Both the position numbers and the translations under genes were made by a program. A DNA stretch of 64,000 nucleotides, from IMG/VR virus record IMGVR_UViG_3300023371_000005; one strand, given 5' to 3'. Below, one piece after another: positions 1-64,000 of the stretch (position 1 is the stretch's first letter; each line of letters opens with the position of its first letter). Below the pieces are notes generated by a model. That model was not told the origin of the DNA and did no database searches. It saw only the letters and a program-made list of their open reading frames with translations. The stretch comes from a virus. Lineage: Duplodnaviria > Heunggongvirae > Uroviricota > Caudoviricetes.

Positions 1-244
1 ACATATTTACCATTACCAATCATTACACAATCTGCGTCCTTTTTGGATAATAGCTTTTTACAGTAAGCACAAGTCACATTGTCTGAGGGGTCAATAATTT
101 CTACTTTCAGAGCTGGGTTCTTTGCTGCTTCACGAAGCATACAGGCGGCATGAGCATAACGACGAGCACCCACTAAGGCATACTCTTCCTTATCTCTATC
201 AAACTTAGCTTTACAATATGGACAGATGACAATATGCGCCACTA
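1..244 (-). CDS. Cys-rich zinc-ribbon protein; 3' end runs off the window start; probable GTG start after AAAGGAG
   Basis: Minus-strand ORF with two CxxC pairs (CPYCK...CAYCKK); no homolog recognised. Confidence 0.35.
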
Positions 245-276
245 TTATGCTCCTTTCTTTTCATTTCTTATATTAT

Positions 277-305
277 ATTATACCAAAAAATATAAAAAAA
301 ATCAA
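277..305 (-). promoter_or_regulatory. sigma-70-type promoter TTGATT-17-TATAAT (minus strand), serves the partial gene 1..244
   Basis: Plus strand carries 'attata' and 'aatcaa' spaced 17 nt apart; on the minus strand these read TATAAT and TTGATT. Confidence 0.6.
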
Positions 306-327
306 GTCGGAGCGGATCGCCCCGACT
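303..327 (-). terminator. rho-independent terminator for gene 339..1310
   Basis: Hairpin agtcgg-agcggatcgcc-ccgact followed by a T-run on the minus strand. Confidence 0.6.
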
Positions 328-338
328 TGACATAAATA

Positions 339-1310
339 TTACATCAGGTCAGCCTTAATATCGCTAACGATTAGGCTTACAAACTCAGCCTGCTCGGGAG
401 TGGTATCACTTACCTTCTTGCCCTTACCAAGATACTTCTCAACAACAGCAGTGATCTTGGGGCCATTGGTAGTGCCCTTGCTCATCAGCTGTCCAACCAG
501 ATCCTGGAACTCACCCATCAGAGCCTCATAATTATAAGAAACTTCAACGGGAGCAACAATGCGCTCATTGGTTACGAACTGACCAGCAGTTTCGACTGCT
601 TCCTTATCGATAGCTTCATTTAGAGCATCGATCAAGTTCTTATAGCTCATAGTAATCTCAACAGGCATATGCTTGAAGCGGCAGCCGCACTCAATAATAC
701 CAGAGCCATCACGCAGAGTTAGAACAGACATTTCACCGGCGGCCTTCTGATGAGCATAACCATAAATGTCAGCCATACCAGCGATAACGGTCTTGGTAGA
801 ATTGCTCAACTGAGGACGAATCTTGGTGGTCTTAGTACCATCAGGATTATCAATACTCTCCAGCTTTTCGTGTCCGATGAAGAACACAGCATAACCCAGT
901 TGAGTTAGTCCACGGAAGACTTCGTTGAATTCATCCTTGAACTTAGTCCAGCCCTTGCCGTAACCCATATCACCCAGGTCTTCGATGCCATTCTGATTGC
1001 AGATATACTTTTTACAACGATCAGCGGCAATATCGATAGTATCAACGATAACACAGTTATACATTTCCTTGACCTCAGGCATCTTCAACTGACGATAAAC
1101 CTGCTTCATTTCGGCCCAAGAAGTAATATCCTGTGCCATGATACCAGGCAGTGCGTGGTAACCAGGCTCGAAAGCCAGCAATAGAGGCTTATCCATCTGG
1201 GCGGCAAGAGTGGTCTTGCCGCACTTAGGAGCGCCATAAATATAAGTAATGTAACCACTTAGGTCACGAGAAACCTTGTGAGGCTTCAAAGCCAATAAAT
1301 CAATAGCCAT
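339..1310 (-). CDS. Sak4-like RecA-family ssDNA-annealing ATPase (AAA_24)
   Basis: P-loop YGAPKCGKTTLA plus Walker B; architecture typical of phage Sak4/AAA_24. Confidence 0.7.
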   Translation of the reverse strand: MAIDLLALKPHKVSRDLSGYITYIYGAPKCGKTTLAAQMDKPLLLAFEPGYHALPGIMAQDITSWAEMKQVYRQLKMPEVKEMYNCVIVDTIDIAADRCKKYICNQNGIEDLGDMGYGKGWTKFKDEFNEVFRGLTQLGYAVFFIGHEKLESIDNPDGTKTTKIRPQLSNSTKTVIAGMADIYGYAHQKAAGEMSVLTLRDGSGIIECGCRFKHMPVEITMSYKNLIDALNEAIDKEAVETAGQFVTNERIVAPVEVSYNYEALMGEFQDLVGQLMSKGTTNGPKITAVVEKYLGKGKKVSDTTPEQAEFVSLIVSDIKADLM

Positions 1311-1334
1311 ATTTTATGTCCTCCTCAGATTTGA

Positions 1335-2279
1335 TTAGAAATTGAAGCCACCAGCGGCAGGAGCAGCAGCGCCAGCCTTAGGAGCAGCGTTACGGGATGC
1401 CTTGTATTCATCCTGACGCTTCTTCATAGCAGCCAAATCAACTTCACGCTTCTGGATAGCCTCGTTCAGTTCAGCAACGGTGATAGAACCTTCATCGTCC
1501 CAAACATAAGGCTCCTTAGCAGCGCCAGTAATAACGAAGTCACGACGAGTGTTCTTTACCTCACGAACTTCATCTTCACCGAAGGCGGATTCAGTACGAA
1601 TCTGCTTTACAACAGTCTCAGAAACCTGGCGGCCCCAGACACAGGTGAAGACAGGATTCTTCTGAGAAGCTTCCAGACCCTCAAAGTATCTCATAGCATT
1701 GGGGTTGGTAGCACTGAATTCGATAGGCATCAAATCCTTACGGAAGTTGAAGATAGCACCCTTGACAACGCACTTTTCAGGCAAGCTCTTCTCTTCATCA
1801 GCGTCAACGTGAGTAACGCAGGTGATAATCATATCAGCCTTGAAAGTGTTACGGACCTTTTCGTCCTCGTCCAGAGCGTCAACCTTGTGAACGAAACCAC
1901 CCTCGTTACGCTTTGCAGAAACCAGCTCTTCCTTACCATTACGGTCAGTATAGAACTCATTCAAGCCCAGGGCAGAATCAACACGAAGCTTAACAGCCTT
2001 ATCGGCGCCATCCTTCATATAAGTACCAAAAGTACCATTGATGATATTAGAAAGAGTGGTGTAAGTGTCGTTAGGCTTACCAGAACCAAAAGTGGCAGTC
2101 ACATAAGTGAAGTGAACAGGAACAATGTTGGTCATGGCATCATCAGTTGCGATACTGATAGTACCGGTGATGAAGGGAGTGCCAGGATTCTTGGAAGTAT
2201 CACCAGAAACCTTGGCTTCCAAAGCGTGTTCGTACAATACACCCTCGATGTGAGTCTGATTAATCATAGTCTTTTTCAT
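1335..2279 (-). CDS. putative ssDNA-binding protein partnered with Sak4 (hypothetical)
   Basis: Sits next to Sak4; Ala/Gly-rich C-terminal tail ending GGFNF is reminiscent of SSB tails; call is weak. Confidence 0.3.
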   Translation of the reverse strand: MKKTMINQTHIEGVLYEHALEAKVSGDTSKNPGTPFITGTISIATDDAMTNIVPVHFTYVTATFGSGKPNDTYTTLSNIINGTFGTYMKDGADKAVKLRVDSALGLNEFYTDRNGKEELVSAKRNEGGFVHKVDALDEDEKVRNTFKADMIITCVTHVDADEEKSLPEKCVVKGAIFNFRKDLMPIEFSATNPNAMRYFEGLEASQKNPVFTCVWGRQVSETVVKQIRTESAFGEDEVREVKNTRRDFVITGAAKEPYVWDDEGSITVAELNEAIQKREVDLAAMKKRQDEYKASRNAAPKAGAAAPAAGGFNF

Positions 2280-2296
2280 AATTAAAATAAATCTCC

Positions 2297-2656
2297 TTAT
2301 TCAATAGTAATATTCTTTCCATTTTCAGTAATAGAATAGATTACTGGGTCTTGGCCGACTTTCTCGACAAAACCATCAGTGACTAGCTTTCGCATAGCAC
2401 CAGACACCGCACGAGAACTGATAAATAGTCCTTCGGCAATATCTCTTGCCTTCCACATAGGAGTCTCCTGGTGATTCTGTAAGAACTGAAGAATCAGCTT
2501 ACCATTATCAGTGAATAGAGGCTTTTCTCCATTTTCGTCCAAGCCACAGAATGCAGTCCAATACAGCTGTGCTTCCTCATTCATAGGAACAGGATCTGCC
2601 TTGGTTGCATCAATCAATTCATTTACATACTTAATAAATTCTTGCTTTTTACTCAT
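2297..2656 (-). CDS. winged-helix (MarR/TrmB-like) DNA-binding protein
   Basis: C-terminal wHTH-like segment SSRAVSGAMRKLVTDGFVEK. Confidence 0.35.
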   Translation of the reverse strand: MSKKQEFIKYVNELIDATKADPVPMNEEAQLYWTAFCGLDENGEKPLFTDNGKLILQFLQNHQETPMWKARDIAEGLFISSRAVSGAMRKLVTDGFVEKVGQDPVIYSITENGKNITIE

Positions 2657-2697
2657 AGTTATTTATAACTCACTTTCTTTATTTACCTTATGTATAT

Positions 2698-2726
2698 ATT
2701 ATAACAATTTTATTTAGAAAAATCAA
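2698..2726 (-). promoter_or_regulatory. promoter TTGATT-17-TATAAT (minus)
   Basis: Conserved motif copy upstream of 2297..2656. Confidence 0.6.
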
Positions 2727-3214
2727 CTAATTCTATCATATTGCCAGAATTGATAAGATAAATCATTATATGTTCGAATGTCGCTACAACAAGCTGGCGC
2801 CCATTCATCCGATTCATCTAGATTCGGGAAATATGTATCAACATTTTCGTGGTCTTTGTAAATCTTAGTTACATATACTCGGTCACAAAGAGGCAGTAGT
2901 TCTTTATATATTTGCCCTCCGCCAATAACGAAAGAATCAATGGGATGATATAACATCATATTAACTCCCTCTTTCCAATCGGCAAACCATCTGTCATGTA
3001 GAGAAGGATCGTTCTCTGGATTGCGAGTTAGAACAAGATGGAAGCGATTTGGTAAAGGGCCTGGAAGGCTCTCCCAGGTTTTACGACCCATAATAATCAT
3101 ATGGTCATCTGTGAGAGCCTTGAAGTATTTCATATCTTCGGGGATTCGTTCCAAAAGCTGGCCATTATAACCAATTCCCCAATTATTATCCACAGCAACG
3201 ATTGCGGAAATCAT
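2723..3214 (-). CDS. folA: dihydrofolate reductase
   Basis: MISAIVAVDNNWGIG...MGRKTWESLP matches the DHFR N-terminal and substrate-binding motifs. Confidence 0.85.
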   Translation of the reverse strand: MISAIVAVDNNWGIGYNGQLLERIPEDMKYFKALTDDHMIIMGRKTWESLPGPLPNRFHLVLTRNPENDPSLHDRWFADWKEGVNMMLYHPIDSFVIGGGQIYKELLPLCDRVYVTKIYKDHENVDTYFPNLDESDEWAPACCSDIRTYNDLSYQFWQYDRIS

Positions 3215-4071
3215 ATACCCAACTCCAATGTCAATTGAGGTTTGATAGGATTATATGCGAACATAGTAAAATCATCGATAGTAAATTCGTAGAAATTACT
3301 TGTGCGGTCAGTGTTCAAAAACAGACTTGGAGTAGGGGATTTTACTTGCGCTCCCTCTGGATAAAATTCATCATATCTGCGGAGCATTTCATAAGCAGCA
3401 TTGATGTGTCTGTCATAGATATGCTCATTAGCTACAATATGAGTGAAAACACCAGGAGTCAAACCAGTGTCGGCCGCAGTCATCATCAGCAAAGCCGCAT
3501 ACTGAATTTCGTTGATTCCTCCTGGACCAGAAGCAGTAAGCATATCGCCACTACGCTGAACCAGCATCATATCAAGGAAGCCATCACGCACATTCCAAAT
3601 GGTCATGAATGCACATGGAGCCAATCCAGGAGTCTCTCTCAGGTCAGTTTCTTGCCACAAAGAACAAATCTTGCGACGACCATATGGATCTTTCTTAATA
3701 GAATCCAAAACATTAGTTTTGAATAAATCATAACGGTCAATGGTTGCACCATAACGCTGTCCGATAGTACCATCACCAATATCCCACTCATCCCACCAAT
3801 TTACACCCATTTCATGCATTTTAGCAATATTATTGGTTGGTTTTTGATAAATAGTAAAGATTTCTCTAATACCAGTTTTCCAAGCCATGGGACGAAGAGT
3901 ACAAATAGGAAATTCACCCTTACTCAAATCATACTGTCTGAAAGTATGGTTTACAAAATAAGTGTGTGCGGGAGTGCCATCCGCATATTTTGGACGAGGA
4001 TTTACATCTTTTGTTCCCTCAGCCAAAATTCTTTTTATCATATCATACATATACTTATCTGCTTTTGTCAT
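3211..4071 (-). CDS. thyA: thymidylate synthase
   Basis: ThyA motifs QRYGA, CSLWQ, active-site APCAF, LVQRSGDM...GPGGINEIQYALL. Confidence 0.85.
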   Translation of the reverse strand: MTKADKYMYDMIKRILAEGTKDVNPRPKYADGTPAHTYFVNHTFRQYDLSKGEFPICTLRPMAWKTGIREIFTIYQKPTNNIAKMHEMGVNWWDEWDIGDGTIGQRYGATIDRYDLFKTNVLDSIKKDPYGRRKICSLWQETDLRETPGLAPCAFMTIWNVRDGFLDMMLVQRSGDMLTASGPGGINEIQYAALLMMTAADTGLTPGVFTHIVANEHIYDRHINAAYEMLRRYDEFYPEGAQVKSPTPSLFLNTDRTSNFYEFTIDDFTMFAYNPIKPQLTLELGI

Positions 4072-4074
4072 AAC

Positions 4075-4350
4075 TTAATCCTCATTTGTTAGAGAGTAGC
4101 CTACGATGGAGGCATCAATATACTGCTTGACAAATTCTTCCAGTTCATCAATCAGAACATCTTCTTCGGTCCATTCGCCATTAAATAATTCACTATAACT
4201 GATAAAATCAATTCCAGTGATTCCATAAGCATATGCTTTTTGGCGCATGGCAGAAGGATTGGAGCAAGCGATTGCGGCATTTTTCTCCTTAGCCAGGAGC
4301 ATCAATCTACCGGTCTTGCCAGAACTGCGACCATCAATAATTCTGTACAT
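4075..4350 (-). CDS. hypothetical protein
   Basis: ORF only; GRSSGKTG resembles a P-loop but is weak. Confidence 0.3.
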   Translation of the reverse strand: MYRIIDGRSSGKTGRLMLLAKEKNAAIACSNPSAMRQKAYAYGITGIDFISYSELFNGEWTEEDVLIDELEEFVKQYIDASIVGYSLTNED

Positions 4351-4361
4351 AAAAACTCTCC

Positions 4362-5321
4362 TTACTTTATACTATATCCAAATTCTTTTGCTTTGAAATA
4401 ATCCTGCCAGTAGTCTTCTCGTTCATCCAAGAGCGCACGAGTGCATTCTTCAATGACTTCAAAGGTGAAATTTTCTGGACCTGCCGCAATCATTGCAGGA
4501 TAAAGTTTATTGCGGGTTGGGGCATCTGCGCCGACGCCACGCTTGATATGTTGTTTCCAACGGTCTGCTAAGTTAGCAGCTTGACCAACATAACATTTTC
4601 CAGTTTCAATTTCAGTTATTTTATAAATGCCGGTATGGATTCCTCCGCCAATTACTCTGCCAATCAAATCAGTGGTTGGTTTTTCGTAATAACATTTCCA
4701 AATAACTTTATTCAAAGGCTCTTTATCTCTCAATAAATGTTCAATTGACCGCAAGGCTTTGATTTCCTCAACGTCAATATCATTTAGTTGAATACGATAA
4801 AAATCCTTTGCTGTTTTCATTTCTTCTGCTCTTTTGGCGGCCAGGACGGCGGCATCATTAATCGCACGCATAGCACTAACGTTATCAGCCATTTGGCGAT
4901 ATTGTTCCATAAAGTGTGCGACAGTTTCTTCATATTGTCTTTGAAATGCTTCAACATTTTCTTGATGCTCCTACGCTGCGCGAACTGCATCTTTCGCGAA
5001 GCAATCTTTCATAGCATCCATCTTAGACTTATATAGAGCATTTGCGGCCTCAGTAGCTTGTTCCTCAGCAACTTTTATTGTTGAACGCAAATTTTCAAGA
5101 CGGTCATTTTCACGACCTCTTTCAAGAACAAGTTTTGTGTGCTCTTGGTCCAAAATGGAATTTGATTCAATGAGTTGTTTATTTTCTAACTCAAGTTTTC
5201 TATTCTATTCAATAATTGAACTATTGATTTGAACAGTCTATCGTAATTTTGGTTTTAGAGTTAGATAAACAACTAATCCACTTATAATTGCCGCAAGTAG
5301 AAAAATAATTATATAACTCAT
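4362..5321 (-). CDS. GIY-YIG nuclease with N-terminal transmembrane helix and long coiled coil; three in-frame TAG codons (about 4971-4973, 5205-5207, 5238-5240)
   Basis: C-terminal GIYKITEIETGKCYVGQAANLADRWKQH is a GIY-YIG motif; the frame stays open from ATG 5321 through three TAGs into ORF 4362..4910 with no TAA or TGA; N-terminus MSYIIIFLLAAIISGLVVYLTL is hydrophobic. Confidence 0.6.
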
Positions 5322-5331
5322 ATCAAAAAAG

Positions 5332-5362
5332 AAGGCGTAAGATATATTTCAATCTTACGCCT
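5332..5362 (-). terminator. hairpin terminator after gene 5377..5652
   Basis: Inverted repeat aggcgtaagat...atcttacgcct. Confidence 0.5.
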
Positions 5363-5376
5363 GGTATATGTCAAAA

Positions 5377-5652
5377 TTACTCAGCAGCTTCAACAACGGC
5401 ATCGGGATCGAAAGCCATACCTGCGTCAGTCAGCTTCAGGAACTTGACAGGCTTGTGGGAGCCATCTTCCAGCTCAACTTCTGCGGGAATACGAACACCG
5501 TAGCCCTTTCTCTGAATAGCACTGGTGAAGATACCATCAACCTGACGCTTTTCCAGACCCAAAGCAGCAGCAACGTCAGCAGCAGTTACGTCAGCGCCAT
5601 TAATCTCCTTCATGTAATTTAGAACCTTCTTAGAATTATCGCTCATAGCCAT
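5377..5652 (-). CDS. hypothetical protein
   Basis: ORF with its own promoter and terminator. Confidence 0.4.
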   Translation of the reverse strand: MAMSDNSKKVLNYMKEINGADVTAADVAAALGLEKRQVDGIFTSAIQRKGYGVRIPAEVELEDGSHKPVKFLKLTDAGMAFDPDAVVEAAE

Positions 5653-5719
5653 AGTAAATAATCTCCTTTAATAAATAATATTTTTTAGTTAATTTTGTAA
5701 CCTGATTGGTTATGTAAAT

Positions 5720-5748
5720 ATTATATCAAAAAATTTTTGAAATGTCAA
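5720..5748 (-). promoter_or_regulatory. promoter TTGACA-17-TATAAT (minus)
   Basis: Plus strand attata ... tgtcaa with 17-nt spacer. Confidence 0.6.
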
Positions 5749-5756
5749 GAAATTTT

Positions 5757-5946
5757 TTAATTTTTTTCAAGCAATTCCATTACAAGTTCGTCAATAGCGA
5801 CCATATCTTCCAGACTGTGTACGCTACTTGAGATTCTCATAATTTCTTCTTCTGCCTGCTTGACAGCCTTAGGATCTTCATTCTTCATAATGATCCTCTC
5901 GCACTTAGCGATCTTGACCGCCAAGTTTTTCATTTCTTTTTTCTTC
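5757..5946 (-). CDS. small coiled-coil protein (start at internal ATG)
   Basis: ORF; the track start lies inside the -10 element, so the ATG at about 5946 is used. Confidence 0.35.
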
Positions 5947-5981
5947 ATTTGAAAATTTTCATCCTTAATCTTTACGATTTT

Positions 5982-6010
5982 ATTATACAAAAAATTTTTC
6001 GTTTTGTCAA
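5982..6010 (-). promoter_or_regulatory. promoter TTGACA-17-TATAAT (minus)
   Basis: Conserved spacing. Confidence 0.55.
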
Positions 6011-7999
6011 TTACACGATTCCAAATGTCTCAATGAAGTCGGTTTCTGACAAGATCGCAACCCCCAAAGACTTCGCAGCTTGATTCTTTGAAGAGGTCGA
6101 GTTCACATCATTATTGATAAGATAATTAGTATTCTTGCTAACAGAACCTGTTACCTTACCACCAAGAGCCTCAATTTTAGCTTTCAAAGCATCCCGATTC
6201 TTGAAATGAGTGAGCTTTCCAGTAATTACAAAGGTTTTTCCTGTTAAATCAACAGCACCTTCCGCAGTCTCCTCAACCTTTGCTTCTGGAGAATTAAATT
6301 GAATAAAATGGTCAGCAATATATTTTGCTTCGGAGTAATCAAAATCGATTAGATTACGATGCATCTCGCCTCCAAAACCGGAAAGCTGATAGAATGGATA
6401 CTTACTATCCACAGCCACTACAAAATCTTCCCAAGTCTTGAAATGCTTGACCAATTCCTTAGAAGCCGTTGAACCAATCAACGGAATACCAAGAGCCGCA
6501 ATGAACTGATGAAGTTCACAGTGAGAACCAGTACTAATGGCATTAAATACCTTCTCGACGGATTTGACACCAAATCCAGGTTTTTTAATCCATTCTTCTT
6601 TATGAGTAGCCAAATCAAAAATGTCGGAGCATTTACTTACCCAACCCCAATCAATCAATTTCTCTAGAGTGGCTTTAGAAATACCCTTCATATCAAGGCC
6701 CTTCTTACCACAGAAATGATCTAATCGGTTAATCAACTTACCAGGACATCCGGAATCAATACAAATCAACACAACGGAATCATTCACGCCCCAATGCTGA
6801 GTCATTCCGCCGCAAACAGGACACTCATGAGGAATAAGAATCTTATTCTCTTCATATAAGCCTTCCTTACTAGCAGAAGCAATCTGCGGAATAATCATAT
6901 TAGCCTTGAATACTTCAATCTCTTGATACTTATGCGGACCAAGAGGGGCAAAAATTCCTGCCATAACACTGATATTGTGTAAACTTGCTCTTTCTACGGT
7001 AGAACCATCAATATCGACTGGTTCAAAGATTGCGACGGGAGTCAAAACGCCTGTTCTACCCATCGTCCATTCGATATCCAAAAGCCTGGTAGTGTAGGTA
7101 TCATCATAGAACTTAAATGCCAACGCATTTTTGAAGTGATGTGTCGTTTCGCCAAGAGAACGTCCGTATGCACAGTCCGCAAATTTGAATACTACGCCAT
7201 CAATGGGATAAGAATGAATTTTTGCAGTATTTCTAATCGCATCAATTACGTGTTCAATGTTCACTTGATTAACTGCTTGACCTGTTAGTGGAACAAATGG
7301 GACAATTGTAAATCCAAAAGGACGAAGTAATTCAAGCTTTTGGTCTAACCGATATTCCACTCCATCTTCAAAGTAGATGGAAGAAATAACATCCCATACC
7401 ACAAATGTGAGCCTGCGGGCCGCACATTCCTTGGCATCTAATAGACGAATACTACCTGCAGCGAAATTTCTTGGGTTCCGATACTGATTACTGAACTCTT
7501 GGAAATCATCATATGTGCAAATAATTTCACCATCAATTACCAGTTCATCAGTATATGGGATTTTACGCGGAATAGAAGAAAGAACTCTTGCGTTATGTAA
7601 AATATCTTCACCAACTAATCCGTTGCCCCGAGTCTCCGCAGCAACTAATTCTCCATTACGGTAAGTAAGAGAACAAGTAAGACCATCCATCTTACACATT
7701 GCCAGGAATAATTTATTTCCGACAAAATCTAATACTTCCTTTGAAGATTTAGTTTTTTCTAAGGATAACATCTTATGATTATGTTCTGCTTTTGATAAAG
7801 CATTTACTACTTCATAAGTAATAACTTGAGTAGGAGAATTAGGAAGGACTAATCCAGTTTCTTCTTCTAATTGTTTCAACTCAAAATATTTATTATCCCA
7901 TTCTTCGTCTGTAATTATTGGATTTCCTTCATCATATTTTTTAGTAGCATCATTTAAGATAGCTACTAAATAATGAATTTTATCATAGATACTATCCAT
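6011..7999 (-). CDS. ligA: NAD-dependent DNA ligase
   Basis: Adenylation motif KMDGL (KxDG), Zn-finger CPVCGG, HhH region and C-terminal BRCT-like segment; 662 aa. Confidence 0.9.
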   Translation of the reverse strand: MDSIYDKIHYLVAILNDATKKYDEGNPIITDEEWDNKYFELKQLEEETGLVLPNSPTQVITYEVVNALSKAEHNHKMLSLEKTKSSKEVLDFVGNKLFLAMCKMDGLTCSLTYRNGELVAAETRGNGLVGEDILHNARVLSSIPRKIPYTDELVIDGEIICTYDDFQEFSNQYRNPRNFAAGSIRLLDAKECAARRLTFVVWDVISSIYFEDGVEYRLDQKLELLRPFGFTIVPFVPLTGQAVNQVNIEHVIDAIRNTAKIHSYPIDGVVFKFADCAYGRSLGETTHHFKNALAFKFYDDTYTTRLLDIEWTMGRTGVLTPVAIFEPVDIDGSTVERASLHNISVMAGIFAPLGPHKYQEIEVFKANMIIPQIASASKEGLYEENKILIPHECPVCGGMTQHWGVNDSVVLICIDSGCPGKLINRLDHFCGKKGLDMKGISKATLEKLIDWGWVSKCSDIFDLATHKEEWIKKPGFGVKSVEKVFNAISTGSHCELHQFIAALGIPLIGSTASKELVKHFKTWEDFVVAVDSKYPFYQLSGFGGEMHRNLIDFDYSEAKYIADHFIQFNSPEAKVEETAEGAVDLTGKTFVITGKLTHFKNRDALKAKIEALGGKVTGSVSKNTNYLINNDVNSTSSKNQAAKSLGVAILSETDFIETFGIV

Positions 8000-8024
8000 T
8001 ATTATTCTCCTTAATTACAAATAT

Positions 8025-8053
8025 ATTATATAAAAAATTTTTTCTTTTGTCAA
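8025..8053 (-). promoter_or_regulatory. promoter TTGACA-17-TATAAT (minus) for ligA
   Basis: Motif. Confidence 0.6.
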
Positions 8054-8059
8054 GTAAGT

Positions 8060-8431
8060 TTAGCCTATAAGCGTGGGTTCAAAATGCTCATAATCATGAT
8101 GTGGAATGGCTAAAATTTCACCAATTTTCAAAAAATTGAGTCTTGGTACAATATGCAATCCATCCATTTGCAATTCACTTGGAGCAACAATACTATTCAT
8201 TTTTACTCCTTTACTTTGACAGAGTAAATCAAAAGTATCTTCACTCATATAATAATCATAATTATGTGCATATTCATAATGGCGATTTAGAAAACCTTTT
8301 AGACTTTCTAAATTTACCACCTGAGATTGAACTCTGTCTTCATGATAAGAACTTACAAGCGCATCTTTATCATCTAGCTCGTCCCAACCAATAGAGTTGG
8401 GACGGCTATAATATTCACTCAAAATCATCAT
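8060..8431 (-). CDS. hypothetical protein
   Basis: ORF overlapping the gyrA stop by 4 nt. Confidence 0.35.
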   Translation of the reverse strand: MMILSEYYSRPNSIGWDELDDKDALVSSYHEDRVQSQVVNLESLKGFLNRHYEYAHNYDYYMSEDTFDLLCQSKGVKMNSIVAPSELQMDGLHIVPRLNFLKIGEILAIPHHDYEHFEPTLIG

Positions 8432-10803
8432 ACTTTACTTACAGAAAGAACCTTATTTCCTTTGATTACTTGATTACCGATTGAAGGACGGCCCAAAGTG
8501 GGAATTTCAGATGCTTCAATACAAATACTGCTCTTATCACCCAAAATCAAGATACTATCCCCATCCTCAATTAAGGTTGCCGCACTTACCATTCCAGTAG
8601 AATCAGTAGGCTTGTAGCACATTAGACCCTTACCTCCACGCTTCTGGATTGGTAATTCAGACAGGTCAAACTTCTTAGCCAGACCATTCTGAACAAAAAT
8701 TGCTAACTTATCAGTCTTATTGCGGATTGGAACTGCGCTGACTACCTTATCTTCGGCGCCCAAGGTAATACCCTTTACACCAGAAGTGGTTCTAGAAGTA
8801 GCTCCAATTTCCTTAGAATCAAAATGGATACCATAACCCTTTTCAGTTACGATAATCAAAGGTTCATCCTTGATTAGAGAAACAGCAGCCAGCTCATCGC
8901 CCTCTTTGATAGTGATTGCGGCAATGCCAGTCTTCTTCTTGGTCTTGACATATTCATCTAAAGCGGTCTTTTTGACCAAACCATTCTTGGTCACGAACAG
9001 GACATATTGAGCATCAGTATCACGATAGATAGAATACATCACCGCAGGCTGTTCATCCATCTCCATATTGATTAGAGATTTGATAGAAGTGCCCTTACTT
9101 ACATTAGTTCCTACTGGAACATCATTTACAAGTAGACGATACATCTTACCCTTGTTACTGAAAATCATCAGAGAATCAATAGTATTGGTGCGGATAACAG
9201 CATGAGTAATGTCATCTTGAGTCTTTACACCTTTACCATTTCTCTTCTGGGTGCGGAAACTGGTTGCGGGGATGCGCTTGACAAGACCACCTTCGGTCAT
9301 AATAACAACGCACTTTTCAGGTTCAACGAACTCAATTTCCTTTTCTTCCTTAGTGGAAGCGACCTGGGTTATAGTACTTCTACGAGCATCACCATAAAGC
9401 TTTTTAAGTTCGGTGAATTCTTCCACAAGTGATGGAGTTGGATTCTTAAGAATATTCTCCAATCGCTGGGACTCAAGAATTTTTTCATTTCTCTCAGTTT
9501 CAATTTCAACCTTCTCCAATTTAGCCAACTTAGAAAGCTTCATATCTAAGATTGCCTTTGCCTGGGCTTCAGAGAAGTTATACTGGCTCATAAGCGCAGT
9601 TTTAGCAGCGGCCGCACTTTCAGACTTTTTGATAAGTGCGATAATATTATCAATATTTTCTAGTGCCTTTAACAGACCCTCTAAAATATGGATTCGTGCG
9701 GCAATCTTATCTAATTCAAACTTTGTTTTTCTTAGTAGAACATCCTTTTGGTGATCAATATAAATCTCCAAAAGTTGCTTGATATTCAATAGTTGAGGCT
9801 TTTTATCCACAAGGGCAACTTGATTGAAACTGTAAGTATCTTCCAATCGTGTGAGCTTGAATAATTTTGCGATAATCGGTTCAGTAGAAACTCCTTTAGC
9901 AACTTCAATAACAAAGCGCACACCATCTTTATTGGATTCATCTCGAATTGCGGTAATACCTTCTAACTTACCTTCTTCGCAGAGCTTATCAATCTCTTTT
10001 ACAAGGTCTTCTTTAGAAACTTTGTAGGGAATGGAAGTAAAAACGATACTATCACTTTTCTTATCAGATTCAACAACATATTCGCCCCGAATCCTTGCTC
10101 TGCCCTTACCCATTAGGTAAGCTGCGGGCAGTTCGTCCTTATTGATAATTGTTCCGCCGGTGGGAAAGTCAGGTCCAGAAATGTAATTCAAAATTTCCTT
10201 GATATCACATTCAGGGTTCTGCGCGACATGGATAGCCGCATCCATAACTTCATTCATATTGTGAGGGGCGAAACTACAAGCCATCGCAACAGCAATGCCA
10301 GAAGTACCATTAACAATCAAGTTAGGAACTCGACCGGGTAGATAAATAGGCTCTTGCTCTTCATCAGTATAAGCGTTCTGCCAATCTACTGTATCTTTCT
10401 TGATGTCTGCTAACATTTCTTCGCCAGCCTTAGATAGCTTACACTCAGTATAACGATAAGCAGCGGGTTCATCACCATCTCTACTACCATTATTGCCATG
10501 GAATTGAATCAGCGGATATCGCATATTCCAAGGCTGACTCAACCAGACCAGCGCACCATAAATAGAACTGTCACCATGAGGATGGAAACGGCCCATGGTG
10601 TCACCGACGGGCTGGGCGCACTTTACAAATTTCTTATTATTCATATAGCCTTTGTCGAACATATCCCAAAGGATACGACGAGCAACAGGCTTCAAACCAT
10701 CTTCTGCGGAAGGGATGGCTCTGTCTGTGATGACACTCAAACTGTAATCAAGGAAACTTTGTTCAACTTCCCTGATGATCGGTGTCTGAATTATGTCTCC
10801 CAT
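8428..10803 (-). CDS. gyrA: DNA gyrase subunit A
   Basis: HPHGD quinolone-resistance region motif, catalytic Tyr region, C-terminal beta-pinwheel with GyrA-box-like QKRGGKG. Confidence 0.9.
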   Translation of the reverse strand: MGDIIQTPIIREVEQSFLDYSLSVITDRAIPSAEDGLKPVARRILWDMFDKGYMNNKKFVKCAQPVGDTMGRFHPHGDSSIYGALVWLSQPWNMRYPLIQFHGNNGSRDGDEPAAYRYTECKLSKAGEEMLADIKKDTVDWQNAYTDEEQEPIYLPGRVPNLIVNGTSGIAVAMACSFAPHNMNEVMDAAIHVAQNPECDIKEILNYISGPDFPTGGTIINKDELPAAYLMGKGRARIRGEYVVESDKKSDSIVFTSIPYKVSKEDLVKEIDKLCEEGKLEGITAIRDESNKDGVRFVIEVAKGVSTEPIIAKLFKLTRLEDTYSFNQVALVDKKPQLLNIKQLLEIYIDHQKDVLLRKTKFELDKIAARIHILEGLLKALENIDNIIALIKKSESAAAAKTALMSQYNFSEAQAKAILDMKLSKLAKLEKVEIETERNEKILESQRLENILKNPTPSLVEEFTELKKLYGDARRSTITQVASTKEEKEIEFVEPEKCVVIMTEGGLVKRIPATSFRTQKRNGKGVKTQDDITHAVIRTNTIDSLMIFSNKGKMYRLLVNDVPVGTNVSKGTSIKSLINMEMDEQPAVMYSIYRDTDAQYVLFVTKNGLVKKTALDEYVKTKKKTGIAAITIKEGDELAAVSLIKDEPLIIVTEKGYGIHFDSKEIGATSRTTSGVKGITLGAEDKVVSAVPIRNKTDKLAIFVQNGLAKKFDLSELPIQKRGGKGLMCYKPTDSTGMVSAATLIEDGDSILILGDKSSICIEASEIPTLGRPSIGNQVIKGNKVLSVSKV

Positions 10804-11045
10804 AAGGAACCTCCTTTACATCTACAAATTGATCGAAAAACTCATTCATCGTTTGAGGTAAAGTTCGATCTATAACATCTTCAATTATTTTAAGTAATGT
10901 CTCAGTTGGGTAACGCGCATCAAGCCAAGGTTTTTCTGTGGAAATGGCAGGAATTGGCATATATTTTCTTTCCAAATCTATTGACCAATCTTGACTTTTA
11001 GGCTTGACAAGTGTGCGTCTTTCTTTCCAATCAACTATATGTGGC
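10763..11045 (-). CDS. hypothetical protein (start approximate)
   Basis: ORF overlapping the gyrA start. Confidence 0.3.
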
Positions 11046-11507
11046 ATATGCTTCTTCCTCACTAATATATCCAGTAGCCAATTGGTCGGCTAGTTCATTC
11101 CACTCATGTCCATTATGACCTTTAATTTTTCTCAAATCAATGCGGTAACCTTCTTTGTACCAGTCATAATATGCTTGAATCAAATCCAGATTTTCTGGTT
11201 TTTGCTTATCACTTTTAATCCAGCCTCGTCTTGCCCAGTTGAACATCCACTCATTGAATGTATTCACGCAATATGCAGAGTCGCTATATACGATCGGTGG
11301 CTGGCCCCAATCATCGCACTTCTCTCCGTAATTGAGCATTACATATAAAATTGCTTTTAGTTCTTCTCGATTATTTGTGGTATCATTGGATCTCTTGGCT
11401 CGAACAAATTGAACAGAACCATTATCATCGACACCAACGATACCATAACCACCTTTTGCATTGGCCTTACCATTGCCAATACAGGAACCATCAGTGTAAA
11501 AAGTCAT
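11031..11507 (-). CDS. rnhA: ribonuclease HI
   Basis: FYTDGS ... HxGHEWNELAD matches the RNase H catalytic motifs. Confidence 0.85.
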   Translation of the reverse strand: MTFYTDGSCIGNGKANAKGGYGIVGVDDNGSVQFVRAKRSNDTTNNREELKAILYVMLNYGEKCDDWGQPPIVYSDSAYCVNTFNEWMFNWARRGWIKSDKQKPENLDLIQAYYDWYKEGYRIDLRKIKGHNGHEWNELADQLATGYISEEEAYATYS

Positions 11508-11961
11508 TTGGATGTCCTTTCAAAATATCGTCAATTATTTTATCAATATCTACTTCTTCAGCAATATCAACAATGGAACTAACTTCTTTAGTTCCTTTTA
11601 GAACAGTCATTCCCTTCAACACTTGCTCATTACAAAGCATTACAGTATTATTAGGAAATGCTTCTTGTAATTCTTTTAGAATGTTTTGGCAATCACTCAA
11701 TTTCATATTCGCAGAAATATGACATAACAGCACATCACCAGGGTCAAGAGATACTTTTTGAATTTTATATCCCTCCCAAGTTCCAGTTATTCCATCCTGC
11801 TTCACAGAAGCAGGCGGAATATAATTTGGATTTACTGCTGTTGTAGAGCGATTATTCAAATAACTATAAGGAGTGCCGGTACTATACGCGTTAGTTAAGC
11901 CAGCATAAATTTCTCTTTCTTTTTGGTATCCATTATACATCGATATTCGCCCTTTCTGCAT
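11491..11961 (-). CDS. hypothetical protein
   Basis: ORF. Confidence 0.35.
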   Translation of the reverse strand: MQKGRISMYNGYQKEREIYAGLTNAYSTGTPYSYLNNRSTTAVNPNYIPPASVKQDGITGTWEGYKIQKVSLDPGDVLLCHISANMKLSDCQNILKELQEAFPNNTVMLCNEQVLKGMTVLKGTKEVSSIVDIAEEVDIDKIIDDILKGHPNDFLH

Positions 11962-13828
11962 TGTCCTCGATAAATTTCTTACGAGGAGTGACTGATTCGC
12001 CCATCAAGCTCATGAAGACATTAGCAACGGAGGCCGCATCTTCCATAGTAATCTGCTTCAAGGTACGAGTGTTTGGATTCATAACAGTTTCTGCCATTTC
12101 TTCGGGGTCCATTTCGCCCAGACCTTTCATACGACCAAGTTCAAATTTCTTTGTATTAGTCTTACGGAAGGCTTCAAGAGCTGGGTCATCTTTCAGATAC
12201 TGAATCTTAGTTCCCATAGTAACCTTATAAAGTGGAGGAACTGCCGCATAAATATAACCCTTATCCAAAAGATCAGGACAGAACTTCCAAATGAAAGTTA
12301 AGAACAAAACACGAATGTGAGAACCGTCAACATCAGCATCAGCAGTAATGATAAACTTACCATATCTCAACTTAGATTCGTCAACAATGATTTTACCATC
12401 CTTGACCTCTAAGCCAAAAGCGTCAACCATACCGTTAATTTCCTTATTTTGAAGCGCTTTATGTAAATCGCATTTCAAAACATTTAAAGGTTTACCTCTT
12501 AGCTGGAATACTGCCTGAGTGCCACGATCTCGCGCTTCTTTAGTAGAACCCGCTGCGGACTTACCCTCAACGATAAATACTTCACACTTTGCACGATCCT
12601 TAGAACTGGCATCTGCCAGAACGTCAGGCATCACAACTCTGCGCTTGGCGTCAACCTTACGGACGGTTTCCTTGGCCTTCTTTGCCTTTTCGCGGGCCGC
12701 ACGTGCCAAGAGTGCTTTATCAACTATTGCTTTTGCATCTTTTGGATTTGCGTCCAGCCAAATTTTAATTTCCTTAGAAACTAAGCGTTGGACTGCGGTT
12801 CTTGCTTCACTACTGGAAAGAACATCCTTAGTCTGACCAGAGAAAACGGGGTCAGGCATGATGAAAGACAAGACCAGAACTAAACCTTCTTTCAATTCTT
12901 CGCCAGTGATATTAGCATCTTTTTCCTTCAATAGCTTATTTTCACGAGCATAATCATTGACAGTAGAAGTTAGTGCAGTTCTGAAACCTGTTAAGTGAGT
13001 TCCTGCGCTATTGGGAATGGAGTTAGTATATAATTTATATACATCGGTGTAAGTATCATTATATTGCATGGCAATTTTTACACCGATTCTATCTTCCATA
13101 CTTTCAGTATAAAATACGGAAGTAAGTTTAGTTCTTTCTCTATTGAGATCATCAATGTAATCTCTAATGCCATTTTTGGAGGTAATATATTCAGTTTCAT
13201 TACCCTCAAAATTCAAAACAAAATTCATACCAGGAGAGAGATATGCTAACTCCTGGATTTGCTTCTTTAAAGCAGTATAATCAAGATGAATACCCTCCTT
13301 GAAAATGGTTTCATCAGGAAGGAAAGTTACTGTAGTGCCAGTTTTTACTCCACGGGCAGTATTTTCATTATAACTTATCAATTCACCTTTCTTAAATTTA
13401 GCAATAGCCAATTTTCCTTCTCTCAAAGAACGAACTTCAAAAGTTTCAGAAAGGGCATTAGTTGCCTTAGCACCAACACCATTCATACCGCCAGAAGTAT
13501 TATAACCAGTTTTACCTTCACTATCGAATTTTGCACCAGTATGAAGTTTAGTATAAACATTTACAAGAACTTCACTACCATCTTCTGCTTTACCAAAGGG
13601 GACGCCACGACCATTATCTTCAATCTCAATGGTGCCATCTTTGCTTACGGTAATAGCACATTCAGTACAATATCCGTTTAAATATTCATCAACAGCATTA
13701 GAAATGATTTCGAGTGTAATATGTCTAACACCTGCAGGACCGACTGAGCCTACATACATACCTGGACGCAGGCGAATCGCTTCGATACCTTCAAGCGTTT
13801 TTATGTCTTTTACGCCATAATCTAACAT
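11933..13828 (-). CDS. gyrB: DNA gyrase subunit B
   Basis: GHKL ATPase motifs (GLHHLV-like, NGRGVP), Toprim EGKSA ... DADVDGSHI. Confidence 0.9.
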   Translation of the reverse strand: MLDYGVKDIKTLEGIEAIRLRPGMYVGSVGPAGVRHITLEIISNAVDEYLNGYCTECAITVSKDGTIEIEDNGRGVPFGKAEDGSEVLVNVYTKLHTGAKFDSEGKTGYNTSGGMNGVGAKATNALSETFEVRSLREGKLAIAKFKKGELISYNENTARGVKTGTTVTFLPDETIFKEGIHLDYTALKKQIQELAYLSPGMNFVLNFEGNETEYITSKNGIRDYIDDLNRERTKLTSVFYTESMEDRIGVKIAMQYNDTYTDVYKLYTNSIPNSAGTHLTGFRTALTSTVNDYARENKLLKEKDANITGEELKEGLVLVLSFIMPDPVFSGQTKDVLSSSEARTAVQRLVSKEIKIWLDANPKDAKAIVDKALLARAAREKAKKAKETVRKVDAKRRVVMPDVLADASSKDRAKCEVFIVEGKSAAGSTKEARDRGTQAVFQLRGKPLNVLKCDLHKALQNKEINGMVDAFGLEVKDGKIIVDESKLRYGKFIITADADVDGSHIRVLFLTFIWKFCPDLLDKGYIYAAVPPLYKVTMGTKIQYLKDDPALEAFRKTNTKKFELGRMKGLGEMDPEEMAETVMNPNTRTLKQITMEDAASVANVFMSLMGESVTPRKKFIEDNAERANIDV

Positions 13829-13873
13829 ATCGTTCTCCTTTCAAATTTCCTTAGATTTTTTTCTTATGTGTAT

Positions 13874-13902
13874 ATTATACCATTATTTTTTTGAAAAATC
13901 AA
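13874..13902 (-). promoter_or_regulatory. promoter TTGATT-17-TATAAT (minus) for the gyrB-gyrA operon
   Basis: Motif. Confidence 0.6.
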
Positions 13903-14169
13903 GTATTTTGTTAGCAAGGATTTGATAGGTCAAAAAATAATATTATAATGATAATAAATTTGATTTACAATGAAAGAAGATAAGGGAGGGGATTATATTG
14001 TCTTTATTAGAGAAAATATAGCTTATAGTAGGATGTTATTATTTATCAGACTTACGTTTTCAACCTTATAATTTAATTGCAAAATGGATTTTCAGGATTG
14101 TAAGTCTTGAAAATTACACGCAAAAAGAAATTGATGATGCATATAATTATATTTTTGAGTAAAAAAAAA

Positions 14170-14207
14170 TAAAGCCGAGTAGATAAAATATCTACTCGGC
14201 TTTATTG
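14170..14207 (-). terminator. terminator after the lysis cassette
   Basis: Hairpin agccgagtagat-aaaat-atctactcggct flanked by A/T runs. Confidence 0.6.
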
Positions 14208-14211
14208 TCAT

Positions 14212-14541
14212 TTAACCGCAGGCATCGTCTACGAATTCTTCTTCTGGGACAGGTGGGGCATTATCCTGAGTTAGTAATTGTTGCATTACGCTTTCATATT
14301 TTATGCCACCCTTAGTATTTTCTTTTTCGGCTTTTTTATAATATGCTTGTTGACTGATAGCATATGCGCCCCAAGGACAAGCTGCCATAGCAGTGACCCA
14401 AGGTAATTCACCGAAATATTGATTTATGATACAAACGAAGGCTAAAATAATGAAAGCAATAGTAACTAACCAAATAAGCGCTGATTCTTGAACCAGTAGC
14501 TTTTTGGAAAATTCCATTTTTTCTTTCTTCTTATCAGCCAT
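14212..14541 (-). CDS. holin-like membrane protein
   Basis: 109 aa with two hydrophobic helices; lies immediately downstream of the endolysin with overlapping ATGA. Confidence 0.5.
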   Translation of the reverse strand: MADKKKEKMEFSKKLLVQESALIWLVTIAFIILAFVCIINQYFGELPWVTAMAACPWGAYAISQQAYYKKAEKENTKGGIKYESVMQQLLTQDNAPPVPEEEFVDDACG

Positions 14542-16211
14542 TACTTTTTAGCTTCAATCTTCTTGGTGAAATCTAGGCAAATCCAGCCAGAACCATTTTT
14601 CATCTTGCCCCAGCCATCTTTTTCATCAATGATGGTGTATAACTGGTTCTGCTTTACTTGAGTATTAACTTTGTAATTAGTACCTGCGCCCGCACGTACA
14701 TTTACTACATCACCGGTAATCATTATGACGTAAGCTTCAAAACCAGGAGCAGTAGCTAATTCAGAATCATATTCTTTCAAATACTTCTTATCAACAATAC
14801 CGCTAATAGGACCGGTCTTTACAGTAGAAATAGTGATATTATCTCCATTGATCTTACGAACAAATAATTTTTTACCAAACATCCAAGAGGCTACAGATTT
14901 ACCATTGGTAAATACAGCATCATTAGTTAGCATGACTTCCATGCCAGGCTCTAATTTTAATTCCTCTTCTGGAACAATAATAGTATTTTCACTCATTTTA
15001 TTTACAGCCTCCTTAATAGCTTTTTTAGTTAAAGGTCCGACGATACCATCATCGTCTAGGTTATTCTTTCTTTGGAAGTCAATAACTGCGGCATATGTCT
15101 TAGAACCAAAATCTCCATCTGGTCCTTTAGAACCAACATTATAACCCAATTTAACTAACCATTCTTGTAACTCTCTTACGTCTTCACCAGTATCACCAAT
15201 GCTTAAAACATCATTGTTAATAGATGGAGTTGGAGTTGGTGTAGGAGTTACAGAGCTTCCACCGCCAAAAGTAGTACGAGGAGCTTCATTCTGTCCATAC
15301 CAGAAAGATTTCTTATCTCTAGTATCGACGTGAGTAAAATGTCCATCAGCACTGGTTTCATATAAACCAATACCTTTAATTCCAATACTTTCAGCATATT
15401 TTGCTACTTCTCTTGGAGCAACTCCCTAAACAACAATATCAGCAGCATCACCTTTAGAGTGACGAGAGCCAGTAGCGCCACCAATACGCTTATTGTGAAC
15501 TGGACATCTGTATCCACTAGTTACAGTGATAGATTTACCAAAATGGTCTCTAATTTTTTGAACATATTCAACTAATTTAGGGTTGATAATGGTCTCAGAG
15601 CAGCAGCCAGAACCATGACAATCGAACTCTAAAGAGTTGAAGTTTTCAGATAACTTAGTCTTTTGACCCTTTTTATAAGTATTAGTAGCCATAGTAGTAT
15701 TTTCAACTCCTTTTACATATTTATCATAATACACTTGGCCCATTGCGGCACGCTTGGATTTTTGAGCGGCTGCATTAGCAGGTCTTTCAAAATTCATAAG
15801 AACTACATCGGATGCTTGCTGAACTGTAGTAGCATTTACTAAAATATTATAAACTGAATTCTTATAAGAGGTTTTCAATTCCTTTATTAAAAATTCTAAC
15901 TACATTTCCAAATCTCCAATGGATTTCTTCTTGGACTTTGCATAGTTTAATAGATTTTCCTTACGAGACCAATAAGTCCATTGAGCCAAGCCATATCCTG
16001 CAGAGTCACGCACAAAGTTGGTATATGTTCCATTATCAACTTTTGCGGTATACTCGGCATCGCTTAGTCCCAAAGAACGACTATATGTATCTTGTAAGTT
16101 ATTGGGGCGAAGGGCAGATTCGGCGTCTAAATTTCCCATCAGACCGGCTACACCGAAATCGCTAAAGCCTTCTTTCTTTAGAAAATCCCAAATGATTTTA
16201 CTATTAGACAT
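14541..16211 (-). CDS. multi-domain endolysin: N-terminal lysozyme-like domain, peptidase M15, PG_binding_1, SH3-like C-terminus; two in-frame TAGs (15900-15902, 15426-15428)
   Basis: Track ORFs 15900..16211, 15426..15878 and 14541..15149 share one frame and are separated only by TAG. The M15 motifs SGYRCPVHN...HSKGDAADI and FTHVDTRD lie on opposite sides of the second TAG. The PG-binding motif (DGDFGSKTYAAVIDFQRKNNLDDDG) and an SH3-like tail follow. Confidence 0.8.
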
Positions 16212-16270
16212 TCCTCTTCCTCCTTTAGATATGAAATATCCCCAATGGGAAGACCCATCGGGGATAATAA

Positions 16271-17515
16271 TTACATTTTTTCAGCAATACGAGCGATTTT
16301 AGAACGATGAATATTTTTCAAAGTAATTTCACCGTATATATCTTCGCCACGATAAACTTGAGAAGCTCGCTTCATACCATTACTACTACCAGCAAAGTGA
16401 ATATCATCAACCTGTGCTTTACAGTCACCATCAATAATACAAATGCTATCTTCACCGATACGTTGTAATGTTAGTTTCATCAGCTCAATATCTAAGTTTT
16501 GAGCCTCAGAAATATAAATGCCAGCTTTCATTCCAGTAGTATCATAACCACGAATATCAGATAGTGGAAGCAAAATTAATTTTTCGTCGTTAATCATTTG
16601 TTCAACAGCAATACGACCACCAAATTTACTAATTAAAAGATTACCAATTTGAGAATCTAATAACTTTTCATCCCTGGTACCAGGATAATAACCCAATTTA
16701 GCAGAATTCTTAGTTGCTACAGTATTACAGAACACAATAATTTTATCAATGCGATTGCGTTCCAGCTTATGTAACAAGAAGCCTAGACTAATGAAAGTTT
16801 TACCGGTTCCCGCAGGTCCCTTAATCATAGTAATTTTGTTATTACTCAAGCTGTCGAAAGCCAAGGATTGATAAGCATCACTTTTCATTGGCTTGACATT
16901 GCCGAAATAATTAGAGTTGAATGAGTCATACGATAAATGACGATAACCTTCACCTGTCCAGCATAGTCTATCCACTAACTCACCTGTCTCTTGGTCATAC
17001 ACTAACAAATATTCATTTATATATAAGTCAAATAAATTCTTATTCATATTAGAATAAAAATTACTCATAGCTTCAGAATCTAAATATACCTCTTTATATC
17101 CGTCATAATCATATGCTTCTTCTTGATATGATTCAACGGGAATGGGTAATACAGTTCTTGCTAAATGCTTACAGCATAAATCATTTGTTACGAAAATTAC
17201 TTCATCGTCTTGGTGGTTACGAGCGAACCAGTCAGCGCAAGCAATAATTTTACCATCTTCATTAGACAATAAACTTAGTGCAAAATCACTGCTCCAAATA
17301 ACGATTTCATAATCTCCATAGTGTTGATCCAATTCATGGACTACTTTGCGGGCCGCAAACTTTACATCTGGGTCTTTATTTGCGGAAGTCTTGATATGTT
17401 CTAATTCTTCTAATGTAATGGAAGAAATGACCAAAGTACAATCTTCGTCCCATAAATGGTTTGCTTTTAGAAGTAAAGAACAAGTGTCATAAAATTTATA
17501 CATCATCTTCAATAA
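16271..17515 (-). CDS. phoH: PhoH-like ATPase with N-terminal PIN domain
   Basis: Walker A GPAGTGKTF; N-terminal PIN-like region; probable real start at MMYKF. Confidence 0.8.
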   Translation of the reverse strand, partial: LLKMMYKFYDTCSLLLKANHLWDEDCTLVISSITLEELEHIKTSANKDPDVKFAARKVVHELDQHYGDYEIVIWSSDFALSLLSNEDGKIIACADWFARNHQDDEVIFVTNDLCCKHLARTVLPIPVESYQEEAYDYDGYKEVYLDSEAMSNFYSNMNKNLFDLYINEYLLVYDQETGELVDRLCWTGEGYRHLSYDSFNSNYFGNVKPMKSDAYQSLAFDSLSNNKITMIKGPAGTGKTFISLGFLLHKLERNRIDKIIVFCNTVATKNSAKLGYYPGTRDEKLLDSQIGNLLISKFGGRIAVEQMINDEKLILLPLSDIRGYDTTGMKAGIYISEAQNLDIELMKLTLQRIGEDSICIIDGDCKAQVDDIHFAGSSNGMKRASQVYRGEDIYGEITLKNIHRSKIARIAEKM

Positions 17516-17786
17516 CCTCTTCTTCCTCTTGGTCGTCGTCAGGAACTTGGAAGCCAATCTATCTCGTAGGAGGGTCTTGGTCAGCAGAGGCAGCGTCCTG
17601 ACGCATCTTAATGTTCGCTTTGTTTACAATTTCACTTTGTTTGGATTTTTTTGCTTCAACCCAGGTTAAAAACCAGGCACTTACTCCATCAATAATAGGA
17701 ATGACGTATGAAACAAATATAATTCCAAGGATAAAATACAATAATTCCATATGTATATCTCCCCCTTGATTTATATAAGAATACAA
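17496..17786 (-). CDS. small membrane protein; annotated end is TAG (17559-17561), under code 15 it extends about 21 aa to TAA at 17496
   Basis: ORF with a transmembrane helix; which stop is used is ambiguous. Confidence 0.35.
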
Positions 17787-17798
17787 TCAATCATATTA

Positions 17799-18221
17799 TT
17801 AGTTTTTGGCCCTAAGTCTTTTATATAGCTTGTCTTTACCGTCGATATAATTTCTAATGAATGCTTTTTCATCAGCAATCATATTATTAACTTCAGTTAA
17901 TTCTCTTTCAAGAGCACGAATTTGACTTCTAATACGTCTAGATTCATGGCTCTTTGGATTATGGTTTTTACTGGTTTGAATATTAGAATATAAATGTTTT
18001 AACGCATTTAGTTCAAGTTTTACTTCATGATCACGAATAAAACGTAATACTTTAATATTAGCACGAGCTTCTGCGATTGTCAAACCAACTCGCTCATTAG
18101 CGAACTCCATGTCTTCTGGATGACAAGCAGCTCCACCTTCAAAACTCATACCATTATATGAAACTAAGCATCTTGCCCAGCCATTTTTTTCATCATAATT
18201 ATATTCAACTAATTTTACCAT
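17799..18221 (-). CDS. hypothetical protein
   Basis: ORF with a helical C-terminus. Confidence 0.35.
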   Translation of the reverse strand: MVKLVEYNYDEKNGWARCLVSYNGMSFEGGAACHPEDMEFANERVGLTIAEARANIKVLRFIRDHEVKLELNALKHLYSNIQTSKNHNPKSHESRRIRSQIRALERELTEVNNMIADEKAFIRNYIDGKDKLYKRLRAKN

Positions 18222-18255
18222 TAGGATTTCCTCCTTTTGAATTTAATTTATATTT

Positions 18256-18284
18256 ATTATACCTAAAAAATATGGAAAAGTCAA
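18256..18284 (-). promoter_or_regulatory. promoter TTGACT-17-TATAAT (minus)
   Basis: Motif. Confidence 0.55.
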
Positions 18285-18403
18285 ATTGAGGCATTTTGAA
18301 GAAAAAATTCCTATGGGCGATCGGAATTCCAGCAACGACCGATACCGAAGACAACGACAAATAGCCCCAGGAATTTCTTCCTGGGGCTGGAAATTACGTT
18401 ATA

Positions 18404-19936
18404 TTACTTGCTGTCGTTGTTGTCAACGATCTTGGCGCCGAGCATACCACCGACCAGAGAGGTCAGGTCCATGCCGGTTGCACCACGGAAACCTTCGGTA
18501 ATCTGAGTGATACCACTCATCATGTTACCAGCCAGCTGACCAGCATCGTTGCCAATCACGTGGATGTTAGCACCCTTATAGCCTTCGCCGATAGCGGTTG
18601 CAATCGCAGGCAGCTGCTCATACAGCACCTTGATAGCATCCAATTCCATCTGCTGCTTAGCAGCGTCACCGTACTGCTTCAGTGCTTCAGCCTTTTCCAG
18701 CATACCCTTTGCTTCAGCCTCAGCCTTAGCACGGATAGCTTCTGCTTCTGCAACACCCAGAGCCTGTGCGGCGGCAGCCTTAGCCTTACCTTCGGCCTCA
18801 ATAGCCTCAGCCAGACGCTTCTGAGCTTCTGCCTCAGCAGTTGCCAGAGCCAGGTCGGCCGCAGCCTTCTTCTCAGCCTCGATACGAGCGGCTTCTGCCT
18901 GACGCTCACGCTCAAACAGTTCAGCTTCCGCAGCCTTCTGAGCGGCGTAAGCACGTGCGTCTGCTTCCTGAGCCTCGGCATACTTCTTAGCTTCAGCGGT
19001 CTTCTTCACTTCAGCTTCCAGCTTACGCTCCTTGATAGCGACTTCACGCTCCTGGAGTTCGATAGCCTTCTCCTGACGAGCCAGGTTTGCTTCTGCTTCT
19101 GCGATTTCCTTTGCCTTACGCTGGTTCTCAGCCTCGATGGCCTTAGCAGCGTCAGCCTTTGCCTGAGCGGTGTCAGCCTGCTCCTGCATCTGAGCCTTTT
19201 CGATAGCGAACTGGGTCTGCTTCTTAGCGATCTCAGTTGCGGCCTCAACCTTGGCATCGTTAGCGGCCTTATCAGCCTTAGCCTGGGCGACAGCAACCTC
19301 AGCCTTTGCGTTAGCAGCAGCGATGGATGCTTCCTTCTTGATCTTCTCGATGTTCTCGATACCCAGGTCACGAATTACACCATTCTTATCAGAGAAGTTC
19401 TGAATGTTGAAGGTGGTTAGATCGATACCCATATCGGCCAGGTTAGGAGTGACGTTCTCCTGAATACGCTCTGCAAAGATCTTCTTGTCGCCACGGATCA
19501 GGTCCTCAAACATGGTTTGAGAAATGATTTCACGGATATTACCTTCCAGAACAGGGATTACAATATCACGGATCTGGGCAGTGGAATAGCCGGCGAACTT
19601 GGAAGCCGCAATAGCCTGACGTGCGGGATCAATGGAAATGCTCATGTTGGCAACTGCGTCAACCAGAACGTGAATTGCGTCCTTGGTGGGGATTTCCTGA
19701 CGAGAAGTGAAGTCAACCTGGATGTTTTCCAGAGTCATTCGCTGAGTCTTCTGCAGGATAGGTAGTACGAAGATACCGCCACCGGTGCGGGTCTTTACTC
19801 GACCCAGACCAGATACGATCAGAACTTCGTTAGTACCAGCGACCTTCCAGAAAGCCTTGAAGATAACGACGAATACGATGATTGCCAGAATCGCCAGACC
19901 AGCGATGGACAAAGTGGGAATCAAAAATGCGGGCAT
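18404..19936 (-). CDS. flotillin-like SPFH/band-7 membrane protein with long Ala/Glu/Lys coiled coil
   Basis: N-terminal transmembrane helix, SPFH core, then about 200 aa of AEAKA-type repeats. Confidence 0.75.
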   Translation of the reverse strand: MPAFLIPTLSIAGLAILAIIVFVVIFKAFWKVAGTNEVLIVSGLGRVKTRTGGGIFVLPILQKTQRMTLENIQVDFTSRQEIPTKDAIHVLVDAVANMSISIDPARQAIAASKFAGYSTAQIRDIVIPVLEGNIREIISQTMFEDLIRGDKKIFAERIQENVTPNLADMGIDLTTFNIQNFSDKNGVIRDLGIENIEKIKKEASIAAANAKAEVAVAQAKADKAANDAKVEAATEIAKKQTQFAIEKAQMQEQADTAQAKADAAKAIEAENQRKAKEIAEAEANLARQEKAIELQEREVAIKERKLEAEVKKTAEAKKYAEAQEADARAYAAQKAAEAELFERERQAEAARIEAEKKAAADLALATAEAEAQKRLAEAIEAEGKAKAAAAQALGVAEAEAIRAKAEAEAKGMLEKAEALKQYGDAAKQQMELDAIKVLYEQLPAIATAIGEGYKGANIHVIGNDAGQLAGNMMSGITQITEGFRGATGMDLTSLVGGMLGAKIVDNNDSK

Positions 19937-19971
19937 TGTGTGTTCTCCTTTTTCTCCAAATTATATATTTT

Positions 19972-20516
19972 TCAAGGTTCATATCCAAGTTTTTTGAGTA
20001 AATCAATCAACTTGGTTTGCTCTTGTAAGAGCCGTTGTGTTTGCTCCCAAGAGATAAAGTAATCTCTCAGAGCATAATCAATTTCAGTCAGCCTTTTGAA
20101 AATTTCTAAAGCTGATTTTTCTTCGTGAGGTAGCACTGTCCACTTAGTCGTCAACAGTGCCACTCTACTTTCACGAGCCAGTAAATCTTGCGGCCATTTC
20201 GATACCGCACTGCATGGTCATCATACCAACCTTTATCCATCTTTGTAATGGCTTCGGCGGCATCTTCTCTGTTTTTATAAACAGGCTCTTTATGGAATTT
20301 TAGATTTCCATGATAACCAGAACTCTCTTGCGGATCATAAGCAAAACTATTGAGTTCTTTTAGAATTGCTTTTTCACTTGTTGAGCAGTGATAATCTCGG
20401 TATTGAATTGCGTGTCCCATGATCAACCTCCTAGCAGCGGATCTGCAAGGTAATCCTTGCAGCGCTTTCCATCTGCACTTGCGGAGCATTGGGGGTTGTG
20501 GCCGCAGGTGTCGCAT
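19972..20516 (-). CDS. hypothetical protein; two overlapping ORFs (19972..20163 and 20151..20516) may be joined by a frameshift
   Basis: Adjacent ORFs in different frames overlap by 13 nt. Confidence 0.25.
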
Positions 20517-21103
20517 TCATTTTTCTGCTCCTCCTGGAGGCCAAGCATTTCAATACAAATTTCGGTTTCTTTCTTCATCATTTCAATTGCATCATCTAGT
20601 AGAACCGGAGTGCAATTATTGGAGTCCATACCAACATGGAACATATAGGGCATACTCATATAGAACTTGTTTTGCTGATGAGTATGACCAAACAGATTGA
20701 TTAGGTGCATCCGCAGATACGGAGCCTTTTCCAGATTAGAAGTAATGGTAGGATGATGACTCAAATAGAAGTTATACTTCTTATACTTGATCATTTCAGC
20801 CAAACCGAGAACTTCAACACGAGGGAGCTTCTTATAAAGTACCAAACGAGTTGCGGTGTCATGATTACCGGGGATAATCTTAATATTACCATTTAGCTCT
20901 GCTAAACAGTCCATACCATAAGAATTATCACCGAGCATTACATCACCCAAATGGAATACGGTATCATCGGGACCAACAACCTCATTCCATCGTCTGATAA
21001 CTTCATTATCATGCTCCATGTAATTCGAGAAACCTCTTGGACCCCATAGAAACTCTCGGTCATGACCGAAATGAGTATCAGAAGTCACAAAAATCCTTCC
21101 CAT
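20423..21103 (-). CDS. calcineurin-like metallophosphoesterase (candidate 3'-phosphatase partner of Pnk)
   Basis: DTHFGHD...GDV...GNHD motifs. Confidence 0.7.
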   Translation of the reverse strand: MGRIFVTSDTHFGHDREFLWGPRGFSNYMEHDNEVIRRWNEVVGPDDTVFHLGDVMLGDNSYGMDCLAELNGNIKIIPGNHDTATRLVLYKKLPRVEVLGLAEMIKYKKYNFYLSHHPTITSNLEKAPYLRMHLINLFGHTHQQNKFYMSMPYMFHVGMDSNNCTPVLLDDAIEMMKKETEICIEMLGLQEEQKNECDTCGHNPQCSASADGKRCKDYLADPLLGG

Positions 21104-21629
21104 CGGTTTTCACTTCCTTTCTTTCTTCACCAAATTCATTAATATGGATAATCATATCATAACCCTCATACAGAGAAGGAGCAATGAAACGCTTATTCAT
21201 ATCACGAATTACAGTCATAGGAACGTCCGCGCGTCCGACGCGGTTCTTGTTTCTTTCGACCGCCACATCAGTAGGAATTTCAAAAGAAACACCAATTACT
21301 TCAGCAGCGTTCTTCAGATTGATATTGCGGAACAGCTCTCTTCGAGCTTTAGGTGTCAAGTGGGTGGCATCAACATAAACATCAGAATGGAAGTAGTCAG
21401 AACTCAACTTGTTGTTGATTTCCTTATAAAACTCCCGCAGAACCTGATCTTCGTGAGAGAAATAACTTTCATTCTCTTCAACCAGAGAAAGACGAATCAA
21501 ATCTCTGGAAATCCAGTTGCCACCGTGAATCGCAATCTGCTTCTGAATCCAGGAGCTCTTGCCGCATCCACTAGGACCGGACATGACAAATAGACGTTTC
21601 CGCTTCATCCTTATACACCCCATTCTCAA
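21078..21629 (-). CDS. pnk: polynucleotide 5'-kinase (T4 Pnk kinase-domain-like)
   Basis: GPSGCGKSSW...ISRD parallels T4 Pnk GCPGSGKSTW...INRD; downstream RR/VP motifs are conserved. Confidence 0.65.
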   Translation of the reverse strand: MRMGCIRMKRKRLFVMSGPSGCGKSSWIQKQIAIHGGNWISRDLIRLSLVEENESYFSHEDQVLREFYKEINNKLSSDYFHSDVYVDATHLTPKARRELFRNINLKNAAEVIGVSFEIPTDVAVERNKNRVGRADVPMTVIRDMNKRFIAPSLYEGYDMIIHINEFGEERKEVKTDGKDFCDF

Positions 21630-21828
21630 AATTATAACGAAATTCTTCTACATCTTCCATTGTCTTACATTCGACATGATTGATTTCCATACGACAGGTC
21701 GGACAGTAGAGCTTCTTGCGATGCATCCGTCCATGTTGATGACCTTTGAGGCGCATCAGAGGAATACCCTTGTTGCCACAGCTGATACAATAAAAGCTGT
21801 GTTCGTTATATGCTTTCTGCTTTGCCAT
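21571..21828 (-). CDS. small zinc-ribbon protein; ends at TAG 21571-21573, under code 15 it extends to TGA at about 21478
   Basis: CxxC...CxxC pairs. Confidence 0.4.
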   Translation of the reverse strand: MAKQKAYNEHSFYCISCGNKGIPLMRLKGHQHGRMHRKKLYCPTCRMEINHVECKTMEDVEEFRYNFENGVYKDEAETSICHVRS

Positions 21829-21858
21829 TTCATATTCCTTTCTTTACCTTACACATAT

Positions 21859-21887
21859 ATTATATCATATTTTTTTATAAAAATCAA
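21859..21887 (-). promoter_or_regulatory. promoter TTGATT-17-TATAAT (minus)
   Basis: Motif. Confidence 0.6.
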
Positions 21888-21898
21888 TTAAGATCTAT

Positions 21899-22627
21899 TT
21901 AACTGAAAAATGAATAACTTTGGTAGGTGTTCAAATCCAAAAGACAGAACTCACCCATAAAGAATCCACCAGTGTCAATGCACACTTTATGGCCGTCCGC
22001 ATACCAGATGGGACCGGACTCCCAATCGATATACAAATCTTCACTGATATAACATACAGGAGTATGACCATGAACAACAAGGAAGTCATCATAACCACCC
22101 TCGTTCAGTGGGTCCCAGGGATCGAAATAGTCATCTCTGTTCCAGATAAGATGCTCATCATCGGGAATGATAAGCTCTTTATCTTCGTCAGCTTCAGGAT
22201 CACTCCAATAAGGAGTATAACCCGCATGACTCAGCAGAATTCTCATTCCAAGAGCATTAGTATACTCTACATGGGTAGGCAGGTCACGCAGATACTCATA
22301 CCACTTCATGCGGTCAGGGTCCCGCTCCCAAGCTTCCATTGTAGGTCGTCCACCATTGTGAGAAGAAAGAGAATAAGAGTGATAATCCCACATGAAACCA
22401 TCATCGAGATAATCTTTGATGGCCTTTACGAGCATATCTTCATGGTTGCCCTTAATGTAAACAAATCGAGGGTCTGCCGCAACTGCCTTGATACATTCAT
22501 AGGACTGCAGGCCGCGGTCGCACGCATCGCCCAGAAAATAGACCTTATCATCGGGCTTTAAAAATGCTTGAATCTTACGAAACACTTCTAAATGCCCATG
22601 CAGGTCGCCCAGCGCATATGTAGCCAT
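21899..22627 (-). CDS. Ser/Thr-phosphatase-like metallophosphoesterase (lambda PPase/PrpE family)
   Basis: GDLHGH...GDACDRG...GNHE motifs. Confidence 0.7.
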   Translation of the reverse strand: MATYALGDLHGHLEVFRKIQAFLKPDDKVYFLGDACDRGLQSYECIKAVAADPRFVYIKGNHEDMLVKAIKDYLDDGFMWDYHSYSLSSHNGGRPTMEAWERDPDRMKWYEYLRDLPTHVEYTNALGMRILLSHAGYTPYWSDPEADEDKELIIPDDEHLIWNRDDYFDPWDPLNEGGYDDFLVVHGHTPVCYISEDLYIDWESGPIWYADGHKVCIDTGGFFMGEFCLLDLNTYQSYSFFS

Positions 22628-22812
22628 TATTCTCCCTCCTTTATTACTACTGGAATAAGTGTAAACATATAATTCGTAATTCCCATTGCCGCAAATGTTT
22701 CATGGGCCTCGTCATGATCTTTTGCGAGAAGGCCATTCGGCAAAGGAATTCTGTGAATTACATTATCCTTTTCTGTAAATATAAAGCCTTTTACTGCATA
22801 CATATTTATCAC
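22627..22812 (-). CDS. hypothetical small protein
   Basis: ORF. Confidence 0.3.
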   Translation of the reverse strand: MINMYAVKGFIFTEKDNVIHRIPLPNGLLAKDHDEAHETFAAMGITNYMFTLIPVVIKEGE

Positions 22813-22827
22813 TCACTTTCTATATAT

Positions 22828-22856
22828 ATTATAACATATTTTTTATAAAAAATCAA
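22828..22856 (-). promoter_or_regulatory. promoter TTGATT-17-TATAAT (minus)
   Basis: Motif. Confidence 0.6.
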
Positions 22857-22866
22857 AAAAGAAAAA

Positions 22867-22893
22867 ATCCCCCGGATTTTATTCCGGGGGACT
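22867..22893 (-). terminator. hairpin terminator
   Basis: Stem cccccgga-tttta-tccggggg. Confidence 0.6.
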
Positions 22894-22897
22894 AAAT

Positions 22898-23842
22898 TTA
22901 GGGCATCTGAATGACGGGGGTATTATCGCCACCATAGATGGTAGGCAACTTACCGTCCCACTTTTCGTAGTACATCTTTTCGAGCAGATTACCAGTCAGA
23001 GATTCAGCCAGTAATCTGTTAGCTTCAGCCTGGGCCTCAGCCAACATAATCATAGCCTCAGCTTCGGCTTCAGCCTTAGCGATATTAGCTTCATTCTTAT
23101 TCTGCTGAATTACCAGTTCCTGCTCGGACGCAAACTTGGCATCGATTGCCCTCTGGATTTCGGGGTTCTCATAGGAAATGTCTTCCTTGATACCCAGGAC
23201 AGTAATGGTAATGCCGTATTCCTTGAAGTAAGGAATTACATATTCCTTGACAGCTTCCATAATCTTGCCCTTGTTGGCGCCCAGCTCAGTAGAAGTGTAC
23301 TTAGAAGTTTCAATGTTGAAACGGTCTTCAACCAGCTTCTTAATGTCGTTGTCAATAATCTGCTCCAGAGGAGTGTTATTGTAGCGATACAGGAACTTTA
23401 CGGCATCAGCTTCCTCGATCATGGTAGTACAGTTCATACCGACATAGATGCCGATGTTATCAGAACTACCGCCAAAGATGGCGCGGTTAGAAGAAGAAGC
23501 AGTGTCGTCGCCGGAATCCCAAGAGCGAGATACAGGCTTACGCTCAACGACAATCAGTTCTGCGGAAGGCTTCCATTCACCAGTCCAGCTCATGCGGCCC
23601 GTCTGGACCCAGCGGTGAGGAATCTGGACTTCTTTAGTGGCAACCTTGTGCTCAGCCAGCAGCTCTTCAGAAGCAAAGGCGGACTGAGAACTGGAATCAC
23701 CAACCAGAGGGATCAGGAAACCGGTCTGCGAGGGAGAAATCTTGGCGAACTCAGGCTTGTCATAGGGCTTTCGACAACCAGCCAGGCTCAAACACAGGAC
23801 CAGCATCAGGACGAGCAGAACCAACTTCTTTACCTTATTCAT
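22898..23842 (-). CDS. SPFH/band-7 family lipoprotein
   Basis: Signal peptide with lipobox LAGC; SPFH-like core; C-terminal AEAEAEA coiled coil. Confidence 0.6.
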   Translation of the reverse strand: MNKVKKLVLLVLMLVLCLSLAGCRKPYDKPEFAKISPSQTGFLIPLVGDSSSQSAFASEELLAEHKVATKEVQIPHRWVQTGRMSWTGEWKPSAELIVVERKPVSRSWDSGDDTASSSNRAIFGGSSDNIGIYVGMNCTTMIEEADAVKFLYRYNNTPLEQIIDNDIKKLVEDRFNIETSKYTSTELGANKGKIMEAVKEYVIPYFKEYGITITVLGIKEDISYENPEIQRAIDAKFASEQELVIQQNKNEANIAKAEAEAEAMIMLAEAQAEANRLLAESLTGNLLEKMYYEKWDGKLPTIYGGDNTPVIQMP

Positions 23843-24122
23843 TTGTAATATTTTCCTTTCTATCGTTGAAATATTTTACGAAATCTACTGCGATGGATGC
23901 GCCGCAAATAAGAACAACCAGCACTTCTCCACTTGCGACCATATTCTGGACATGACTTGCGGTTTCCATCGCTACAAAACCGAAGTTGTCATTTTCTAGC
24001 TGCCCCATTGCGACTTCATTCATCAGGATTGGGGCGAGTCCTGTGAGTAAGGCGGACAATATAGCACATATCACAATTGCGATAAATGCCTTTTTGACCG
24101 CCTTTCTAATTAGCGGTTTCAT
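23835..24122 (-). CDS. small two-TM membrane protein (possible NfeD-like partner of the SPFH protein)
   Basis: Hydrophobic segments; adjacent to the SPFH gene. Confidence 0.3.
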   Translation of the reverse strand: MKPLIRKAVKKAFIAIVICAILSALLTGLAPILMNEVAMGQLENDNFGFVAMETASHVQNMVASGEVLVVLICGASIAVDFVKYFNDRKENITNE

Positions 24123-24155
24123 TTCGCTTTCTCCTTTCCTTTACCTTACATATAT

Positions 24156-24184
24156 ATTATATCATATTTTTTTATAAAAATCAA
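24156..24184 (-). promoter_or_regulatory. promoter TTGATT-17-TATAAT (minus)
   Basis: Motif. Confidence 0.6.
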
Positions 24185-24199
24185 AGAAGATTTTTTGCG

Positions 24200-24433
24200 T
24201 TAGAAGGTTGGGCCTTTACGCTCGTTGAAACAGACATCTCTTGCTGGGTAAAGGTATTTCTGAAAAACAGGACAAAAATATTTTTCCTCGTAAGTTATAT
24301 CATAGTATTCTGGATGGTCTTTGCCAGCCCAGTAAAGTTTTCGTTCTTCCATGATAACTTTTGAGCCATCAAAGAATGGACATTTACGATATAAGCAGGT
24401 GTGCCACCAGAATTGTTCATCAAATTCTTTCAT
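24200..24433 (-). CDS. hypothetical protein
   Basis: ORF. Confidence 0.3.
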   Translation of the reverse strand: MKEFDEQFWWHTCLYRKCPFFDGSKVIMEERKLYWAGKDHPEYYDITYEEKYFCPVFQKYLYPARDVCFNERKGPTF

Positions 24434-24990
24434 TTGGCCTCCTGGATATACTGCCGAATTTCTTCTCGGTAGTTATAGACAAAAGACGGAACTAACTGTT
24501 TTACAGCATAGTCGCCACCCTCCATCTGGAATGCCTGCCGCACCAGAGTAGCGCTGATACCCTCATATCGGTCCAGGAATTTGAAGCGAAGTAACCATCT
24601 TTCATCCTGTGCGAACCAACCGAGCATGATGCGGGGATCGTCACTGTAGTAGATGGTCATATCAGAATCCTTGGTCTTGCCGAACATCTTGATGTAAAGG
24701 TATCGGCCCCAACCGTGACTGTTGTCGCTTTCATCAGTCATATCATCCAAGGGATAGACATGAATGTGTTTCAGATCTTCGGTAGAAAATTGCTCGTGTA
24801 AAGCACCTTCCAGGAGCATCAGACGAAAATCAATGGGCAGAGGATTGCGCTTGGTGCCAGACTTGTCTGCGGAACCCACGAAAATGTGCAGGTCGCAATG
24901 ATTTGCGGTGCAATCTTCATAAGCCTTCTTCACCATGTTCATATGACCATTATGAAAAGGCTGTGCGCGGAACAGAATTACTCCAACCAT
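24430..24990 (-). CDS. nicotinamide/nicotinate mononucleotide adenylyltransferase (NadM-type NMNAT)
   Basis: (H/T)xGH motif FHNGH and ISATLVR (SxTxxR); strong SD upstream of ATG 24990. Confidence 0.75.
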   Translation of the reverse strand: MVGVILFRAQPFHNGHMNMVKKAYEDCTANHCDLHIFVGSADKSGTKRNPLPIDFRLMLLEGALHEQFSTEDLKHIHVYPLDDMTDESDNSHGWGRYLYIKMFGKTKDSDMTIYYSDDPRIMLGWFAQDERWLLRFKFLDRYEGISATLVRQAFQMEGGDYAVKQLVPSFVYNYREEIRQYIQEAK

Positions 24991-25000
24991 ATAATCCTCC

Positions 25001-25327
25001 TTACTTGATTTCCAGTTCTCTTGCTTGTTCGCTAGTGATACCGAAGTACTCCTCAAACCCCTCAATGTCAGCGGGGTCGCAGGCACCTGAACAGATACAT
25101 TTTCCGTCATGAAGCACCCAGTACCACATACCATCGGGATACTCAACCAGGTGCTCCATAAGATTGAAAAAGTCTTTCAAATTGGAACAGCCATAGACCG
25201 CAACCAGACCTTTTCCGGTAAATTCTTCGGTAAAATAAACATACGGATCAAGTACTATACGATCCCTAATTTTGTCAGTAAAAGCTACAATGATGGGGGC
25301 ATCAATATTTACTGTCATTCTTATCAA
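25001..25327 (-). CDS. hypothetical protein
   Basis: ORF. Confidence 0.3.
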   Translation of the reverse strand: MIRMTVNIDAPIIVAFTDKIRDRIVLDPYVYFTEEFTGKGLVAVYGCSNLKDFFNLMEHLVEYPDGMWYWVLHDGKCICSGACDPADIEGFEEYFGITSEQARELEIK

Positions 25328-25575
25328 TCCCTCTCTTTAATTGTGTATTTATCCCAACCATATTTGGGAATCATTTTCATAAGTGTTATTGAATCTTTTA
25401 CGCTAAAAAGTTGACAATGCTCGCAAAAAGTCTTATAAAGAAAATCTTCTGTTAGAGATAAGACCATATCTTGAGCATCTTCCAGAGAGTCACAAAAACA
25501 TACAATATCATAGCTGTATCGCTCATCACGATAGACTTTTAATCTATTTTTCTCGTAAATAGCATACTTGCACAT
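25324..25575 (-). CDS. hypothetical protein
   Basis: ORF. Confidence 0.3.
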   Translation of the reverse strand: MCKYAIYEKNRLKVYRDERYSYDIVCFCDSLEDAQDMVLSLTEDFLYKTFCEHCQLFSVKDSITLMKMIPKYGWDKYTIKERD

Positions 25576-25604
25576 CTTTTCCCCTCTCTTTACTTTGTAT
25601 ATAT

Positions 25605-25633
25605 ATTATATCATATTTTTTTATAAAAATCAA
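25605..25633 (-). promoter_or_regulatory. promoter TTGATT-17-TATAAT (minus)
   Basis: Motif. Confidence 0.6.
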
Positions 25634-25635
25634 AA

Positions 25636-25658
25636 AGACCCCTCAAAATGAGGGGTCT
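25636..25658 (-). terminator. hairpin terminator
   Basis: Stem agacccctc-aaaat-gaggggtct. Confidence 0.6.
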
Positions 25659-25662
25659 CGTA

Positions 25663-26106
25663 TCACAGTTCGGAAATCAATTCTTTACGCTTTTCCATAA
25701 GAATTTCACCAAGCCAGTTTTTACCAGCAATTTCTGCACATTTGGGACAGAAGCAGGAACCCCAAGTATTGTCATGCCAAGAGTTGCCTTCAATAAGAAT
25801 GCAATCATTTGTAGCAATCAACTTACTTGCGAGTTTAGGGTGCGTATCAAATTTCCGCCCTACGCCAACGCGCATAGCAGTGTATTTGACCTGTTCCCAA
25901 TCCTCACGCAACTGAACTTGACGGCCCATTCGCTTAGCCTTACCCGGAGTTGCGGCGGCCGCAATCTTCTTTCTTTCCTCTTGGTCGAGGGTTTTCATTG
26001 CCTGAAAGAAGTGTTCGTTGGTAGGATATTCAATTCCATCATAGGTAAAAGGGGCATAATAGAAGTTACTTAGAAAAGCGTATTTTCCATCAAATTCAGT
26101 AATCAT
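25663..26106 (-). CDS. NADAR (YbiA-like, DUF1768) ADP-ribose-processing N-glycosidase
   Basis: Fold signature YAFLSNFY...NEHFFQAMK...GNSWHDNTWG. Confidence 0.75.
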   Translation of the reverse strand: MITEFDGKYAFLSNFYYAPFTYDGIEYPTNEHFFQAMKTLDQEERKKIAAAATPGKAKRMGRQVQLREDWEQVKYTAMRVGVGRKFDTHPKLASKLIATNDCILIEGNSWHDNTWGSCFCPKCAEIAGKNWLGEILMEKRKELISEL

Positions 26107-26115
26107 ACTTCCTCC

Positions 26116-26949
26116 TTAGAAATCAATAAACGGGGTATCTTCATGGAGGACTTCAAAGCAACCTCCATGTCGATTGGAACTACCTTCCCATTTTCTGGTG
26201 CGGGCACGAATATAGGGAATATTCAGCATACGCATTTTATGAGCATTTCGCTCATGACGCTCTTCAATTAGTCGCAGAGTTTCATAAGAAGGCGTCTTAT
26301 TGTCCAGAAGATAAGCATCGAGGACTTCATAAGTGAAGCCGAAATTATCTTCATCGGTTTTACCGGTCATGCCATCGCCAGGAGCCTTATGAACCAGCTC
26401 AGCAGGCAGATTCAGAGCATCACCGATAGCCAAAATTTCACGAACATAAAAGTCGTAAAAAATGGAGAAATCACCGGCCATATCGCCAAACTTAGTAGTA
26501 TAGCCGACATACATTTCAGATGCATTGCCAGTATGAACCACTCGACCGCCGATCAATGCGGCGATGCCATACAGAGTAGTCATGCGCAGGCGAGCAGGAG
26601 TATTAGTGTAGAATACATCATTGCCACCACCGAAATACTCTTCGGGGATTGCTTCCACCAAAGCATCCATGGTGGAGCCAATATTGACGACAGTATAGGG
26701 CATATGCAGATGCTCTACGACTTTGTAAGAATCTGCGATGTCAGCCTGTTCGCCACAGGGCATCAGAACACCGAAGACATTCTCAGAACCCAAAGCGCGA
26801 CACAACAGGGCAGCCGCAATTGTAGAATCCTTGCCACCGGAGATGCCGATAACAGCTTTGGTGGTTTTACCACCATTCTTCACGAAATACTTTTTGATTT
26901 CGGTAATCATATACTGGATTTCCAGTTCAGCGTCAAATGCTCTACCCAT
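26116..26949 (-). CDS. nadE: NH3-dependent NAD+ synthetase
   Basis: PP-loop GISGGKDS; NadE family length. Confidence 0.85.
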   Translation of the reverse strand: MGRAFDAELEIQYMITEIKKYFVKNGGKTTKAVIGISGGKDSTIAAALLCRALGSENVFGVLMPCGEQADIADSYKVVEHLHMPYTVVNIGSTMDALVEAIPEEYFGGGNDVFYTNTPARLRMTTLYGIAALIGGRVVHTGNASEMYVGYTTKFGDMAGDFSIFYDFYVREILAIGDALNLPAELVHKAPGDGMTGKTDEDNFGFTYEVLDAYLLDNKTPSYETLRLIEERHERNAHKMRMLNIPYIRARTRKWEGSSNRHGGCFEVLHEDTPFIDF

Positions 26950-26951
26950 TT

Positions 26952-27458
26952 TTACTCCTCCAAATAGTAGATATATACTTCATAGTCCTCATCAAGGACT
27001 TGCTCGATCATTGTCTTGATGACCTCCCAGTTGCCGCCACCCAGGCCGCAACCAATATGGGATGGGAAGCCAATTGTTGCGCCTTCTGGAACAAATTCTC
27101 GGATATGTCCGAGGCAGCTCCAGAAGCCATCATAAGAAGTGTATCTGCGGCCATCATAACCATAGTGCTCTTGGGCGAACATATTGATTACAGTATGAGT
27201 TTTATCCACCTGGACTAGTTGAATATCGCCTAAAAGCACTTCGCTGGTCTCGGGACAATGTTCAAAACCACCGCAGTTACGCAGAATATTATCCTCAGTA
27301 TCATTATACTTCTGGATATATTCGCTGTAAACTACGGGCCACTTATCTTTAATTGCCTTAGCGATGCCAGAGCCCATGCGACCCTGGCAATTCACCTGAT
27401 GGCAGTAATAGTCAACATCTGCATCAAGCAGACTACCTTTTACATGGTAAATACTCAT
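26952..27458 (-). CDS. macrodomain protein (ADP-ribose-binding/hydrolase)
   Basis: Macro motifs HQVNCQGRMGSGIA and IGCGLGGG. Confidence 0.8.
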   Translation of the reverse strand: MSIYHVKGSLLDADVDYYCHQVNCQGRMGSGIAKAIKDKWPVVYSEYIQKYNDTEDNILRNCGGFEHCPETSEVLLGDIQLVQVDKTHTVINMFAQEHYGYDGRRYTSYDGFWSCLGHIREFVPEGATIGFPSHIGCGLGGGNWEVIKTMIEQVLDEDYEVYIYYLEE

Positions 27459-29248
27459 TACTTACCCCACAGTCTTTCGCGGATTTCAGCCAGACTCTGT
27501 CTATTGGTCAATTTACCATTATAGAACACAGTCTGAAGCAGATTCTTTTCGCCCAGAGTATCTTCAAATGCGTGCTCGTCGGTATAGGACTCACCATCCA
27601 GAGCAACAACACAGCAACCCTTCTGGCTCTTTTTCCAAGCCAGAGCTTTAGGCTTCTTGAAGATATTGATACCATTACCAACGCAGTCTTCGGCATAAGT
27701 AGCCTTTACAGCAATGCCAAAAGTATCACGAGTATAAGGACCAGCATTGGTACCGTTCCACTTACCAGCGAACTGGAGAGTACCTTCATCGTCAGCACAA
27801 ACCAGAGCCATCATGAACATAGAACCAGCGCCCATAACGACATTATTGGCAGCGTAGCCCTGGGCGGCCAGACGCTTGTAAATTTCATTGGCATAGTCAG
27901 GCAGAATGCTGTCGCCGTAGATTGCCTTTAGATGGGGGTCCAGAACCTTATAGCCCTTTTCATTCACAGTATGACCGACAATCTGGTCCAATGCCCAAAC
28001 GGTGCCGAGCAGTTCCAGAGAAGGCTGAATTTCTTCCCACTCAAAAGCATAGTCTTCAACGTAGTAATACTTACGATCAGTCCATGCGCCACGCTCATTA
28101 GTCCAGTCAGGATAGACATTCAGAGCGTAGAACTTGTCATTGAAATGGAAATACAGGACAGTTTCTTCCTCAACACCGCAGTCACGGCAGAAATCATACA
28201 TCCAGTCCTTAGTGAATTCCTTGTCGGAAAACAGCTTTTCAGCTTCTTCGTCATCATAAGGAGTCAGCCAGTCAATGGGCTTACCAGCCAGGATTTCGAC
28301 AGGATTACCGGAATCGCCACGCACCAGAAGAGTACCATCATGAGCCATAATTTCTCTTTTGCACTGAGGAAGCAGGTTCATAACCAGATTTTCGTAGTCA
28401 TAAGAGTCGGAAACCATGGAGAAACTGTGGTGTAGATAAATTTCACTCAGCAGGCGCTTGATGTGAGTAATTTCATCACCATCAACGGCGAAGTTAGAAC
28501 ACATGACAGAGTGTTCGGTGGAGATAGCACCGAAGCCGACAGGCTCATTTTCGATGTTGCAATCATAATGCTTTTCCATCCACATGATTGCGGGAACAGT
28601 TGCAGTATTATGGTGGCTCAACAGCCATGCGCCAGAAGCCTTGATAGCAGATTCAGCGGAGTGCTGACCACGCATAGAGAAATCACCGATCATCTTCCAA
28701 GGACTTACAGAAGAGTCGCAGGTTTTTTCAACCCAAGTATTAACGACCTTGCGGTAACGATAACCGACTTCAGCCGCAATCTGCGTATGCCACATGGAGC
28801 AGGACAGCAGAGTTTCGATGGTATTTACCAGCCAGACGAAATTGGGATGAGTATTGGAAATCTCAATCTGAGGTACACCAACTTTAGTGCGAGACCCCTC
28901 GGGGACAGCACGAATTTCCAGGGGTAGATAACCCAACTCCCACAGGTCACGAATCTTACGATCCTCATAAGAACCGGGTCCCATGGTATAGGTCAAAACA
29001 CGGTTATACTCATACAGAACTTCATCCAGATCACGGTCAAAGAACCAAGTTCTGAAACCATTGATCAGATATTCGTCAATGAAAGCCTGCAGACCAAAGA
29101 AAGTGATATGGTCTACATCATCCAGGCGACTTATTCTGGGAGTGTAATAGGAAACCATCTTGGTCAGACCCTTGGGATACTGCTCATGGTGAGTAGCTTT
29201 ATAGAAGTCAATCAGCAGAAGAGGATTGTAATTATCCATAGTTATCAA
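27458..29248 (-). CDS. nadV: NAMPT-family phosphoribosyltransferase (NadV-like or Namat-like) with about 100-aa insertion
   Basis: N-terminus NPLLLIDFYKATHHEQYP and C-terminal PRTase regions match the NAMPT family. Confidence 0.8.
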   Translation of the reverse strand: MITMDNYNPLLLIDFYKATHHEQYPKGLTKMVSYYTPRISRLDDVDHITFFGLQAFIDEYLINGFRTWFFDRDLDEVLYEYNRVLTYTMGPGSYEDRKIRDLWELGYLPLEIRAVPEGSRTKVGVPQIEISNTHPNFVWLVNTIETLLSCSMWHTQIAAEVGYRYRKVVNTWVEKTCDSSVSPWKMIGDFSMRGQHSAESAIKASGAWLLSHHNTATVPAIMWMEKHYDCNIENEPVGFGAISTEHSVMCSNFAVDGDEITHIKRLLSEIYLHHSFSMVSDSYDYENLVMNLLPQCKREIMAHDGTLLVRGDSGNPVEILAGKPIDWLTPYDDEEAEKLFSDKEFTKDWMYDFCRDCGVEEETVLYFHFNDKFYALNVYPDWTNERGAWTDRKYYYVEDYAFEWEEIQPSLELLGTVWALDQIVGHTVNEKGYKVLDPHLKAIYGDSILPDYANEIYKRLAAQGYAANNVVMGAGSMFMMALVCADDEGTLQFAGKWNGTNAGPYTRDTFGIAVKATYAEDCVGNGINIFKKPKALAWKKSQKGCCVVALDGESYTDEHAFEDTLGEKNLLQTVFYNGKLTNRQSLAEIRERLWGK

Positions 29249-29451
29249 ATTCCTTTCTCAAATCCGCAAACGGAAATTTCAATGTCATTGGGAAATACAT
29301 CAGCCTGATGTGCTACATAATCGGTAACCGCTTCCATATAATTTTCAACTGCGGTTTCAAATTCCTCTTTACCGCAGTCATCTTCGAGACCGACTAATTC
29401 AGGCTCTATTGTGAAGAGGTATGTGACGGACACATAAGCAACTTTTTCCAT
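29245..29451 (-). CDS. hypothetical small protein
   Basis: ORF. Confidence 0.3.
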   Translation of the reverse strand: MEKVAYVSVTYLFTIEPELVGLEDDCGKEEFETAVENYMEAVTDYVAHQADVFPNDIEISVCGFEKGI

Positions 29452-29717
29452 TACTTATACCCTCTCTTCTTTCTTAGCTTACGCAGACCTTTGCTTTCCC
29501 ACTTATTCGGGACGTGTTCTCTGGTCGCCAGCTCAGCCTTGAGCTGGGCACGGTAGCAGTTCAACTGATCCCAATCTTCGTTCCCCCAACAATGCTGACA
29601 ACCCCAGGTGTAGGTGCTTCTCAGTTCAGCCAGTAGCTGACGAGTATGCATTTTAGTCATTTCTTCGGGAGTGTGGATATTGATATCTTTGAAACCTGTA
29701 TAACAGTAAAAACTCAT
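29451..29717 (-). CDS. hypothetical protein
   Basis: ORF. Confidence 0.3.
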   Translation of the reverse strand: MSFYCYTGFKDINIHTPEEMTKMHTRQLLAELRSTYTWGCQHCWGNEDWDQLNCYRAQLKAELATREHVPNKWESKGLRKLRKKRGYK

Positions 29718-29749
29718 TTTTTTTTCACTTCCTTACTTTTTGTATATAT

Positions 29750-29778
29750 ATTATATCATATTTTTTATAAAAAATCAA
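29750..29778 (-). promoter_or_regulatory. promoter TTGATT-17-TATAAT (minus)
   Basis: Motif. Confidence 0.6.
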
Positions 29779-29781
29779 AAA

Positions 29782-29805
29782 AGTCCCTCTGAACGCAGAG
29801 GGACT
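29782..29805 (-). terminator. hairpin terminator
   Basis: Stem agtccctctg-aacg-cagagggact. Confidence 0.6.
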
Positions 29806-29812
29806 CTCAATA

Positions 29813-30097
29813 TTACTTGATAAATGTTTCGCAGAACGTCTCATATAAGGATTTTGCGAAAATCCAACAAACTTTGAATACGAACCAAATCATCCAGCCT
29901 ATCCAGCCAATGACTACAATTCCGGCGATAACTACGCCGACAGAAGCAGGAATGACAAGGAATAGAGCTTCGAGAAAAGAGGCTACAAGCCAGATTGCTG
30001 CTCCGACTAGGGCAAAGCCAAAAATGGTACAAACCATTGCCAGACAGGCAAGTAAAAATTTAATCATTGGGAATTTCAATCCTTTCAAAGACCTCAC
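29813..30097 (-). CDS. small multi-pass membrane protein
   Basis: Hydrophobic ORF. Confidence 0.4.
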   Translation of the reverse strand: MRSLKGLKFPMIKFLLACLAMVCTIFGFALVGAAIWLVASFLEALFLVIPASVGVVIAGIVVIGWIGWMIWFVFKVCWIFAKSLYETFCETFIK

Positions 30098-30851
30098 AAA
30101 TATCTTCGGTAAAACGCAATTTTACGGGGAAATAACCTTTGCGCTCGACCTCATCACGATTGATTATTACGATATTATCAGAGTGGAACCAATCAGGTAA
30201 GAAATTTGCGGGAGCGACTGCCAAAGAAGTGCCAACGATAATCATAAGGTCAGCTGCAGATACATGAGCCATTGCCATTTGCCACTGAAGACCCGGTAAA
30301 CTTTCGCCATATAGGGTGATATCGGGGCGGATAGTGAACTCGCCGCCGCATAGAGGGCACCTCGGCACACCATTTTTATCATCATAGTTGCCATCCATTA
30401 CATCTTCTGGAATGAATGTCTCACATAAGCAGCCAGGGCAGTACCAGTCAGCCATGGTGCCATGAATTGTGTCAACTACTTTTGAACCGGCTTTTTCATG
30501 GAGTCCGTCAATATTCTGAGTAACCACAGACACAGTTCTTGCTTGCTGCAGCTCAGAGATTTTTTTATGAGCGATGTTCGGTTCAGCATTGCGAAAATCC
30601 ATATTATTTCGTAAATACTGGAAGAACCGCTCAGGTTCCATTTTGAGGCAGGTGTGGCTCAACATATATTCTGGCTCATCTTCTTCACTGGTATTGTATA
30701 AGCCATTATTGCTGCGGAAGTCCGGAATGCCGGAGCCGGTAGAGATACCAGCTCCGGTCAAAAATACGATACGCTTGGCTCCCGCAATCATTTCATTCAA
30801 TTGTTTTATGCGTTCGTCAAAGCTTTCCATTTTAGTTATCTCCTGTTCCAT
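30060..30851 (-). CDS. cobB: Sir2-family NAD-dependent deacylase/ADP-ribosyltransferase (sirtuin)
   Basis: GAGISTGSGIPDFR, Zn module CPGC...CPLCGG, GTSLAV. Confidence 0.85.
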   Translation of the reverse strand: MEQEITKMESFDERIKQLNEMIAGAKRIVFLTGAGISTGSGIPDFRSNNGLYNTSEEDEPEYMLSHTCLKMEPERFFQYLRNNMDFRNAEPNIAHKKISELQQARTVSVVTQNIDGLHEKAGSKVVDTIHGTMADWYCPGCLCETFIPEDVMDGNYDDKNGVPRCPLCGGEFTIRPDITLYGESLPGLQWQMAMAHVSAADLMIIVGTSLAVAPANFLPDWFHSDNIVIINRDEVERKGYFPVKLRFTEDICEVFERIEIPND

Positions 30852-31341
30852 TCAGCTGGGCTTCCAGAACGACGTCGCCCTGAGCCATAGCCTTATCCAC
30901 AGCCATCTTAGCAGACTTCATATCACAACCCTGCTTTTTCAAGAAAGGCATTACATTCTTTACGATAACGCCCTTATTGCCAGAAGTGATAGAAACAGCA
31001 TTGCAGATACCCCAGTAATTGACCATCTTGACGATTTCATCAACATCGTCAATGACCTTGGGAGCATATTCCTCCACAATAGCCAACTTTTCGCGGTATT
31101 CAGCCTTGCGGGCCGCATACTTCTCACCGTCGGGGCAGGTATCGATCATTTCTTTTACAGTCTTGACATACTTTGTCAATACTTCATCAACCAGTGTATC
31201 AGTGATTGCAACACGGGTTTTGTCGGCAGTAGCAGCCTTGTCAATGGAAGCTACCATATCGGCGATAGTTAGACGACGAAGTTTATTACCCTCTTTTAAA
31301 GCTGTCGTCATATCAGCTTTGAGGGTTTCATACTTATCCAT
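30832..31341 (-). CDS. GatB/YqeY-domain protein
   Basis: MDKYETLKADMTTALKEGNKLRRLTIADMVASI resembles the YqeY domain N-terminus; SD before ATG 31341. Confidence 0.55.
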   Translation of the reverse strand: MDKYETLKADMTTALKEGNKLRRLTIADMVASIDKAATADKTRVAITDTLVDEVLTKYVKTVKEMIDTCPDGEKYAARKAEYREKLAIVEEYAPKVIDDVDEIVKMVNYWGICNAVSITSGNKGVIVKNVMPFLKKQGCDMKSAKMAVDKAMAQGDVVLEAQLNGTGDN

Positions 31342-31358
31342 TGGAGTATGCTCCTTTC

Positions 31359-32189
31359 TTAGTGAAATATAGTAATCCAACCGCCCCAGCCAGCACCGTC
31401 ATAGGGACCATCAATCAGCATCTGGGGGAAAATGGATTCAGTGGTATAGATATGCTTGATCAGACCGGACTCGGGCAGATCGCCAAGAGTAACAGTTTCT
31501 TCCAGGTGGGTCACATACAGACTTACGCTCTTGGCACCTGCTTCCAGCAAAGCCTTTGCGGAGTGGTAGAAAGTGCCACCTCTGGAGCAAATATCATCAA
31601 CAATCAGAACATCTTTGTCTTTGATGTTCTCGGCATTGATAATATCTAGACCTAAAATCTTGCCAGTAGCCCAGTCTCGCTTTTTCATACCAAAAGCATA
31701 AGGTAGAGGGGACTTATCAGAGTAGCGCTTCATTGCGCCCTCATCGGGGAAGAACAGAACTTCAGCCTTGGAAGCCAGAGTAGCCTTATGAATATAAGGC
31801 TCAACACCAGTATCCTCTACTCGATCAAGCAGAGCCAGGCTCACGTTGCTATGGGCGTCCCGCACCCAAACAATCTTGAAGTTCAGAGAGTTAATAATCT
31901 CGCAGAAATACTTCAGAGTAAAGACGTCAGAATCAGACTTTACTCGATCCATGCGAGCGTGGGGAATGTAGGGCATATCCAGAACAACATCGGTGTTGCC
32001 AAAGTGGCGGTCGATATGACGCTTCACGCAGATTAGAGTGAAGAGTTCGCTATCGTCTTCATAAAGCCATTCCACCTTGATGGCGCCTCTGTTATCAAAC
32101 ATCTCTTCTGGATTGAGCTTGATAAGCAAAGAGTGATCGGGGAACATGGACTGACCGCTACGAATAGAAATATTACCTACTCTAATCAT
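31359..32189 (-). CDS. PRPP-synthetase-family pyrophosphokinase (Prs/Adps-like)
   Basis: PRTase type-I motif VLIVDDICSRGGT and N-domain segment PYIPHARMDR. Confidence 0.7.
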   Translation of the reverse strand: MIRVGNISIRSGQSMFPDHSLLIKLNPEEMFDNRGAIKVEWLYEDDSELFTLICVKRHIDRHFGNTDVVLDMPYIPHARMDRVKSDSDVFTLKYFCEIINSLNFKIVWVRDAHSNVSLALLDRVEDTGVEPYIHKATLASKAEVLFFPDEGAMKRYSDKSPLPYAFGMKKRDWATGKILGLDIINAENIKDKDVLIVDDICSRGGTFYHSAKALLEAGAKSVSLYVTHLEETVTLGDLPESGLIKHIYTTESIFPQMLIDGPYDGAGWGGWITIFH

Positions 32190-32201
32190 TGGCTATCCTC
32201 C

Positions 32202-32810
32202 TTAGATAATGTTGATCTGGCACAGCTTCATTGCTTCCAGGGCGGTCTTGTGGGACTCAGGAGTCACGCAAGCGCAGCAGTCAGCAACGACATTGACAGG
32301 AACTTCGGGCAGAGTTGCCTTACACAGAATTGCATTGGACAGGACGCAGATGCCAGTGCATACGCCCATCAGAGTGATTTCCTCGATTTCAAAGCGGTCA
32401 TTCATATCATACAGAATATTCTGCAGTTCAACAGAGCCAAAAGTAGGCTTCTTGACGCGGATGGGGTTCTCGTCATAAACGGGATATGCATCATAACCGG
32501 ACATATAGCGATTTTCGCCCTGGGCATGATGAATCCAGGCTTCAAAGACTTCATCGACGATGCCATAGCCAGCGGTGCCTTCGATGCAATGAGGAACGGG
32601 CAGGTTCTTACCTTCCAGAGTATTCATATAGTCATCGGTATGAGTATCCTTGGTGAAGATGATAGCGGTATTGGGATCAGCAAGTTGATGAATGGTTTCC
32701 GCAACCAGAGGAACGATAGCCTGGGCTTCGGGAGTACCCAGTGCGCCATCGATAAAGTCCCTCTGCATATCAACGACAATGACTACCTTAATCTTTTCCA
32801 TATTTTTCAA
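32202..32810 (-). CDS. pncA: isochorismatase-family hydrolase, probable nicotinamidase
   Basis: VVIVVDMQRDF and catalytic Cys segment LMGVCTGICV. Confidence 0.65.
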   Translation of the reverse strand: MKNMEKIKVVIVVDMQRDFIDGALGTPEAQAIVPLVAETIHQLADPNTAIIFTKDTHTDDYMNTLEGKNLPVPHCIEGTAGYGIVDEVFEAWIHHAQGENRYMSGYDAYPVYDENPIRVKKPTFGSVELQNILYDMNDRFEIEEITLMGVCTGICVLSNAILCKATLPEVPVNVVADCCACVTPESHKTALEAMKLCQINII

Positions 32811-32835
32811 TTCCTTCCTTATTCTTTATACATAT

Positions 32836-32864
32836 ATTATAACATATTTTTTTTGAAAAATCAA
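32836..32864 (-). promoter_or_regulatory. promoter TTGATT-17-TATAAT (minus)
   Basis: Motif. Confidence 0.6.
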
Positions 32865-32867
32865 AAA

Positions 32868-32892
32868 AGGCTCTCTTGTTCAGAGAGCCTTT
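32868..32892 (-). terminator. hairpin terminator
   Basis: Stem ggctctctt-gttc-agagagcc. Confidence 0.6.
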
Positions 32893-32896
32893 TCTT

Positions 32897-33529
32897 TTAG
32901 TTCATGCGCCAGTAGTTAGTGTTGCGGTTTTCCTCAAATGTGTCGCGCAGTAAAATCTCCTTGGAAGACCAAGTCAGATATACGAAGTCTGCGGTCATGG
33001 GGCGAGGAACGCCATTATGCCAGCTCTTTAGTTCGGTCAAAGCGATGTCATACAGCTTAGCCAGCACGGGGTTATCATCGGAATAACCCATCCACTGCTT
33101 AGCCTGCTGACATACAGCCTGGATTTCTCCGGGATAAGCTCTGTTGTCAACACGGTTCAGAATACACCAGACGATTGCGCGCAGGTCAGAATCCTTGTGG
33201 TCAGGCTTGTACATACCATACATAACCCGTGCGATCCACTCGGCTTCCAGTTCAATCTGTTCTACATCGCCACCATATTCGTAATATTTCTCAATCGCAG
33301 CGATTTCAGATTCATATTCATCTCGCAGCTCAATTCGCAGAGCAATCATGCCCTCCTGGTGGAGTTCATTCAGTTCTTTGATTTGATTTTTATACTTGAC
33401 TCGCTGGGAAATTGAAGTAATCATGATGGTGATTACGAGAATCAAGACATAAACTGTGATTCTCTGAATCTGGGCGATTTGACGACGACGGCGCTTAGTA
33501 GAATTACTCTTCTTAGTGTACTTACCCAT
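32897..33529 (-). CDS. membrane-anchored SleB-like cell-wall hydrolase (Hydrolase_2)
   Basis: N-terminal basic segment plus transmembrane helix; C-terminal motif WIARVMYGM...AIVWCILNRV resembles spore cortex-lytic/cell-wall hydrolase family. Confidence 0.5.
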   Translation of the reverse strand: MGKYTKKSNSTKRRRRQIAQIQRITVYVLILVITIMITSISQRVKYKNQIKELNELHQEGMIALRIELRDEYESEIAAIEKYYEYGGDVEQIELEAEWIARVMYGMYKPDHKDSDLRAIVWCILNRVDNRAYPGEIQAVCQQAKQWMGYSDDNPVLAKLYDIALTELKSWHNGVPRPMTADFVYLTWSSKEILLRDTFEENRNTNYWRMN

Positions 33530-33569
33530 AGTATCCTCTCCATTCATATCTCTTATTCTTTACATATAT

Positions 33570-33598
33570 ATTATAACATATTTTTTGTAAAAAATCAA
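33570..33598 (-). promoter_or_regulatory. promoter TTGATT-17-TATAAT (minus)
   Basis: Motif. Confidence 0.6.
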
Positions 33599-33600
33599 AA

Positions 33601-33621
33601 AGGACACTTTTTAGGTGTCCT
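33601..33621 (-). terminator. hairpin terminator
   Basis: Stem aggacact-tttt-aggtgtcct. Confidence 0.55.
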
Positions 33622-33814
33622 TTGGGAATAATAAACGGGTTCCGCAACGGAAACAATAACGCTTCTCATCGTCCCATATGACAGAGCCACCGGGCAGACA
33701 GTCAGGTTCAAGCATTCCGCAATTAGAACATATTCGATTACCTTCTGGAGTCCATTTCCACACTCCCACTTTAGCGGGAGGTGGAGGAGGAGGTGGAGCT
33801 TTAAGAATGTTCAT
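33611..33814 (-). CDS. small zinc-ribbon protein with poly-Pro segment
   Basis: PPPPPPP and CSNCG...CFRCG. Confidence 0.4.
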   Translation of the reverse strand: MNILKAPPPPPPPAKVGVWKWTPEGNRICSNCGMLEPDCLPGGSVIWDDEKRYCFRCGTRLLFPKDT

Positions 33815-34457
33815 TCTTATCTTCCCTCTTATAGATATACGCCCATCGGGTGTATTCATCATAACACTGAACTTTGATAGCCTCATTGAGAGTGCTAATA
33901 TTCGTGCGGAGAATAAATAAAATGTCCGCCAAGTCAGCATATCTCTCCTTTGCCCGTTTCAATACGGGGAGCAACAGAACCTCTGTTTCTGCGACATTTT
34001 TACCCATGGCATCTTTGGTAAAGGATATGGGCATATCGCCTAGGTTGTTGTATCTGTCAAGAGCCTTACAAATCAAAGCTTCCCGGCAGTCAAGGAGTTC
34101 ATTGAAATAACGGCATTTTGTTTCAATTTTATCTAAGTCAGTATCGAACTTAGTGATAGTCATATACTGAACCGCACGCTTAACAGTATCGTTTACCGGC
34201 AGATACTCGGGCCGCACACCGCAATCTTCTACGGTATCATGAAGTAGGATGGTAGCAATGATATTATCATCGCGCAAGCCAAGAGCCACGGCATAGCAGG
34301 CCATTGACAGGGGATGAACAATATAAGGCGTTCCATCTTTGCGAGTCTGCCCACTGTGATGTTCACGGGCGAACTGCAAAGCGGTGATGGACTGCTTCAT
34401 ATTTGCGCCGATTAGATAACCTCTGAGATAGGTATACATTTTTTCAACGTTAGCCAT
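33801..34457 (-). CDS. HD-domain hydrolase of the RelA/SpoT-type (small alarmone hydrolase-like)
   Basis: HHSGQTRKDGTPYIVHPLSMA...ILLHDTVEDCG parallels SpoT/Mesh1 HD motifs. Confidence 0.65.
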   Translation of the reverse strand: MANVEKMYTYLRGYLIGANMKQSITALQFAREHHSGQTRKDGTPYIVHPLSMACYAVALGLRDDNIIATILLHDTVEDCGVRPEYLPVNDTVKRAVQYMTITKFDTDLDKIETKCRYFNELLDCREALICKALDRYNNLGDMPISFTKDAMGKNVAETEVLLLPVLKRAKERYADLADILFILRTNISTLNEAIKVQCYDEYTRWAYIYKREDKNEHS

Positions 34458-34750
34458 TGTGCTACCTCCTTACTGAGCAACGATATGGGGTAAATCAATT
34501 AGAGCATTTTCGCCGTCTCCGACCTTTATCCACACAGCATCTAATTGGCGAATCCGAAATACATATATAGAGCCTTTTGGCACGATGAATTTCGGGTAGT
34601 TGTATAGATAGGTGGCATACTCCTCCATCAGGTCGAAAACCATATACTCGGGGGATTGTAGTAGATTCATTTTTCTTCACTCTTCCTCTTGGTACTGTGC
34701 CTGTGGGGAGGGGATGGGCGGCCGCCCAGGCAGCGACCGCCAGTGCTGGA

Positions 34751-36214
34751 TTACTCGCCTGCTTCATCTAAGCCATCAGCCTCTTCCATATCAGGTGCTT
34801 CGGCAGTGTCTTTGATAATGCCTTCCAAAACCTTGAAATTGAAGTTCTTATGCTTATAAGCAGTAAAAGTAGGACGATTGATTACACGAACTACGACACC
34901 CTCACGGATATGAGTGGGGTCGATAGGCTCGGGACCATCGAAGAACTGTTCAGCCTTTTCCAGTACGAACTGGCCTGCGTCAGTCAGCTCGCAAGAAGTT
35001 CCGGTGAAAACTTCCTCGTCGGGGATAAAACCGGCCCAGTGGACAGGCACAGTCTTGACGCCCATGTACATACAACGGTAACGCATAAAGTCGGGAGTGT
35101 ACTCCACAACCTGGCCATCTTCGTTGGTCATGGTCATACGGTATACGTAGATATCGCTCTGAGGCTTGGACACGCTGAATGCGGTATCGGGGTTAGAAGG
35201 ATCGGCAACTCCAGCAACCGCAACTCCCTTTGGATCGCAGCCGTAAGAGAAGGTAGTGACCTTACCATACTGCTTTACGAAAGCCTTATCCTTCAACTTC
35301 TCATTGGAGCAGGTGCTCATGATAGGAGTACCATCATGAGTAAAGCCAACGATTTCGTAGTAGATAGTTTCACCCTTCCACAGCTTACCCTTGAAGAAGT
35401 CATGGTACTGCTTACGGAACTCATTAGAGCCGTAGAAACCACCATCGAAGCTATCCAGGATAGTACGACGAGTGCCGGTTACGATGTCGTAATCAAACAC
35501 AGGAGTGCAGTGCTTTTCCGCAAACTTCTGAGCCTTTGCCGCAGGCAGAATCTTACCCAAGAACTTGTGGAAAATGTTATTGGTAGTATAAGAATGTCCA
35601 TCAAAAGACTGGACAAATGCAGTACGGCCAGAAGTGCCATGTAGCTTACGGGTGATTTCGATGTAGTCACCGGGCTTGAATTCGCTCAGATGGTAAACCA
35701 ACTGCTCAGTATCCTTGTGTTCGAAGAAAGTAGGTGCCATATTCTTACGCTTTAGCTTCTGGCCAGCGTGACGCTTCACACCATTACCCTTATTCTTGCC
35801 ACGAGGGATATATTTCTGACAGATTTCATGACCGTTTAGCACGGTGATAGGAGTGCCAGGAGTCAGTTCATCCAGCTTAGCGCCGGTGTAAGCCAGACAC
35901 TCGATAGGCAGGAACAGACCATCGGACTGCTCACCGCGAAGCTTGATTGCGCGCACATTGCGCTTGGCGGGGTCTAGGTATCCGCCGGAGATATTCTTGC
36001 CGAACTCATCATAGACTGCCAGCAAGCCGTTCTTTTCACAGAACTCCATAGACAACTGACCGTCTACGGGGAAGTAAACACCCAGCTGTCCTTCAAAATA
36101 CTTATCCTTTGCAACACAGACGGTGTTCTCAAAGCAGGTTGCTAGAACCAGATTATCTGCGTTGCCGTGCTCACGCACATTCATTAGATTGGTGATGTAT
36201 CCACAGTAAGACAT
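34751..36214 (-). CDS. putative ATP-dependent RNA ligase (Rnl-like nucleotidyltransferase)
   Basis: Candidate lysine motif (RKLHGT) and C-terminal EGVVVR motif V; 487 aa; weak match. Confidence 0.45.
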   Translation of the reverse strand: MSYCGYITNLMNVREHGNADNLVLATCFENTVCVAKDKYFEGQLGVYFPVDGQLSMEFCEKNGLLAVYDEFGKNISGGYLDPAKRNVRAIKLRGEQSDGLFLPIECLAYTGAKLDELTPGTPITVLNGHEICQKYIPRGKNKGNGVKRHAGQKLKRKNMAPTFFEHKDTEQLVYHLSEFKPGDYIEITRKLHGTSGRTAFVQSFDGHSYTTNNIFHKFLGKILPAAKAQKFAEKHCTPVFDYDIVTGTRRTILDSFDGGFYGSNEFRKQYHDFFKGKLWKGETIYYEIVGFTHDGTPIMSTCSNEKLKDKAFVKQYGKVTTFSYGCDPKGVAVAGVADPSNPDTAFSVSKPQSDIYVYRMTMTNEDGQVVEYTPDFMRYRCMYMGVKTVPVHWAGFIPDEEVFTGTSCELTDAGQFVLEKAEQFFDGPEPIDPTHIREGVVVRVINRPTFTAYKHKNFNFKVLEGIIKDTAEAPDMEEADGLDEAGE

Positions 36215-36217
36215 ACA

Positions 36218-36502
36218 TTACTCTCCTTTCTTCTGTTCTCTGTATGTTTTTTCACGGAGGCAAATGATAGGCTGTTTGCCCTCTCTGCCCCAATGCTCTT
36301 CAATGCGGGAATAACCCTTACAGTAATACGGGGACATATCGGAAATGATCCCGCACTCGTCGGGTTCAAGATGGGGTCCCGCAAGTTCCACAACCTCAAT
36401 AGCGAGGTCTCGTTCTTTGTCGATATCATAGACGAACACCGGCACATGAGGCGGATGCTCCTGAAGCTTGGCGATTAGCTCGCCCACAGTTATGGTTTTC
36501 AT
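36218..36502 (-). CDS. hypothetical protein
   Basis: ORF. Confidence 0.3.
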   Translation of the reverse strand: MKTITVGELIAKLQEHPPHVPVFVYDIDKERDLAIEVVELAGPHLEPDECGIISDMSPYYCKGYSRIEEHWGREGKQPIICLREKTYREQKKGE

Positions 36503-37413
36503 TACTTTTCACCACTTTCACTCTTGGCAACCATTGTGATTGCGCCCTCGGGATTATATTCCCAATAGCAGTTATATCGGCACTTACCGGTCTGAGGAGC
36601 AGACTGGATTGCGCTGATAACCTTCTTCATCTGCTCTTCCTTCTTGGGGGAGATATTGCGAGCGATATACTTGACAATCCACAGAGCAGCGATGTTCCAG
36701 TCAGGGAAATACAGGGTTGCACCATTGTCCTTATCGATAGCCTTGACTACCCAGTTATCCTTATTTGCGCCGGTGGTTGCCGCCCACTTCTTTTCACGCT
36801 CCCACTGAATGAATAGGGGATGAACCTTGCTTCCGCGAGGGAAGGGCTTGGGCTGAGAGGGCATGGACAGGATAGTTTCCTTATCCTCCGGCTTACACTT
36901 CTCATAAAGATGCTCAACAACGGTGCAGAGCATCCGAGCGTCTTCCAGAGCATCGTGCTTCTGGACCAGATCCTTTTCATCCTGGACCAGCATATAGACT
37001 TTCCGCAGAGCCAGATCATTCTTGGCAACGAAGAACTGTTTCACAGTAGAAGCATAGTCGATCAAATTACCGGCGAGTGCCTGTGCAAAGATGATAGCCT
37101 TGGGGATGGTCATTTTGCGAGCAGTCGCGTGGAGGAAAGAGCTGTCGCAGTTGCCATAAACATAATACTCGGGAGGCTCTTCATCAAAGTTAGAAACGAC
37201 GAAATCGTAAAAATCCAGAAATGCCTGATCGGCGCTGGGAGCATTTTCCAGCATTTCATTGGTAATGCCAGTCAGCTCGGTGATAAACTTATCAACCTTT
37301 TTCTTACCGGGATGAACCAGAGTTGAGAATGTGCTACCATTTTCGGCTACACAACCAATGCTGATAATGCGGTTAGAGAAACGGGTTGCTTCAAAGTCCA
37401 TGAAAAATTTCAT
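36502..37413 (-). CDS. DEDDh 3'-5' exonuclease (DnaQ-like) with C-terminal extension
   Basis: FMDFEATRF (Exo I) ... HDALEDARM (Exo III). Confidence 0.7.
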   Translation of the reverse strand: MKFFMDFEATRFSNRIISIGCVAENGSTFSTLVHPGKKKVDKFITELTGITNEMLENAPSADQAFLDFYDFVVSNFDEEPPEYYVYGNCDSSFLHATARKMTIPKAIIFAQALAGNLIDYASTVKQFFVAKNDLALRKVYMLVQDEKDLVQKHDALEDARMLCTVVEHLYEKCKPEDKETILSMPSQPKPFPRGSKVHPLFIQWEREKKWAATTGANKDNWVVKAIDKDNGATLYFPDWNIAALWIVKYIARNISPKKEEQMKKVISAIQSAPQTGKCRYNCYWEYNPEGAITMVAKSESGEK

Positions 37414-37452
37414 TTTTTATCAATTCCTTTCTTTTCTTACCTTTGTATATAT

Positions 37453-37481
37453 ATTATATCATATTTTTTTATAAAAATCAA
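37453..37481 (-). promoter_or_regulatory. promoter TTGATT-17-TATAAT (minus)
   Basis: Motif. Confidence 0.6.
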
Positions 37482-37496
37482 AAAGAAGGTTTTTGG

Positions 37497-37566
37497 TTAG
37501 AAAATTTCTAAATCGCTTTTAGATTTGGGGTGTCGGTTGTCTCAGTGTCAGCGGCCGGAGCAGATA
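37497..37566. repeat. about 65-nt GC-rich element between terminator and promoter; related copy at 63936..64000
   Basis: Shared core aaaatttctaaatc(g/a)ctttt followed by a GC-rich tail. Confidence 0.4.
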
Positions 37567-37574
37567 AAAGAAAA

Positions 37575-37594
37575 ATGGCTCCCGAAGGAGCCAT
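37575..37594 (-). terminator. hairpin terminator
   Basis: Stem atggctcc-cgaa-ggagccat. Confidence 0.6.
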
Positions 37595-37597
37595 TTA

Positions 37598-37957
37598 TTA
37601 TCCAAAAATCTTATTGAAATAATTACCAATCATTTCCTCGGTAATGCCCATTGCATAAGGCTTTGCGACAATTTGACCGTTTTCATATATGGCACCATAA
37701 ATTGCGCCGTCCTTATAAATCTGGTAAGGGGTTAGATAACCACCATGTCCAGCAGTTTCAATATAGAGTACAACTCTGGTATTGATATCATACACGACAT
37801 AATTGCCATATTCAATTTCCTCAATTATGGCAAAACGATTATCAATAACTTCAACCTCTGCGCCATCAACAACTTGAGTGGCAGAACAAGCAGCCAAAGT
37901 GCCAATACAGAGTACGATAATCAAAATTATCAGCCAACAAATAGTATATCTTTTCAT
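37598..37957 (-). CDS. lipoprotein
   Basis: Signal peptide plus LAAC lipobox. Confidence 0.5.
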   Translation of the reverse strand: MKRYTICWLIILIIVLCIGTLAACSATQVVDGAEVEVIDNRFAIIEEIEYGNYVVYDINTRVVLYIETAGHGGYLTPYQIYKDGAIYGAIYENGQIVAKPYAMGITEEMIGNYFNKIFG

Positions 37958-38034
37958 GTTATCTCCTTATCCTGCGCAGGCGGCCATCAAAACTAGGCCG
38001 ATAAAAATCCACGGAATTATTGCCCACCATTCCA

Positions 38035-38940
38035 TTATGCCATAGCCTCCCTCAGCATTCTCGCACGAGCGGGATGCCGCAACTTGCGAATTGCCTTATT
38101 TTCGATCTGACGAATACGTTCCTTGGTAATGCCGTAGACCTTACCAACTTCTTCTAGGGTCATTGCCTTCTCGTGGTCAATGCCGAAACGCATCTTCATA
38201 ATCTCACCTTCACGAGTGGGAAGAGTATCCAGAACCGCACGGACAATCTGGCTGTTAGCTTCCTTGACAAGGTTGCCGTAGCCACTTTCAGCATTATGGT
38301 CTGCTACCAGGTCACCAACACTGGTTTCACCGTCTTCATCAACGGCCACATCCAGAGAAGATACTGCCTGAGAAATGTCCAGAATGGTCTGAACCTTTTC
38401 CAAATCTTCATTCAGATACTTGGCGATTTCTTCATCGGTCGGCTGACGATGATTTTTCAGAAGTAGTTCATTGGTTGCCTTGCGGATTTTGCCCAGAAGC
38501 TCAACCATATTTGCGGGAATGCGAATGGTGCGAGACTGGTCACCGAGCGCACGAGAAATAGACTGGCGAATCCAGTAGGTAGCATAGGTAGAGAATCTCC
38601 AACCCTTAGTACCATCATACTTCTGAGCGGCCTTTATCAGACCGAGATTGCCCTCCTGGATGAGATCAAGCAGGGGCAGACCGCAACCATAATATCTCTT
38701 TGCGATGGGAACAACCAGAAGTAGATTACAGCTTACCAGTTCATTGATTGCGTCCTGGTCGCCCTTGAGCGCCTTTACGCTCAATTCTTTCTCCTGGTCA
38801 AAATTCAAACGGGGGTGATTACCGATAGACTTCAGATAGGCTTTTACACCATCGAGGACTACCACATCGGCAACAGTAGCCTCGAAATCATTGAGAGCTT
38901 CCTGGGCCTCATCTTCCATAATAATTACATTTTCTTCCAT
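38035..38940 (-). CDS. phage-encoded sigma-70 family sigma factor (regions 1.2 to 4)
   Basis: Region 2 LIQEGNLGLIKAAQKYD...TYATYWIRQSI; region 4 EEVGKVYGITKERIRQIENKAIRKLRH. Confidence 0.85.
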   Translation of the reverse strand: MEENVIIMEDEAQEALNDFEATVADVVVLDGVKAYLKSIGNHPRLNFDQEKELSVKALKGDQDAINELVSCNLLLVVPIAKRYYGCGLPLLDLIQEGNLGLIKAAQKYDGTKGWRFSTYATYWIRQSISRALGDQSRTIRIPANMVELLGKIRKATNELLLKNHRQPTDEEIAKYLNEDLEKVQTILDISQAVSSLDVAVDEDGETSVGDLVADHNAESGYGNLVKEANSQIVRAVLDTLPTREGEIMKMRFGIDHEKAMTLEEVGKVYGITKERIRQIENKAIRKLRHPARARMLREAMA

Positions 38941-38978
38941 TATTATGCTCCTCCCTTACTTTCTCATTTTCTATATAT

Positions 38979-39007
38979 ATTATATCATATTTTTTTATAA
39001 AAATCAA
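38979..39007 (-). promoter_or_regulatory. promoter TTGATT-17-TATAAT (minus) for the sigma-factor gene
   Basis: Motif. Confidence 0.6.
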
Positions 39008-39009
39008 AT

Positions 39010-39034
39010 AAGCCCTTCCGAATGGGAAGGGCTT
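39010..39034 (-). terminator. hairpin terminator
   Basis: Stem aagcccttcc-gaat-gggaagggctt. Confidence 0.6.
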
Positions 39035-39049
39035 ATATTTTATCGGGAC

Positions 39050-39604
39050 TTAGCCTTTTGCGGAAGTGTCAATGGTGAGAAGCATCAAAGGCTTACCATC
39101 AAAAGAAATCCAGGGAGCAACTTCAACTTCAACAATAGGATTATCGCTTCGCAAAGCGAAGGAAGTCATAACTTCAATGGTAGCACCAGGACGAATCTCA
39201 GTCATAGCATGATCATACTGCTTTGCAATGTCATCATCTAAAATCAAAATTGCAGGATCTAGACCAATACCATCCTGGAAAGCACTGACGCCATAAGTAG
39301 TAGCGAACATGGTGGTCTCTTCAGTGGTGTTAGTCCAAATTAGATATACGACCAGAGCAGGATTGCCTTCATAGTCTTCAACGATATCAAAACCGGTAAT
39401 GTCAAAGTCCAGAATCGGTGCTTCGGGAGAAGGAATGAACTCATTGGTTGTTTCGAGCGGCAGAGTAGTTTCTACAACCTCAACATACTCAGTAGTAGGC
39501 GGAGCAGTCATGGTTTCAGTTACGGTGATCGTTTCATCACCGCCGCAGGCAACCAGAGAGAATACCATACACAGGGCCAGGATAAATGCGAAAATCTTTT
39601 TCAT
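39050..39604 (-). CDS. lipoprotein (paralog A)
   Basis: MKKIFAFILALCMVFSLVACGG. Confidence 0.55.
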   Translation of the reverse strand: MKKIFAFILALCMVFSLVACGGDETITVTETMTAPPTTEYVEVVETTLPLETTNEFIPSPEAPILDFDITGFDIVEDYEGNPALVVYLIWTNTTEETTMFATTYGVSAFQDGIGLDPAILILDDDIAKQYDHAMTEIRPGATIEVMTSFALRSDNPIVEVEVAPWISFDGKPLMLLTIDTSAKG

Positions 39605-39622
39605 ATCTTTTACCTCTTTTAT

Positions 39623-39895
39623 TTATTCAGTGACATCCTGGAAGCCACGCTCCCATTCAGCCATAGTTTTATCATATTCAGCGAAAATTTCTGTCTTGGT
39701 TCGCTTTAGCGCTTTACGAGCTTCCAACCAATAGCCAAGCTGAGTCCAGGCATTATAAGAATCACAGCCAAAAGCCATCGCAGCGATTACTACGGCCCAG
39801 TATTCTGCGCGCGTCCACTGGGCGACTGCACATACAGCCATCAGAATTGCGAGCAGTGCCCACAGAATTGCAAAAATCAGATTGCGAGTTTTCAT
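39623..39895 (-). CDS. two-TM membrane protein
   Basis: Hydrophobic ORF. Confidence 0.4.
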   Translation of the reverse strand: MKTRNLIFAILWALLAILMAVCAVAQWTRAEYWAVVIAAMAFGCDSYNAWTQLGYWLEARKALKRTKTEIFAEYDKTMAEWERGFQDVTE

Positions 39896-39907
39896 TTCAT
39901 TTCCTCC

Positions 39908-40294
39908 TTAGAAACATTTATCACAAGAGTCATATCCTGCGGCGATTGTTTCAGATAAAAGCATGGGGATATCTCCCCAACGGCAAGATTCAGTATGGTA
40001 TTTTTCTCCAGATTTAGTGACATATACAATAGGGTCAATTACCTCTTCCTGATCCTCAGGAGGGAAAGTCTCTTCATCGGGAATTGTCGCCTCGGGAGAG
40101 GGAACAAATCCAACTGTTTCTTCTGTCGGAGCTTCTGTTATGGGAGGTAAAGTCTCTTCTACTACAGGTTCAGTAACCGCATATGCGATAGCTTCTGTTT
40201 CAGTCGGCTCAATTTCGATCTCAGGCTCGCCGCCGCAAGCAACCAGACTGAAAATCATACATAGCGCGAGGATAAAAGCGAAAATCTTTTTCAT
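39908..40294 (-). CDS. lipoprotein (paralog B) with C-terminal KYHxxxC...CDKC motif
   Basis: Signal peptide almost identical to paralog A. Confidence 0.55.
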   Translation of the reverse strand: MKKIFAFILALCMIFSLVACGGEPEIEIEPTETEAIAYAVTEPVVEETLPPITEAPTEETVGFVPSPEATIPDEETFPPEDQEEVIDPIVYVTKSGEKYHTESCRWGDIPMLLSETIAAGYDSCDKCF

Positions 40295-40687
40295 TTACTC
40301 ATCTACTCCTTCTGGAAATGTATAGTCTTCGGGGTGAATAGGTTCACCTTCGGGAATACCTTTATGTAATGTTTCATTATAGACGAGGGAGTATTTCACA
40401 CTACCATCATCATATTCGTGAGTAATTAGGTAACAACGAATAGTGCTACCTAAATTATCTTTGTATTGTTCGTGTACGCCCCATTCGTCAATCCATCGAG
40501 TTTTACAAGGGCCATATGCTACCCATACATAACGATAACCCCAATTATCGATGGAGCAGTCATATACGATAGCATCAACCGCTTCAGCAGTTGTATTTAC
40601 TACATTTGCGGTCCGTAGTTCACAACCGCATAGAGTCAATAGTAGACAGAGCGCCAGTAGGAGAGTGATTAGTCTTTTCATAATCAC
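40295..40687 (-). CDS. lipoprotein
   Basis: Signal peptide LTLCGC. Confidence 0.5.
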   Translation of the reverse strand: MIMKRLITLLLALCLLLTLCGCELRTANVVNTTAEAVDAIVYDCSIDNWGYRYVWVAYGPCKTRWIDEWGVHEQYKDNLGSTIRCYLITHEYDDGSVKYSLVYNETLHKGIPEGEPIHPEDYTFPEGVDE

Positions 40688-41466
40688 TCACCCACATAAA
40701 TCACGTCGTCAACATACTTGCGGTCCTCGCCTTTGAGAATGGGCATTTCATAGTCAACGCCGATGTCGCGTCTCCATGCGGTGCCACGCTTCCAGCGAGT
40801 GGGGTAATTACCCCAGATAATTCCTTTATCCACTTCCAGCATGGTCTTGATGTTCTGGCAGCACATACCCTGCAGGACAGCATGAGAATAATTTGCCTGA
40901 CCGACCATCTGAATGGAGTTGCGGGTGGCGTCCAACTGGCGCCAATAGACCAAGTTACAGGCTTCTTCCTTGGGAATGTTGAAGCATCGGGAGTCAAACA
41001 TTGCACCTTTTTCAGCGGCTCGAGAATAAGTATCAATCAGCTTGATCTCTTCATCAGTAATGAAGATTGGTTCAGTGCTGTCGATGTGCTTCTGAACTTC
41101 CTCCTGGAAATATTTATTGAAAGCCATGGTTGCCATAGAAGCAGAGATGGAACACATCTTCTGAATTTCATAATCAAACCAGGCGGAGCTGGTGAGTTTC
41201 TGGTAGTCAATCAGCAGGAGAGTGATTTCATCGGACTGCTGATAAGCAAAAACACATCCTTGAATATTTTTCGCTAAATATTCCATAGTTCTTACCATAG
41301 CATTTCCTAATACCTCATCAAAAGGTTTTTGAAATCCTCTGGTAAAAGTATGAAATGCTTTTCCATCTATACGAATTGCCACAGGCATCCGTCTTACGAG
41401 GCGATGTTTAGGCACCGCCTCGTAATAAGTTTTCATTCTATTTCCGAGATCATCATGAACTGCCAT
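40684..41466 (-). CDS. Thg1-like protein (tRNA-His guanylyltransferase family 3'-5' nucleotidyltransferase)
   Basis: N-terminus VAIRIDGKAFHTFTRGFQKPFDE parallels Thg1 VVRLDGKxF..F...KPND; about 260 aa. Confidence 0.6.
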   Translation of the reverse strand: MAVHDDLGNRMKTYYEAVPKHRLVRRMPVAIRIDGKAFHTFTRGFQKPFDEVLGNAMVRTMEYLAKNIQGCVFAYQQSDEITLLLIDYQKLTSSAWFDYEIQKMCSISASMATMAFNKYFQEEVQKHIDSTEPIFITDEEIKLIDTYSRAAEKGAMFDSRCFNIPKEEACNLVYWRQLDATRNSIQMVGQANYSHAVLQGMCCQNIKTMLEVDKGIIWGNYPTRWKRGTAWRRDIGVDYEMPILKGEDRKYVDDVIYVGE

Positions 41467-41479
41467 AATTAATTCTCCT

Positions 41480-42217
41480 TTATAACATAAAACGACTATT
41501 TTCTAATAAATCATCTATTTTAAGTGTAGATAAGTGAGTATAGGGTATTCTAATTAAATTAATCCCATTATCCTTACACCATTTAGTCTTAAAATTATCT
41601 TTTTCAATGGTTTTAAGATAATTTTCTTCTGTATTCCATTCATATCCTGTAAAATAGAAGTGTTGATAACCATCAAATTCAATTACTATATTATAGGTCG
41701 GTAAATAAAAATCAAATCGTGCTTTGGCTTGTGTATCGGGAAATATACAAGTATCAAAGGTTTTTTCTTTTTCAAATTCAATATTATAATATTCTAGCAA
41801 TTCTTGGATTTGATATTCACCTTTAGAGGTACCAATACATCCACAGGAAATGGTTAAACCTCGCTTAATATTTTCTCCATCTTTAATTAAAGAACTATTC
41901 CCACAATCACAATCACAATACCAAAAAGAATGTCTATTTTTTCCTCCTGTAGGATTTGGAGCCTTGCCTGTGACTACCAATTTACCAAATCGTTGCCCCG
42001 TTAAATCTATTACTCGCTTTTGGGCAGATTCTTTTTGCAGACAACCACAACTTAAAGTATGGTTGCGACGAAGATTGTCTCCCGATACGATGGTAGATTT
42101 TCCGCATTCACATTTACATATCCACTGAACAGAACCTTGTGGAGTGCGCTCAGAATGTTCTTTTATAACGGTTAATTTTCCAAAAACCTTTCCAGTTAAA
42201 TCAATTTTTCTTCCCAT
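41480..42217 (-). mobile_element. free-standing homing-endonuclease-like gene (paralog 1): N-terminal Cys-rich zinc-finger repeats plus C-terminal DUF559/Vsr-like PD-(D/E)XK domain
   Basis: Repeats WICKCECG...SCGC twice; C-terminal FDFYLPTYNIVIEFDGYQH. Confidence 0.55.
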
Positions 42218-42318
42218 AACATTTACCTCATTTCGTCATAGTATTTTTTCTCTACTATATATAAGTTTGACGAAATAGAAATTATAATGTTTCGTCCAAA
42301 GAATTGCGGAACTCCGGT

Positions 42319-43065
42319 TCAGCGGTCGGCTGACCTGGCTGCCGCAATCTTCTTACCACCGCGCTTTGCCTTACGCTCAATGGCGCCATCAATAGCCATG
42401 CGGTGAATGGAAGTGATTTTGGAAGAAATGCCGAACTTGTTGAGGAAGGAGTTCAGATGCAGAGGCTCATAGCCGCAAGCATCGGAACAAACATTGGTAT
42501 GGTTGGCACGGAAAGCGCCAGCATGGTCATGACCGTGGAAGTTCCACAGCCAGGGAATATCAACGGGTTCGTGGGTCAGAATAATCTTCTCACCGATAAT
42601 CAGAGCGCCCTCATAGACCTCGTCAAAGAGGCAGTTATCGGCATGAGCCACCCATCTCTGGAAAGGAGCATGGAACTCCCACTGCTCAGTAACCCAGATC
42701 TTCCAACCGGGATACTTCTTAGTCATATCGACAACAACCTCGTCCTGAGTCCACTCGTCCTGATCGTAGATTTCTTCGACGATCTTACGCTCATAGTTAG
42801 TGCGGCCCACATCATGATTGCCCATGACTAGAACCTTATAACCACGGAGCTGGCGCACGCATTCAATATCGCCTACATCACCCAGGAGAATCAAAGTATC
42901 CTTTCTACCAACCTTGGAATTGATCTTGGCGATATGTTCGGCGTCAGAAGGACGCTTCTTGATGCTCTTGGCGAGATCCTTATCACCGAAGTGAGGATCG
43001 GAATACATCCAGACGGTGTTCTTACACCAATGCTGGAACTGAGGATAAATTCCGGGAATAGCCAT
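42319..43065 (-). CDS. calcineurin-like metallophosphoesterase
   Basis: DPHFGD...GDVGD...GNHD. Confidence 0.65.
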   Translation of the reverse strand: MAIPGIYPQFQHWCKNTVWMYSDPHFGDKDLAKSIKKRPSDAEHIAKINSKVGRKDTLILLGDVGDIECVRQLRGYKVLVMGNHDVGRTNYERKIVEEIYDQDEWTQDEVVVDMTKKYPGWKIWVTEQWEFHAPFQRWVAHADNCLFDEVYEGALIIGEKIILTHEPVDIPWLWNFHGHDHAGAFRANHTNVCSDACGYEPLHLNSFLNKFGISSKITSIHRMAIDGAIERKAKRGGKKIAAARSADR

Positions 43066-43083
43066 AGTATCAAACTCCTTTTC

Positions 43084-43332
43084 TTAGTAGTCTAAACAAT
43101 CAATTGCGAAATGGGCATAACCCAAAAGGAAGGGAATTACCAGTAGATACAGGAAAATGCAATCCGGAGCATTCAGCCAAACGCATAATGCCTGCGGCAG
43201 AAGGAAAATTAAAAAGGCAATTAGTACCGCCATGATGATGAAAAACGATTTTGCCATTGTATGAAAGTAAGGATGATCGTATTTCAGTTTTCTGAACATT
43301 CTACTTACTTCATAAGGATTTATTTTTTTCAT
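43084..43332 (-). CDS. membrane protein
   Basis: Hydrophobic ORF. Confidence 0.35.
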   Translation of the reverse strand: MKKINPYEVSRMFRKLKYDHPYFHTMAKSFFIIMAVLIAFLIFLLPQALCVWLNAPDCIFLYLLVIPFLLGYAHFAIDCLDY

Positions 43333-43361
43333 TTCTTTTCCCTCCCTTATCTTACATAAAT

Positions 43362-43390
43362 ATTATATCATATTTTTTTATAAAAATCAA
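43362..43390 (-). promoter_or_regulatory. promoter TTGATT-17-TATAAT (minus)
   Basis: Motif. Confidence 0.6.
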
Positions 43391-43392
43391 TA

Positions 43393-43419
43393 AAGACCCT
43401 ATGGATGCCACAGGGTCTT
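43393..43419 (-). terminator. hairpin terminator
   Basis: Stem aagaccctat-ggatgcc-acagggtctt. Confidence 0.55.
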
Positions 43420-43423
43420 TATC

Positions 43424-43699
43424 TTACCAATAAGGGTCTTCATTGATTGAAGATATTGGTTCTTCTTCGATAGTCTTTTCCATGAGCTTTTCAACAAACT
43501 CAGTCATATGACGGCATTTGTTCTCTTGATAGAACTTGCGTCCTGCTTCAGCGACCGGATACAAGACCGCAACCAATATGCCCCACAATACACCATATCC
43601 CATAAGAGATAAAAATGCAATGCAGACAGTTAGCATTGTAGCCAGGAGCACAGAAATTCCCATGGACTTAATCGTTAGCTTCTTTACTTTTAGCTTCAT
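43424..43699 (-). CDS. membrane protein
   Basis: Hydrophobic ORF. Confidence 0.35.
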   Translation of the reverse strand: MKLKVKKLTIKSMGISVLLATMLTVCIAFLSLMGYGVLWGILVAVLYPVAEAGRKFYQENKCRHMTEFVEKLMEKTIEEEPISSINEDPYW

Positions 43700-44522
43700 T
43701 TTCTAAGTCCCACCATTCCATATAAGGACTCTTGGGCAGCCACCACTCAAGACAGTAAGTTTCTTTGTCGTACCACCGATTCCAGATGTTCTCCAAGTCC
43801 TCATAGTCGTTATAGAACTGTTCTACGCAAGGCCGTTCAATCCGGTCGGCATGATAATGACCAAAGCACCAGCATTTCCAAGTGAAGTTATCCTTCAACT
43901 TATCCATCCAGACTTCCATGGTCTTATCGACCATAGACTGGTCAATGCCGCCGATAAACAAGTCCCGAGGCTCCCAAGAGATAGGACAAGTGTGAGAGAA
44001 TACAAAGTCAAACTCTTTTCCGGTAGTATTGTTCATAATCGCCCGCATTTCAGCTTCAGTAAGCTGTTCATCGGGGAACCAGCCAGGATGTTCCTTTGTA
44101 CCTTCAACCCGCTTCAACCGATACCACTTGTCAACAGAATAAGCACCGCCAACAACCAAGCACTTATGATTGTTGAGAGTGTAGACATTACCATCAACAA
44201 AATACCGAATATTGGGGAAGTCTTTATCTACATAGACTGCGCCATCCACATTGGGATCATATTCTACTTTATAACCCAAGTTTTCAGGCCGCTCTTCATG
44301 ATTACCCCGAACGCAGTAGAAGGTATAGCCATATACGCAGGACAGTTTCTTATATTTTTTATCAGTTTTATTTAACCAAAAATTTAGACCACTATCGCCT
44401 AAAATAATGATTGCAGTTTCAGTGGGAGTAAAATTGGGCATATTCCGATTTATATTACCTGCCCGATTGACTACTCCCATGCCACCGTGACAGTCTCCTG
44501 TAATTATAAAATTTTTTATCAT
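43668..44522 (-). CDS. calcineurin-like metallophosphoesterase
   Basis: GDCHGG...GDSG...GNHEE. Confidence 0.65.
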   Translation of the reverse strand: MIKNFIITGDCHGGMGVVNRAGNINRNMPNFTPTETAIIILGDSGLNFWLNKTDKKYKKLSCVYGYTFYCVRGNHEERPENLGYKVEYDPNVDGAVYVDKDFPNIRYFVDGNVYTLNNHKCLVVGGAYSVDKWYRLKRVEGTKEHPGWFPDEQLTEAEMRAIMNNTTGKEFDFVFSHTCPISWEPRDLFIGGIDQSMVDKTMEVWMDKLKDNFTWKCWCFGHYHADRIERPCVEQFYNDYEDLENIWNRWYDKETYCLEWWLPKSPYMEWWDLENEAKSKEAND

Positions 44523-44526
44523 ATAT

Positions 44527-45250
44527 TACACTCCTAAATCTTGTAAAGTTAAAGTATCTCGTTTTTCATAAGGAATACGAATAAGTTTAATATTATGATT
44601 TTTACAGTATTCATTTTTTAACTTATCACGATACTATCTTTCTTCTAAAGTTTCGGAATTGTCCCATGGAGTATAATCGTTACTATGTTGACGTCCATCA
44701 AATTCTATTAAATGAGACAAGACATTATTACTATCAAAAATAGCAAAATCAAATCGTAGTCTTTTTTTATTTCTTAAATCTGAGAAGCTATATTCTTTAG
44801 CATAGTTAATATTATTTTCTCTTAATAATAATTCAATATTTTCTTCGCCAATAGAACGATTAGCACATCCACAACTTGTTGTATGTAATCTTGTTAGATT
44901 TGAGCCGAATATAGATACTATATTACCGCATTCACATTCACAAATCCACTTACTTTTCCATCCATTTTCTTCTGTGCTAATATAATTATTATCTGGACCT
45001 TTAACGGTAAGTTTTCCATAAACATTTCCCGTTAAATCATTTCTTTGAGCATGACATTTTCCACAACTCATATTTTGTCCAGATTTTATTCCACTATTTA
45101 GATTGCAGCTATTAACACTAGTCAAATTACCGCAAGAACAGCGACAAATCCAATAAATATTATGACCTTTTCCCCGAGGTTTTGTTTCATCTATATATAA
45201 TGGTTGTAGCTATCCTATTGTTTCAATAGAAAAATCTCTTGGTTTTCTTC
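44527..45250 (-). mobile_element. free-standing homing-endonuclease-like gene (paralog 2) with two in-frame TAGs (about 45212 and 44634-44636); TTG start
   Basis: Past TAG 44634 the frame continues into KLIRIPY, matching LIRIPY at the paralog-1 C-terminus. Upstream of TAG 45212 is another WICRCSCGN repeat and an MGRKPRD start, paralleling MGRKIDL in paralog 1. Confidence 0.55.
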
Positions 45251-45336
45251 CCAAATAATCAACTCCTTCTATAATAATTGAAAAAAGTCGGGGTTCAATT
45301 ATTATTCTTTGTCCATATTTTCATTTCTTTATATAT

Positions 45337-45365
45337 ATTATAACATATTTTTTTATAAAAATCAA
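45337..45365 (-). promoter_or_regulatory. promoter TTGATT-17-TATAAT (minus)
   Basis: Motif. Confidence 0.6.
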
Positions 45366-45368
45366 AAA

Positions 45369-45389
45369 AGGGAGCCTTGATGGCTCCCT
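45369..45389 (-). terminator. hairpin terminator
   Basis: Stem agggagcc-ttgat-ggctccct. Confidence 0.6.
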
Positions 45390-45679
45390 TAAATGTATCG
45401 TGGAGGAATAGGATCATCTGATCGCATTTCCTTTAGTTTCTGTGCGCTCGTGGGTTCTTGTTTTGCTCCTTTTGGCATAAAGAACGCATCAAAAATATCC
45501 GCATAGGTAGTTTTTTCTAATGCTTCTCGTGCGGCACGCGCTTCTCGTTTATCTTGGACATAGCAGGCAAGTGCCTGTTTGATAAGGCACTCGCCAGCTT
45601 CATCAGTTAGTTCACATTCATTACCCTTACAGACTGGCACATAACCATGCTGACTGCAACATAGGGGACAATAACTCAT
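45389..45679 (-). CDS. Cys-rich hypothetical protein
   Basis: ORF. Confidence 0.3.
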   Translation of the reverse strand: MSYCPLCCSQHGYVPVCKGNECELTDEAGECLIKQALACYVQDKREARAAREALEKTTYADIFDAFFMPKGAKQEPTSAQKLKEMRSDDPIPPRYI

Positions 45680-55431: not shown

Positions 55432-56313
55432 TTACCCTTTGATGCATTGACTTAATAAAGTTAGACGAACTTGATTTTGATATTCAGGTTTGACTAAATA
55501 ATAAATATAACTTTCCATAACTTGCGCGATTGGCATAGTGCGGCCTTCAATCTTAAAATGAGAAAAGCCCATGTCAGTATATTTACCATATAAATCATCA
55601 ACCTTAATAACAGAAGGGAATTCTAAAATATCATAGAAGCCTCTGCGGTAAGTGGGGCAACCGCCCGCAAGCTCTCCATCAGTTTCTGGATTCATCATTT
55701 CAAAATTAAGTTGATGCTTGGCAATAGTTTCATAATGCTTTTGTCGTAATTTACAATTAGGATGACAATAAGCATTTATAAGTAATTCAATTTTATCTTT
55801 ATGTTTAATGCCATCTAGGAAATCAAAATTATAGTTATCTCTATAATCAATAACTACTAAATCATATTGTTCAGTAGCTTCATTGATTTTACCTAAATCT
55901 CTTTCACATCTTGTTGTAGATAAAATATATTTGAAATCTGGATAATTTTTTCTTAGATACTCTTCTAATATGGGAGAGTTGATAATTACTTCATTCATTC
56001 CATTATTAGCTAATTCCATTGTTAGATTACAATAAGTATCATACAAATGCTTTTCTTCTAAGAGAGGATTAGTATAAGTATATCGTAAAGGAATATCAGC
56101 ATCATTGAGTAAAGCAATTGTTTCTTTCATGCGAGTAGAAGAAGTCGAACCACACAGTAAGCGACCTCCATTCCAAATTGCTCCTGGAAAAGTTCCATAG
56201 ATACCACCAAATTCAATTCCTTCGTGGAAATACTCTGGATGAAAATGATGTAACTGTAACAAAGATAAATTTAAGTGCAATAAAGTATCGAAATCAGGCA
56301 AATAAAATTTCAT
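55432..56313 (-). CDS. hypothetical protein
   Basis: 293-aa ORF with its own promoter. Confidence 0.4.
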   Translation of the reverse strand: MKFYLPDFDTLLHLNLSLLQLHHFHPEYFHEGIEFGGIYGTFPGAIWNGGRLLCGSTSSTRMKETIALLNDADIPLRYTYTNPLLEEKHLYDTYCNLTMELANNGMNEVIINSPILEEYLRKNYPDFKYILSTTRCERDLGKINEATEQYDLVVIDYRDNYNFDFLDGIKHKDKIELLINAYCHPNCKLRQKHYETIAKHQLNFEMMNPETDGELAGGCPTYRRGFYDILEFPSVIKVDDLYGKYTDMGFSHFKIEGRTMPIAQVMESYIYYLVKPEYQNQVRLTLLSQCIKG

Positions 56314-56349
56314 TATTTAAGCTCCTTTGTCATTATTCTTTTTATTACA

Positions 56350-56378
56350 ATTATATCATTTTTTTTCAGTAAAATCAA
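56350..56378 (-). promoter_or_regulatory. promoter TTGATT-17-TATAAT (minus)
   Basis: Motif. Confidence 0.6.
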
Positions 56379-56403
56379 CTCATGAAGGAGAGTAAATAAA
56401 AAA

Positions 56404-56451
56404 ATCTCCTTTCTCACTTATTTATTTTCTAAATAATATGAGAAAGGAGAT
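56404..56451 (-). terminator. terminator with 13-bp inverted repeat
   Basis: atctcctttctca ... tgagaaaggagat followed by a T-run on the minus strand. Confidence 0.5.
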
Positions 56452-56462
56452 AAATCAATTAA

Positions 56463-56648
56463 TCAATATTCACCAGTGTGATCAATACCACACAATTTAT
56501 CGACGCTCTCAGTTAAAGCATCAATCATTTCTCTTAACCAGTAGTCATTGTCATCTGACCACTTTCTTAAATATAGAAGCTCCTTTTCAAGAATTTCTAT
56601 TCTCTTCTATTGTTCTTTAATAATTTCATATAATTCTTCAATGGTCAT
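56463..56648 (-). CDS. small coiled-coil protein (61 aa) with one in-frame TAG
   Basis: SD AAAGGAGG before ATG 56648; the frame is open across the TAG to TGA at 56463. Confidence 0.45.
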
Positions 56649-56675
56649 AAACAATGACCTCCTTTATATGTTATT

Positions 56676-56704
56676 AGGGTAGAACCTAAATAAGACTCTA
56701 CCCT
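56676..56704. other. stable hairpin flanking the DGR TR2 module
   Basis: Stem agggtaga-acctaaataagact-ctaccct; a corresponding hairpin sits at 59715..59749 in the TR1 module. Confidence 0.5.
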
Positions 56705-56716
56705 TATTTTTATTTT

Positions 56717-56865
56717 TGATTACGAGAGCGTTCATTATAAAATAAATTACTAACACCCAATCATCGGAAGAATTTTGCCAAGAGGCAAGGTTTATATACT
56801 TGATAAAATACTGCAAATATATAAAACTCTCAAAGAGAGTTATAAATAAAGTCAATAACAAAACA
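56717..56865 (-). ncRNA. conserved about 150-nt element immediately 3' (minus-strand sense) of TR2; paralog of 59757..59900; candidate DGR spacer/priming RNA
   Basis: About 85 percent identical to the TR1-flanking element, including the hairpin aactctcaaagagagtt. Confidence 0.5.
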
Positions 56866-56867
56866 GT

Positions 56868-56994
56868 GGCCACCGATATTCGCATTCGCATTCGACGTGG
56901 AATTGTTCAAATTCAGATAGAAAGGACCAGTATTCAGCCTGTTATTCCAATTACTACTGAAGTTCGTGACGTGAGACGAATTGCAATTCGTATC
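56868..56994 (-). repeat. DGR template repeat TR2 (cognate of VR2)
   Basis: 127-nt near-copy of 57079..57204; differences fall at positions where this copy has A on the coding (minus) strand; lies outside any real gene. Confidence 0.8.
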
Positions 56995-57061
56995 GTGGAA
57001 TAAATATTTTATCGTATAAGTAACCCATATATTCAAAGAATTTTACTATTCTTTAAATTTT

Positions 57062-58255
57062 TTATAATTTTTGGATGCGGCCACCGACATTCGCACTCGC
57101 ACTCGACGCGGAATCGTTCAAACGCAGAAAGAAAGGACCAGAAGCCAGCCCGTTAGCCCAATAACCACCGAAGCGCGCGACGCGAGACGAATTGCAACCC
57201 GCATAATCAGAGAAGTAAGTTGTACCACTACCTCCTTTAGCCGTTATAACAAATCCGCCTTCACTAGTACCTAAACAATTGGTATAATATCCATAAGTAT
57301 TACTAGTGAGTCCAGAAGCATTGGTAAATTCATAATTAGTGCCAGAATCATCAAAAGCTCCAGTAGTAGTTAAATAATTTCTAGAAGCATCAGTAACAAT
57401 GCCATCACACCATTTAGAAATATTACCCCAAAAATTTTCAATTCCCGCAAATTTCATACCTTCAGTATCCGTTCCACCATAATCCAATCCTTGATTATTC
57501 ATTGTTCCAGTAATAATAGGAGCAGAATTAGAACTATTAGTATAACCATATCCGAGAGCAGTTTGTCCATTCAAAGATTTATATTTTATAACATACATGG
57601 CCTATAAATAAACTAATTGATAGTAAGCAAACTACTCATAACCATCGCCATTTAGTTGGGCTGCCGCACGAAACTCACTAATAGTTTTAGAAGCCGTAGG
57701 GGTTTTATTACTTAAACTACGTAATTTACCATCACTATCAATATAGCCATCATAAGCACCAGTATAAAATGTATCTAAATCTTTATTATGCGTATGTGCG
57801 TAATAAGTAAAATCTGTATTAGCAATATCATTTGTAAAACTAACAGTAACTTTATTATCGTCGCTTTTAGTAATTCTTAATCCTCTTCTTGGAAAAGCAA
57901 TCATTACATCTCCTGCACTTCCACTTTCAATATCTACTGGATTACCATTAATATCTTCAGCGTAATTATTAGGATTTAATTTTACAACTTCTACTCCATC
58001 TTTCATAAGAACGGGATAATGTCCGAAAAATTCATCCCAAGCAGAAGATTTTGCTTCCATGGTAAATGCGTCATCCTCATAAGAACAACAAGTGTCAGGA
58101 TTAGAATCATTTAAATCAATAATAACAGTCATTACTTTTACCGGCTCTTCATCTAGTTTTGTTCCAATTTCAATTAACGCATCTTCAATATGCTCCACAT
58201 GAGAAGCACACCACTTATCAACAAAATCATGTAAATTCATTCTTTCATAAGGCAT
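57062..58255 (-). CDS. DGR target protein 2 (FGE-sulfatase/C-type-lectin-fold, variable C-terminus), 398 codons with two in-frame TAGs (57632-57634, 57602-57604)
   Basis: Track ORFs 57632..58255 and 57062..57598 share one frame; the segment GDGYE-TAG-FAYYQLVYL-TAG-AMYVIKYK aligns to GDTYE-Q-FAWFQLIYL-Q-AMFIMKYK of paralog 60070..61296 (CAA at both positions); GN(I)W and RFGG(Y)W motifs. Confidence 0.8.
57079..57204 (-). repeat. DGR variable repeat VR2 at the 3' end of target 2
   Basis: See TR2. Confidence 0.8.
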
Positions 58256-58383
58256 AAATTCACATCCTATTCTTACTTATTTAATATTTTATCAATTTCC
58301 TCTTGTAAATTTGGAAATCTCAAAATTACTGCATCATAATCTAATTTTCCTTCTTTAATTCTCATAGCTAAGTATTCAGCCAT
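58256..58383 (-). CDS. small ORF (about 36 aa) between RT region and target 2
   Basis: ATG overlaps the upstream stop; weak. Confidence 0.2.
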
Positions 58384-58387
58384 AAAA

Positions 58388-58618
58388 TTACACCCCCATA
58401 ATAATAGCATCTAAAGCATTTTTCATAATCTCATTTTCATCAGACATTTTCTTTAGATACTCGTCTTTGCTATATTGAATCTCTTCATATTCATAATAAA
58501 CATGACCTTTTTCATCAACTTTTTCGATAATATTATTATGAATATAAACAGTAGTTTTTCCAATCACTAAAGGTTTTGCCTGCTCGGCACTACCTCGCAC
58601 GATACCCATATTTTTCAT
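58388..58618 (-). CDS. hypothetical protein (76 aa) overlapping the RT 3' end
   Basis: Good SD AGGAGA before the ATG; not Avd-like (acidic). Confidence 0.4.
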   Translation of the reverse strand: MKNMGIVRGSAEQAKPLVIGKTTVYIHNNIIEKVDEKGHVYYEYEEIQYSKDEYLKKMSDENEIMKNALDAIIMGV

Positions 58619-59681
58619 ATCTTTGTATCTCCTTTCCTTGAATAACGCATTTTTTATATATCTCCATAGAACGATAAAATGTTCTAAAATATTTATTAAT
58701 AAAATTAGACATTGTTGTCTAATCTATTATCCCTTTATAAGAGAAAAAAGCACAAAATTCGTGATAAGTTGGTAAAAATATTTCATCTCGATAATAAGAA
58801 TTATATAACATTTTTATTATAAATTTTCTCACCTTTTTATAAGTTCGTTTACGCAAAATAATTCTATTATGAAAATGTCTATATCCTACAAAATCTATTC
58901 CCCTAATATCTACAGGAAAAATCTAATAATTATCTTTTATTTCTAATTTTAATTCTTCTTGAAGATATTTTTTTATTTGATAAAAATATTTCCATAACTA
59001 TTTTTTATTATTTCCTAAAATTACTATATCATCCATATAACGAATAATATATTTAATTTTCAATTCTTCTTTACACCAATGATCAAAAAATGATAAATAA
59101 TAATTTGATAAATATTGTGATAGATAAGAACCAATAGGTAAACCATTATTACAACTTTCAATAATTTTATCTAAAAGCAATAAAGTCTATTTATCTTTAA
59201 TTTTTTTACGAATTAGTTTTTGTAAAATAGTTTGATTAATATTTGGATAAAATTTTTTTATATCAATTTTCAAGCAATACTAAGTATTTTTAACATCTTT
59301 TAGATATTTTTTAGTAAGATTAGTTGCTCGTGTAATTCCGGCATTTTTTATAGAAGCACAACTATGATAACAAAAATGTTTTACTAAAGTTGGTTCTAAC
59401 TATAACATAATGGCCCATTGAATAATTCTATCTGGATAATAAGGAAGTTTCATAATTTCTCGCTCTTTTCCACTATCCTAAATTATTGAATGCTTATAGA
59501 GTGAAACCTAATATTCATTATTTAATAATATTTGTTGAATCTATTTTAGATTATTATCTAAATCTTTTTCAACTTTTTTTACTGAACGATAATGAGATTT
59601 ATCCTATTTAGCCATTTTGTGTGCTAACCGCAAATTATCCATATTACATATTTTATCAAAAATATTATTTAGACGTTTCAT
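58536..59681 (-). CDS. DGR reverse transcriptase, 381 aa, with 11 in-frame TAG codons
   Basis: RT motifs across one open frame: DRIIQWA (motif 2), IDIKKFYPNI (3), DGR-specific GLPIGSYLSQYLSNYYL with SQ rather than QG (4), YIRYMDDIVIL (5), IFPVDIRGIDFVGYRH (7); only TAG interrupts it, no TAA or TGA until 58536; very AT-rich. Confidence 0.8.
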
Positions 59682-59714
59682 ATTAATTCCTTCTATAATT
59701 ATTGTTATTTTTAT

Positions 59715-59749
59715 AAGGTTTTAGTAAAAAATATTTTTACTAAAACCTT
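59715..59749. other. perfect 16-bp hairpin between TR1 module and RT start
   Basis: aaggttttagtaaaaa-tat-tttttactaaaacctt. Confidence 0.55.
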
Positions 59750-59756
59750 ATTTTAT

Positions 59757-59900
59757 TTTGACTGAGAGAACGTTCATTATAATAAAATAATTACTAATAC
59801 CCATTATCAGAAGAATTTTACCAAGAGGTAAGGTTTATGTATTTAGAAAAATATTATATATAAAACTCTCAAAGAGAGTTATAAATAAAATAACAAAAGA
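59757..59900 (-). ncRNA. conserved about 150-nt element 3' of TR1 (paralog of 56717..56865)
   Basis: See 56717..56865. Confidence 0.5.
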
Positions 59901-59906
59901 GTGCGT

Positions 59907-60036
59907 GCCGATATTCGAATCCGTATTGTCGGGTGTTTCATTCACATTGAAGATGAAAGGTCCAGTATTCAGACTATTATTCCAATAACCGCTGAAATTC
60001 GCTACGTTACTGGGATTGACATTCGAATTATCGGAA
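59907..60036 (-). repeat. DGR template repeat TR1 (cognate of VR1)
   Basis: 130-nt alignment to 60091..60220 with about 31 mismatches, all at positions where TR1 has A on the coding strand. Confidence 0.85.
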
Positions 60037-60069
60037 GTATATTTTTCCATACAATTAACCTATATTATT

Positions 60070-61296
60070 TTATAGTTTTTGGACGCGCGCGCCGATATTC
60101 GAAGCCGCATCGTCGGGCGTACCATCCACACCGAAGAGGAAAGGCCCAGCAACCAGACCATCATCCCAACAACCGCCGAAACGCGCCACGCGACCGGGAT
60201 AGACATCCGAAGCATCGGAAAAATAAGTTGTCTCGCTACCAGCACCGATCATTTTCTTTAACGCAAAACCGCCTTCAGAAGTGGCACAAGGATAAATTAA
60301 ATAATCCTCTAAATAACCATTTTCGGCAACTTGTTCTGTATCAACTTCCGCAGTAATTTCGTATCCTTCACCATAGTCGTTGAAATTATTAGTTGTAATT
60401 TTATAATTGCAATTATCATCAGAGACAATGCCATCAACCCAATTCCAAATATTACCCCAGAAATTTTCAATACCAGCAAATTTCATACCTTGAGTCATAT
60501 CTGTGTTATCTCCGTCATAGGGAATACCCCAGTCCAAACTGCAAGTATTCATAATGCCAGAAGCTATTGCTTCCTCTCCATTTACATTACCACATCCAAG
60601 AGAAGATTGGCCATTAATTGATTTATACTTCATAATAAACATAGCTTGTAAATAAATTAATTGAAACCAAGCAAATTGTTCATAAGTATCTCCATTGTTG
60701 TGTGCGGCCGCACGTGCTTCACCGATTGTTATATTACAAGCAGGAGTTTTACCACTCAAACTACGTAATTTATTATTTTCATCAATATACCCATTATAAG
60801 CACCGATATAAAATGTATCTAATGAATTATTATTAAAAGTATGAGCGTAATATTCAAAATTATCAGGATCTTCAATATTGGTAAAACTAATTCTTATTTT
60901 CATATCAATCTCATTTCCTGTAATTCTTAATCCTCTTCTTGGAAAAGCAATCATTACATCTCCTGCACTTCCACTTTCAATATCTACTGGATTACCATTA
61001 ATATCTTCAGCGTAATTATTAGGATTTAATTTTACAACTTCTACTCCATCTTTCATAAGAACGGGATAATGTCCGAAAAATTCATCCCAAGCACTTGCGC
61101 CCGCAGACATTTCGCTAGCATCATCCTCATAAGAGCAACAAGTTAATGGATCTGAATTAGATAAATCAATAACAACAGTCATAGTCTTACCAAATGCTTT
61201 ATTATATAATCTTACTAATTCATCTTCAATATGTTCTACATGAGAAGCACACCACTTATCTACTCCATCTTGAAGATTCATTCGTTCATAACTCAT
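60070..61296 (-). CDS. DGR target protein 1 (FGE-sulfatase/C-type-lectin-fold), 408 aa, no internal TAG
   Basis: FWGNIWNWVDG and RVARFGGCW motifs; VR at codons about 360-405; GC-rich IMH-like gacgcgcgcgcc at the 3' end. Confidence 0.8.
   Translation of the reverse strand: MSYERMNLQDGVDKWCASHVEHIEDELVRLYNKAFGKTMTVVIDLSNSDPLTCCSYEDDASEMSAGASAWDEFFGHYPVLMKDGVEVVKLNPNNYAEDINGNPVDIESGSAGDVMIAFPRRGLRITGNEIDMKIRISFTNIEDPDNFEYYAHTFNNNSLDTFYIGAYNGYIDENNKLRSLSGKTPACNITIGEARAAAHNNGDTYEQFAWFQLIYLQAMFIMKYKSINGQSSLGCGNVNGEEAIASGIMNTCSLDWGIPYDGDNTDMTQGMKFAGIENFWGNIWNWVDGIVSDDNCNYKITTNNFNDYGEGYEITAEVDTEQVAENGYLEDYLIYPCATSEGGFALKKMIGAGSETTYFSDASDVYPGRVARFGGCWDDGLVAGPFLFGVDGTPDDAASNIGARVQKL
60091..60220 (-). 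repeat. DGR variable repeat VR1
   Basis: See TR1. Confidence 0.85.
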
Positions 61297-61302
61297 TTAT
61301 TT

Positions 61303-61731
61303 TCACTCTCCTAAAATAAAATCACCAAGTAAACCTTCTCCAAGTAAAGAAGTTCCTCCAGTCAAAGCAACTGTAATTATCTAGCCATTTTGAATTGAAA
61401 GAGAATAAGGCTAATTTGTTATTGAATCAATAATAATTAATGACTTTGCGGAACGAGTAGTTACCATTCCATTTTCATCAATAATAACATATTCATTGGG
61501 ATTACCAATAATTTGATTCTATTTTTGATTCCAAGAATCTCTTTCTCCAACTTGTAAATGCACTTCCTAATTATTAATATGATTATTTACATATTCAATA
61601 TCAGCTTTAGTGTCATCAATAGCATTGATAATATTTACTAAGGTATCATTATTCGGATAGTCCTACATATTAATTTTAGACCATAAATAAATAAGACCAT
61701 CAAAGTCTAAAAATGATTTTGTTTTAGACAT
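61303..61731 (-). CDS. hypothetical structural-module protein, 142 aa, five in-frame TAGs
   Basis: SD AAGGAGGAAG before ATG 61731; frame open to TGA 61303 apart from 5 TAG. Confidence 0.5.
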
Positions 61732-61784
61732 AGAACTTCCTCCTTATATATTTTAACATAAAAATTTTATAAAGTCAATAAAAA

Positions 61785-61817
61785 AAGGGAGAGGGACAGT
61801 TATTTTATCCCTCTCCC
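61785..61817 (-). terminator. hairpin terminator
   Basis: Stem agggagaggga-cagttatttta-tccctctccct; a TTGACT-17-TAAAAT promoter lies just downstream on the minus strand. Confidence 0.55.
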
Positions 61818-61832
61818 TTAAATTATTTTAAA

Positions 61833-63062
61833 TTAAGCGTTAGCAATAGCAGCTTCAATTTCAGCAGTAGTTAAAGCAATTACTCTAGTATTAATTTCAT
61901 TATCAGTATATGCCTTAGCATCAATTAATGCTTGTGCGGCAGCACCGTATGCATCATAAGTATTGGCGGGAATAGTATCCTGCTTCTTTGCTAATTCCTC
62001 ATCAACATAAGTCTTATCGGCCTTTTTAGCAATTTCAGTAGCATTAGCGCTAACAGCATTCTGACGAGCAGTAACTTCAGCCTCTAAATCAGCCTGAGAA
62101 GCCTTTGAAGCGATAGCGTTAGACAATTCAGTCTTATCAGCAGTCTTTAGATAATCGCCTTCAACAACAGCCAAACGACTATCAACGCCATTAATAGCAT
62201 CAGACAATTCAGTCTTATCAGCAGCTTTTAGATAGTCATCTTCAACAGCCTTAACACGACTAGCCAAAGCAGTTAAATCAGCAGCCTTAGCATAATCACC
62301 AATAGACAAAGCAGTAATAGCGTCAGCAACATAAGCGCTAACAGTCTTATCACCAGTATCAACCTTACTCTGCAAAGCTGCAATAGCTTCATTCATTGCA
62401 GAAGCATCATCTGGATGATCCTGAATCCAAGCAGCGATTTCAGCTAGAGTATCTAGAGACTCCTTAGCGTCCTCTGTGATTAACTGCTTAGCCAATTCTT
62501 CGTTAGCAATGGCACGAACAGACTTACCAGCGTCATCGCCCTCTAGAGTAGCAACACGACCAACTAAAGCAGTGTCATCATAAGTAGCAGCAGCCTGAGC
62601 GTCAGCGATCATCTGTACAACAGTCTTACCATCAGCAACTTCACCGACCAAAGATTCTAGTGCGTCAACTTCACCCTGTGCAGTGACAGCCTTGTCATCA
62701 GCAGCCTTTGCGGCAGCAGCATTAGCTTCTTCTGCAGCCTTAGCACGAAGAATTTCAGTATCTAAAGCAGCTTTAACAGAAGCAGCAGACTCAGAAGAAC
62801 CACCATTAGCAGCATTTAGAGTTTCTTCTGCTTTCTTGTTAATATAAGCAACAATAGACTGTTGATCAGTATAACCTTCTGGAATTTCACCAACATAAGA
62901 ACGAAGATCTTCAATTTCTAATCCACGAGCAGTAGCCTCGCTTGCAATAGCTTCCGCAATTGCCTCATCTCGAGCAGTAGCTTCAGCAGCAATTTTTTCA
63001 GCGATCTTGGACCATAAAGTACTTACGCCCTATTGGTCTAAAAATTTCTTTAAATCAGCCAT
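61833..63062 (-). CDS. Ala/Glu/Lys-rich coiled-coil structural protein (possible fiber or decoration protein), 409 aa, one in-frame TAG at 63030-63032
   Basis: SD AAAGGAGAT before ATG 63062; same frame as track ORF 61833..62651; repeats (GD)YLK(A/T)ADKTELS. Confidence 0.55.
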
Positions 63063-63092
63063 TTTTATTATCTCCTTTATTTTTTATTTTTT

Positions 63093-63554
63093 TTATTCGC
63101 AAATCTCAAGAATTTCTGTATGAGTTAAAGGAACTAATTTATTGAATAATTCTTGAGCATATGCCTTTGTAGCGTATTCTTCCAAAGCAATTTCTGGAAT
63201 CTCAATTTTATTTAGAGCTTCTTGTAATTGTTCTTGAGTAACTAAGTCACTATCTACAAGCACTTCATACTCATATAGCTCTTCATTCCATTGATATAAC
63301 TTTTTCTCTTGGAATGCTTTATAGATGACATTTACATCACCAATTGCAGGAAAATTATAATGAGTATTAGCATTAATAACTAATACTTTATCTTCTCCAA
63401 GATACTTTAAATCCAACCATTCATTGACACCGTCTCCAATTTTTAATTTACCAGTATCAATTTCAAATCCAGGCTCACCAGGGGCTAAAACAGGATTTAA
63501 AGTGATCCAACTTGAAGCTTTACCTCTTTTTAATTGAATTGTATATGTAGCCAT
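63093..63554 (-). CDS. putative tail/structural protein
   Basis: N-terminus TYTIQLKRGKASSWITLNPVLAPGEPGFEIDTGKLKIGDGVNEW resembles a conserved phage tail-fiber N-terminal domain; SD GAGGAGG. Confidence 0.4.
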   Translation of the reverse strand: MATYTIQLKRGKASSWITLNPVLAPGEPGFEIDTGKLKIGDGVNEWLDLKYLGEDKVLVINANTHYNFPAIGDVNVIYKAFQEKKLYQWNEELYEYEVLVDSDLVTQEQLQEALNKIEIPEIALEEYATKAYAQELFNKLVPLTHTEILEICE

Positions 63555-63569
63555 ACTTTTCCTCCTCAA

Positions 63570-63860
63570 TTAAAAAGGATCAGAGCCATCAATAGAGCCG
63601 CCGTCATAAATAAGATCACCAGATGGGGGATTATTTCCACCAGAATTACCTCCAGAAGAGCTTGACATACAATATGGATTAATTTCAATCCATTGCTTAG
63701 AGCCATTTAACATATAATATTTAGAACTACTAATAATAAAAATAGTGCTACCAGGAGTTAATCTATTTTTATCTAATTGTTTTAAATCATCAATAGTATC
63801 TAAATCAAAATGCTTAATACCATATGTTATATGACCACTATTTGAATGAATATTAACCAT
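63570..63860 (-). CDS. small Gly/Ser-rich structural-module protein
   Basis: SD AAAAGGAGGG before the ATG. Confidence 0.35.
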   Translation of the reverse strand: MVNIHSNSGHITYGIKHFDLDTIDDLKQLDKNRLTPGSTIFIISSSKYYMLNGSKQWIEINPYCMSSSSGGNSGGNNPPSGDLIYDGGSIDGSDPF

Positions 63861-63935
63861 TATAACCCTCCTTTTTATGTAAGTAAATATCTTCATAATA
63901 TTATAAAAAATTCATTGAGCATCTTAATACTTTTA

Positions 63936-64000
63936 GTCCAAAAATTTCTAAATCACTTTTTACTTTTGGGTTTTCGGCACTTTCGACTGGCACCGACCGG
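63936..64000. repeat. second copy of the about 65-nt GC-rich element (see 37497..37566); truncated by window end
   Basis: Shared core aaaatttctaaatc(a/g)ctttt. Confidence 0.35.

Follow-up and report, generated by a model that had tools for sequence, protein, structure and literature searches.

In the canonical model of phage lysis it is the holin that sets the time of lysis, and under lambda-type late control the lysis genes follow directly on a terminator, which transcription has to pass to reach them. In some gut phages, including crAss-like and Lak phages, the codon TAG is read as glutamine (genetic code 15), and proteomic proof of this code in gut phages is available (PMC9523058). Borges et al. 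have put forward the hypothesis that such recoding acts as a lysis timer, a logic that was proposed for crAss-like and Agate phages alike (bioRxiv 10.1101/2021.08.26.457843, section 8). The finding that we report here is a further clade of phages with this known kind of recoding, and the timer idea is already published. The window that we analyzed is the 64,000-nt stretch of the IMG/VR record IMGVR_UViG_3300023371_000005, and the region of interest in it (Table 1) is a single modular endolysin gene, which is intact. The phage is uncultivated, has a genome of roughly 160-210 kb and uses genetic code 15. Neither a 4-kb DNA search nor a GyrB protein search revealed a close relative among the GenBank phages, the identity of GyrB being at most 44%, and we found no description of the clade in the literature. 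A scan of metagenome_contigs returned one close locus, and a first scan of IMG/VR with the endolysin returned two distant loci. The clade therefore consists of large, apparently undescribed gut phages. Their replication genes are SPbeta-like, and since the endolysin domains find their closest counterparts in Faecalibacterium and Acutalibacter phages, the host is probably a Gram-positive gut member of the Clostridia, not of the Bacteroidota.

Read from position 16211 to position 14541 on the minus strand, the endolysin frame contains exactly two internal stop codons, both of them TAG. All four domains found in a Pfam search passed the curated cut-offs, which bears out the preliminary description of this locus as encoding a lysis enzyme with lysozyme-like, M15 peptidase, PG-binding and SH3 modules. 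The two TAGs that it counted are both there, but just one had been placed inside a catalytic domain, whereas in fact both catalytic domains are hit, the lysozyme-like one as well as the M15 one. The further claim that the endolysin is not made without TAG decoding is supported as well, the two TAGs being so placed within a single gene. The SRHxxGxAAD and HFTHVD motifs on either side of codon 262 presumably carry the zinc ligands of the M15 family. When we searched the sequences of the PDB, the N-terminal domain weakly matched phi29 gp13 (3csr, E=4.4e-5), and the M15 domain weakly matched the Streptomyces Zn D-Ala-D-Ala carboxypeptidase (1lbu). The gene has 120 full-length homologues, which measure 545-561 aa and share 77-92% identity with it, and the orthologues on six other, independently assembled contigs carry 0-5 TAGs at shifting positions, their frame never being broken by TAA or TGA. 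Because the domain matches cross both TAGs and full-length homologues are so numerous, the open frame that spans the TAGs is not due to chance. We found no signal or SAR-like hydrophobic segment at the N-terminus (maximal 15-aa hydropathy 0.69), so that the protein, as predicted from its sequence, fits the canonical cassette type of a peptidoglycan hydrolase with wall-binding domains and without an export signal. A start at codon 406 could yield the C-terminal 151 aa as a wall-binding fragment, for which no TAG would have to be decoded. Gene callers that use the standard code split the endolysin into three fragments.

Table 1. Features of the lysis cassette and its upstream region in the window
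Feature	Position	Strand	Remarks
Host-type promoter match TTGACT-17-TATAAT, 11/12	18256..18284	minus	nearest strong one upstream, ahead of p140 / p84 / PhoH
PhoH/PIN_4 gene	16271..17506	minus	directly upstream, 0 TAG; bounds the lysin slot on the left throughout the clade (conserved)
Terminator-like hairpin, 13 pairs	16237..16266	minus	past the PhoH stop, ahead of the endolysin ribosome-binding site
Endolysin gene	14541..16211	minus	556 codons + TAA; strong ribosome-binding site (AAAGGAGGAAGAGGAATG)
Phage_lysozyme2	15717..16205	minus	aa 3-165, E=3.7e-34 (Pfam); resembles the phi29 gp13 N-terminal lysozyme
In-frame TAG, codon 104	15900..15902	minus	within Phage_lysozyme2
Peptidase_M15_3	15324..15617	minus	aa 199-296, E=2e-24 (Pfam)
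In-frame TAG, codon 262	15426..15428	minus	within Peptidase_M15_3, between SRHxxGxAAD and downstream HFTHVD motifs
PG_binding_1	15015..15191	minus	aa 341-399, E=4e-19 (Pfam)
Internal AAGGAGG + in-frame ATG (codon 406)	14994..15014	minus	AAGGAGG 15008-15014, ATG 14994-14996; past both TAGs
SH3_3	14580..14711	minus	aa 501-544, E=1.1e-6 (Pfam)
Holin-like gene	14212..14541	minus	109 aa, no TAG; ATG overlaps endolysin TAA (TAATG)
Strong terminator-like hairpin, 18 pairs + TTTTTTT	14168..14206	minus	directly 3' of the holin-like gene, closes the lysis cassette

Several lines of evidence indicate that the phage reads TAG as glutamine, i.e., that it uses genetic code 15. The two TAGs of the endolysin lie within conserved domains of an otherwise intact gene, and the window has 32 in-frame TAGs in all, in 11 of its genes of at least 80 aa. 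We compared the codons aligned with TAG within the clade, and in the TAG-containing columns of the endolysin and GIY-YIG orthologues the other sequences have Q (mostly CAA/CAG) in 8 columns, K in 4, E in 2 and a few other residues once each, while Y, L and W are never aligned with TAG there. Three further TAGs in the holin homologues align with Q. The standard-code outgroups at the two endolysin TAG sites, with E in phi29 gp13 and G in 1lbu, do not settle the amino acid. All of the codon types that align with TAG differ from it by a single base or can be reached through a synonymous intermediate. The window has 70 genes that are at least 80 aa long, of which 54 end with TAA and 16 with TGA; since no other codon counted as a stop in this gene call, it could not itself reveal a TAG stop, but the collection's own calls for about 110 genes in the relatives' loci likewise contain TAA- and TGA-terminated genes and none terminated by TAG.

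The decoding is very probably done by a phage-encoded tRNA with the anticodon CUA. The window itself has no tRNA gene that we could find, nor have about 60 loci that cover the lysis and replication region. However, two contigs, L111 and L112, are 100.000% identical to window positions 60971/60977-64000 over about 3.0 kb (3,030-bp overlap), two others, L113 and L115, match positions 63619-64000 (382 bp) at 100%, and a tRNA(CUA) is located at positions 25-99 of L111, outside the window itself and 9.8 kb past its high end. It scores 51.5 bits against the Rfam tRNA model, folds into a cloverleaf with unpaired U1 and U72, G73 and an encoded CCA, and belongs to a tRNA array with 10 or more members, which shares its strand with all genes. 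The label 'tRNA-Pyl' assigned by ARAGORN is merely the tool's name for the amber anticodon, and nothing else indicates pyrrolysine. Together with the in-frame TAGs inside domains, this tRNA upholds the earlier view that the phage decodes TAG. A near-consensus host-type promoter match, TTGACT-17-TATAAT, lies 157 nt upstream of the tRNA(CUA); since the same class of promoter precedes about 20 TAG-free genes, the suppressor tRNA is probably made from early in infection. We hold with high confidence the core of our account, namely, that the endolysin is one gene, that its TAGs encode glutamine and that its synthesis depends on the phage tRNA.

The distribution of TAG among the window genes is uneven, with 59 genes being TAG-free where 46.7 would be expected (P about 3e-4). 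Those bearing TAG are the endolysin, homing endonucleases, the reverse transcriptase of a diversity-generating retroelement and tail proteins. However, in counts uncorrected for phylogeny the endolysin does not appear specially enriched, as TAG accounts for 12.5% of its Gln-class codons, compared with a window mean of 5.9%, 52% in the reverse transcriptase and 19-29% in the homing endonucleases of the window (41% when pooled across relatives). We then compared 17 representative loci of the clade, in which the slot between PhoH and the conserved holin-like gene is occupied by at least seven different lysin architectures. TAG is present in the lysin in 15 of the 17, in the holin homologue in 9 of 16, in GyrA in 1 of 12, and never in GyrB (0/15) or Band_7 (0/12); in 16 of the 17 loci the lysin and/or the holin contains TAG. 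GyrB is the direct neighbour of the cassette both in the window and in the closest relatives, and elsewhere it lies no more than a few kb away. The clade comparison thus supports TAG-free replication genes and TAG-bearing lysis genes, in line with the recoded lysis function of the preliminary description. It also provides a natural comparison, in which one slot holds many unrelated endolysins, nearly all with TAG, near gyrase genes that almost never have it, and this lends support to the rule that lysis genes in general fall into the suppressor-dependent class.

Within the endolysin, TAG is found at codon 104 in six of seven orthologues, with CAA in the seventh (L013), and at codon 262 in three of the seven, with TCT (Ser) in the other four. 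TAG positions are both gained and lost between close relatives, and codon 104 is the only widely shared one. We considered its conservation as a sign of selection and rejected it, because these orthologues represent only about four independent lineages, in which four-fold sites are still 56-81% identical, so that common descent is sufficient to explain the sharing.

The product of the gene that follows the endolysin has a Lys-rich N-terminus with two methionines (M1 and M9), a strong transmembrane segment at aa 21-39, a weaker hydrophobic stretch at about aa 46-62 and an acidic C-terminus. It has no match in Pfam, PHROGs or NCBIfam and belongs to no recognized holin family; where the sources name its listed homologues, they use only 'hypothetical protein' or 'positive regulator of sigma E activity', and no source speaks of a holin. 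Across the clade the gene always adjoins a lysin, and we call the 109-aa membrane protein holin-like, as it may be a holin. Hence, of the TAG-free downstream holin noted earlier, the absence of TAG stands, while the name is ours and has no family match behind it. The Shine-Dalgarno energy is -1.9 kcal/mol at M1 and -5.6 kcal/mol at M9, where there is a weak AGAAAG match, compared with a median of -9.25 kcal/mol for the window genes, the match at M1 being weaker than in 91% of them. Because the start overlaps the endolysin stop and has such a weak ribosome-binding match, translation of the holin-like gene is most likely coupled to ribosomes that finish the endolysin frame, although M9 might serve as an independent start. 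The TAATG overlap, or an overlap of 3-7 nt, is kept in 11 loci. By contrast, in L095, L097, L109 and L110 a 21-nt spacer separates the lysin from the holin homologue, which has its own Shine-Dalgarno sequence, as it does in L103, where no lysin lies between PhoH and the holin homologue. These five un-overlapped homologues carry 2-5 TAGs each, and the lysin, where present, carries 0-2, whereas the overlapped homologues carry few; this contrast involves few independent lineages, L095, L097, L109 and L110 forming one subclade.

The structure of the hairpin upstream of the endolysin is maintained by compensatory changes in the relatives, and at the same place in distant relatives there are hairpins of unrelated sequence followed by T-runs. 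Most lineages have a terminator-like hairpin ahead of the cassette. The T-run of the window copy is weak. We dropped a possible link between such a weak T-run and more numerous TAGs in the lysin, as the relatives are too few and sort unclearly. No promoter is recognizable between this hairpin and the endolysin start codon, where there is no room for one, and the transcript running into the lysis cassette may originate at the promoter match ahead of p140.

Based on these results, we propose that decoding of TAG gates the lysis cassette, and we assign a probability of about 0.6 to the whole account, gating included. Two read-through events, at codons 104 and 262, would be needed for a full-length active endolysin. 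Termination at the former would leave a 103-aa piece of the lysozyme-like domain, and termination at the latter would cut the M15 domain ahead of its last conserved His motif. Ribosomes that finish the endolysin frame would in turn feed the TAG-free holin-like gene by coupling, and the overlap of the two genes offers a concrete and testable route on which the amber codons of the endolysin could govern the true timing protein. The output of the cassette would in this way be tied to the competition between the suppressor tRNA and the host release factor 1, and this decoding gate would sit atop the terminator-like hairpin just upstream. A delay in time may follow from this, and selection may maintain the arrangement; the lysis delay proposed in the literature fits the sequence here. 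However, several observations count against gating. L013 is recoded, as its GIY-YIG gene has 8 TAGs, and yet its endolysin and holin have none, so the gate is dispensable in at least one lineage. Moreover, the TAG positions turn over between close relatives, the TAG share of the endolysin is far below that of the reverse transcriptase and homing endonucleases, the suppressor has a promoter match of the class of TAG-free genes and is probably early, and the coupling is deduced from sequence, so that translation might begin independently at M9.

It is possible, although we lean against it, that TAG is a neutral by-product of the code change, a rare extra glutamine codon that is tolerated in genes translated once the suppressor is plentiful, or of which little product is needed, and purged wherever a gene is needed early or its product in bulk. 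The TAGs of the endolysin would then drift in and out by single-base changes from CAG, AAG and TCG, and lysis would be timed by transcriptional read-through of the terminator and by the holin instead of by TAG. The variable positions of TAG among close relatives, the lysin and holin of L013 and the mutational proximity of the aligned codons are all in agreement with this explanation. So are the identity of the heaviest TAG users, which are fast-evolving or selfish genes (DGR reverse transcriptase, homing endonucleases and tail-fibre-like proteins), the lysin slot being a hot spot of gene replacement, the hairpin ahead of the cassette in most lineages, and the host-type promoter of the suppressor. 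What it accounts for poorly is the presence of TAG in 15 of 17 lysins of such diverse architectures and in the lysin and/or holin of nearly every locus, but never in the nearby GyrB. Drift alone also does not predict that the TAG-rich holins should be those with their own ribosome-binding site and the TAG-poor ones those that are overlapped.

In a more specific version of gating, which we consider unlikely, the target of the amber gate in this clade would be the holin, whose synthesis selection would keep suppressor-dependent in one of two interchangeable ways. In the first, the holin would have its own ribosome-binding site and carry 2-5 TAGs itself; in the second, its ribosome-binding match would be weak, and it would overlap the stop of a TAG-bearing endolysin and inherit the gate by coupling. 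If true, the holin gate and the upstream terminator hairpin would together make a two-layer lysis clock, transcriptional and decoding.

Still more doubtful is a strict timer, in which the two TAGs exist to delay the endolysin until the suppressor tRNA has accumulated, and this delay sets the moment of lysis. The precedent of crAss-like and Agate phages, the membership of the lysis genes in the TAG-using class across the clade, and a cassette that sits among TAG-free genes without a recognizable promoter of its own all speak for such a timer. However, since the endolysin has no signal or SAR N-terminus and the holin sets the time of lysis, early endolysin alone would not lyse the cell and should be harmless. 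For the same reason the TAG-free holin of the window's subclade, which the preliminary description took as support for a timer, argues against a simple one, because a signal-less endolysin would await a holin that sets the time. With L013 free of TAG in both genes and a suppressor promoter that looks early, the reading of the locus as a timer is not yet earned.

Finally, the idea that the three standard-code ORFs are separate genes, a decaying pseudogene or the result of sequencing errors can be dismissed as effectively refuted, for although table 11 does split the frame into ORFs of 103, 150 and 202 aa and the internal ribosome-binding site with the ATG at codon 406 might yield a C-terminal fragment, both breaks fall inside domains and none between them, the second and third ORFs could begin only at TTG, with no strong Shine-Dalgarno match at either, the frame is kept in the 120 homologues and six independent contigs and is interrupted by TAG only, and a tRNA(CUA) is present in the genome; thus, the separately functional ORFs considered in the preliminary description do not appear to hold up as independent genes.

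The lysis cassette comes close to several known systems. As in lambda-type late control, a terminator-like hairpin stands just ahead of the lysis genes, too near the start codon to leave space for a promoter, and a strong terminator follows the cassette; but we identified no antiterminator, the T-run is weak in the window, and the likeness is positional only. The endolysin resembles the modular endolysins of Gram-positive phages with two catalytic domains in the order of its catalytic and wall-binding domains (PG_binding_1 and SH3), in having no signal peptide and in the small membrane protein next to it, while it differs from them in requiring stop-codon suppression and in a holin-like partner outside the described holin families. 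Its N-terminal domain is weakly similar to that of phi29 gp13, although the latter is a tail-tip protein and the endolysin belongs to a lysis cassette. Compared with the crAss-like and Lak phages, the clade is of another lineage, as the divergence of its GyrB from GenBank phages indicates, and probably infects Clostridia. Its cassette is located between PhoH and gyrase in the DNA-metabolism part of the genome instead of in a structural-lysis block, its endolysin is not among the most TAG-rich genes, and, unlike in the crAss-like/Lak set, no 'code change module' of a release factor or tRNA synthetase was seen in the sequence at hand. It nevertheless shares with these code-15 gut phages the reading of TAG as glutamine with a phage suppressor tRNA, replication genes that can be read in the standard code, the recoded stop in lysis, tail and homing endonuclease genes, and the regulatory hypothesis, and it adds to this set a clade whose hosts are probably Gram-positive.

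The endolysin frame is broken only by TAG, at codons 104 and 262, and a protein search recovered 120 full-length homologues (545-561 aa, 77-92% identity) on contigs of up to 210 kb, so that the interrupted gene noticed in the preliminary description is real. The four modules named there, lysozyme-like, M15 peptidase, PG-binding and SH3, were all recovered by Pfam above the curated cut-offs (see the table of features). Its count of two TAGs also holds, but not its placing of only one of them in a catalytic domain, since both lie inside such domains, the second between an SRHSKGDAAD motif and a downstream HFTHVD motif. The N-terminal domain resembles phi29 gp13 (PDB 3csr) and the M15 part a Streptomyces Zn D-Ala-D-Ala carboxypeptidase (PDB 1lbu), both by weak sequence matches. 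Read with the standard code, the frame splits into ORFs of 103, 150 and 202 aa, of which the second and third require TTG starts. The gene calls on the DNA of the homologues were made with TAG as Q; the orthologues in the relatives' loci L003, L005, L007, L011, L013 and L015 contain 3, 5, 1, 4, 0 and 1 in-frame TAGs, respectively, and none of these six has a TAA or TGA inside the frame. An AAGGAGG sequence is located 11 nt 5' of an in-frame ATG at codon 406, which is 3' of both TAGs, in the linker leading into the SH3 region; a start here could give a wall-binding fragment without suppression. Such fragments have been reported for certain endolysins from phages that infect Gram-positive hosts.

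Features of the lysis region, the suppressor tRNA array and the retroelement (window positions unless a locus is named)
Feature	Position	Strand	Remark
Endolysin gene	16211..14541	-	single frame, 556 sense positions, TAA end
TAG, codon 104	15900-15902	-	inside Phage_lysozyme2
TAG, codon 262	15426-15428	-	inside Peptidase_M15_3
Phage_lysozyme2	aa 3-165 of endolysin		Pfam, E=3.7e-34
Peptidase_M15_3	aa 199-296 of endolysin		Pfam, E=2e-24
PG_binding_1	aa 341-399 of endolysin		Pfam
SH3_3	aa 501-544 of endolysin		Pfam
AAGGAGG and codon-406 ATG	14994-15014	-	
Holin-like gene	14541..14212	-	109 aa
Strong terminator	14206..14168	-	3' of holin-like gene
Terminator-like hairpin	16266..16237	-	between PhoH and lysin ribosome-binding site
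84-aa ORF	17496-17750	-	between p140 and PhoH, overlaps PhoH start
Promoter match of p140/PhoH unit	18284..18256	-	
Promoter-like motif, examples	13902..13874, 24184..24156, 37481..37453, 51144..51116		TTGATT-17-TATAAT, upstream TG
Perfect promoter-like sites, three	8053, 6010, 5748		TTGACA-17-TATAAT
Homing endonuclease genes	4362-5321, 44526-45254; L011 20602-21558; L094 19321-20319		GIY-YIG, HNH
PhoH in pieces	L109 4929-7474; L110 3404-5995		281-297 aa + 113 aa
tRNA array	L115 1521-8305 (= L111 25-3697)	coding	starts about 6.2 kb past window's high end
tRNA(CUA)	L111 25-99	coding	about 9.8 kb past window
Separate tRNA 5' half	L115 4520-4600		just upstream of tRNA(CUA)
OLE RNA, partial Rfam match	L111 1544-1633		52.9 bits vs gathering score 50
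Diversity-generating retroelement	56906-61296	-	
Reverse transcriptase	59681..58536	-	PHROG, E=6e-101; 11 in-frame TAGs
Template repeat	59903-60041	-	
Variable repeat	60087-60225	-	C-terminus of tail protein 61296..60070
Second, paralogous target	58255..57062	-	variable repeat 57117-57241
Template-like copy for second target	56906-57030	-	

The residues aligned with TAG fit its reading as glutamine. In the endolysin codon alignment, the other sequences have only CAA or CAG in TAG columns 40, 104, 218 and 307, AAG or AAA in columns 110 and 241, and TCT in column 262, while column 497 is variable. Over the endolysin and GIY-YIG orthologues together, the residue opposite TAG is Q in eight columns, K in four and E in two, and Y, L or W is never seen in these columns. 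With TAG as sense, about 87 genes, all on the minus strand, cover 93% of the window; in-frame TAG is rare (43, whereas the two remaining frames have 250 and 187) and makes up 5.9% of Gln-class codons. Of the window genes with 80 aa or more, 54 end in TAA and 16 in TGA, in a gene call that took only these two as stops and by which a TAG stop is undetectable. According to the collection's own calls, none of about 110 genes of related loci ends in TAG.

Of the 70 window genes with 80 aa or more, 11 contain in-frame TAGs (32 in all), leaving 59 TAG-free genes against 46.7 expected under even use (simulation, P about 3e-4). Besides the endolysin (2), the main TAG users are the GIY-YIG (3) and HNH (2) homing endonucleases, the reverse transcriptase (11) and tail or tail-fibre-like proteins (5, 3, 2 and 1), and none was found in the window's PhoH, GyrB, GyrA, ligase, RNase H, thymidylate synthase, Band_7 or other metabolic genes. 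The homing endonucleases sit amid TAG-free replication genes and count among the heaviest users (8-12 TAGs in relatives). [quoted passage not shown]

We collected relatives from IMG/VR, 69 loci via the AAA_24 protein and 22 via PhoH, on contigs of mostly 100-200 kb. The gene order PhoH, lysin, holin-like gene is kept across the clade, with holin homologues 47-68% identical, and the lysin between its two neighbours has been repeatedly swapped: M15 + lysozyme2 + Amidase_2 + SH3 (844 aa), CHAP + Amidase_2 (430 aa), ELLD + NAGPA + PG_binding_1 (549 aa), NAGPA + SPOR + Amidase_2 (568 aa), a lone Amidase_2 (262 aa), NAGPA-SPOR and Amidase_2 split over two genes, or a 261-aa protein without a Pfam match. 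The 17 lysin genes of 16 representative loci carry 2, 3, 5, 4, 0, 1, 4, 2, 1, 2, 6, 9, 3, 1, 5, 2 and 0 TAGs, amounting to 19% of their Gln-class codons. TAG is thus present in 15/17 lysins and 9/16 holin homologues versus 0/15 GyrB, 1/12 GyrA and 0/12 Band_7 genes (lysin versus gyrase, Fisher P = 5e-21, a statistic that ignores phylogeny), and PhoH of distant relatives has 1-6. These counts are good evidence for placing the lysis cassette in a suppressor-dependent gene class, whichever lysin occupies the slot. In two distant relatives, L109 and L110, PhoH is broken into pieces that are separated by a LAGLIDADG endonuclease gene rich in TAG, which suggests an intron or intein insertion. One contig (IMGVR_UViG_3300032167_000002, 402,311 bp; loci L022 and L026) has two diverged AAA_24 regions about 193 kb apart, 91% and 88% identical to the window protein, and is probably an assembly chimera or a concatemer of two related genomes.

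In the holin-like protein, aa 21-39 form a strong transmembrane segment, which is followed by a weaker hydrophobic stretch (about aa 46-62); the N-terminus is Lys-rich and contains Met1 and Met9, and the C-terminus is acidic. It was described as TAG-free, in agreement with what we found for the holin of the window's subclade. Its start overlaps the endolysin stop as TAATG, and Shine-Dalgarno pairing is -1.9 kcal/mol at Met1, weaker than for 91% of window genes, and -5.6 kcal/mol at Met9. A lysin/holin overlap (0 to -7 nt) with weak Shine-Dalgarno pairing was found in 11 loci, where the holin has 0-1 TAGs and the lysin 0-9. On the other hand, the holin of one subclade (L095, L097, L109 and L110) comes after a 21-nt spacer and an AAAGGAG site, and in L103 the holin directly follows PhoH; in these loci there are 2-5 TAGs in the holin itself and 0-2 in the lysin. 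This relation between junction type and holin TAG count suggests, over few independent lineages and with L013 as an exception, that holin synthesis may be suppressor-dependent, either directly or through coupling to the TAG-bearing lysin. As for transcription, the hairpin ahead of the lysin is maintained by compensatory changes in close relatives, and distant relatives have unrelated hairpins ahead of T-runs at the same position. Since there is no promoter space between this hairpin and the endolysin start codon, and a terminator follows the holin-like gene, the cassette may be reached only via read-through from the p140/PhoH unit.

We found no tRNA in the window, nor in about 60 related loci around the lysis/replication region. 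Using the 108-aa protein encoded at 63896..63570 as a query against IMG/VR contigs, we stepped past the window's high end: L111 and L112 share window 60971/60977-64000 at a nucleotide identity of 100.000%, and the overlap of L113 and L115 with the window is 63619-64000. These contigs carry at least 10 tRNAs (Tyr, Thr, Ser, CUA, Leu, Gly, Lys, Lys, Met, Cys) at a spacing of 0.2-1.2 kb, several with a promoter-like site of their own. The suppressor, tRNA(CUA), reaches 51.5 bits with the Rfam tRNA model. It folds into a cloverleaf in which U1 and U72 do not pair, has G73, and its CCA is encoded. Among the array tRNAs there are also tRNA-like fragments, for example a 3' half made up of T-arm and acceptor. 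A TTGACT-17-TATAAT sequence (11/12) lies 157 nt 5' of tRNA(CUA), and further TTGATT-17-TATAAT sites, several with an upstream TG, lie between the array tRNAs. The same motif occurs in about 20 copies in the window, 15-45 nt (one 124 nt) 5' of gene starts, and almost all copies precede TAG-free genes, gyrB among them. Hence tRNA(CUA) seems to share a host-polymerase promoter class with TAG-free genes, which points to early rather than late-switched transcription.

This bears on the proposed lysis timer, in which TAGs delay lytic functions until the suppressor is available. The recurrence of TAG in lysis genes across the clade speaks for it. However, L013 is recoded, with 8 TAGs in its GIY-YIG gene, yet there is no TAG in its holin or in its endolysin, which shares 82% identity with that of the window. 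TAG sites are also gained and lost between close relatives, codon 104 alone being widely shared, which is compatible with common descent. Moreover, we looked for a hydrophobic N-terminus on the endolysin and found none; in the canonical model an endolysin without an export signal is harmless until the holin acts, so delaying the endolysin alone, next to a TAG-free holin, would not time lysis. The early-looking tRNA(CUA) promoter likewise counts against a simple timer, as does the endolysin's TAG content, which is below that of the reverse transcriptase and of the homing endonucleases. The timer reading is partly supported. The best account is that cassette output would depend on terminator read-through plus amber suppression, and the holin overlap with the endolysin stop could couple holin translation to TAG read-through.

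The window phage has no close GenBank relative (GyrB at best 44% identity), and our literature search found no published description of its clade. Its replication genes (YorF, YorH, DnaB, PolIII alpha) are SPbeta-like and its endolysin domains are nearest to those of Faecalibacterium and Acutalibacter phages, so a host among Gram-positive gut Clostridia is likely. Code 15, in which TAG is read as Gln, has proteomic support in crAss-like phages (PMC9523058), from which the window's lineage differs in these respects. A timer is known in kind already: as set out in a preprint (bioRxiv 10.1101/2021.08.26.457843), recoded phages are hypothesized to hold lysis genes behind in-frame stops, and the same hypothesis covers homing endonucleases in early regions. 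The TAG-rich homing endonucleases here resemble the recoded intron endonuclease of Borges et al. in that preprint. To these systems our analysis adds a lysin slot that serves as a natural experiment, with a TAG-free relative, L013, an early-type suppressor promoter, and a holin overlap that offers a testable gating route.

Follow-up and report, generated by a model that had tools for sequence, protein, structure and literature searches.

A phage gene island predicted to rebuild NAD+ through a nicotinate-based derivative of NARP1

Introduction

By which route would a large gut phage rebuild NAD+, and against what? This question is raised by an island of NAD- and ADP-ribose-related genes on the minus strand (24430..32864 region) of a phage sequence of 64,000 nucleotides, the whole of which is referred to here as the window. 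A first-pass annotation proposed seven NAD-related enzymes in it, interpreted as an anti-defence module that combines two phage pathways, NARP1 and NARP2, with an added deamidated route. NARP1 consists of Adps and Namat (Osterman et al., bioRxiv 10.1101/2024.02.11.579819; Namat structure in PMC12774641, Adps structure in PMC13586617), NARP1-AP of Adps-Adpp-Namat (Osterman et al., bioRxiv 10.64898/2026.01.28.702374), and NARP2, as in Vibrio phage KVP40, of Nampt/NadV and NMNAT/NatV. The analysis presented here, which draws on a comparison set of ~275 related phage loci, supports an anti-defence type of NAD+ reconstitution and ADP-ribose processing as the predicted function in vivo. With moderate confidence, the island is read as an expanded locus for NAD+ reconstitution whose core, four enzymes forming a derivative of NARP1, would work via nicotinate rather than nicotinamide.

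Organization of the island

All seven proposed genes have been located by gene calling and profile matches, on the minus strand and at the same coordinates save for the choice of start codon, and their boundaries are identical in the gene calls of an independent 183-kb metagenome contig. The list was nevertheless incomplete, as it overlooked a NADAR gene (25663..26106) and a gene for a YqeY-like protein (30832..31341) that also lies inside the cluster. The eight NAD/ADP-ribose genes do not have a promoter each, as had been annotated, but are arranged in three operons. A promoter-like element, TTGATTTTTATAAAAAAATATGATATAAT, is present in 18 near-identical copies on the minus strand and in none on the plus strand, and just three of these copies (32864, 29778, and 25633) serve the eight genes, one at the head of each operon and each preceded by a hairpin terminator. 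In operon 1, the element (32836..32864, minus strand; TTGATT-17-TATAAT with TG) directly follows a hairpin at 32863..32895. In operon 2 (29750..29808, minus strand), the terminator hairpin at 29779..29808 is followed by the element at 29750..29778, and in operon 3 (25605..25659, minus strand), the hairpin at 25635..25659 by the element at 25605..25633. Within each operon, neighbouring genes abut or overlap.

The operons also hold small minus-strand ORFs for which family searches gave no match. Operon 1 ends with a small hydrophobic, probably membrane protein of 84 aa (29813..30067), operon 2 is headed by two ORFs of 88 and 68 aa (29245..29717), the former with a homolog only in relative L013, and operon 3 by two of 83 and 105 aa (25001..25575).

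The clustering is not a matter of chance, since NadE appears in only 51 of 50,697 GenBank phage records and the gene order PncA-Adps-transferase-(Macro)-NadE is kept in more than 100 viral contigs. The combination of genes had been described as unusual, which holds for the complete eight-gene set, shared by only a few close relatives (L013, L014, L019, and L020). It does not hold for the macro domain, an accessory of the published NARP1-AP type that is present in 52 of 82 relatives.

The Adps-like protein and the transferase

The first-pass annotation named a PRPP-synthetase-like and a NAMPT-like protein and proposed profile searches to decide between Prs and Adps and between NadV and Namat. 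The first of these proteins (276 aa; 31359..32189, minus strand) has a PRPS fold and is 36% identical (E 1e-40) to the product of the SpβL1 Adps gene, while the best solved PRPS gives 67 bits. It contains every invariant residue of the Adps family and retains the catalytic and ligand residues F18, R87, H121, D161, K185, D212, D213, and F221 (ICP1 numbering), as expected for an ADPR pyrophosphokinase. The second (593 aa; 27458..29239, minus strand, with the mechanical ORF extending to 29248; NAMPT family, 395 bits) scores 351 bits against the SpβL1 Namat structure 9w5w and ~136 bits against NAMPTs. Its AlphaFold2 model (pLDDT 83.7) has Namat as the best structural match in Foldseek, with a TM of 0.88-0.90 on the target, and the protein groups with the Adps-associated clade, outside NARP2-type Nampts such as KVP40 NadV, to which it is 28% identical. 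By these sequence and structural comparisons, the pair is assigned to the Adps and Namat lineage of NARP1, and not to Prs and NadV.

The assignment to NARP1 thus stands for the lineage, but not for a canonical Namat, as the transferase lacks two Namat-defining features, D215 and an intact SCH motif. It shares with Namat the fold (TM ~0.9), the catalytic core (R192, H245, R306, D308, and R399), and the stacking Arg40 of the SCL, and as in NARP1 both genes are phage-encoded and no more than 10 genes apart, although in the window they are divided between two operons. The differences are concentrated in the nicotinamide pocket. The motif NTATVPAI has Ala in place of the Asp (D215 in SpβL1) to which the amide group of nicotinamide binds. 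A242 is replaced by Ser, and together with four or five further clade-specific changes, the pocket substitutions comprise H187G, G213N, D215A, S239G, A242S, and P307G. In addition, the adenine clamp (SCH) has been rebuilt: its signature GSxΦxΦxΦTRD is interrupted by an insertion, modelled at low confidence, Y396 is lost, and the conserved clamp Phe392 is Met in the window.

These features define a clade, referred to as the Ala type. The D215 site is Ala in 82 of its 83 sequences and Ser in the remaining one, every one of the 83 has Ser in place of A242, and the clamp insertion is present in most of them (median, +9 residues; range, 0 to +42). In contrast, all 87 canonical sequences hold D or E at the D215 site, keep A242, and have no SCH insertion. 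Clean switches between the two types are limited to 10 positions, six or seven of which are at, or at most three residues away from, residues of the nicotinamide pocket, while the residues that contact ribose or phosphate or act in catalysis do not vary in either type. The canonical pocket is also that of true Nampts used as outgroups, so that the Ala-type pocket is the derived one.

The residue replaced is one with a known role in substrate choice. The amide of nicotinamide is bound in hNAMPT by D219, whose equivalent in the nicotinate enzyme hNAPRT is Ser (PMC4442680); specificity has been reported to be defined by Asp219 (PMC7096376), and a Namat D215A mutant loses NAD+ synthesis from nicotinamide ~8-fold (PMC12774641). 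Since Ser by itself does not explain the specificity of hNAPRT (PMC4442680), Ala at the D215 site is no proof of nicotinate use, and the rebuilt adenine clamp means that the donor could differ from ADPR-PP. On the basis of its pocket residues and of the genes that accompany it, the protein is probably a nicotinate:ADPR-PP transferase.

NadE and PncA as part of the core

The PncA-like nicotinamidase (199 aa; 32202..32801, minus strand, with the mechanical ORF starting at a TTG at 32810) matches the Pfam family Isochorismatase with 82 bits, and its top PDB matches are the nicotinamidases 1ILW and 3PL1. The triad D14/K121/C155 and the metal site D55/H57/H74 are invariant in an alignment of 75 sequences, except for one gap at D14. 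NadE (277 aa; 26116..26949, minus strand) is identified by Pfam (163 bits) and TIGR00552 (154 bits; cutoff 63.65), with a SGGxDS motif invariant in 82 of 82 homologs. Its best PDB match, an entry deposited under the name NH3-dependent NAD+ synthetase, is 2E18 (top NAD-synthetase match, 113 bits), and its single-domain form is that of NH3-type enzymes (PMC3376133). The NH3 used by this type of enzyme is also a product of the PncA step.

Both genes covary with the type of transferase. When the count is limited to loci flanked by 4 kb or more on each side, 72 of 72 Ala/Ser-type loci contain NadE and 71 of 72 contain PncA, versus 0 of 65 Asp/Glu-type loci for either gene. The pattern was replicated in non-duplicate loci found by motif, with NadE in 22/23 of the Ala type versus 0/16 of the Asp type, and PncA in 13/17 versus 0/17; neither gene occurs in any of the canonical Asp-type Namat loci counted. 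The exceptions are Ala-type loci without PncA nearby (L038 and four of the 17 in the motif-found set) and one, L252, without NadE in the fetched stretch. Adps is present in essentially all Ala-type loci having enough flank. Judged from this co-occurrence, the conserved core of the module is made up of NadE, PncA, Adps, and the transferase. The deamidated route, which had been described as an addition, is indeed involved, but its enzymes belong to this core instead of being add-ons, and it is probably the main route, because the presence of NadE and PncA tracks the remodelled pocket. The Ala and Asp types form sister clades, however, so one evolutionary event, kept by descent, may account for the covariation, and its Fisher P value cannot be read as a true probability.

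The same data bear on the possibility, considered unlikely, that the transferase makes NAD+ directly from nicotinamide and ADPR-PP as in canonical NARP1, and that PncA and NadE separately feed the Preiss-Handler pathway of the host (host PncB and NadD), raising NAD+. The integrity of Adps and of the entire catalytic core of the transferase, the promiscuity of Namat-family enzymes in vitro, where PRPP is also used, and the few Ala-type loci devoid of PncA are all compatible with such an arrangement. However, PncA would deprive the transferase of its nicotinamide, the D215A change is of the kind that cuts nicotinamide-dependent activity, and it would be unexpected for an unrelated booster to be missing from Asp-type loci (0/65, 0/16) while accompanying the remodelled pocket.

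The NMNAT-like protein and the accessory genes

Macro, NADAR, Sir2, YqeY, and NMNAT are accessory genes. The NMNAT-like protein (186 aa; 24430..24990, minus strand) resembles NadM/archaeal-type NMN/NaMN adenylyltransferases, as indicated by a match to the NCBIfam archaeal NMNAT (45 bits, below cutoff), PDB matches to 1F9A and 1EJ2 (E 2e-6), and the motifs HNGH (HxGH) and ISATLVR (ISxTxxR). The co-occurrence of NAMPT-family and NMN-adenylyltransferase-like enzymes in one phage had been equated with NARP2, an identification that is not borne out: this adenylyltransferase is a NadM-like core without a Nudix domain, encoded in only four of 83 Ala-type sequences, the window counted, and the transferase lies outside the Nampt clade.

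A salvage based on PRPP, in which the transferase makes NMN or NaMN, NMNAT adenylates it, and NadE either completes a full deamidated Preiss-Handler pathway or is itself an NMN synthetase, is accordingly viewed as rather improbable. It draws on the NadM-type enzyme of the window, since archaeal NadM reportedly accepts both NMN and NaMN (PMC3376133), and on the altered adenine clamp. It also draws on the resemblance of NadE (100 bits, near the top match) to 3FIU from Francisella tularensis, described in the literature as an NMN synthetase. The rarity of NMNAT is at odds with it, given an essentially universal Adps that keeps its ADPR-binding and catalytic residues, as is the clustering of the transferase with Adps-associated enzymes. 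In the phage of the window, this route could act as a secondary bypass.

The macro-domain protein (168 aa; 26952..27458, minus strand) is Adpp-like, a candidate ADPR-1''-phosphate phosphatase or ADP-ribosyl hydrolase. As in NARP1-AP, its gene directly abuts that of the transferase; it matches phrog_335 'phosphatase' (131 bits) and is 35% identical (E 2e-34) to the macro protein of the Adps-macro-Namat operon of Vibrio phage K412. Unlike NARP1-AP, the order in the window is transferase-macro-NadE, and the protein is also similar to the DarG macro domain (57-59 bits). The NADAR-domain protein (147 aa, minus strand; Pfam NADAR 110 bits, cutoff 35), found in 19 of 169 fetched loci, recalls AdfN, an orphan phage NADAR that counters DarTG1 (PMC11825919), in being a stand-alone phage protein of similar size. 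The relationship is distant (Phage_30_3, 24 bits; NF053876, 54 bits, below cutoff), and, unlike AdfN, it is co-transcribed with NAD-rebuilding genes. Sir2 (256 aa; 30060..30830, with the ORF extending to 30851, minus strand) is a canonical, CobB-like Zn-sirtuin (NF001752 245 bits, cutoff 221) with the motifs GAGIS and QNIDGLH and two CxxC motifs; a PADLOC search for defence SIR2 proteins gave no match to it. The YqeY/GatB-like protein (169 aa, minus strand; Pfam YqeY 36 bits; phrog_1460) adjoins NARP1 genes of both types in 13 sequences, the window counted and Tsamsa among them.

Outside the island, the ligase (662 aa; 6011..7999, minus strand) proved to be NAD+-dependent, as annotated, with the domains of a LigA-type enzyme (Pfam DNA_ligase_aden 150 bits, plus OB, HhH, and BRCT). 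LigA and the canonical sirtuin, together with the frequency of NAD salvage genes in jumbo and large phages (PMC9503650), are what would be expected of general metabolic augmentation, in which NAD+ is supplied to both enzymes during replication of a large genome, immune NADases or not. As the only function of the island, this is very unlikely: ADPR, the substrate of Adps, is a product of NAD+ cleavage (10.64898/2026.01.28.702374), so that the Adps arm acts only after NAD+ breakdown, and Adpp-like Macro and NADAR match families with demonstrated counter-defence roles. Even so, the metabolic and counter-defence readings are mutually compatible.

A model for NAD+ reconstitution

In the nicotinate-based reading favoured here, a host NADase (Thoeris ThsA, DSR, SIR2-HerA, SEFIR, and similar) would split NAD+ into ADPR and nicotinamide. 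PncA would then convert nicotinamide into nicotinate and NH3, Adps would convert ADPR into ADPR-PP, the transferase with its remodelled pocket would join nicotinate and ADPR-PP into NaAD, and the NH3-dependent NadE would turn this predicted intermediate into NAD+. As in the Preiss-Handler pathway (PncA-PncB-NadD-NadE), a nicotinamidase would act first, an NH3-dependent NAD synthetase last, and NaAD would be the penultimate compound; in contrast to it, Adps and a single ADPR-transferase step would replace PncB and NadD. A search of the literature found no description of a four-enzyme nicotinate variant of NARP1. Canonical Namat is functional in B. subtilis, so a host-driven need for the nicotinate route is not obvious.

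The accessory genes would broaden both the inputs and the range of defences countered. Adpp-like Macro may produce ADPR from ADPR-1''-phosphate and perhaps also from O-acetyl-ADPR; NADAR may strip ADP-ribose from DNA, as the anti-DarT1 factor AdfN does; and the NadM-like enzyme may convert PRPP-derived NaMN or NMN into NaAD or NAD+, a bypass independent of ADPR. The restored NAD+ would be consumed by the LigA that the phage itself encodes and perhaps also by its sirtuin. The eight-gene cluster would thereby serve to rebuild NAD+ once bacterial immune systems have destroyed this cofactor.

Gene content and transcription units

All coding in the NAD+/ADP-ribose island (24430..32810) lies on the minus strand. 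The first-pass annotation listed seven NAD-related genes in this region, each of which has been confirmed by profile searches, although its inventory had neither the gene at 25663..26106, which encodes a NADAR-domain protein (110 bits against a cutoff of 35), nor the one at 30832..31341, which encodes a YqeY-like protein. The listed genes encode a protein resembling NadM, the archaeal-type NMN adenylyltransferase (24430..24990; weak but consistent profile, with HxGH and ISxTxxR motifs), NadE (26116..26949; 277 aa; TIGR00552, 154 bits against a cutoff of 63.65), a macro-domain protein (26952..27458; Pfam Macro, 22.5 bits against a cutoff of 22), a NAMPT-family transferase of 593 aa (27458..29239), a canonical Zn-sirtuin (30060..30830; NF001752, 245 bits against a cutoff of 221), a PRPS-fold protein of 276 aa (31359..32189) and an isochorismatase-fold protein which, by alignment, holds the full nicotinamidase triad and metal site (32202..32801). 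These gene boundaries are reproduced on an independent 183-kb metagenome contig with identical proteins. The ligase at 6011..7999 on the minus strand, previously described as NAD-dependent, is indeed of the LigA type according to profile searches.

The genes had also been thought to carry one promoter each. Instead, only three copies of a promoter-like element serve the NAD genes, which are arranged in three operons. This element, TTGATTTTTATAAAAAAATATGATATAAT, holds an extended -10 and an ATATAT tail, and is found in near-identical copies 18 times on the minus strand of the 64-kb window and not once on the plus strand, so that all copies are on the coding strand (305, 2726, 13902, 21887, 22856, 24184, 25633, 29778, 32864, 33598, 37481, 39007, 43390, 45365, 48531, 51144 and 56378, with a weaker copy at 51927). 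Most copies are directly preceded by a GC-rich hairpin with a T-run, and the combination looks like a phage-specific terminator/promoter cassette dividing the region into short operons. The operon starting at 32864 comprises the PncA-like, Adps-like, YqeY-like and Sir2 genes and that of a probable 84-aa membrane protein, and ends at a terminator at 29779..29808; the one starting at 29778 comprises two small ORFs, the transferase, Macro, NadE and NADAR, with a terminator at 25635..25659; and the one starting at 25633 comprises two small ORFs, the NMNAT and a 77-aa ORF. All three are on the minus strand, and neighbouring genes within each of them abut or overlap. The six small ORFs of these operons have no Pfam or PHROGs match, and the four of them that were compared with PADLOC models have no match there either.

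An Adps and transferase pair of the NARP1 lineage

In NARP1, Adps converts ADPR into ADPR-PP, which is then used by the transferase Namat, while NARP2 relies on a Nampt (NadV) and an NMNAT. Judged from similarity scores, Adps residues, superposition of a structural model and a rooted tree, both the PRPS-fold protein and the NAMPT-family protein are assigned to the NARP1 lineage.

The choice between Prs and Adps, which had been left to profile searches, falls on the side of Adps. The PRPS-fold protein matches the SpβL1 Adps gene product with 129 bits (E 1e-40, 36% identity), where the upstream gene of the Adps-Namat pair of phage SpβL1 is taken by us to be the characterised Adps; the best solved PRPS reaches only 67 bits, and no NCBIfam Prs model comes anywhere near its cutoff. 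Residues F18, R87, H121, D161, K185, D212, D213 and F221 of the Adps of phage ICP1 are kept, including the catalytic Lys (K162 in SpβL1, K185 in ICP1), and the PP loop agrees with that of SpβL1 Adps. The catalytic Lys and the acceptor-site residues F18, R87, H121, D161, D212 and D213 are shared by at least 90% of 160 homologs from both module types, and every residue conserved to that extent occurs in the window protein. Its length of 276 aa is close to those of Adps (280 aa in ICP1, 272 aa in SpβL1), compared with 315-326 aa for class I PRPS chains, and fits the short Adps form without the C-terminal α11-α12 regulatory region of PRPS, as judged by length and alignment extent. Five genes separate it from the transferase, within the 10 genes in which a Namat homolog is looked for.

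The transferase scores 351 bits against the crystal structure of SpβL1 Namat, 259 against bacterial NadV and about 136 against mammalian NAMPT. Its AlphaFold2 model (pLDDT 83.7, pTM 0.83) superposes best on Namat, with a TM-score of 0.88-0.90 on the target. In a tree rooted on NARP2-type Nampts (KVP40 NadV and Margaery), it falls within the Adps-associated clade. The earlier suggestion that the transferase and the NMNAT form a NARP2 pathway is consequently abandoned, as the transferase lies outside the Nampt/NadV clade, shares 28% identity with KVP40 NadV and is accompanied by an Adps. At the nucleotide level, a megablast of the island against GenBank phages gave no match, and relatives are detectable at the protein level only.

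The broader proposal of an anti-defence island that rebuilds NAD+ holds, and the locus is very probably a NARP1-derived NAD+ reconstitution island.

A remodelled base pocket in the transferase

As to whether the transferase is a NadV or a Namat, a question raised in the first-pass annotation, the Namat lineage is supported by the 351-bit match and the tree, but the protein departs from canonical Namat both at Asp215 and in SCH, one part of the adenine selectivity clamp. In Namat, Asp215 lies in the catalytic core and forms a hydrogen bond with the amide of nicotinamide, and the clamp has the signature GSxΦxΦxΦTRD (PMC12774641). The window protein reads NTATVPAI where Namat has GTDTIPAI, which replaces Asp215 by Ala, and A242 is replaced by Ser. 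In the clade sharing this pocket (the Ala type, compiled from IMG/VR and GenBank), position 215 is Ala in 82 of 83 members and Ser in the other, and position 242 is Ser in all 83. The 87 canonical sequences (the Asp type) all have Asp or Glu at 215, Ala at 242 and no clamp insertion. Among the best 120 clusters from a database of 5.8 billion proteins, all of them metagenome-derived, 117 show NTAT, one GSAT and two no motif, so that all are of the Ala type wherever the motif is readable.

The clamp is altered as well. That of the window protein runs GSMFMMALV, a 23-aa insertion and then GPYTRD, which deviates from the signature and loses Tyr396. The consensus of the Ala-type clade is GSF[ST][FM]xC[LI]E, an insertion and P[YF]TRD, with Cys or Ala at position 396; the insertion is present in most members (median +9 residues, range 0 to +42). 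The window protein and 82 of 83 clade members retain the stacking Arg40 of SCL, another part of the clamp.

The core residues F189, R192, R306, D308, R399, D13 and Y15 show no variation in the window protein or across all 170 sequences, bar two N-terminal gaps; the TEHS motif with the catalytic His (H245) is also conserved, and the ribose, phosphate and catalytic contacts do not vary across both types. Only ten positions switch cleanly with type (A161G, H187G, G213N, D215A, A229C, S239G, A242S, R299H, P307G and G356K), two of which are nicotinamide-pocket residues and four or five more of which lie within three residues of one. H187 and G213 presumably correspond to H191 and G217 of human NAMPT, by a numbering offset that we assume, and inhibitor-resistance mutants of human H191 and G217 occur among the structural matches. 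The Ala-type pocket is a derived state, because outgroup Nampts carry the canonical one.

Published work on related enzymes bears on the residue at the centre of this change. In SpβL1 Namat, the D215A substitution causes an approximately 8-fold loss of NAD+ synthesis from nicotinamide (PMC12774641). In human NAMPT, the nicotinamide amide is contacted by Asp219, whose counterpart in the nicotinate enzyme NAPRT is Ser (PMC4442680). Mutagenesis has singled out Asp219 as the determinant of specificity (PMC7096376).

The transferase also holds an insertion of about 80 aa (residues ~322-405), modelled as a helix and a three-stranded sheet with a pLDDT of ~90-95, which is shared with the loci of Tsamsa (L017) and a Kolpuevirus (L018). 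This insertion was considered as a feature defining the clade and rejected, since 17 of 83 Ala-type sequences and 7 of 87 of the Asp type carry it, a patchy distribution within each type that suggests repeated loss or domain shuffling.

Linkage with NadE and a nicotinamidase

Homologs of the island genes were mapped onto the flanks of all loci. Among those with at least 4 kb on both flanks, NadE accompanies 72 of 72 transferases with Ala or Ser at position 215 and 0 of 65 with Asp or Glu, and the corresponding figures for the PncA-like protein are 71 of 72 and 0 of 65. Motif scans of the whole collection for the two pocket types, which yielded at least 119 and at least 120 contigs, served as a replication set. 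Among the non-duplicate loci found in this way, NadE is present in 22 of 23 of the Ala/Ser type and 0 of 16 of the Asp/Glu type, and the PncA-like protein in 13 of 17 and 0 of 17, respectively. The genes mostly follow one another as PncA, Adps, transferase, (Macro), NadE, and an Adps with the same conserved residues accompanies transferases of both types alike. NadE is otherwise rare among phages (51 of 50,697 GenBank records).

The Fisher P for this split is 1e-40, a value which ignores kinship and is not a real probability, because the Ala and Asp types are sister lineages; the split may reflect one origin followed by retention. Nevertheless, transferase identity inside the Ala-type clade falls to about 34-50% with the four genes still together, which argues that PncA, Adps, transferase and NadE function as a unit. 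The first-pass annotation regarded NadE and PncA as an extra, deamidated route. The deamidated character is supported, but the two genes are the core of the module, co-occurring with the Ala pocket, rather than an addition to it.

The module is widespread, with at least 140 distinct viral contigs, probably from large phages that infect gut Clostridia. Among named complete genomes, that of the human-gut phage Phass-1 (OQ749652; 376..4524 and 5483..9921) alone has PncA, Adps, transferase, macro and NadE. Phass-1 uses genetic code 15, and its module adjoins a large array of tRNA genes, one of them the suppressor tRNA-Sup-CTA.

Both additional proteins retain the residues of their families. In the PncA-like protein, the triad D14/K121/C155 and the metal site D55/H57/H74 are invariant in a 75-sequence alignment, bar one gap at D14, and D14, C155, D55, H57 and H74 align with D10, C133, D52, H54 and H71 of the top PDB match, 1ILW; we take these to be residue numbers of P. 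horikoshii PncA, as counted in the alignment. The NCBIfam PncA model gives the protein 36 bits, below its cutoff of 174. NadE consists of a single synthetase domain, with no glutaminase domain, and its SGGxDS P-loop is invariant in 82 of 82 homologs. Its PDB matches fit both an NAD synthetase (113 bits to the top match of that kind) and a Francisella-type NMN synthetase (100 bits to the F. tularensis homolog). NadE enzymes with a single domain use free ammonia (PMC3376133).

A proposed deamidated route to NAD+

Two departures from canonical Namat, together with the addition of two obligatory enzymes, imply a different substrate and a different intermediate. A pathway through nicotinate is proposed as the simplest explanation for the pairing of the Ala/Ser clade with a nicotinamidase upstream and an ammonia-dependent NadE downstream. 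In this pathway, PncA would convert nicotinamide into nicotinate, Adps would convert ADPR into ADPR-PP, the transferase would join nicotinate and ADPR-PP into NaAD, and NadE would convert NaAD into NAD+. The ammonia released in the PncA step would be a co-substrate of the last one, because single-domain NadE uses it in free form. The few Ala-type loci without PncA would also fit, with NadE obligatory and nicotinate obtainable from the host.

On this sequence evidence, the case is evenly balanced that the Ala-type transferase makes NaAD and PPi from nicotinate and ADPR-PP and that, with PncA, Adps and NadE, it constitutes a fourth, 'deamidated' phage pathway of NAD+ reconstitution. That the island itself works via nicotinate and NaAD is a reading towards which the balance tips barely, if at all. 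Such a deamidated pathway may be adapted to the removal of free nicotinamide by certain hosts or defences.

NARP1, NARP2, NARP3, NARP1-AP and the RyDEP-NARP1 synergy have already been published. In the literature covered, which includes the Osterman 2024 preprint and a minor part of the subscription journals, NARP1 linked to NadE or a nicotinamidase was not found, nor, within the same partial coverage, was a description of an Ala-pocket Namat clade. Neither NadE nor nicotinamidase is named in the 2022 survey by Iyer et al. of viral NAD-ADPr systems.

Accessory genes

The macro-domain protein adjoins the transferase, matches phrog_335 ("phosphatase") with 131 bits, and shares 35% identity (E 2e-34) with the macro protein that Vibrio phage K412 encodes within an Adps-macro-Namat operon. 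In NARP1-AP, which has the layout of that operon, the macro enzyme Adpp turns ADPR-1''-phosphate, the product of aRES, into ADPR. Of the 82 Ala-type loci, 52 have a macro gene, compared with 19 of the 86 Asp-type ones. The protein also resembles the macro domain of DarG and could conceivably be a DNA-ADP-ribose hydrolase; its similarity to Poa1p (6LFQ) is weak (E 0.003-0.006), with BT1257, SCO6735, DarG and TARG1 scoring higher. The context and the match to macro genes embedded in NARP1 operons favour an Adpp-like enzyme. The metallophosphoesterase at 21899..22627 on the minus strand was considered as the "phage phosphatase" of aRES and rejected, as it is a NinI-like Ser/Thr phosphatase (phrog_246, 128 bits) and the published phosphatase is a macro domain; about 20 relatives have this NinI-like gene downstream of the module.

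DarTG1 can be countered by phage proteins that consist of NADAR alone (PMC11825919). The island protein has a clear NADAR domain, and an anti-DarT1 role like that of AdfN is putative for it. The sirtuin is CobB-like, with a GAGIS motif, the catalytic His and a Cys4 zinc module, and has no match among the PADLOC models of defence-type SIR2. From these motifs it is predicted to be an NAD+ consumer, and one could speculate that its product, O-acetyl-ADPR, is recycled by Macro and Adps.

NMNAT families are the only ones that the NMNAT-like protein matches, with 45 bits where the cutoffs are 127 and 181; it has no Nudix domain and occurs with 4 of 83 Ala-type sequences, the window counted. Archaeal NadM takes both NMN and NaMN (PMC3376133), so by analogy this enzyme could provide a PRPP-based bypass, independent of ADPR, that ends at NadE. 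The full eight-gene set is restricted to close relatives (L013, L014, L019 and L020, contigs of ~130-190 kb). A YqeY/GatB-C-terminal-like protein is found beside Adps/Namat of both types in 13 sequences, counting that of the window (30832..31341, minus strand), among them Tsamsa gp191 (L017, 9941..10378) and loci L041, L100, L118 and L158; it could be an unrecognised NARP1 accessory.

Genomic surroundings and host

The window also encodes, on the minus strand, GyrA, GyrB and a PIN-PhoH fusion (8428..13828 and 16271..17557) and two SPFH/Band-7 proteins (18404..19936 and 22898..23842). Just upstream of the island lies a 218-aa HD_4/SpoT-like hydrolase (33801..34457, minus strand) resembling small alarmone hydrolases, which may be another gene manipulating a nucleotide signal. 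A 487-aa protein (34751..36214, minus strand) combines a PHA02142 OB-fold with a weak RNA-ligase domain; in about 25 related contigs it is conserved on the upstream side of the NAD module. The shoulder and vault-repeat domains of the Major Vault Protein (Pfam, 78 and 35 bits) are present in an 833-aa protein (48569..51070, minus strand), a fold that one would not expect in a phage. The stretch 58001..60000 has a GC content of only 0.25, against 0.35-0.48 in the rest of the window. There are no tRNA genes in the 64 kb.

Dozens of metagenome assemblies contain identical proteins, on contigs of up to the 0.2-1 Mb class. A scan of genome collections retrieved only contigs from MAGs of gut Clostridia, which are probably binned phage. 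The source is a large, uncultured phage, whose host is probably a gut Firmicute.

Significance for phage counter-defence

NAD+ depletion is among the commonest antiviral strategies of bacteria, and NARP1, NARP2, NARP3 and NARP1-AP illustrate that phages answer it with metabolism. The locus described here points to one more layer, in which a large and conserved lineage of uncultured phages has tied a NARP1 transferase with a rebuilt base pocket to a nicotinamidase and an NAD synthetase. Onto this core, the window's phage stacks genes of the Adpp-like, NADAR, sirtuin and NMNAT kinds, which makes the island a compact model of layered NAD/ADP-ribose warfare. If the proposed pathway is true, phage counter-defence would gain an enzymatic reaction that is new and, with NaAD, a new intermediate, and it would mean that a few pocket substitutions can re-target an enzyme of the Nampt fold. 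It would also provide an annotation rule, NTAT versus GTDT together with an adjacent NadE, for genes now labelled NAMPT, NAPRT or Prs. Finally, the nicotinamide half of the cleavage products would itself be contested between phage and host.

Follow-up and report, generated by a model that had tools for sequence, protein, structure and literature searches.

NADAR and macrodomain genes of a phage lie in an operon that probably takes part in rebuilding NAD+

The genes for a NADAR protein and a macrodomain protein (macro) lie on either side of the gene for an NAD+ synthetase (NadE), and the three form the distal end of a six-gene operon. It is probable that this operon belongs to a three-operon island that rebuilds NAD+ after bacterial defences have consumed it. 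This reading is built on gene identities, operon structure, conserved residues, synteny and covariation, from which the enzymatic activities and physiological substrates are predicted. Because both proteins are encoded within a co-transcribed NAD+-rebuilding operon, they would be helpers of the NAD+ pathway and not a stand-alone antitoxin pair. The island would keep NAD+ available while the host consumes it, and its users in the phage would include the phage's own NAD-dependent DNA ligase and Sir2.

Phage NADARs (AdfN, 2025), phage anti-DarT2 macrodomains (AdfM, 2026) and NARP1-linked macro phosphatases (Adpp, 2026) have already been described singly. What this locus adds is that a NADAR and a macro share an operon with NadE and with a Namat-like enzyme lacking the nicotinamide-selecting Asp, and the combined arrangement recurs in many uncultured large phages. 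The presence of AdfN-type and Adpp-type enzymes on the same transcript suggests that phages bundle their defences against NAD+ depletion and ADP-ribosylation, two processes that draw on a common metabolite pool.

Layout of the NAD+ island

In the window, i.e. the whole 64,000-nt stretch that was analysed, the island consists of three operons (Table 1): unit A with the PncA-like, Adps-like, YqeY and Sir2 genes, unit B, and unit C with the gene for an NMN adenylyltransferase. Unit B holds, in this order, two small ORFs, the Namat-like transferase, macro, NadE and NADAR, and the last three are minus-strand ORFs that together fill positions 25663–27458 exactly. Each of them has hundreds of conserved homologues, so they are genuine genes and not chance ORFs. 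The first-pass annotation had described NADAR and macro as standalone genes, and the ORFs, profiles and homologues confirm that both are real and encode single-domain proteins.

Table 1. Positions of the genes, promoters and terminators of the NAD+ island, and of the DNA ligase gene, in the window.
Feature	Position	Strand	Basis
Promoter copy heading unit A	32836..32864	-	TTGATT-N14-TGN-TATAAT, 1 of 17 copies
Isochorismatase-family, nicotinamidase-like protein (PncA-like)	32202..32810	-	PF00857 5.2e-23
PRPP-synthetase-like protein, candidate Adps (ADPR pyrophosphate synthetase)	31359..32189	-	phrog_619 4e-70
YqeY-like protein	30832..31380	-	PF09424 1e-8
Sir2, CobB-type NAD-dependent protein deacylase	30060..30851	-	PF02146 1.4e-47; NF001752 245.4 bits, cut-off 221
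Terminator hairpin closing unit A	29779..29808	-	13-bp stem, then T-run
Unit B promoter	29750..29778	-	exact motif copy
Two small ORFs heading unit B	29451-29717 (88 aa), 29245-29451 (68 aa)	-	ORF calls
Namat-like nicotin(amide/ate) ADP-ribose/phosphoribosyl transferase, Ala213	27458..29239	-	best match 9W5X
Macrodomain protein, Adpp-like (ALC1/TARG1/DarG/Poa1p class, Gln-type)	26952..27458	-	phrog_335, PF01661, fold
NadE, NH3-dependent NAD+ synthetase	26116..26949	-	PF02540, TIGR00552
NADAR, Glu-type (YbiA-like), AdfN-like	25663..26106	-	PF08719, TIGR02464, residues, AdfN-Bas32 homology
Terminator hairpin closing unit B	25635..25659	-	11-bp stem, then T-run, immediately 3' of NADAR stop
Unit C promoter	25605..25633	-	exact motif copy
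NadM-type nicotinamide/nicotinate mononucleotide adenylyltransferase without Nudix domain, unit C	24430..24990	-	PF01467 1.5e-7
LigA, NAD-dependent DNA ligase	6011-7999		scan of window ORFs

The stop codon of the Namat-like gene and the start codon of macro share one nucleotide (TAATG), macro and NadE are 2 nt apart, and the 9-nt gap between NadE and NADAR contains only a GGAGG ribosome-binding site. The window contains 17 copies of the promoter motif TTGATT-N14-TGN-TATAAT, each of them on the minus strand, as compared to 0.12 expected. Strong terminator hairpins close units A and B. The unit B and unit C promoters are two of these copies with none in between, and the scan of the whole window thus gave macro, NadE and NADAR no promoter of their own within unit B, contrary to the earlier claim that each has one. 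A single generic sigma-70-like match lies within the macro ORF (27303–27331), but such matches are more frequent in shuffled sequence (16.6) than in the region itself (12), and it is therefore no evidence of a promoter. The best explanation, and a likely one, is that NADAR, NadE and macro are co-transcribed in one early operon with a host-type promoter.

A megablast search of positions 24000–31500 against 50,697 phage records gave zero matches, so the phage has no close cultured relative from which annotation could be transferred. Among metagenomic relatives the order Namat-macro-NadE-NADAR was identical in all 16 loci compared, which were drawn via macro or NADAR relatives with 52–95% identity, while the flanking genes vary. 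The two small ORFs had no family match in profile searches, and in relatives small ORFs occupy the same slot at the head of unit B.

The members of units A and C are assigned with different firmness. The PncA-like protein matches the nicotinamidase model NF008623 weakly (36 bits, cut-off 174), and a homologue is present in 75 of the 90 NadE-carrying loci. The Adps candidate stays below the cut-offs of all NCBIfam Prs models (71 bits, cut-off 113) and shares 30% identity with its Prs-like counterpart in the Adps-macro-Namat operon of Vibrio phage K412. Its 276 aa agree with the length of the Adps family, which is C-terminally truncated and has a PRPS-like fold without the alpha11-alpha12 module (PMC13586617), but archaeal Prs enzymes are equally short and the length alone cannot settle its identity. 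The YqeY-like gene adjoins Sir2 or Adps in relatives. The NadM-type gene matches NF002243 and TIGR01527 at about 1e-11, and its homologue adjoins the cassette in relatives.

The macrodomain and NADAR proteins

The macro protein (168 aa) matches phrog_335 at 1.2e-37 and PF01661 marginally, with 22.5 bits at a cut-off of 22. Its AlphaFold model (pLDDT 88.9) matched the macrodomains of DarG, TARG1, BT1257 and Poa1p in Foldseek with TM scores of 0.64–0.78; DarG topped the list (3.4e-9), and the query-based score was highest for BT1257 (0.78) and 0.70 for Poa1p. As these proteins match about equally well, the fold does not discriminate between a phosphatase and a DNA hydrolase. The DarG macrodomain is also the best NCBIfam match (1.7e-15), which covers the macro part only and reaches 57.2 bits at a cut-off of 250. 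At the position of the catalytic lysine of DarG (K80 in Taq DarG) and of PhiKZ AdfM (gp104, in 'PTK') the macro protein has Gln96.

Linkage, counted as a homologue within 8 kb of the gene in its best 80 relatives, was strong for the macro gene. Its IMG/VR relatives lie near Namat in 71 cases, NadE in 71, Adps in 67, PncA in 61 and Sir2 in 7. The macro within the Prs-macro-NAMPT (Adps-macro-Namat) operon of phage K412 is a homologue with 35% identity (E 8e-25). This architecture, in phage Gary, dephosphorylates ADPR-1''P and defeats aRES, and the ADPR-1''-phosphate phosphatase of the system, NARP1-AP, is named Adpp (bioRxiv 10.64898/2026.01.28.702374). The authors recognise Adpp by a macro gene at most two genes from a NARP1 gene; here its start overlaps the Namat stop. 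The missing catalytic lysine and the 71 of 80 relatives that adjoin Namat make Adpp a better fit than a DarG2-like DNA hydrolase, and Adpp is the most likely identity as judged from sequence. As such it would dephosphorylate ADPR-1''-phosphate, which RES-type NADases produce, at the 1'' position and supply free ADP-ribose to Adps and Namat. It may additionally clear other O-linked ADP-ribose esters. Cleavage of thymidine-linked ADP-ribose is conceivable as well, since SCO6735, a Gln-type relative, is an efficient hydrolase of this modification on DNA and rescues cells from DarT (PMC9411070).

Another substrate to consider for macro is the by-product of Sir2. TARG1-class macrodomains deacetylate O-acetyl-ADP-ribose. 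The island contains a CobB-type Sir2, and several close macro homologues are labelled 'O-acetyl-ADP-ribose deacetylase' by JGI, so that macro would return 2''/3''-O-acyl-ADP-ribose to ADPR in a loop of Sir2, macro, Adps and Namat. The counts speak against it, with Sir2 within 8 kb of only 7 of the 80 macro relatives and Namat of 71, and so does the placement of Sir2 in transcription unit A, separate from macro, and at variable locations among relatives. We regard this loop as quite improbable. The separate and variable placement of Sir2, together with its score above the cut-off for CobB-type deacylases (NF001752, 245 against 221), does not support the 'SirTM-like logic' that had been suggested for Sir2 and macro. 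Nor was an ADP-ribosyltransferase found among the about 50 window ORFs scanned (small ORFs only in part).

The NADAR protein (147 aa) is a clear member of its family, with 109.8 bits (2.1e-31) against PF08719 at a cut-off of 35.1. The alignment with PnNADAR, the P. nicotianae protein in whose structure residue roles in ADP-ribose binding and catalysis are described (PMC11543638), pairs E31, K38, K58, R62, W70, E106, D112 and W115 with E43, K50, K75, R79, W89, E125, D130 and W133, and all eight are invariant among relatives. Two other positions are substituted, Y84 by R67 and R93 by K74. The Glu at the E125 position places the protein in the YbiA-type subfamily, as DarT1-linked NADARs have Asp there and T4-type phage NADARs have His. 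The score against the T4 gp30.3-type model PF08010 is 24.5 bits, below the cut-off of 36. It is set apart from DarG1 by this Glu in place of Asp at the catalytic position and by the lack of an ART gene in the operon. NADAR and macro both look catalytically intact.

The closest solved relative is E. coli YbiA (2b3w, 5.8e-22), ahead of PnNADAR (8bau, 1.7e-13), and the protein also scores 100.7 bits, above the cut-off of 73.7, with TIGR02464, 'riboflavin biosynthesis intermediates N-glycosidase'. A housekeeping role as a YbiA-type N-glycosidase that clears reactive intermediates of the riboflavin pathway could be read from these matches. No riboflavin genes were seen among the window ORFs scanned, NADAR is fixed in the NAD operon, and AdfN-Bas32, to which it is 42% identical, acts against DarT1 (PMC11825919). 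We rejected the riboflavin role on this context, as extremely improbable.

The identity to AdfN-Bas32 (bas32_0066) extends over 97% of the length with a pairwise E of 7e-36, and AdfN-Bas32 neutralises DarT1 and protects phages against DarTG1 (PMC11825919). All NADAR types assayed, including YbiA, cut guanine-ADPr in vitro, but E. coli YbiA, likewise of the Glu type, gave no protection against DarT1 in cells (PMC11125620). Anti-DarT1 activity of the present protein is plausible from its sequence. As an AdfN-like ADP-ribosyl N-glycohydrolase it would cut ADP-ribose from the exocyclic amine of guanine, i.e. DarT1-type damage, so that phage DNA is repaired and free ADP-ribose is released in the same step.

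It is also conceivable that NADAR repairs no DNA and is a second 'adapter' for NAD+ reconstitution, turning soluble N-linked ADP-ribose products of defence into ADPR for Adps and Namat. Candidate substrates would be histidine-ADPR, N-linked cyclic ADPR isomers, base-exchange products and ADP-ribosylated guanine nucleotides. The Namat-macro-NadE-NADAR cassette invariably ends with NADAR, and 16 of 80 NADAR relatives have NAD-pathway genes at a distance of up to 8 kb, in at least six gene orders. Iyer et al. saw NADAR by NadM/NadV in phages and proposed soluble ADPr derivatives (PMC9503650), and there are precedents for the cleavage of signals or products that fuels NARP1, in RyDEP (10.64898/2026.05.28.727677) and Adpp (10.64898/2026.01.28.702374). 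Against this, every assayed NADAR acts on guanine- or cytidine-linked ADPr (PMC11125620, PMC12945103) and none has been shown to act on such soluble molecules; our search, not exhaustive, for literature joining NADAR with NARP1 or Thoeris signals found nothing relevant. About 64 of the 80 relatives' loci are without adjoining NAD genes. As most relatives, and AdfN-Bas32, are away from NAD genes, the position of NADAR in the operon may reflect the timing of co-expression without coupling to the pathway. We consider a purely soluble role unlikely.

The first-pass annotation had proposed that the two proteins reverse DarT-type modification of DNA, and had asked for an alignment of catalytic residues. 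The NADAR half of this proposal stands as biochemistry, as the residues are kept and the protein resembles AdfN-Bas32. The labels were swapped: guanine is the target of DarT1 and thymidine that of DarT2, and the respective reversing enzymes are NADAR and the DarG macrodomain (PMC11543638, PMC11825919). The macro half fared less well: the DarG lysine is absent and the subfamily is bound to NARP1, and what speaks for it is the activity of the Gln-type SCO6735.

With the labels corrected, the pair could be matched orphan antitoxins on phage DNA, NADAR against guanine-ADPr from DarT1 and macro against thymidine-ADPr from DarT2, with the position in the NAD operon meaning early co-expression only. 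Proven anti-DarT factors exist among both the orphan NADARs (AdfN) and the macrodomains (AdfM, PhiKZ gp104) of phages (PMC11825919, PMC13309987). The 42% identity to AdfN-Bas32, the rank of DarG as best NCBIfam and top Foldseek match of macro, and the rescue from DarT by SCO6735 despite a Gln at the lysine position (PMC9411070) fit this as well, and macro and NADAR are neighbours without nearby NAD genes in Bacillus phage FADO and several IMG/VR contigs. However, macro lacks not only the lysine of DarG and AdfM but both lysines with which SCO6735 positions the DNA (K34 is S30 here, and K89 is G100), its DarG score is far under the cut-off, and it shares only 20% identity with AdfM. The surroundings show no DarT-related context, and 89% of the nearest macro relatives (best 80) lie beside a Namat homologue. 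A matched antitoxin pair is thus unlikely, and helpers of the NAD+ pathway is the reading that we prefer.

The Namat-like enzyme, NadE and a possible nicotinate route

Among solved structures the Namat-like enzyme is closest to the Namat of SPbetaL1 (PDB 9W5X, PMC12774641; 1.9e-103, 350 bits), as compared to 259 bits for 9KE8 and 135 bits for human NAMPT. It keeps the clamp residue R38 (=R40) and, of the catalytic core, R307 (=R306) and the His of 'TEHS'. The aromatics of the selectivity-clamp helix, F392 and Y396, fall where an insertion of about 23 aa lies ahead of Y502-T503, and the alignment of this region, with M474 opposite F392 and F475 next to it, is not scorable. What the first-pass annotation missed is the context, in which this 'NAMPT' is a Namat-like enzyme and the whole block appears to be an NAD+ reconstitution island.

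At the position of Asp219 in NAMPT, which determines substrate specificity and where D219S switches it (PMC7096376, PMC4919578), the enzyme has Ala213 ('NTATV' as compared to 'GTDTI'), whereas the solved Namat has Asp. Among 90 loci linked to NadE the residue is always Ala or Ser, and in all 4 NadE-free loci it is Asp, a covariation that is partly phylogenetic since the enzymes of the Ala/Ser type may belong to one clade. NadE itself (277 aa) scores 163 bits (8.4e-48) against PF02540 and 154.1 bits against TIGR00552 (cut-off 63.65) and has no glutaminase domain. In a related phage, a bona fide nicotinate phosphoribosyltransferase (NAPRTase, 223 bits) occupies the slot before NadE-NADAR; the same locus additionally carries PncA, NMNAT and macro and has no Adps within 8 kb. 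As macro and NADAR there accompany a PRPP-based pathway without Adps, supplying Adps cannot be their sole role.

The Ala/Ser at the Asp219 position together with NadE, and the NAPRTase in the corresponding slot, point to a nicotinic-acid branch of NAD+ reconstitution. The Namat-like enzyme probably uses nicotinate, and NadE would amidate the deamido dinucleotide; the loss of the nicotinamide-selecting Asp would be the reason why NadE is needed. We tentatively propose, as a possibility with somewhat less than even chances, that the enzyme joins nicotinate, from the phage PncA-like protein or the host, to ADPR-pyrophosphate (or PRPP) to give deamido-NAD (or NaMN), which NadE carries on to NAD+, and that macro and NADAR are adapter hydrolases that return ADPR-1''-phosphate and N-linked ADP-ribose (on guanine or small molecules) to usable ADP-ribose. 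A search, not exhaustive and no proof of novelty, found nothing relevant in the literature linking NARP1 with NadE or PncA. If true, this route is another means by which phages rebuild NAD+, and it explains why NadE, a rare gene with homologues in 51 of 50,697 isolate phage records, is near-universal in the module.

Comparison with known systems

AdfN-Bas32 of Escherichia phage IrisVonRoten (PMC11825919) is, like the present NADAR, an orphan single-domain phage protein, and all catalytic positions are common, including the Glu at E125. Its neighbours are genes for RNR, DHFR, ThyA and RNase H with no NAD genes, and it is without the CxCxxC insert (C118, C120, C123) found here. With DarG2 and AdfM of PhiKZ (gp104; PMC13309987, PMC11543638) the macro protein shares its class by fold, the Asn of the 'VN' motif (N23) and the Gly-rich loop, but besides the catalytic position it differs in having neither a DarT partner nor a DarT-binding domain. 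The ALC1-like SCO6735/BT1257 subclass (PMC9411070) shows modest similarity to macro (E 2e-10 and 3e-7). Here Q96 corresponds to Q85 (the Lys80/Lys84 position), H20 to H24, N23 to N27 and G136/G138 to G126/G128; the two DNA-positioning lysines are replaced, although R27 and R104/R105 nearby might substitute for them.

NARP1-AP (Adps, Adpp and Namat; Vibrio phage Gary; Osterman et al. 2026, 10.64898/2026.01.28.702374) has a macro joined to a Namat-like gene and a PRPS-like gene nearby, as in this phage. Its macro was compared through the K412 operon of identical architecture, which stood in for the protein of phage Gary. The order is Adps-macro-Namat there and Namat-macro here, where a different transcription unit carries Adps five genes upstream. 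This phage also has NadE, NADAR and a PncA-like gene in addition, and Ala at the Asp219 position of the Namat-like enzyme. The classical pathways NARP1 (Adps and Namat) and NARP2 (Nampt and NMNAT; 10.1101/2024.02.11.579819) have in common with the island the PRPS-like and NAMPT-family genes at most 10 genes apart, a close NMNAT, the phage setting and a presumed role in counter-defence. What differs is the lost Asp219 equivalent, the obligate linkage to NadE and the usual linkage to a PncA-like gene, which implies a deamido (nicotinate) route that is in neither NARP1 nor NARP2.

Genes and transcription units of the NAD island

The region 25663-27458 is filled exactly by three minus-strand ORFs, and the ORF map and profile matches bear out the first-pass annotation in that these are real NADAR, nadE and macrodomain genes. 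The Pfam score of the macrodomain protein (macro) is marginal, but the assignment is firm because it matches phrog_335 (1.2e-37) and the DarG macrodomain in NCBIfam (1.7e-15), and because its AlphaFold model (pLDDT 88.9) is grouped by Foldseek with DarG, TARG1, BT1257 and Poa1p. Homologues of macro and NADAR are common in phages, 1066 and 533 out of 50,697 phage records, and those of NadE are rare (51). A megablast of 24000-31500 against the 50,697 phage records found no close cultured relative of the window.

The enzyme encoded next to macro, at first taken for a NAMPT, has 9W5X and 9W5W as its best solved relatives (1.9e-103, 350 bits), as compared to 135 bits for human NAMPT. Both structures are Namat of phage SPbetaL1 (PMC12774641). 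In NARP1, the phage NAD+ reconstitution by Namat and Adps (ADPR pyrophosphate synthetase), Namat couples nicotinamide with ADPR-pyrophosphate (10.1101/2024.02.11.579819). A PRPP-synthetase-like protein is the candidate Adps, and it is short, a feature reported as the signature of Adps (PMC13586617). The presence of Namat-like and Adps-like genes implies that the block is a NARP1-type NAD+ reconstitution island, which an NMNAT gene adjoins. NADAR and macro both belong to an operon for NAD+ reconstitution, a shared setting that was missed at first.

It was also possible to observe a LigA-type NAD-dependent DNA ligase with BRCT in the window, which means a direct NAD+ requirement of the phage at the level of replication. 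The island is surrounded by an RNA-repair-like set, which includes a P-loop kinase (AAA_33) and a Metallophos_2 phosphoesterase, a protein that resembles RNA ligases and has a PHA02142 OB domain, and an enzyme of the Thg1 family. Two SPFH/Band-7 proteins are encoded in the window as well, and so is an 833-aa protein whose vault matches are unusual for a phage.

Coordinates of the features, in the window or in loci retrieved for comparison (L numbers)
Feature	Position	Strand	Remarks
LigA-type ligase	6011-7999	-	BRCT
SPFH/Band-7 proteins	18404-19936, 22898-23842	-	
RNA-repair-like set	20423-21629, 34751-36214, 40684-41466	-	
NADAR	25663-26106	-	147 aa; PF08719 2.1e-31, well over cut-off
NADAR insert	25752-25769		C118, C120, C123
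NadE	26116-26949	-	277 aa; PF02540 8.4e-48; TIGR00552 over cut-off
Macrodomain protein	26952-27458	-	168 aa; Pfam 22.5 bits, cut-off 22
Namat-like enzyme	27458-29239		
Ala213 of Namat-like enzyme	~28601-28603		NTATV
Candidate Adps	31359-32189		276 aa; phrog_619 4e-70; under every Prs cut-off
833-aa protein	48569-51070	-	major-vault-protein shoulder 8.4e-22; Vault_3 repeat 1.5e-8
Promoter motif, around NAD island	32836-32864, 29750-29778, 25605-25633, 24156-24184	-	
Promoter motif, further examples	277-305, 21859-21887, 37453-37481, 48503-48531	-	
FADO gp035-gp033	L007:4192-5468		NADAR (COG3236), macro
NadR-like and PnuC-like genes	L015:1-1238		ENA ERZ28633367 scaffold_173; CTP_transf_like + AAA_28, NMN_transporter
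Phass-1 DxDxT protein	L018:11784-12203 (OQ749652.1 97783-98202)		139 aa; FDFDDTV
PncB-type NAPRTase	L026:5915-7138		IMGVR_UViG_3300018878_000164; PF04095 223 bits, NAPRTase_N

The window contains 17 copies of a sharply conserved motif, TTGATT-N14-TGN-TATAAT, where 0.12 would be expected, and every one is on the minus strand. The copies have the form of a near-identical promoter cassette, TTGATTTTT(A/T)TAAAAAA(A)TATG(A/T)TATAAT, and many are directly preceded by a terminator hairpin. The motif resembles host sigma-70 promoters of the extended -10 type, which suggests early expression, and the 17 copies would be a ready-made map of the early transcription units of the phage. They divide the NAD island into three units: A (PncA-like, Adps-like, YqeY, Sir2, small membrane protein), B (two small ORFs, Namat-like, macro, NadE, NADAR) and C (two small ORFs, NMN adenylyltransferase, one small ORF). 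The earlier proposal of an own promoter for each gene fails here. The stop codon of the Namat-like gene overlaps the start codon of macro (TAATG), macro and NadE are 2 nt apart, the 9 nt between NadE and NADAR contain only a GGAGG site, and the motif scan of the window found no copy between 29750 and 25633.

The macrodomain protein

In alignments, Gln96 of macro takes the place of Lys80 in Taq DarG, Lys84 in TARG1 and the corresponding Lys in AdfM (PhiKZ gp104, a macrodomain against DarT2). A Gln at this catalytic-Lys position is also seen in BT1257 and in SCO6735, where Gln85 is essential (PMC9411070). It is possible that macro hydrolyses thymidine-ADPr, since the Gln-type SCO6735 does so (PMC9411070) and since the fold comparison, which does not separate an Adpp-type phosphatase from a thymidine-ADPr hydrolase, is compatible with either activity. 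The two DNA-positioning lysines of SCO6735 are, however, Ser30 and Gly100 in macro. The motif N(M/L)xAQExYGYDGRRY is common to macro and the macro of Vibrio phage K412 (35% identity by tblastn, E 8e-25; 42% in the alignment), which is flanked by Prs-like and NAMPT-like genes. The same three-gene architecture is NARP1-AP in Vibrio phage Gary, where the macrodomain phosphatase Adpp dephosphorylates ADPR-1''-phosphate from RES-domain NADases and makes it usable by NARP1 (10.64898/2026.01.28.702374).

The gene context of its relatives is decisive for the role of macro. Among the 80 nearest IMG/VR relatives (33-68% identity), Namat and NadE homologues were each found within 8 kb of 71, Adps of 67, PncA of 61, NADAR of 19 and Sir2 of 7. 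Macro is most likely Adpp-like in its putative activity. The counts also bear on an analogy to SirTM drawn at first, which finds no support here: apart from being rarely near macro, Sir2 matches a model of CobB-type deacylases above its cut-off, belongs to another unit than macro and shifts its position relative to the cassette among relatives. ADP-ribosylation of host targets by the phage itself is likewise unsupported, and no ADP-ribosyltransferase was found among the scanned window ORFs.

In the code-15 gut phage Phass-1, a DxDxT-motif protein replaces macro between Namat and NadE. This protein could be a phosphatase that stands in for macro without being homologous to it, but it hints only weakly at a phosphatase slot because it has no Pfam match.

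NADAR and its gene context

We mapped the NADAR residues on the P. nicotianae NADAR-ADPr structure, with the residue roles taken from PMC11543638. All eight, E43, K50, K75, R79, W89, E125, D130 and W133, are found in the window NADAR, as E31, K38, K58, R62, W70, E106, D112 and W115, and are invariant among relatives; Y84 and R93 are R67 and K74. Glu106 is the mark of the YbiA type, the Asp type being linked to DarT1 and the His type that of T4 gp30.3. Over its whole length NADAR shares 42% identity (E 7e-36) with the anti-DarT factor AdfN-Bas32 (bas32_0066, Escherichia phage IrisVonRoten). AdfN-Bas32 alone neutralises DarT1, with three phages rescued from DarTG1 and none from DarTG2 (PMC11825919). 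Guanine-ADPr is cleaved in vitro by all NADAR types tested, cells are left unprotected by E. coli YbiA and T4 gp30.3 (PMC11125620), and cytidine-ADPr is removed by enzymes of the YbiA type as well (PMC12945103). The conserved residues, the likeness to AdfN-Bas32 and these activities thus make the NADAR half of the first-pass annotation biochemically well founded. Its DarT labels were swapped, DarT1 belonging with guanine and NADAR and DarT2 with thymidine and macrodomains. As for the proposed pair of DarT reversers, the reading was right in kind for NADAR, and for the Adpp-like macro the emphasis was probably wrong.

The window NADAR contains a clade-specific insert, WGSCFCPKC, which is present in Phass-1 but absent in E. 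coli YbiA, AdfN-Bas32 and FADO gp035. Its CxCxxC may be a small site for metal binding, close to the catalytic loop of D112/W115.

The context of NADAR is looser than that of macro. NAD-pathway genes were found within 8 kb of 16 of 80 NADAR relatives, in at least six gene orders, macro likewise within 8 kb of 16, and neither in about 50. An earlier survey had observed NADAR next to NadM and NadV in phages, and soluble ADPr derivatives were put forward as its substrates (PMC9503650). In the phage clade of the window NADAR is the fixed last gene of the cassette, and the order Namat-macro-NadE-NADAR was kept in 16/16 metagenomic loci from relatives with 52-95% identical macro/NADAR, with varying flanks. 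One locus (L015) has a NARP3 pair, NadR-like and PnuC-like, about 1.6 kb upstream of the cassette, which implies that some such phages stack several NAD+ routes. In Bacillus phage FADO, NADAR and macro are separated by one small ORF and lie apart from the NARP1 operon of that phage, and several IMG/VR contigs likewise have macro at about 1.3 kb upstream from NADAR, with NAD genes absent nearby. The macro-NADAR link therefore exists independently of NAD synthesis too.

NadE and the predicted use of nicotinate

Ala213 of the Namat-like enzyme aligns with Asp219 (GTDTV) of human/rodent NAMPT, an Asp that is kept in SPbetaL1 Namat and in 9KE8. In the work of Khan et al. 2006, as excerpted in PMC7096376 and PMC4919578, Asp219 sets the substrate specificity of NAMPT, D219S switched the substrate affinity and D219A made human NAMPT inactive on nicotinamide. 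We surveyed this position in all retrieved loci (within L001-L179), scoring NadE at up to 8 kb. Among the 90 loci with NadE, Ala was found at it in 82 and Ser in the other 8, and 75 of the 90 also have a PncA-like gene; the 4 loci without NadE all have Asp. The Ala/Ser-type enzymes are 29-94% identical to that of the window and are possibly one clade. The simplest reading suggests that they use nicotinate, in a nicotinate-using NARP1 variant. The product would be deamido-NAD if made from ADPR-PP and NaMN if made from PRPP, to be converted into NAD+ by NadE, or by NMNAT plus NadE. The operon hereby carries a testable biochemical prediction.

A bona fide NAPRTase (nicotinate phosphoribosyltransferase, PncB type) was observed in one locus of a related phage (L026), where it directly precedes NadE-NADAR and lies downstream of PncA, NMNAT and macro. 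Here it replaces Adps and Namat, and the genes make up what is by prediction a complete Preiss-Handler set.

In our literature search, with incomplete coverage, no paper connected NARP1 to NadE or PncA. Judged by their sequences, NADAR and macro individually are members of the already known AdfN-like and Adpp-like families. It is the predicted NARP1 variant as a whole that is new, with a Namat carrying Ala213, an Adpp-like macro, NadE and NADAR, and with PncA-like and Adps-like genes upstream.

Follow-up and report, generated by a model that had tools for sequence, protein, structure and literature searches.

The prototype diversity-generating retroelement (DGR), BPP-1 (mtd-avd-TR-brt), transfers sequence from a template repeat (TR) to a variable repeat (VR) with changes specific to adenines, has a reverse transcriptase (RT) with the motifs I/LGxxxSQ and YMDD, and has a VR whose 3′ end is GC-rich. 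It requires the accessory protein Avd, a common though not invariable component of catalogued DGRs. Synthesis of cDNA in BPP-1 is primed by the spacer (bioRxiv 10.1101/2023.10.23.563531), an RNA of the RT-10 class (PMC5737381). More than one TR is found in 20% of the DGRs that have multiple VRs (PMC6642488). Zeta crAss-like phages, whose DGRs diversify C-type-lectin tail-fibre targets, provide a case with three TR-VR pairs and have amber (TAG) codons in seven of their DGR RT genes; in Lera, which has Avd, only TR1-VR1 is purely adenine-specific, while the other pairs show 3 and 10 non-A changes and are deemed decayed (PMC12386605). Both features, multiple TRs and amber codons in the RT gene, are thus on record for DGRs, and the layout that we report here already has precedents. 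For a further RNA class, RT-17 (Rfam RF03020), the published description goes no further than ‘near RT genes’ and a suggested role in retrons or DGRs (Weinberg et al. 2017, PMC5737381).

We analysed a 64-kb stretch (the window) of a phage genome of ∼206 kb and find in it what is very probably an active phage DGR composed of one RT gene and two self-contained target-template modules, all on the minus strand at 56676-61296. The phage is unrelated to the zeta crAss-like phages; the best match to its topoisomerase in the phage collection has 40% identity. The first target gene, T1 (60070..61296; 408 aa, no in-frame TAG), is tail-fibre-like, and a structure model supports the C-terminal formylglycine-generating-enzyme (FGE)/C-type-lectin fold that the first-pass annotation had proposed for it, a fold typical of DGR variable proteins. 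TaqVP of Thermus aquaticus (PDB 5vf4) differs in being bacterial rather than phage-borne, and no similarity to it is detectable at the sequence level. VR1 (60085..60220) covers the final 45 codons of T1 ahead of VQKL-stop and is followed 48 nt downstream by the non-coding TR1 (59901..60036) and then by spacer 1 (59682..59900), which reaches to the start codon of the RT (58593..59681). Gene callers give a spurious 71-aa ORF at 59835-60050 that overlaps TR1. Beyond the RT lies the second target gene, T2 (57062..58255; 397 aa), with VR2 (57077..57204) as its last 42 codons before IQKL-stop, the non-coding TR2 (56866..56993) 83 nt downstream of VR2, and spacer 2 (56676..56865), which duplicates spacer 1 but is not followed by an RT gene. 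These positions agree, exactly or to within a few bases, with those first annotated. T2 had also been named as a target paralogous to T1, and the paralogy holds, the two genes being 74–82% identical outside a shared 174-nt block of 100% identity; T2 is, however, a single ORF only with readthrough of two in-frame TAG codons (residues 208 and 218) as Gln. T2 matches phrog_5302 (‘tail protein’; E 1e-54), and the neighbouring genes resemble those of tail fibres, with matches to the Mtd_N domain and to phrog_5302 ‘tail protein’, as expected from the tail-fibre location assigned earlier, which suggests a receptor-binding role for the diversified targets.

The two repeat pairs show the adenine specificity of BPP-1 without exception. 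TR1 and VR1 align without gaps over 136 nt with 31 mismatches, 31/31 of them at TR adenines (31/43 A; Fisher p = 4e-21); TR2 and VR2, aligned over 128 nt, have 25 mismatches, 25/25 at TR adenines (25/38 A; p = 2e-17). The earlier claim that mismatches occur only at TR adenines therefore stands for both pairs, which, unlike those of Lera, are both clean and demonstrably active. Nearly all TR adenines occupy codon positions 1 and 2, with a predominance of AAT/AAC codons. The two templates do differ in sequence, as claimed, with 68% identity across 168 aligned nt, and each matches the non-cognate VR at only ∼60%. Given this low identity between TR1 and TR2, each is expected to home to its own VR.

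The RT is also of DGR type. Translated with TAG as Gln, it matches PF00078 (E 2e-19) and phrog_1423 (E 6e-101), and it bears the SQ and YMDD motifs previously noted (IGSYLSQ at 59115-59135, motif 4; YMDD at 59028-59039, motif 5). Its best PDB match is 8ub7_A (E 2e-32), a chain that we take to be the BPP-1 bRT, as compared to 1e-11 for group II intron and retron RTs. Assignment to a non-DGR clade finds no support in models of the other RT types, all of which score far under their curated cut-offs: the group II intron model TIGR04416 gives 112 bits (NCBIfam cut-off 300), the retron St85 model 56 bits (cut-off 235), and the defence RT model Drt3a 67 bits (cut-off 200). An adjacent A-biased repeat pair is present in most of the 97 loci retrieved by homology to the RT or the targets. 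Each testable element of the DGR interpretation passed.

Behind each TR we find the conserved, hairpin-bearing flank that had been pointed out before; it extends for ∼165–190 nt and includes a 34-nt identical stretch with a hairpin. The two spacers are ∼80% identical, and their predicted RNA folds are well separated from those of shuffled sequences (z = -5.1 for spacer 1 and -4.1 for spacer 2). Spacer 1 is predicted to form hairpin 1 (59864-59880), an RT-17-like element (∼59748-59840) with the conserved hairpin 2 (59818-59831), and a terminal hairpin of 18 bp (59715-59749). Spacer 2 repeats this order, with hairpin 1 (56825-56841) within the 34-nt identical stretch, an RT-17-like element (∼56704-56797) whose hairpin 2 (56775-56788) carries a compensatory A-U to G-C change relative to spacer 1, and a terminal hairpin (56676-56704) of unlike sequence. 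Our own covariance model, R1, retrieves exactly two copies in the window, one behind each TR (59785-59840 in spacer 1, E 6e-6; spacer 2, E 4e-6). Among the 35 related loci in which R1 has a hit, 34 have one copy directly upstream of the RT, and L052 has two; the R1 hairpin is paired in 100% of cells, with compensatory changes in 3/4 pairs.

The RT-17 consensus, ACCUUGCC-UCUU-GGCAAAA ... UAGUA ... GAA, can be followed behind both TRs, although the copy in spacer 2 adjoins no RT gene. Compared to the curated RF03020 gathering score of 40.4 bits, RT-17 scores 35.1 bits in spacer 2 (E 3e-4; 56704-56792) and 26.9 bits in spacer 1 (59748-59835), where RT-18 scores 33.3 bits, also under its gathering score. 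Neither spacer reaches the RF03020 score, and we regard both as RT-17-like divergent relatives rather than RF03020 members by the curated criterion. Several relatives do score at or above the RT-17 gathering score (L081, L083, L087, L004, L085, L001, L109, and L116).

That module 2 belongs to a second DGR, served by another RT elsewhere in the genome, is improbable. Such loci do exist, since L087 has two complete DGRs side by side, with a divergent second RT (27% identical) directly after the second TR, and our window covers only 64 of the ∼206 kb. However, the RNA of the second DGR in L087 belongs to another class (RT-18), matching the different RT of that DGR, whereas spacer 2 closely copies spacer 1 in its 34-nt identity, its RT-17-like element and its compensatory change. 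The RT at 58593-59681 is the sole one within the 64-kb window, and neither a second RT nor an RT remnant lies after TR2; diverged strains L121 and L122 likewise have one RT each within 12–13 kb. The single-RT layout is shared, moreover, by L109 and L116, members of a ∼98-kb IMG/VR family (L052/L109, that is, IMGVR_UViG_3300000286_000005; and L116) with two VR-TR-RT-17 modules and an RT 46–48% identical to ours, TAG-recoded in L052/L109 (8 TAG). That family differs in having its RT behind the second module instead of between the modules, in a distance of ∼5.6 kb between modules with other genes intervening, and in its different target proteins, one of 1344 aa. The first-pass annotation had called the architecture uncommon, which is fair in that only two lineages among 76 related loci with an A-biased pair have it, but L109 and L116 are precedents. 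We favor a single DGR with one RT, in which module 2 looks like a duplicated target, TR and spacer set downstream of the RT; each module would comprise a tail-fibre-like target gene, its cognate non-coding TR, and a structured spacer of ∼190–220 nt, putatively of the Rfam RT-17 class. Since the spacer was apparently copied along with the TR, a single RT could serve both modules, acting in trans on the second.

The RT gene was rightly placed between the two cassettes in the first-pass annotation, which nonetheless overlooked that its 363 codons include 10 internal in-frame TAG that must be read as Gln. An eleventh TAG in this frame (58590-58592) is either the true stop or is read through to a TAA at 58536-58538. 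The standard code breaks the RT into fragments, with a first stop after 25 codons, and no tRNA genes, hence no suppressor tRNA (anticodon CUA), were found in the window or flanking loci, a search that covered all but ∼140 kb of the genome. These two observations might favor a stop-riddled RT pseudogene, with the TR/VR differences as fossils of past activity, but we consider such a dead relic very unlikely. Residue 253 of the RT, encoded by TAG, falls in an alignment column where Q is invariant across 51 homologues. In a 48-sequence family alignment, the two T2 TAG codons (57602-57604 and 57632-57634) coincide with Q207, which is at least 90% conserved, and with the invariant Q217. The RT frame contains neither TAA nor TGA, and all 10 internal TAG codons are retained in the diverged strains L121 and L122. 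Of 53 long ORFs, none truly terminates at TAG; the four with a terminal TAG are fragments of longer readthrough ORFs. TAG density averages 1.7 per 1000 codons across the window but reaches 29 in the RT, where TAG makes up half of the Gln codons. The codon pattern indicates that the phage reassigns TAG to Gln (genetic code 15). As the RT can be made only with TAG as Gln, diversification would depend on this stop-codon reassignment. A relic is also at odds with VR alleles that differ between contigs identical elsewhere, which require recent activity.

This natural variation, anticipated in the first-pass annotation, is found in both VRs and is focused on TR-A positions, while the templates stay constant. 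TR1 is 100% identical in all nine public contigs that hold it (L098, L101–L104, L106, L107, L121, and L122), as is TR2 in all six that hold TR2 (L098, L099, L100, L105, L121, and L122). VR1 differs by 5–19 nt between contigs that are 99.5–100% identical elsewhere, nearly always at TR-A positions; L103 and L104, for example, have 0 differences across ∼3 kb outside VR1 but 5 and 15 within it. VR2 shows 17–20 differences in L099, L100, L105, L121, and L122, of which a single one falls outside the TR-A positions. L121 and L122 hold both cassettes each and, at 0.4–1% divergence from the window outside the VRs, differ from it by 17–19 nt in VR1 and 17–18 nt in VR2. At the protein level, hypervariable codons number 21/45 in VR1 (16 protein alleles) and 17/42 in VR2 (14 protein alleles), and the TR codon holds A in 21/21 and 17/17 of these, respectively. 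Variation affects none of the 34 codons without A in the TR (0/34), and 38/38 variable VR codons have A in the TR codon. Distinct protein alleles number 15/16 for T1 and 14/14 for T2.

There is next to no chance that the tandem is an assembly artefact in which two strain variants of one cassette were joined through the 174-nt block. T1 and T2 share that block at 100% identity, and it is exactly there that many public contigs break off; yet a join inside both genes would yield a chimeric gene, not two complete genes flanking the RT, T1 and T2 are only 74–82% identical outside the block, and T1/VR1-TR1-RT-T2, or the locus in full, is covered by assemblies made independently from at least eight other samples (the tandem layout is seen in the same nine contigs that hold TR1). 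Nor is it credible that ordinary positive selection or recombination in receptor-binding tips lies behind the VR variability, with repeats unrelated to reverse transcription, for although hypervariable tail-fibre tips are commonplace, the variation is restricted to TR-adenine positions (29/30 polymorphic sites in VR1 and 27/27 in VR2), the downstream repeat is itself invariant, and a DGR-type RT and its RNA motif adjoin.

For the active two-module DGR, analogy with BPP-1 suggests that the RT would bind each TR-spacer RNA via the spacer, which would also prime cDNA synthesis, and would misincorporate opposite template adenines; the cDNA would then replace the VR that shares the non-adenine positions of the TR and its GC-rich 3′ end. 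The locus is unlike BPP-1 in its two targets with a TR and spacer each, in its RT-17-like rather than RT-10 spacers, in its 10 internal RT TAG codons, and in the lack of an identifiable Avd gene. A search of the 38 small ORFs of the window with PF05635 gave no match at E ≤ 0.01, consistent with the first-pass annotation, and no gene would fit between VR and TR, where the gaps measure only 48 and 83 nt. The absence of Avd also sets the locus apart from Lera. Its mechanism may accordingly differ from that of BPP-1 in this respect. A family termed o76 is encoded directly behind the RT in 10 relatives, and also behind an RT-less target in L090. GC-rich 14-mers mark the VR 3′ ends (60081-60094 for VR1 and 57073-57086 for VR2), as candidates for an IMH-type element that would direct homing; in both, the TR-to-VR differences are A-to-G changes fixed across all alleles. 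In each cassette, 5–7 TR adenines are G in every VR allele. These G-fixed adenines count against simple unbiased mutagenesis, which does not predict them. They lie at scaffold positions, and the TRs of this lineage retain them; selection alone may not account for this, and the RT could be copying A to G in a context-dependent manner.

This RT will escape gene callers and DGR finders that assume the standard code. Turnover of the VRs needs readthrough of 10 RT TAG codons, and so provides indirect in vivo evidence for TAG-to-Gln recoding in this ∼206-kb phage. With two different templates demonstrably in use, each with its own spacer, beside one RT gene, the locus is a clean natural example in which the obvious candidate for RT recognition is neither gene order nor Avd but the spacer. 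The orphan Rfam RT-17 motif may thereby be tied to a defined position and role, as the DGR spacer behind the TR, and spacers 1 and 2 offer a matched pair for probing RNA requirements in an Avd-less DGR. We propose, tentatively and as a set of ideas that may well not hold, that the RT-17-class spacer is portable and suffices by itself for recognition by the RT and for priming, that the TAG load of the RT acts as a translational gate, and that context-dependent A-to-G copying occurs. If the gate operates, the mutagenic RT would be made only after a late-infection switch to TAG-as-Gln decoding. If the spacer works in this way, there would be no limit to the number of template modules that an Avd-less DGR RT could serve in trans, and a phage would gain a new diversified target merely by duplicating target, TR and spacer.

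The retroelement lies on the minus strand, which carries every gene in 51-64 kb of the window, and in locus order, 5' to 3', begins with o142 (61303-61731), followed by the target gene T1 (60070-61296, containing the variable repeat VR1 at 60085-60220), its template repeat TR1 (59901-60036), spacer 1 (59682-59900), the reverse transcriptase gene (RT, 58593-59681), o76 (58388-58618; 76 aa, phrog_18126), which overlaps the RT 3' end, and o36 (58273-58383), the last two encoding small conserved proteins. The paralogous target T2 (57062-58255, containing VR2 at 57077-57204), TR2 (56866-56993) and spacer 2 (56676-56865) complete the diversity-generating retroelement (DGR), beyond which lie a 61-aa ORF and then a U32-like gene. 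The first-pass annotation had described a DGR in which one RT serves two targets and two TRs; that observation is confirmed and its interpretation as a DGR supported, with the coordinates and the count of about 31 TR1/VR1 mismatches right to within a few bases. The TR1/VR1 alignment is ungapped over 136 nt, and the TR2/VR2 alignment covers 128 nt. The proposed confinement of mismatches to TR adenines holds throughout both pairs, for 31/31 mismatches in the first (31 of 43 adenines; Fisher p = 4e-21) and 25/25 in the second (25 of 38; p = 2e-17). In the VR frame the TR adenines fall almost exclusively at first and second codon positions, for the most part in AAT/AAC codons, and non-adenine mismatches start immediately outside the cores. 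TR1 and TR2 are 68% identical, and each is only ∼60% identical to its non-cognate VR. An additional 53-nt pair retrieved by our A-bias scanner (51092-51144 with 2674-2726) has eight mismatches, seven of them at T, and was dismissed as chance.

TAG is a sense codon (Gln) in this phage, a point overlooked in the earlier reading of the genes; T2 and the RT are intact only with TAG read through. Standard-code translation leaves no long ORF in the RT region and divides T2 into two pieces; with read-through, the RT becomes an ORF of 363 codons, 10 internal ones being TAG, and T2 one of 397 codons, including two TAG. Both T2 TAG codons align with CAA in T1, and in a 48-sequence family alignment they occupy Q207, which is conserved to at least 90%, and the invariant Q217. 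In the RT, the TAG codon for residue 253 falls at a position where 51 homologues invariably have Q. Of the stop codons of 53 long coding-strand ORFs, 36 are TAA, 13 TGA, and 4 TAG, and the four TAG-ended ORFs are all pieces of longer read-through ORFs. Across the window, 59 long ORFs contain 31 in-frame TAG codons and none is truly TAG-terminated; 22 of the 31 lie past 47 kb, at the structural end, and the replication genes (topoisomerase II, NAD-dependent ligase, NAMPT, and RNA ligase) have none. TAG density, which averages 1.7 per 1000 codons over the window, peaks in the RT (28.9) and o142 (35.2), and G+C is lowest in the same two genes (0.23 and 0.28, respectively). An eleventh TAG, at 58590-58592, falls where most RT homologues have already ended, and may be the true RT stop or may be read through to a TAA at 58536. 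We found no tRNA genes, suppressor tRNA included, in the window or in the flanking loci examined.

When translated with TAG as Q, the RT is recognised by PF00078 (E = 2e-19) and by phrog_1423 “reverse transcriptase” (E = 6e-101). Its closest solved structure is 8ub7_A, a 328-aa “Reverse transcriptase” (E = 2e-32) that we take to be the BPP-1 bRT; retron and group II RT structures reach only about 1e-11, and its scores fall far below the curated cut-offs of the group II, retron, and Drt models. Together with the motifs IGSYLSQ and YMDD and with A-biased repeats beside its relatives, these results bear out the assignment to the DGR type. Our purpose-written scanner, run on 97 loci fetched via RT or target homologues, found TR/VR pairs in 76, usually in the order target-VR, TR, RT. 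No second RT occurs within the 64-kb window.

Many other samples were found to contain the same phage by exact look-up of the o76 protein; further alleles were taken from the cluster members of T1 and T2, and two more contigs (L121 and L122) carry the whole locus. Hypervariability at template-adenine positions was found across these contigs for both VR1 and VR2. The templates do not vary among public contigs, TR1 being identical in nine of nine that contain it and TR2 in six of six. Relative to the window, 5-19 positions differ in VR1 and 17-20 in VR2, and only two of these differences fall outside TR-adenine positions. Contigs L103 and L104 show zero differences over ∼3 kb outside VR1, and 5 and 15 inside it. 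In L121 and L122, where both cassettes stand on one contig, 17-19 positions differ in VR1 and 17-18 in VR2, against 0.4-1% outside the VRs. With the TRs constant and the VRs changed, both cassettes have thus been active since these near-identical genomes diverged. At the protein level, 15 of 16 T1 alleles and 14 of 14 T2 alleles are distinct, with 21/45 VR codons variable in T1 and 17/42 in T2 and as many as nine residues at a single position. The TR codon contains an adenine for each of the 38 variable codons, and the 34 adenine-free codons are all constant. All 10 internal RT TAG codons are retained in L121 and L122. Production of the RT depends on TAG read-through, and the recent activity at the VRs therefore points indirectly to a recoding that functions in vivo.

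Each cassette also has 5-7 TR codons with an adenine that is G in all VR alleles, such as CAC to CGC at the extreme 3' end, ACN to GCN, and, in the FGG motif, AGC to GGC (FSG to FGG). The same fixed-G contrast between TR and VR occurs in ten related DGRs (L081, L084, L085, L087, L088, L094, L001, L006, L008, and L013). It has three possible explanations: strong selection following random mutagenesis, a context bias by which the RT copies A to G, or, for the 3'-terminal sites, a difference of IMH/IMH* type between VR and TR.

T1 and T2 share a 174-nt block that is 100% identical (60920-61093 and 57870-58043) within surroundings that are 74-82% identical, which looks like gene conversion between the paralogs. 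Many public contigs terminate in this block, including a 205,979-bp JGI contig and two IMG/VR contigs, and in IMG/VR this phage is present only as contigs ending in the T1 repeat block (L091 and L093). An assembly artefact as the origin of the tandem layout is nevertheless ruled out by nine contigs that span the junctions independently (L098, L101-L104, L106, L107, L121, and L122). Exact or near-exact T1 alleles occur on contigs of 206,052 and 205,925 bp (cluster members P0121 and P0131), making this a jumbo phage of ∼206 kb, of which the window represents about one third. Megablast found nothing matching the locus in 50,697 phage records, and the best protein match of the topoisomerase among the same records is 40% identical.

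How one RT could use two templates is suggested by the RNA that follows each of them. The 165-190 nt after TR1 and after TR2 are ∼80% identical, a similarity that stops just short of the start of the RT gene in module 1. Both spacer RNAs fold better than 200/200 shuffles (z = -5.1 and -4.1), and the two predicted folds have three hairpins in common, the second of which (59818-59831 in spacer 1, 56775-56788 in spacer 2) shows a compensatory change, UUACC-UCUU-GGUAA in the former and UUGCC-UCUU-GGCAA in the latter. From 13 copies of the element we built a covariance model, which gave 39 matches, exactly two of them in the window (56741-56797 and 59785-59840); among 35 related loci matched, 34 have one copy just upstream of the RT, and L052 has two. 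In the alignment fitted to this model, a 4-bp helix is paired in 108/108 cells, with compensatory changes in three of its four pairs. Rfam assigns the element to RT-17/RT-18; against RT-17, the two copies in the window reach 35.1 and 26.9 bits, under its 40.4-bit gathering score, which ten copies in eight related loci pass. The RT-1 to RT-19 motifs were described only as lying near RT genes, RT-10 being the TR-brt spacer of BPP-1 and others being speculated to serve other DGRs (PMC5737381); the BPP-1 spacer is required in cis and provides the priming adenosine (bioRxiv 10.1101/2023.10.23.563531). Each TR would likewise bring its own RT-binding and priming RNA in the form of its spacer, and from the spacer evidence and the BPP-1 precedent we infer that one RT can use both templates. 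Hairpin 1, whose exact 34-mer has no match in IMG/VR, is terminator-like, but the conserved RT-17-like element sits downstream, and a full stop there would part TR from spacer; we therefore rejected it as a full terminator and treat it as a putative part of the RNA structure. Separately, a perfect 18-bp hairpin at 59715-59749, between spacer 1 and the RT start, resembles an intrinsic terminator on the plus strand, with a T-run after it; its equivalent in module 2 (56676-56704) is a 12-bp hairpin of unrelated sequence.

The absence of an evident Avd-like gene, also proposed in the first-pass annotation, agrees with our search, in which PF05635 had no match among the window's 38 plausible small ORFs; nor is there space for a gene, Avd included, in the VR-TR gaps. 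As an Avd substitute we considered o76, which has no Pfam or NCBIfam match and follows the RT in ten relatives, but since it also follows a target in a locus with neither TR nor RT (L090), we place it outside the DGR, probably as a protein of the tail module. For the targets, the FGE/C-type-lectin fold claimed for both is confirmed for T1 only, as a predicted structure; structure prediction was needed because a T1 sequence search against the PDB returned only noise (T-cell receptor chains, E > 0.05). Domain and PHROG searches place an Mtd_N-domain protein (63093-63554) and coiled-coil fibre-like proteins near the DGR, making a tail-fibre context reasonable, and we infer receptor binding by the targets.

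Other features of this neighbourhood deserve record. An Ala-rich coiled-coil fibre-like gene (61833-63062) contains two tandem 81-nt repeats (62113-62274, 75% identical), with more partial copies reaching ∼62327. Adjoining the DGR in the window is a 1393-aa Thr/Ser-rich protein of repeated modules (51200-55381; three in-frame TAG), which is lacking in L122, and in whose place L099 and L121 have a Flg_new-repeat protein; the cargo beside the DGR thus differs between strains. The 833-aa ORF at 48569-51070 has no PHROG match and is identical to an L121/L122 gene with precomputed Pfam assignments to MVP_shoulder (PF11978) and Vault_3; these are domains like those of the major vault protein, here in a phage.

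Although called uncommon in the first-pass annotation, the architecture of two modules and one RT is not new. Like the window locus, L052/L109 and L116 (contigs of ∼98 and ∼74 kb) have two VR-TR-RT-17 modules and one RT, which in L052/L109 has eight TAG codons; in L109 and L116, the two loci spanning both modules, these are ∼5.6 kb apart. An identical TR recurs across 13 IMG/VR contigs of this phage family (L108-L120; ∼58-101 kb). At first reading L087 seemed to share the layout, but a second RT was then found; unlike the window locus, it contains two complete tandem DGRs (7146-14888), each target-VR-TR-RT. Its two RTs are divergent, the second being 27% identical to that of the window, and its spacer RNAs differ (RT-17 at 51 bits, RT-18 at 73 bits). 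In the literature, more than one TR was reported in 20% of 271 multi-VR DGRs (PMC6642488), and zeta crAss-like phages have amber codons in seven DGR RT genes, while phages Lera and ct1yV3 carry three TR-VR pairs, two of them apparently decayed (PMC12386605). A further case of this architecture, the window locus is unusually clean, is demonstrably active, and belongs to an unrelated ∼206-kb phage.
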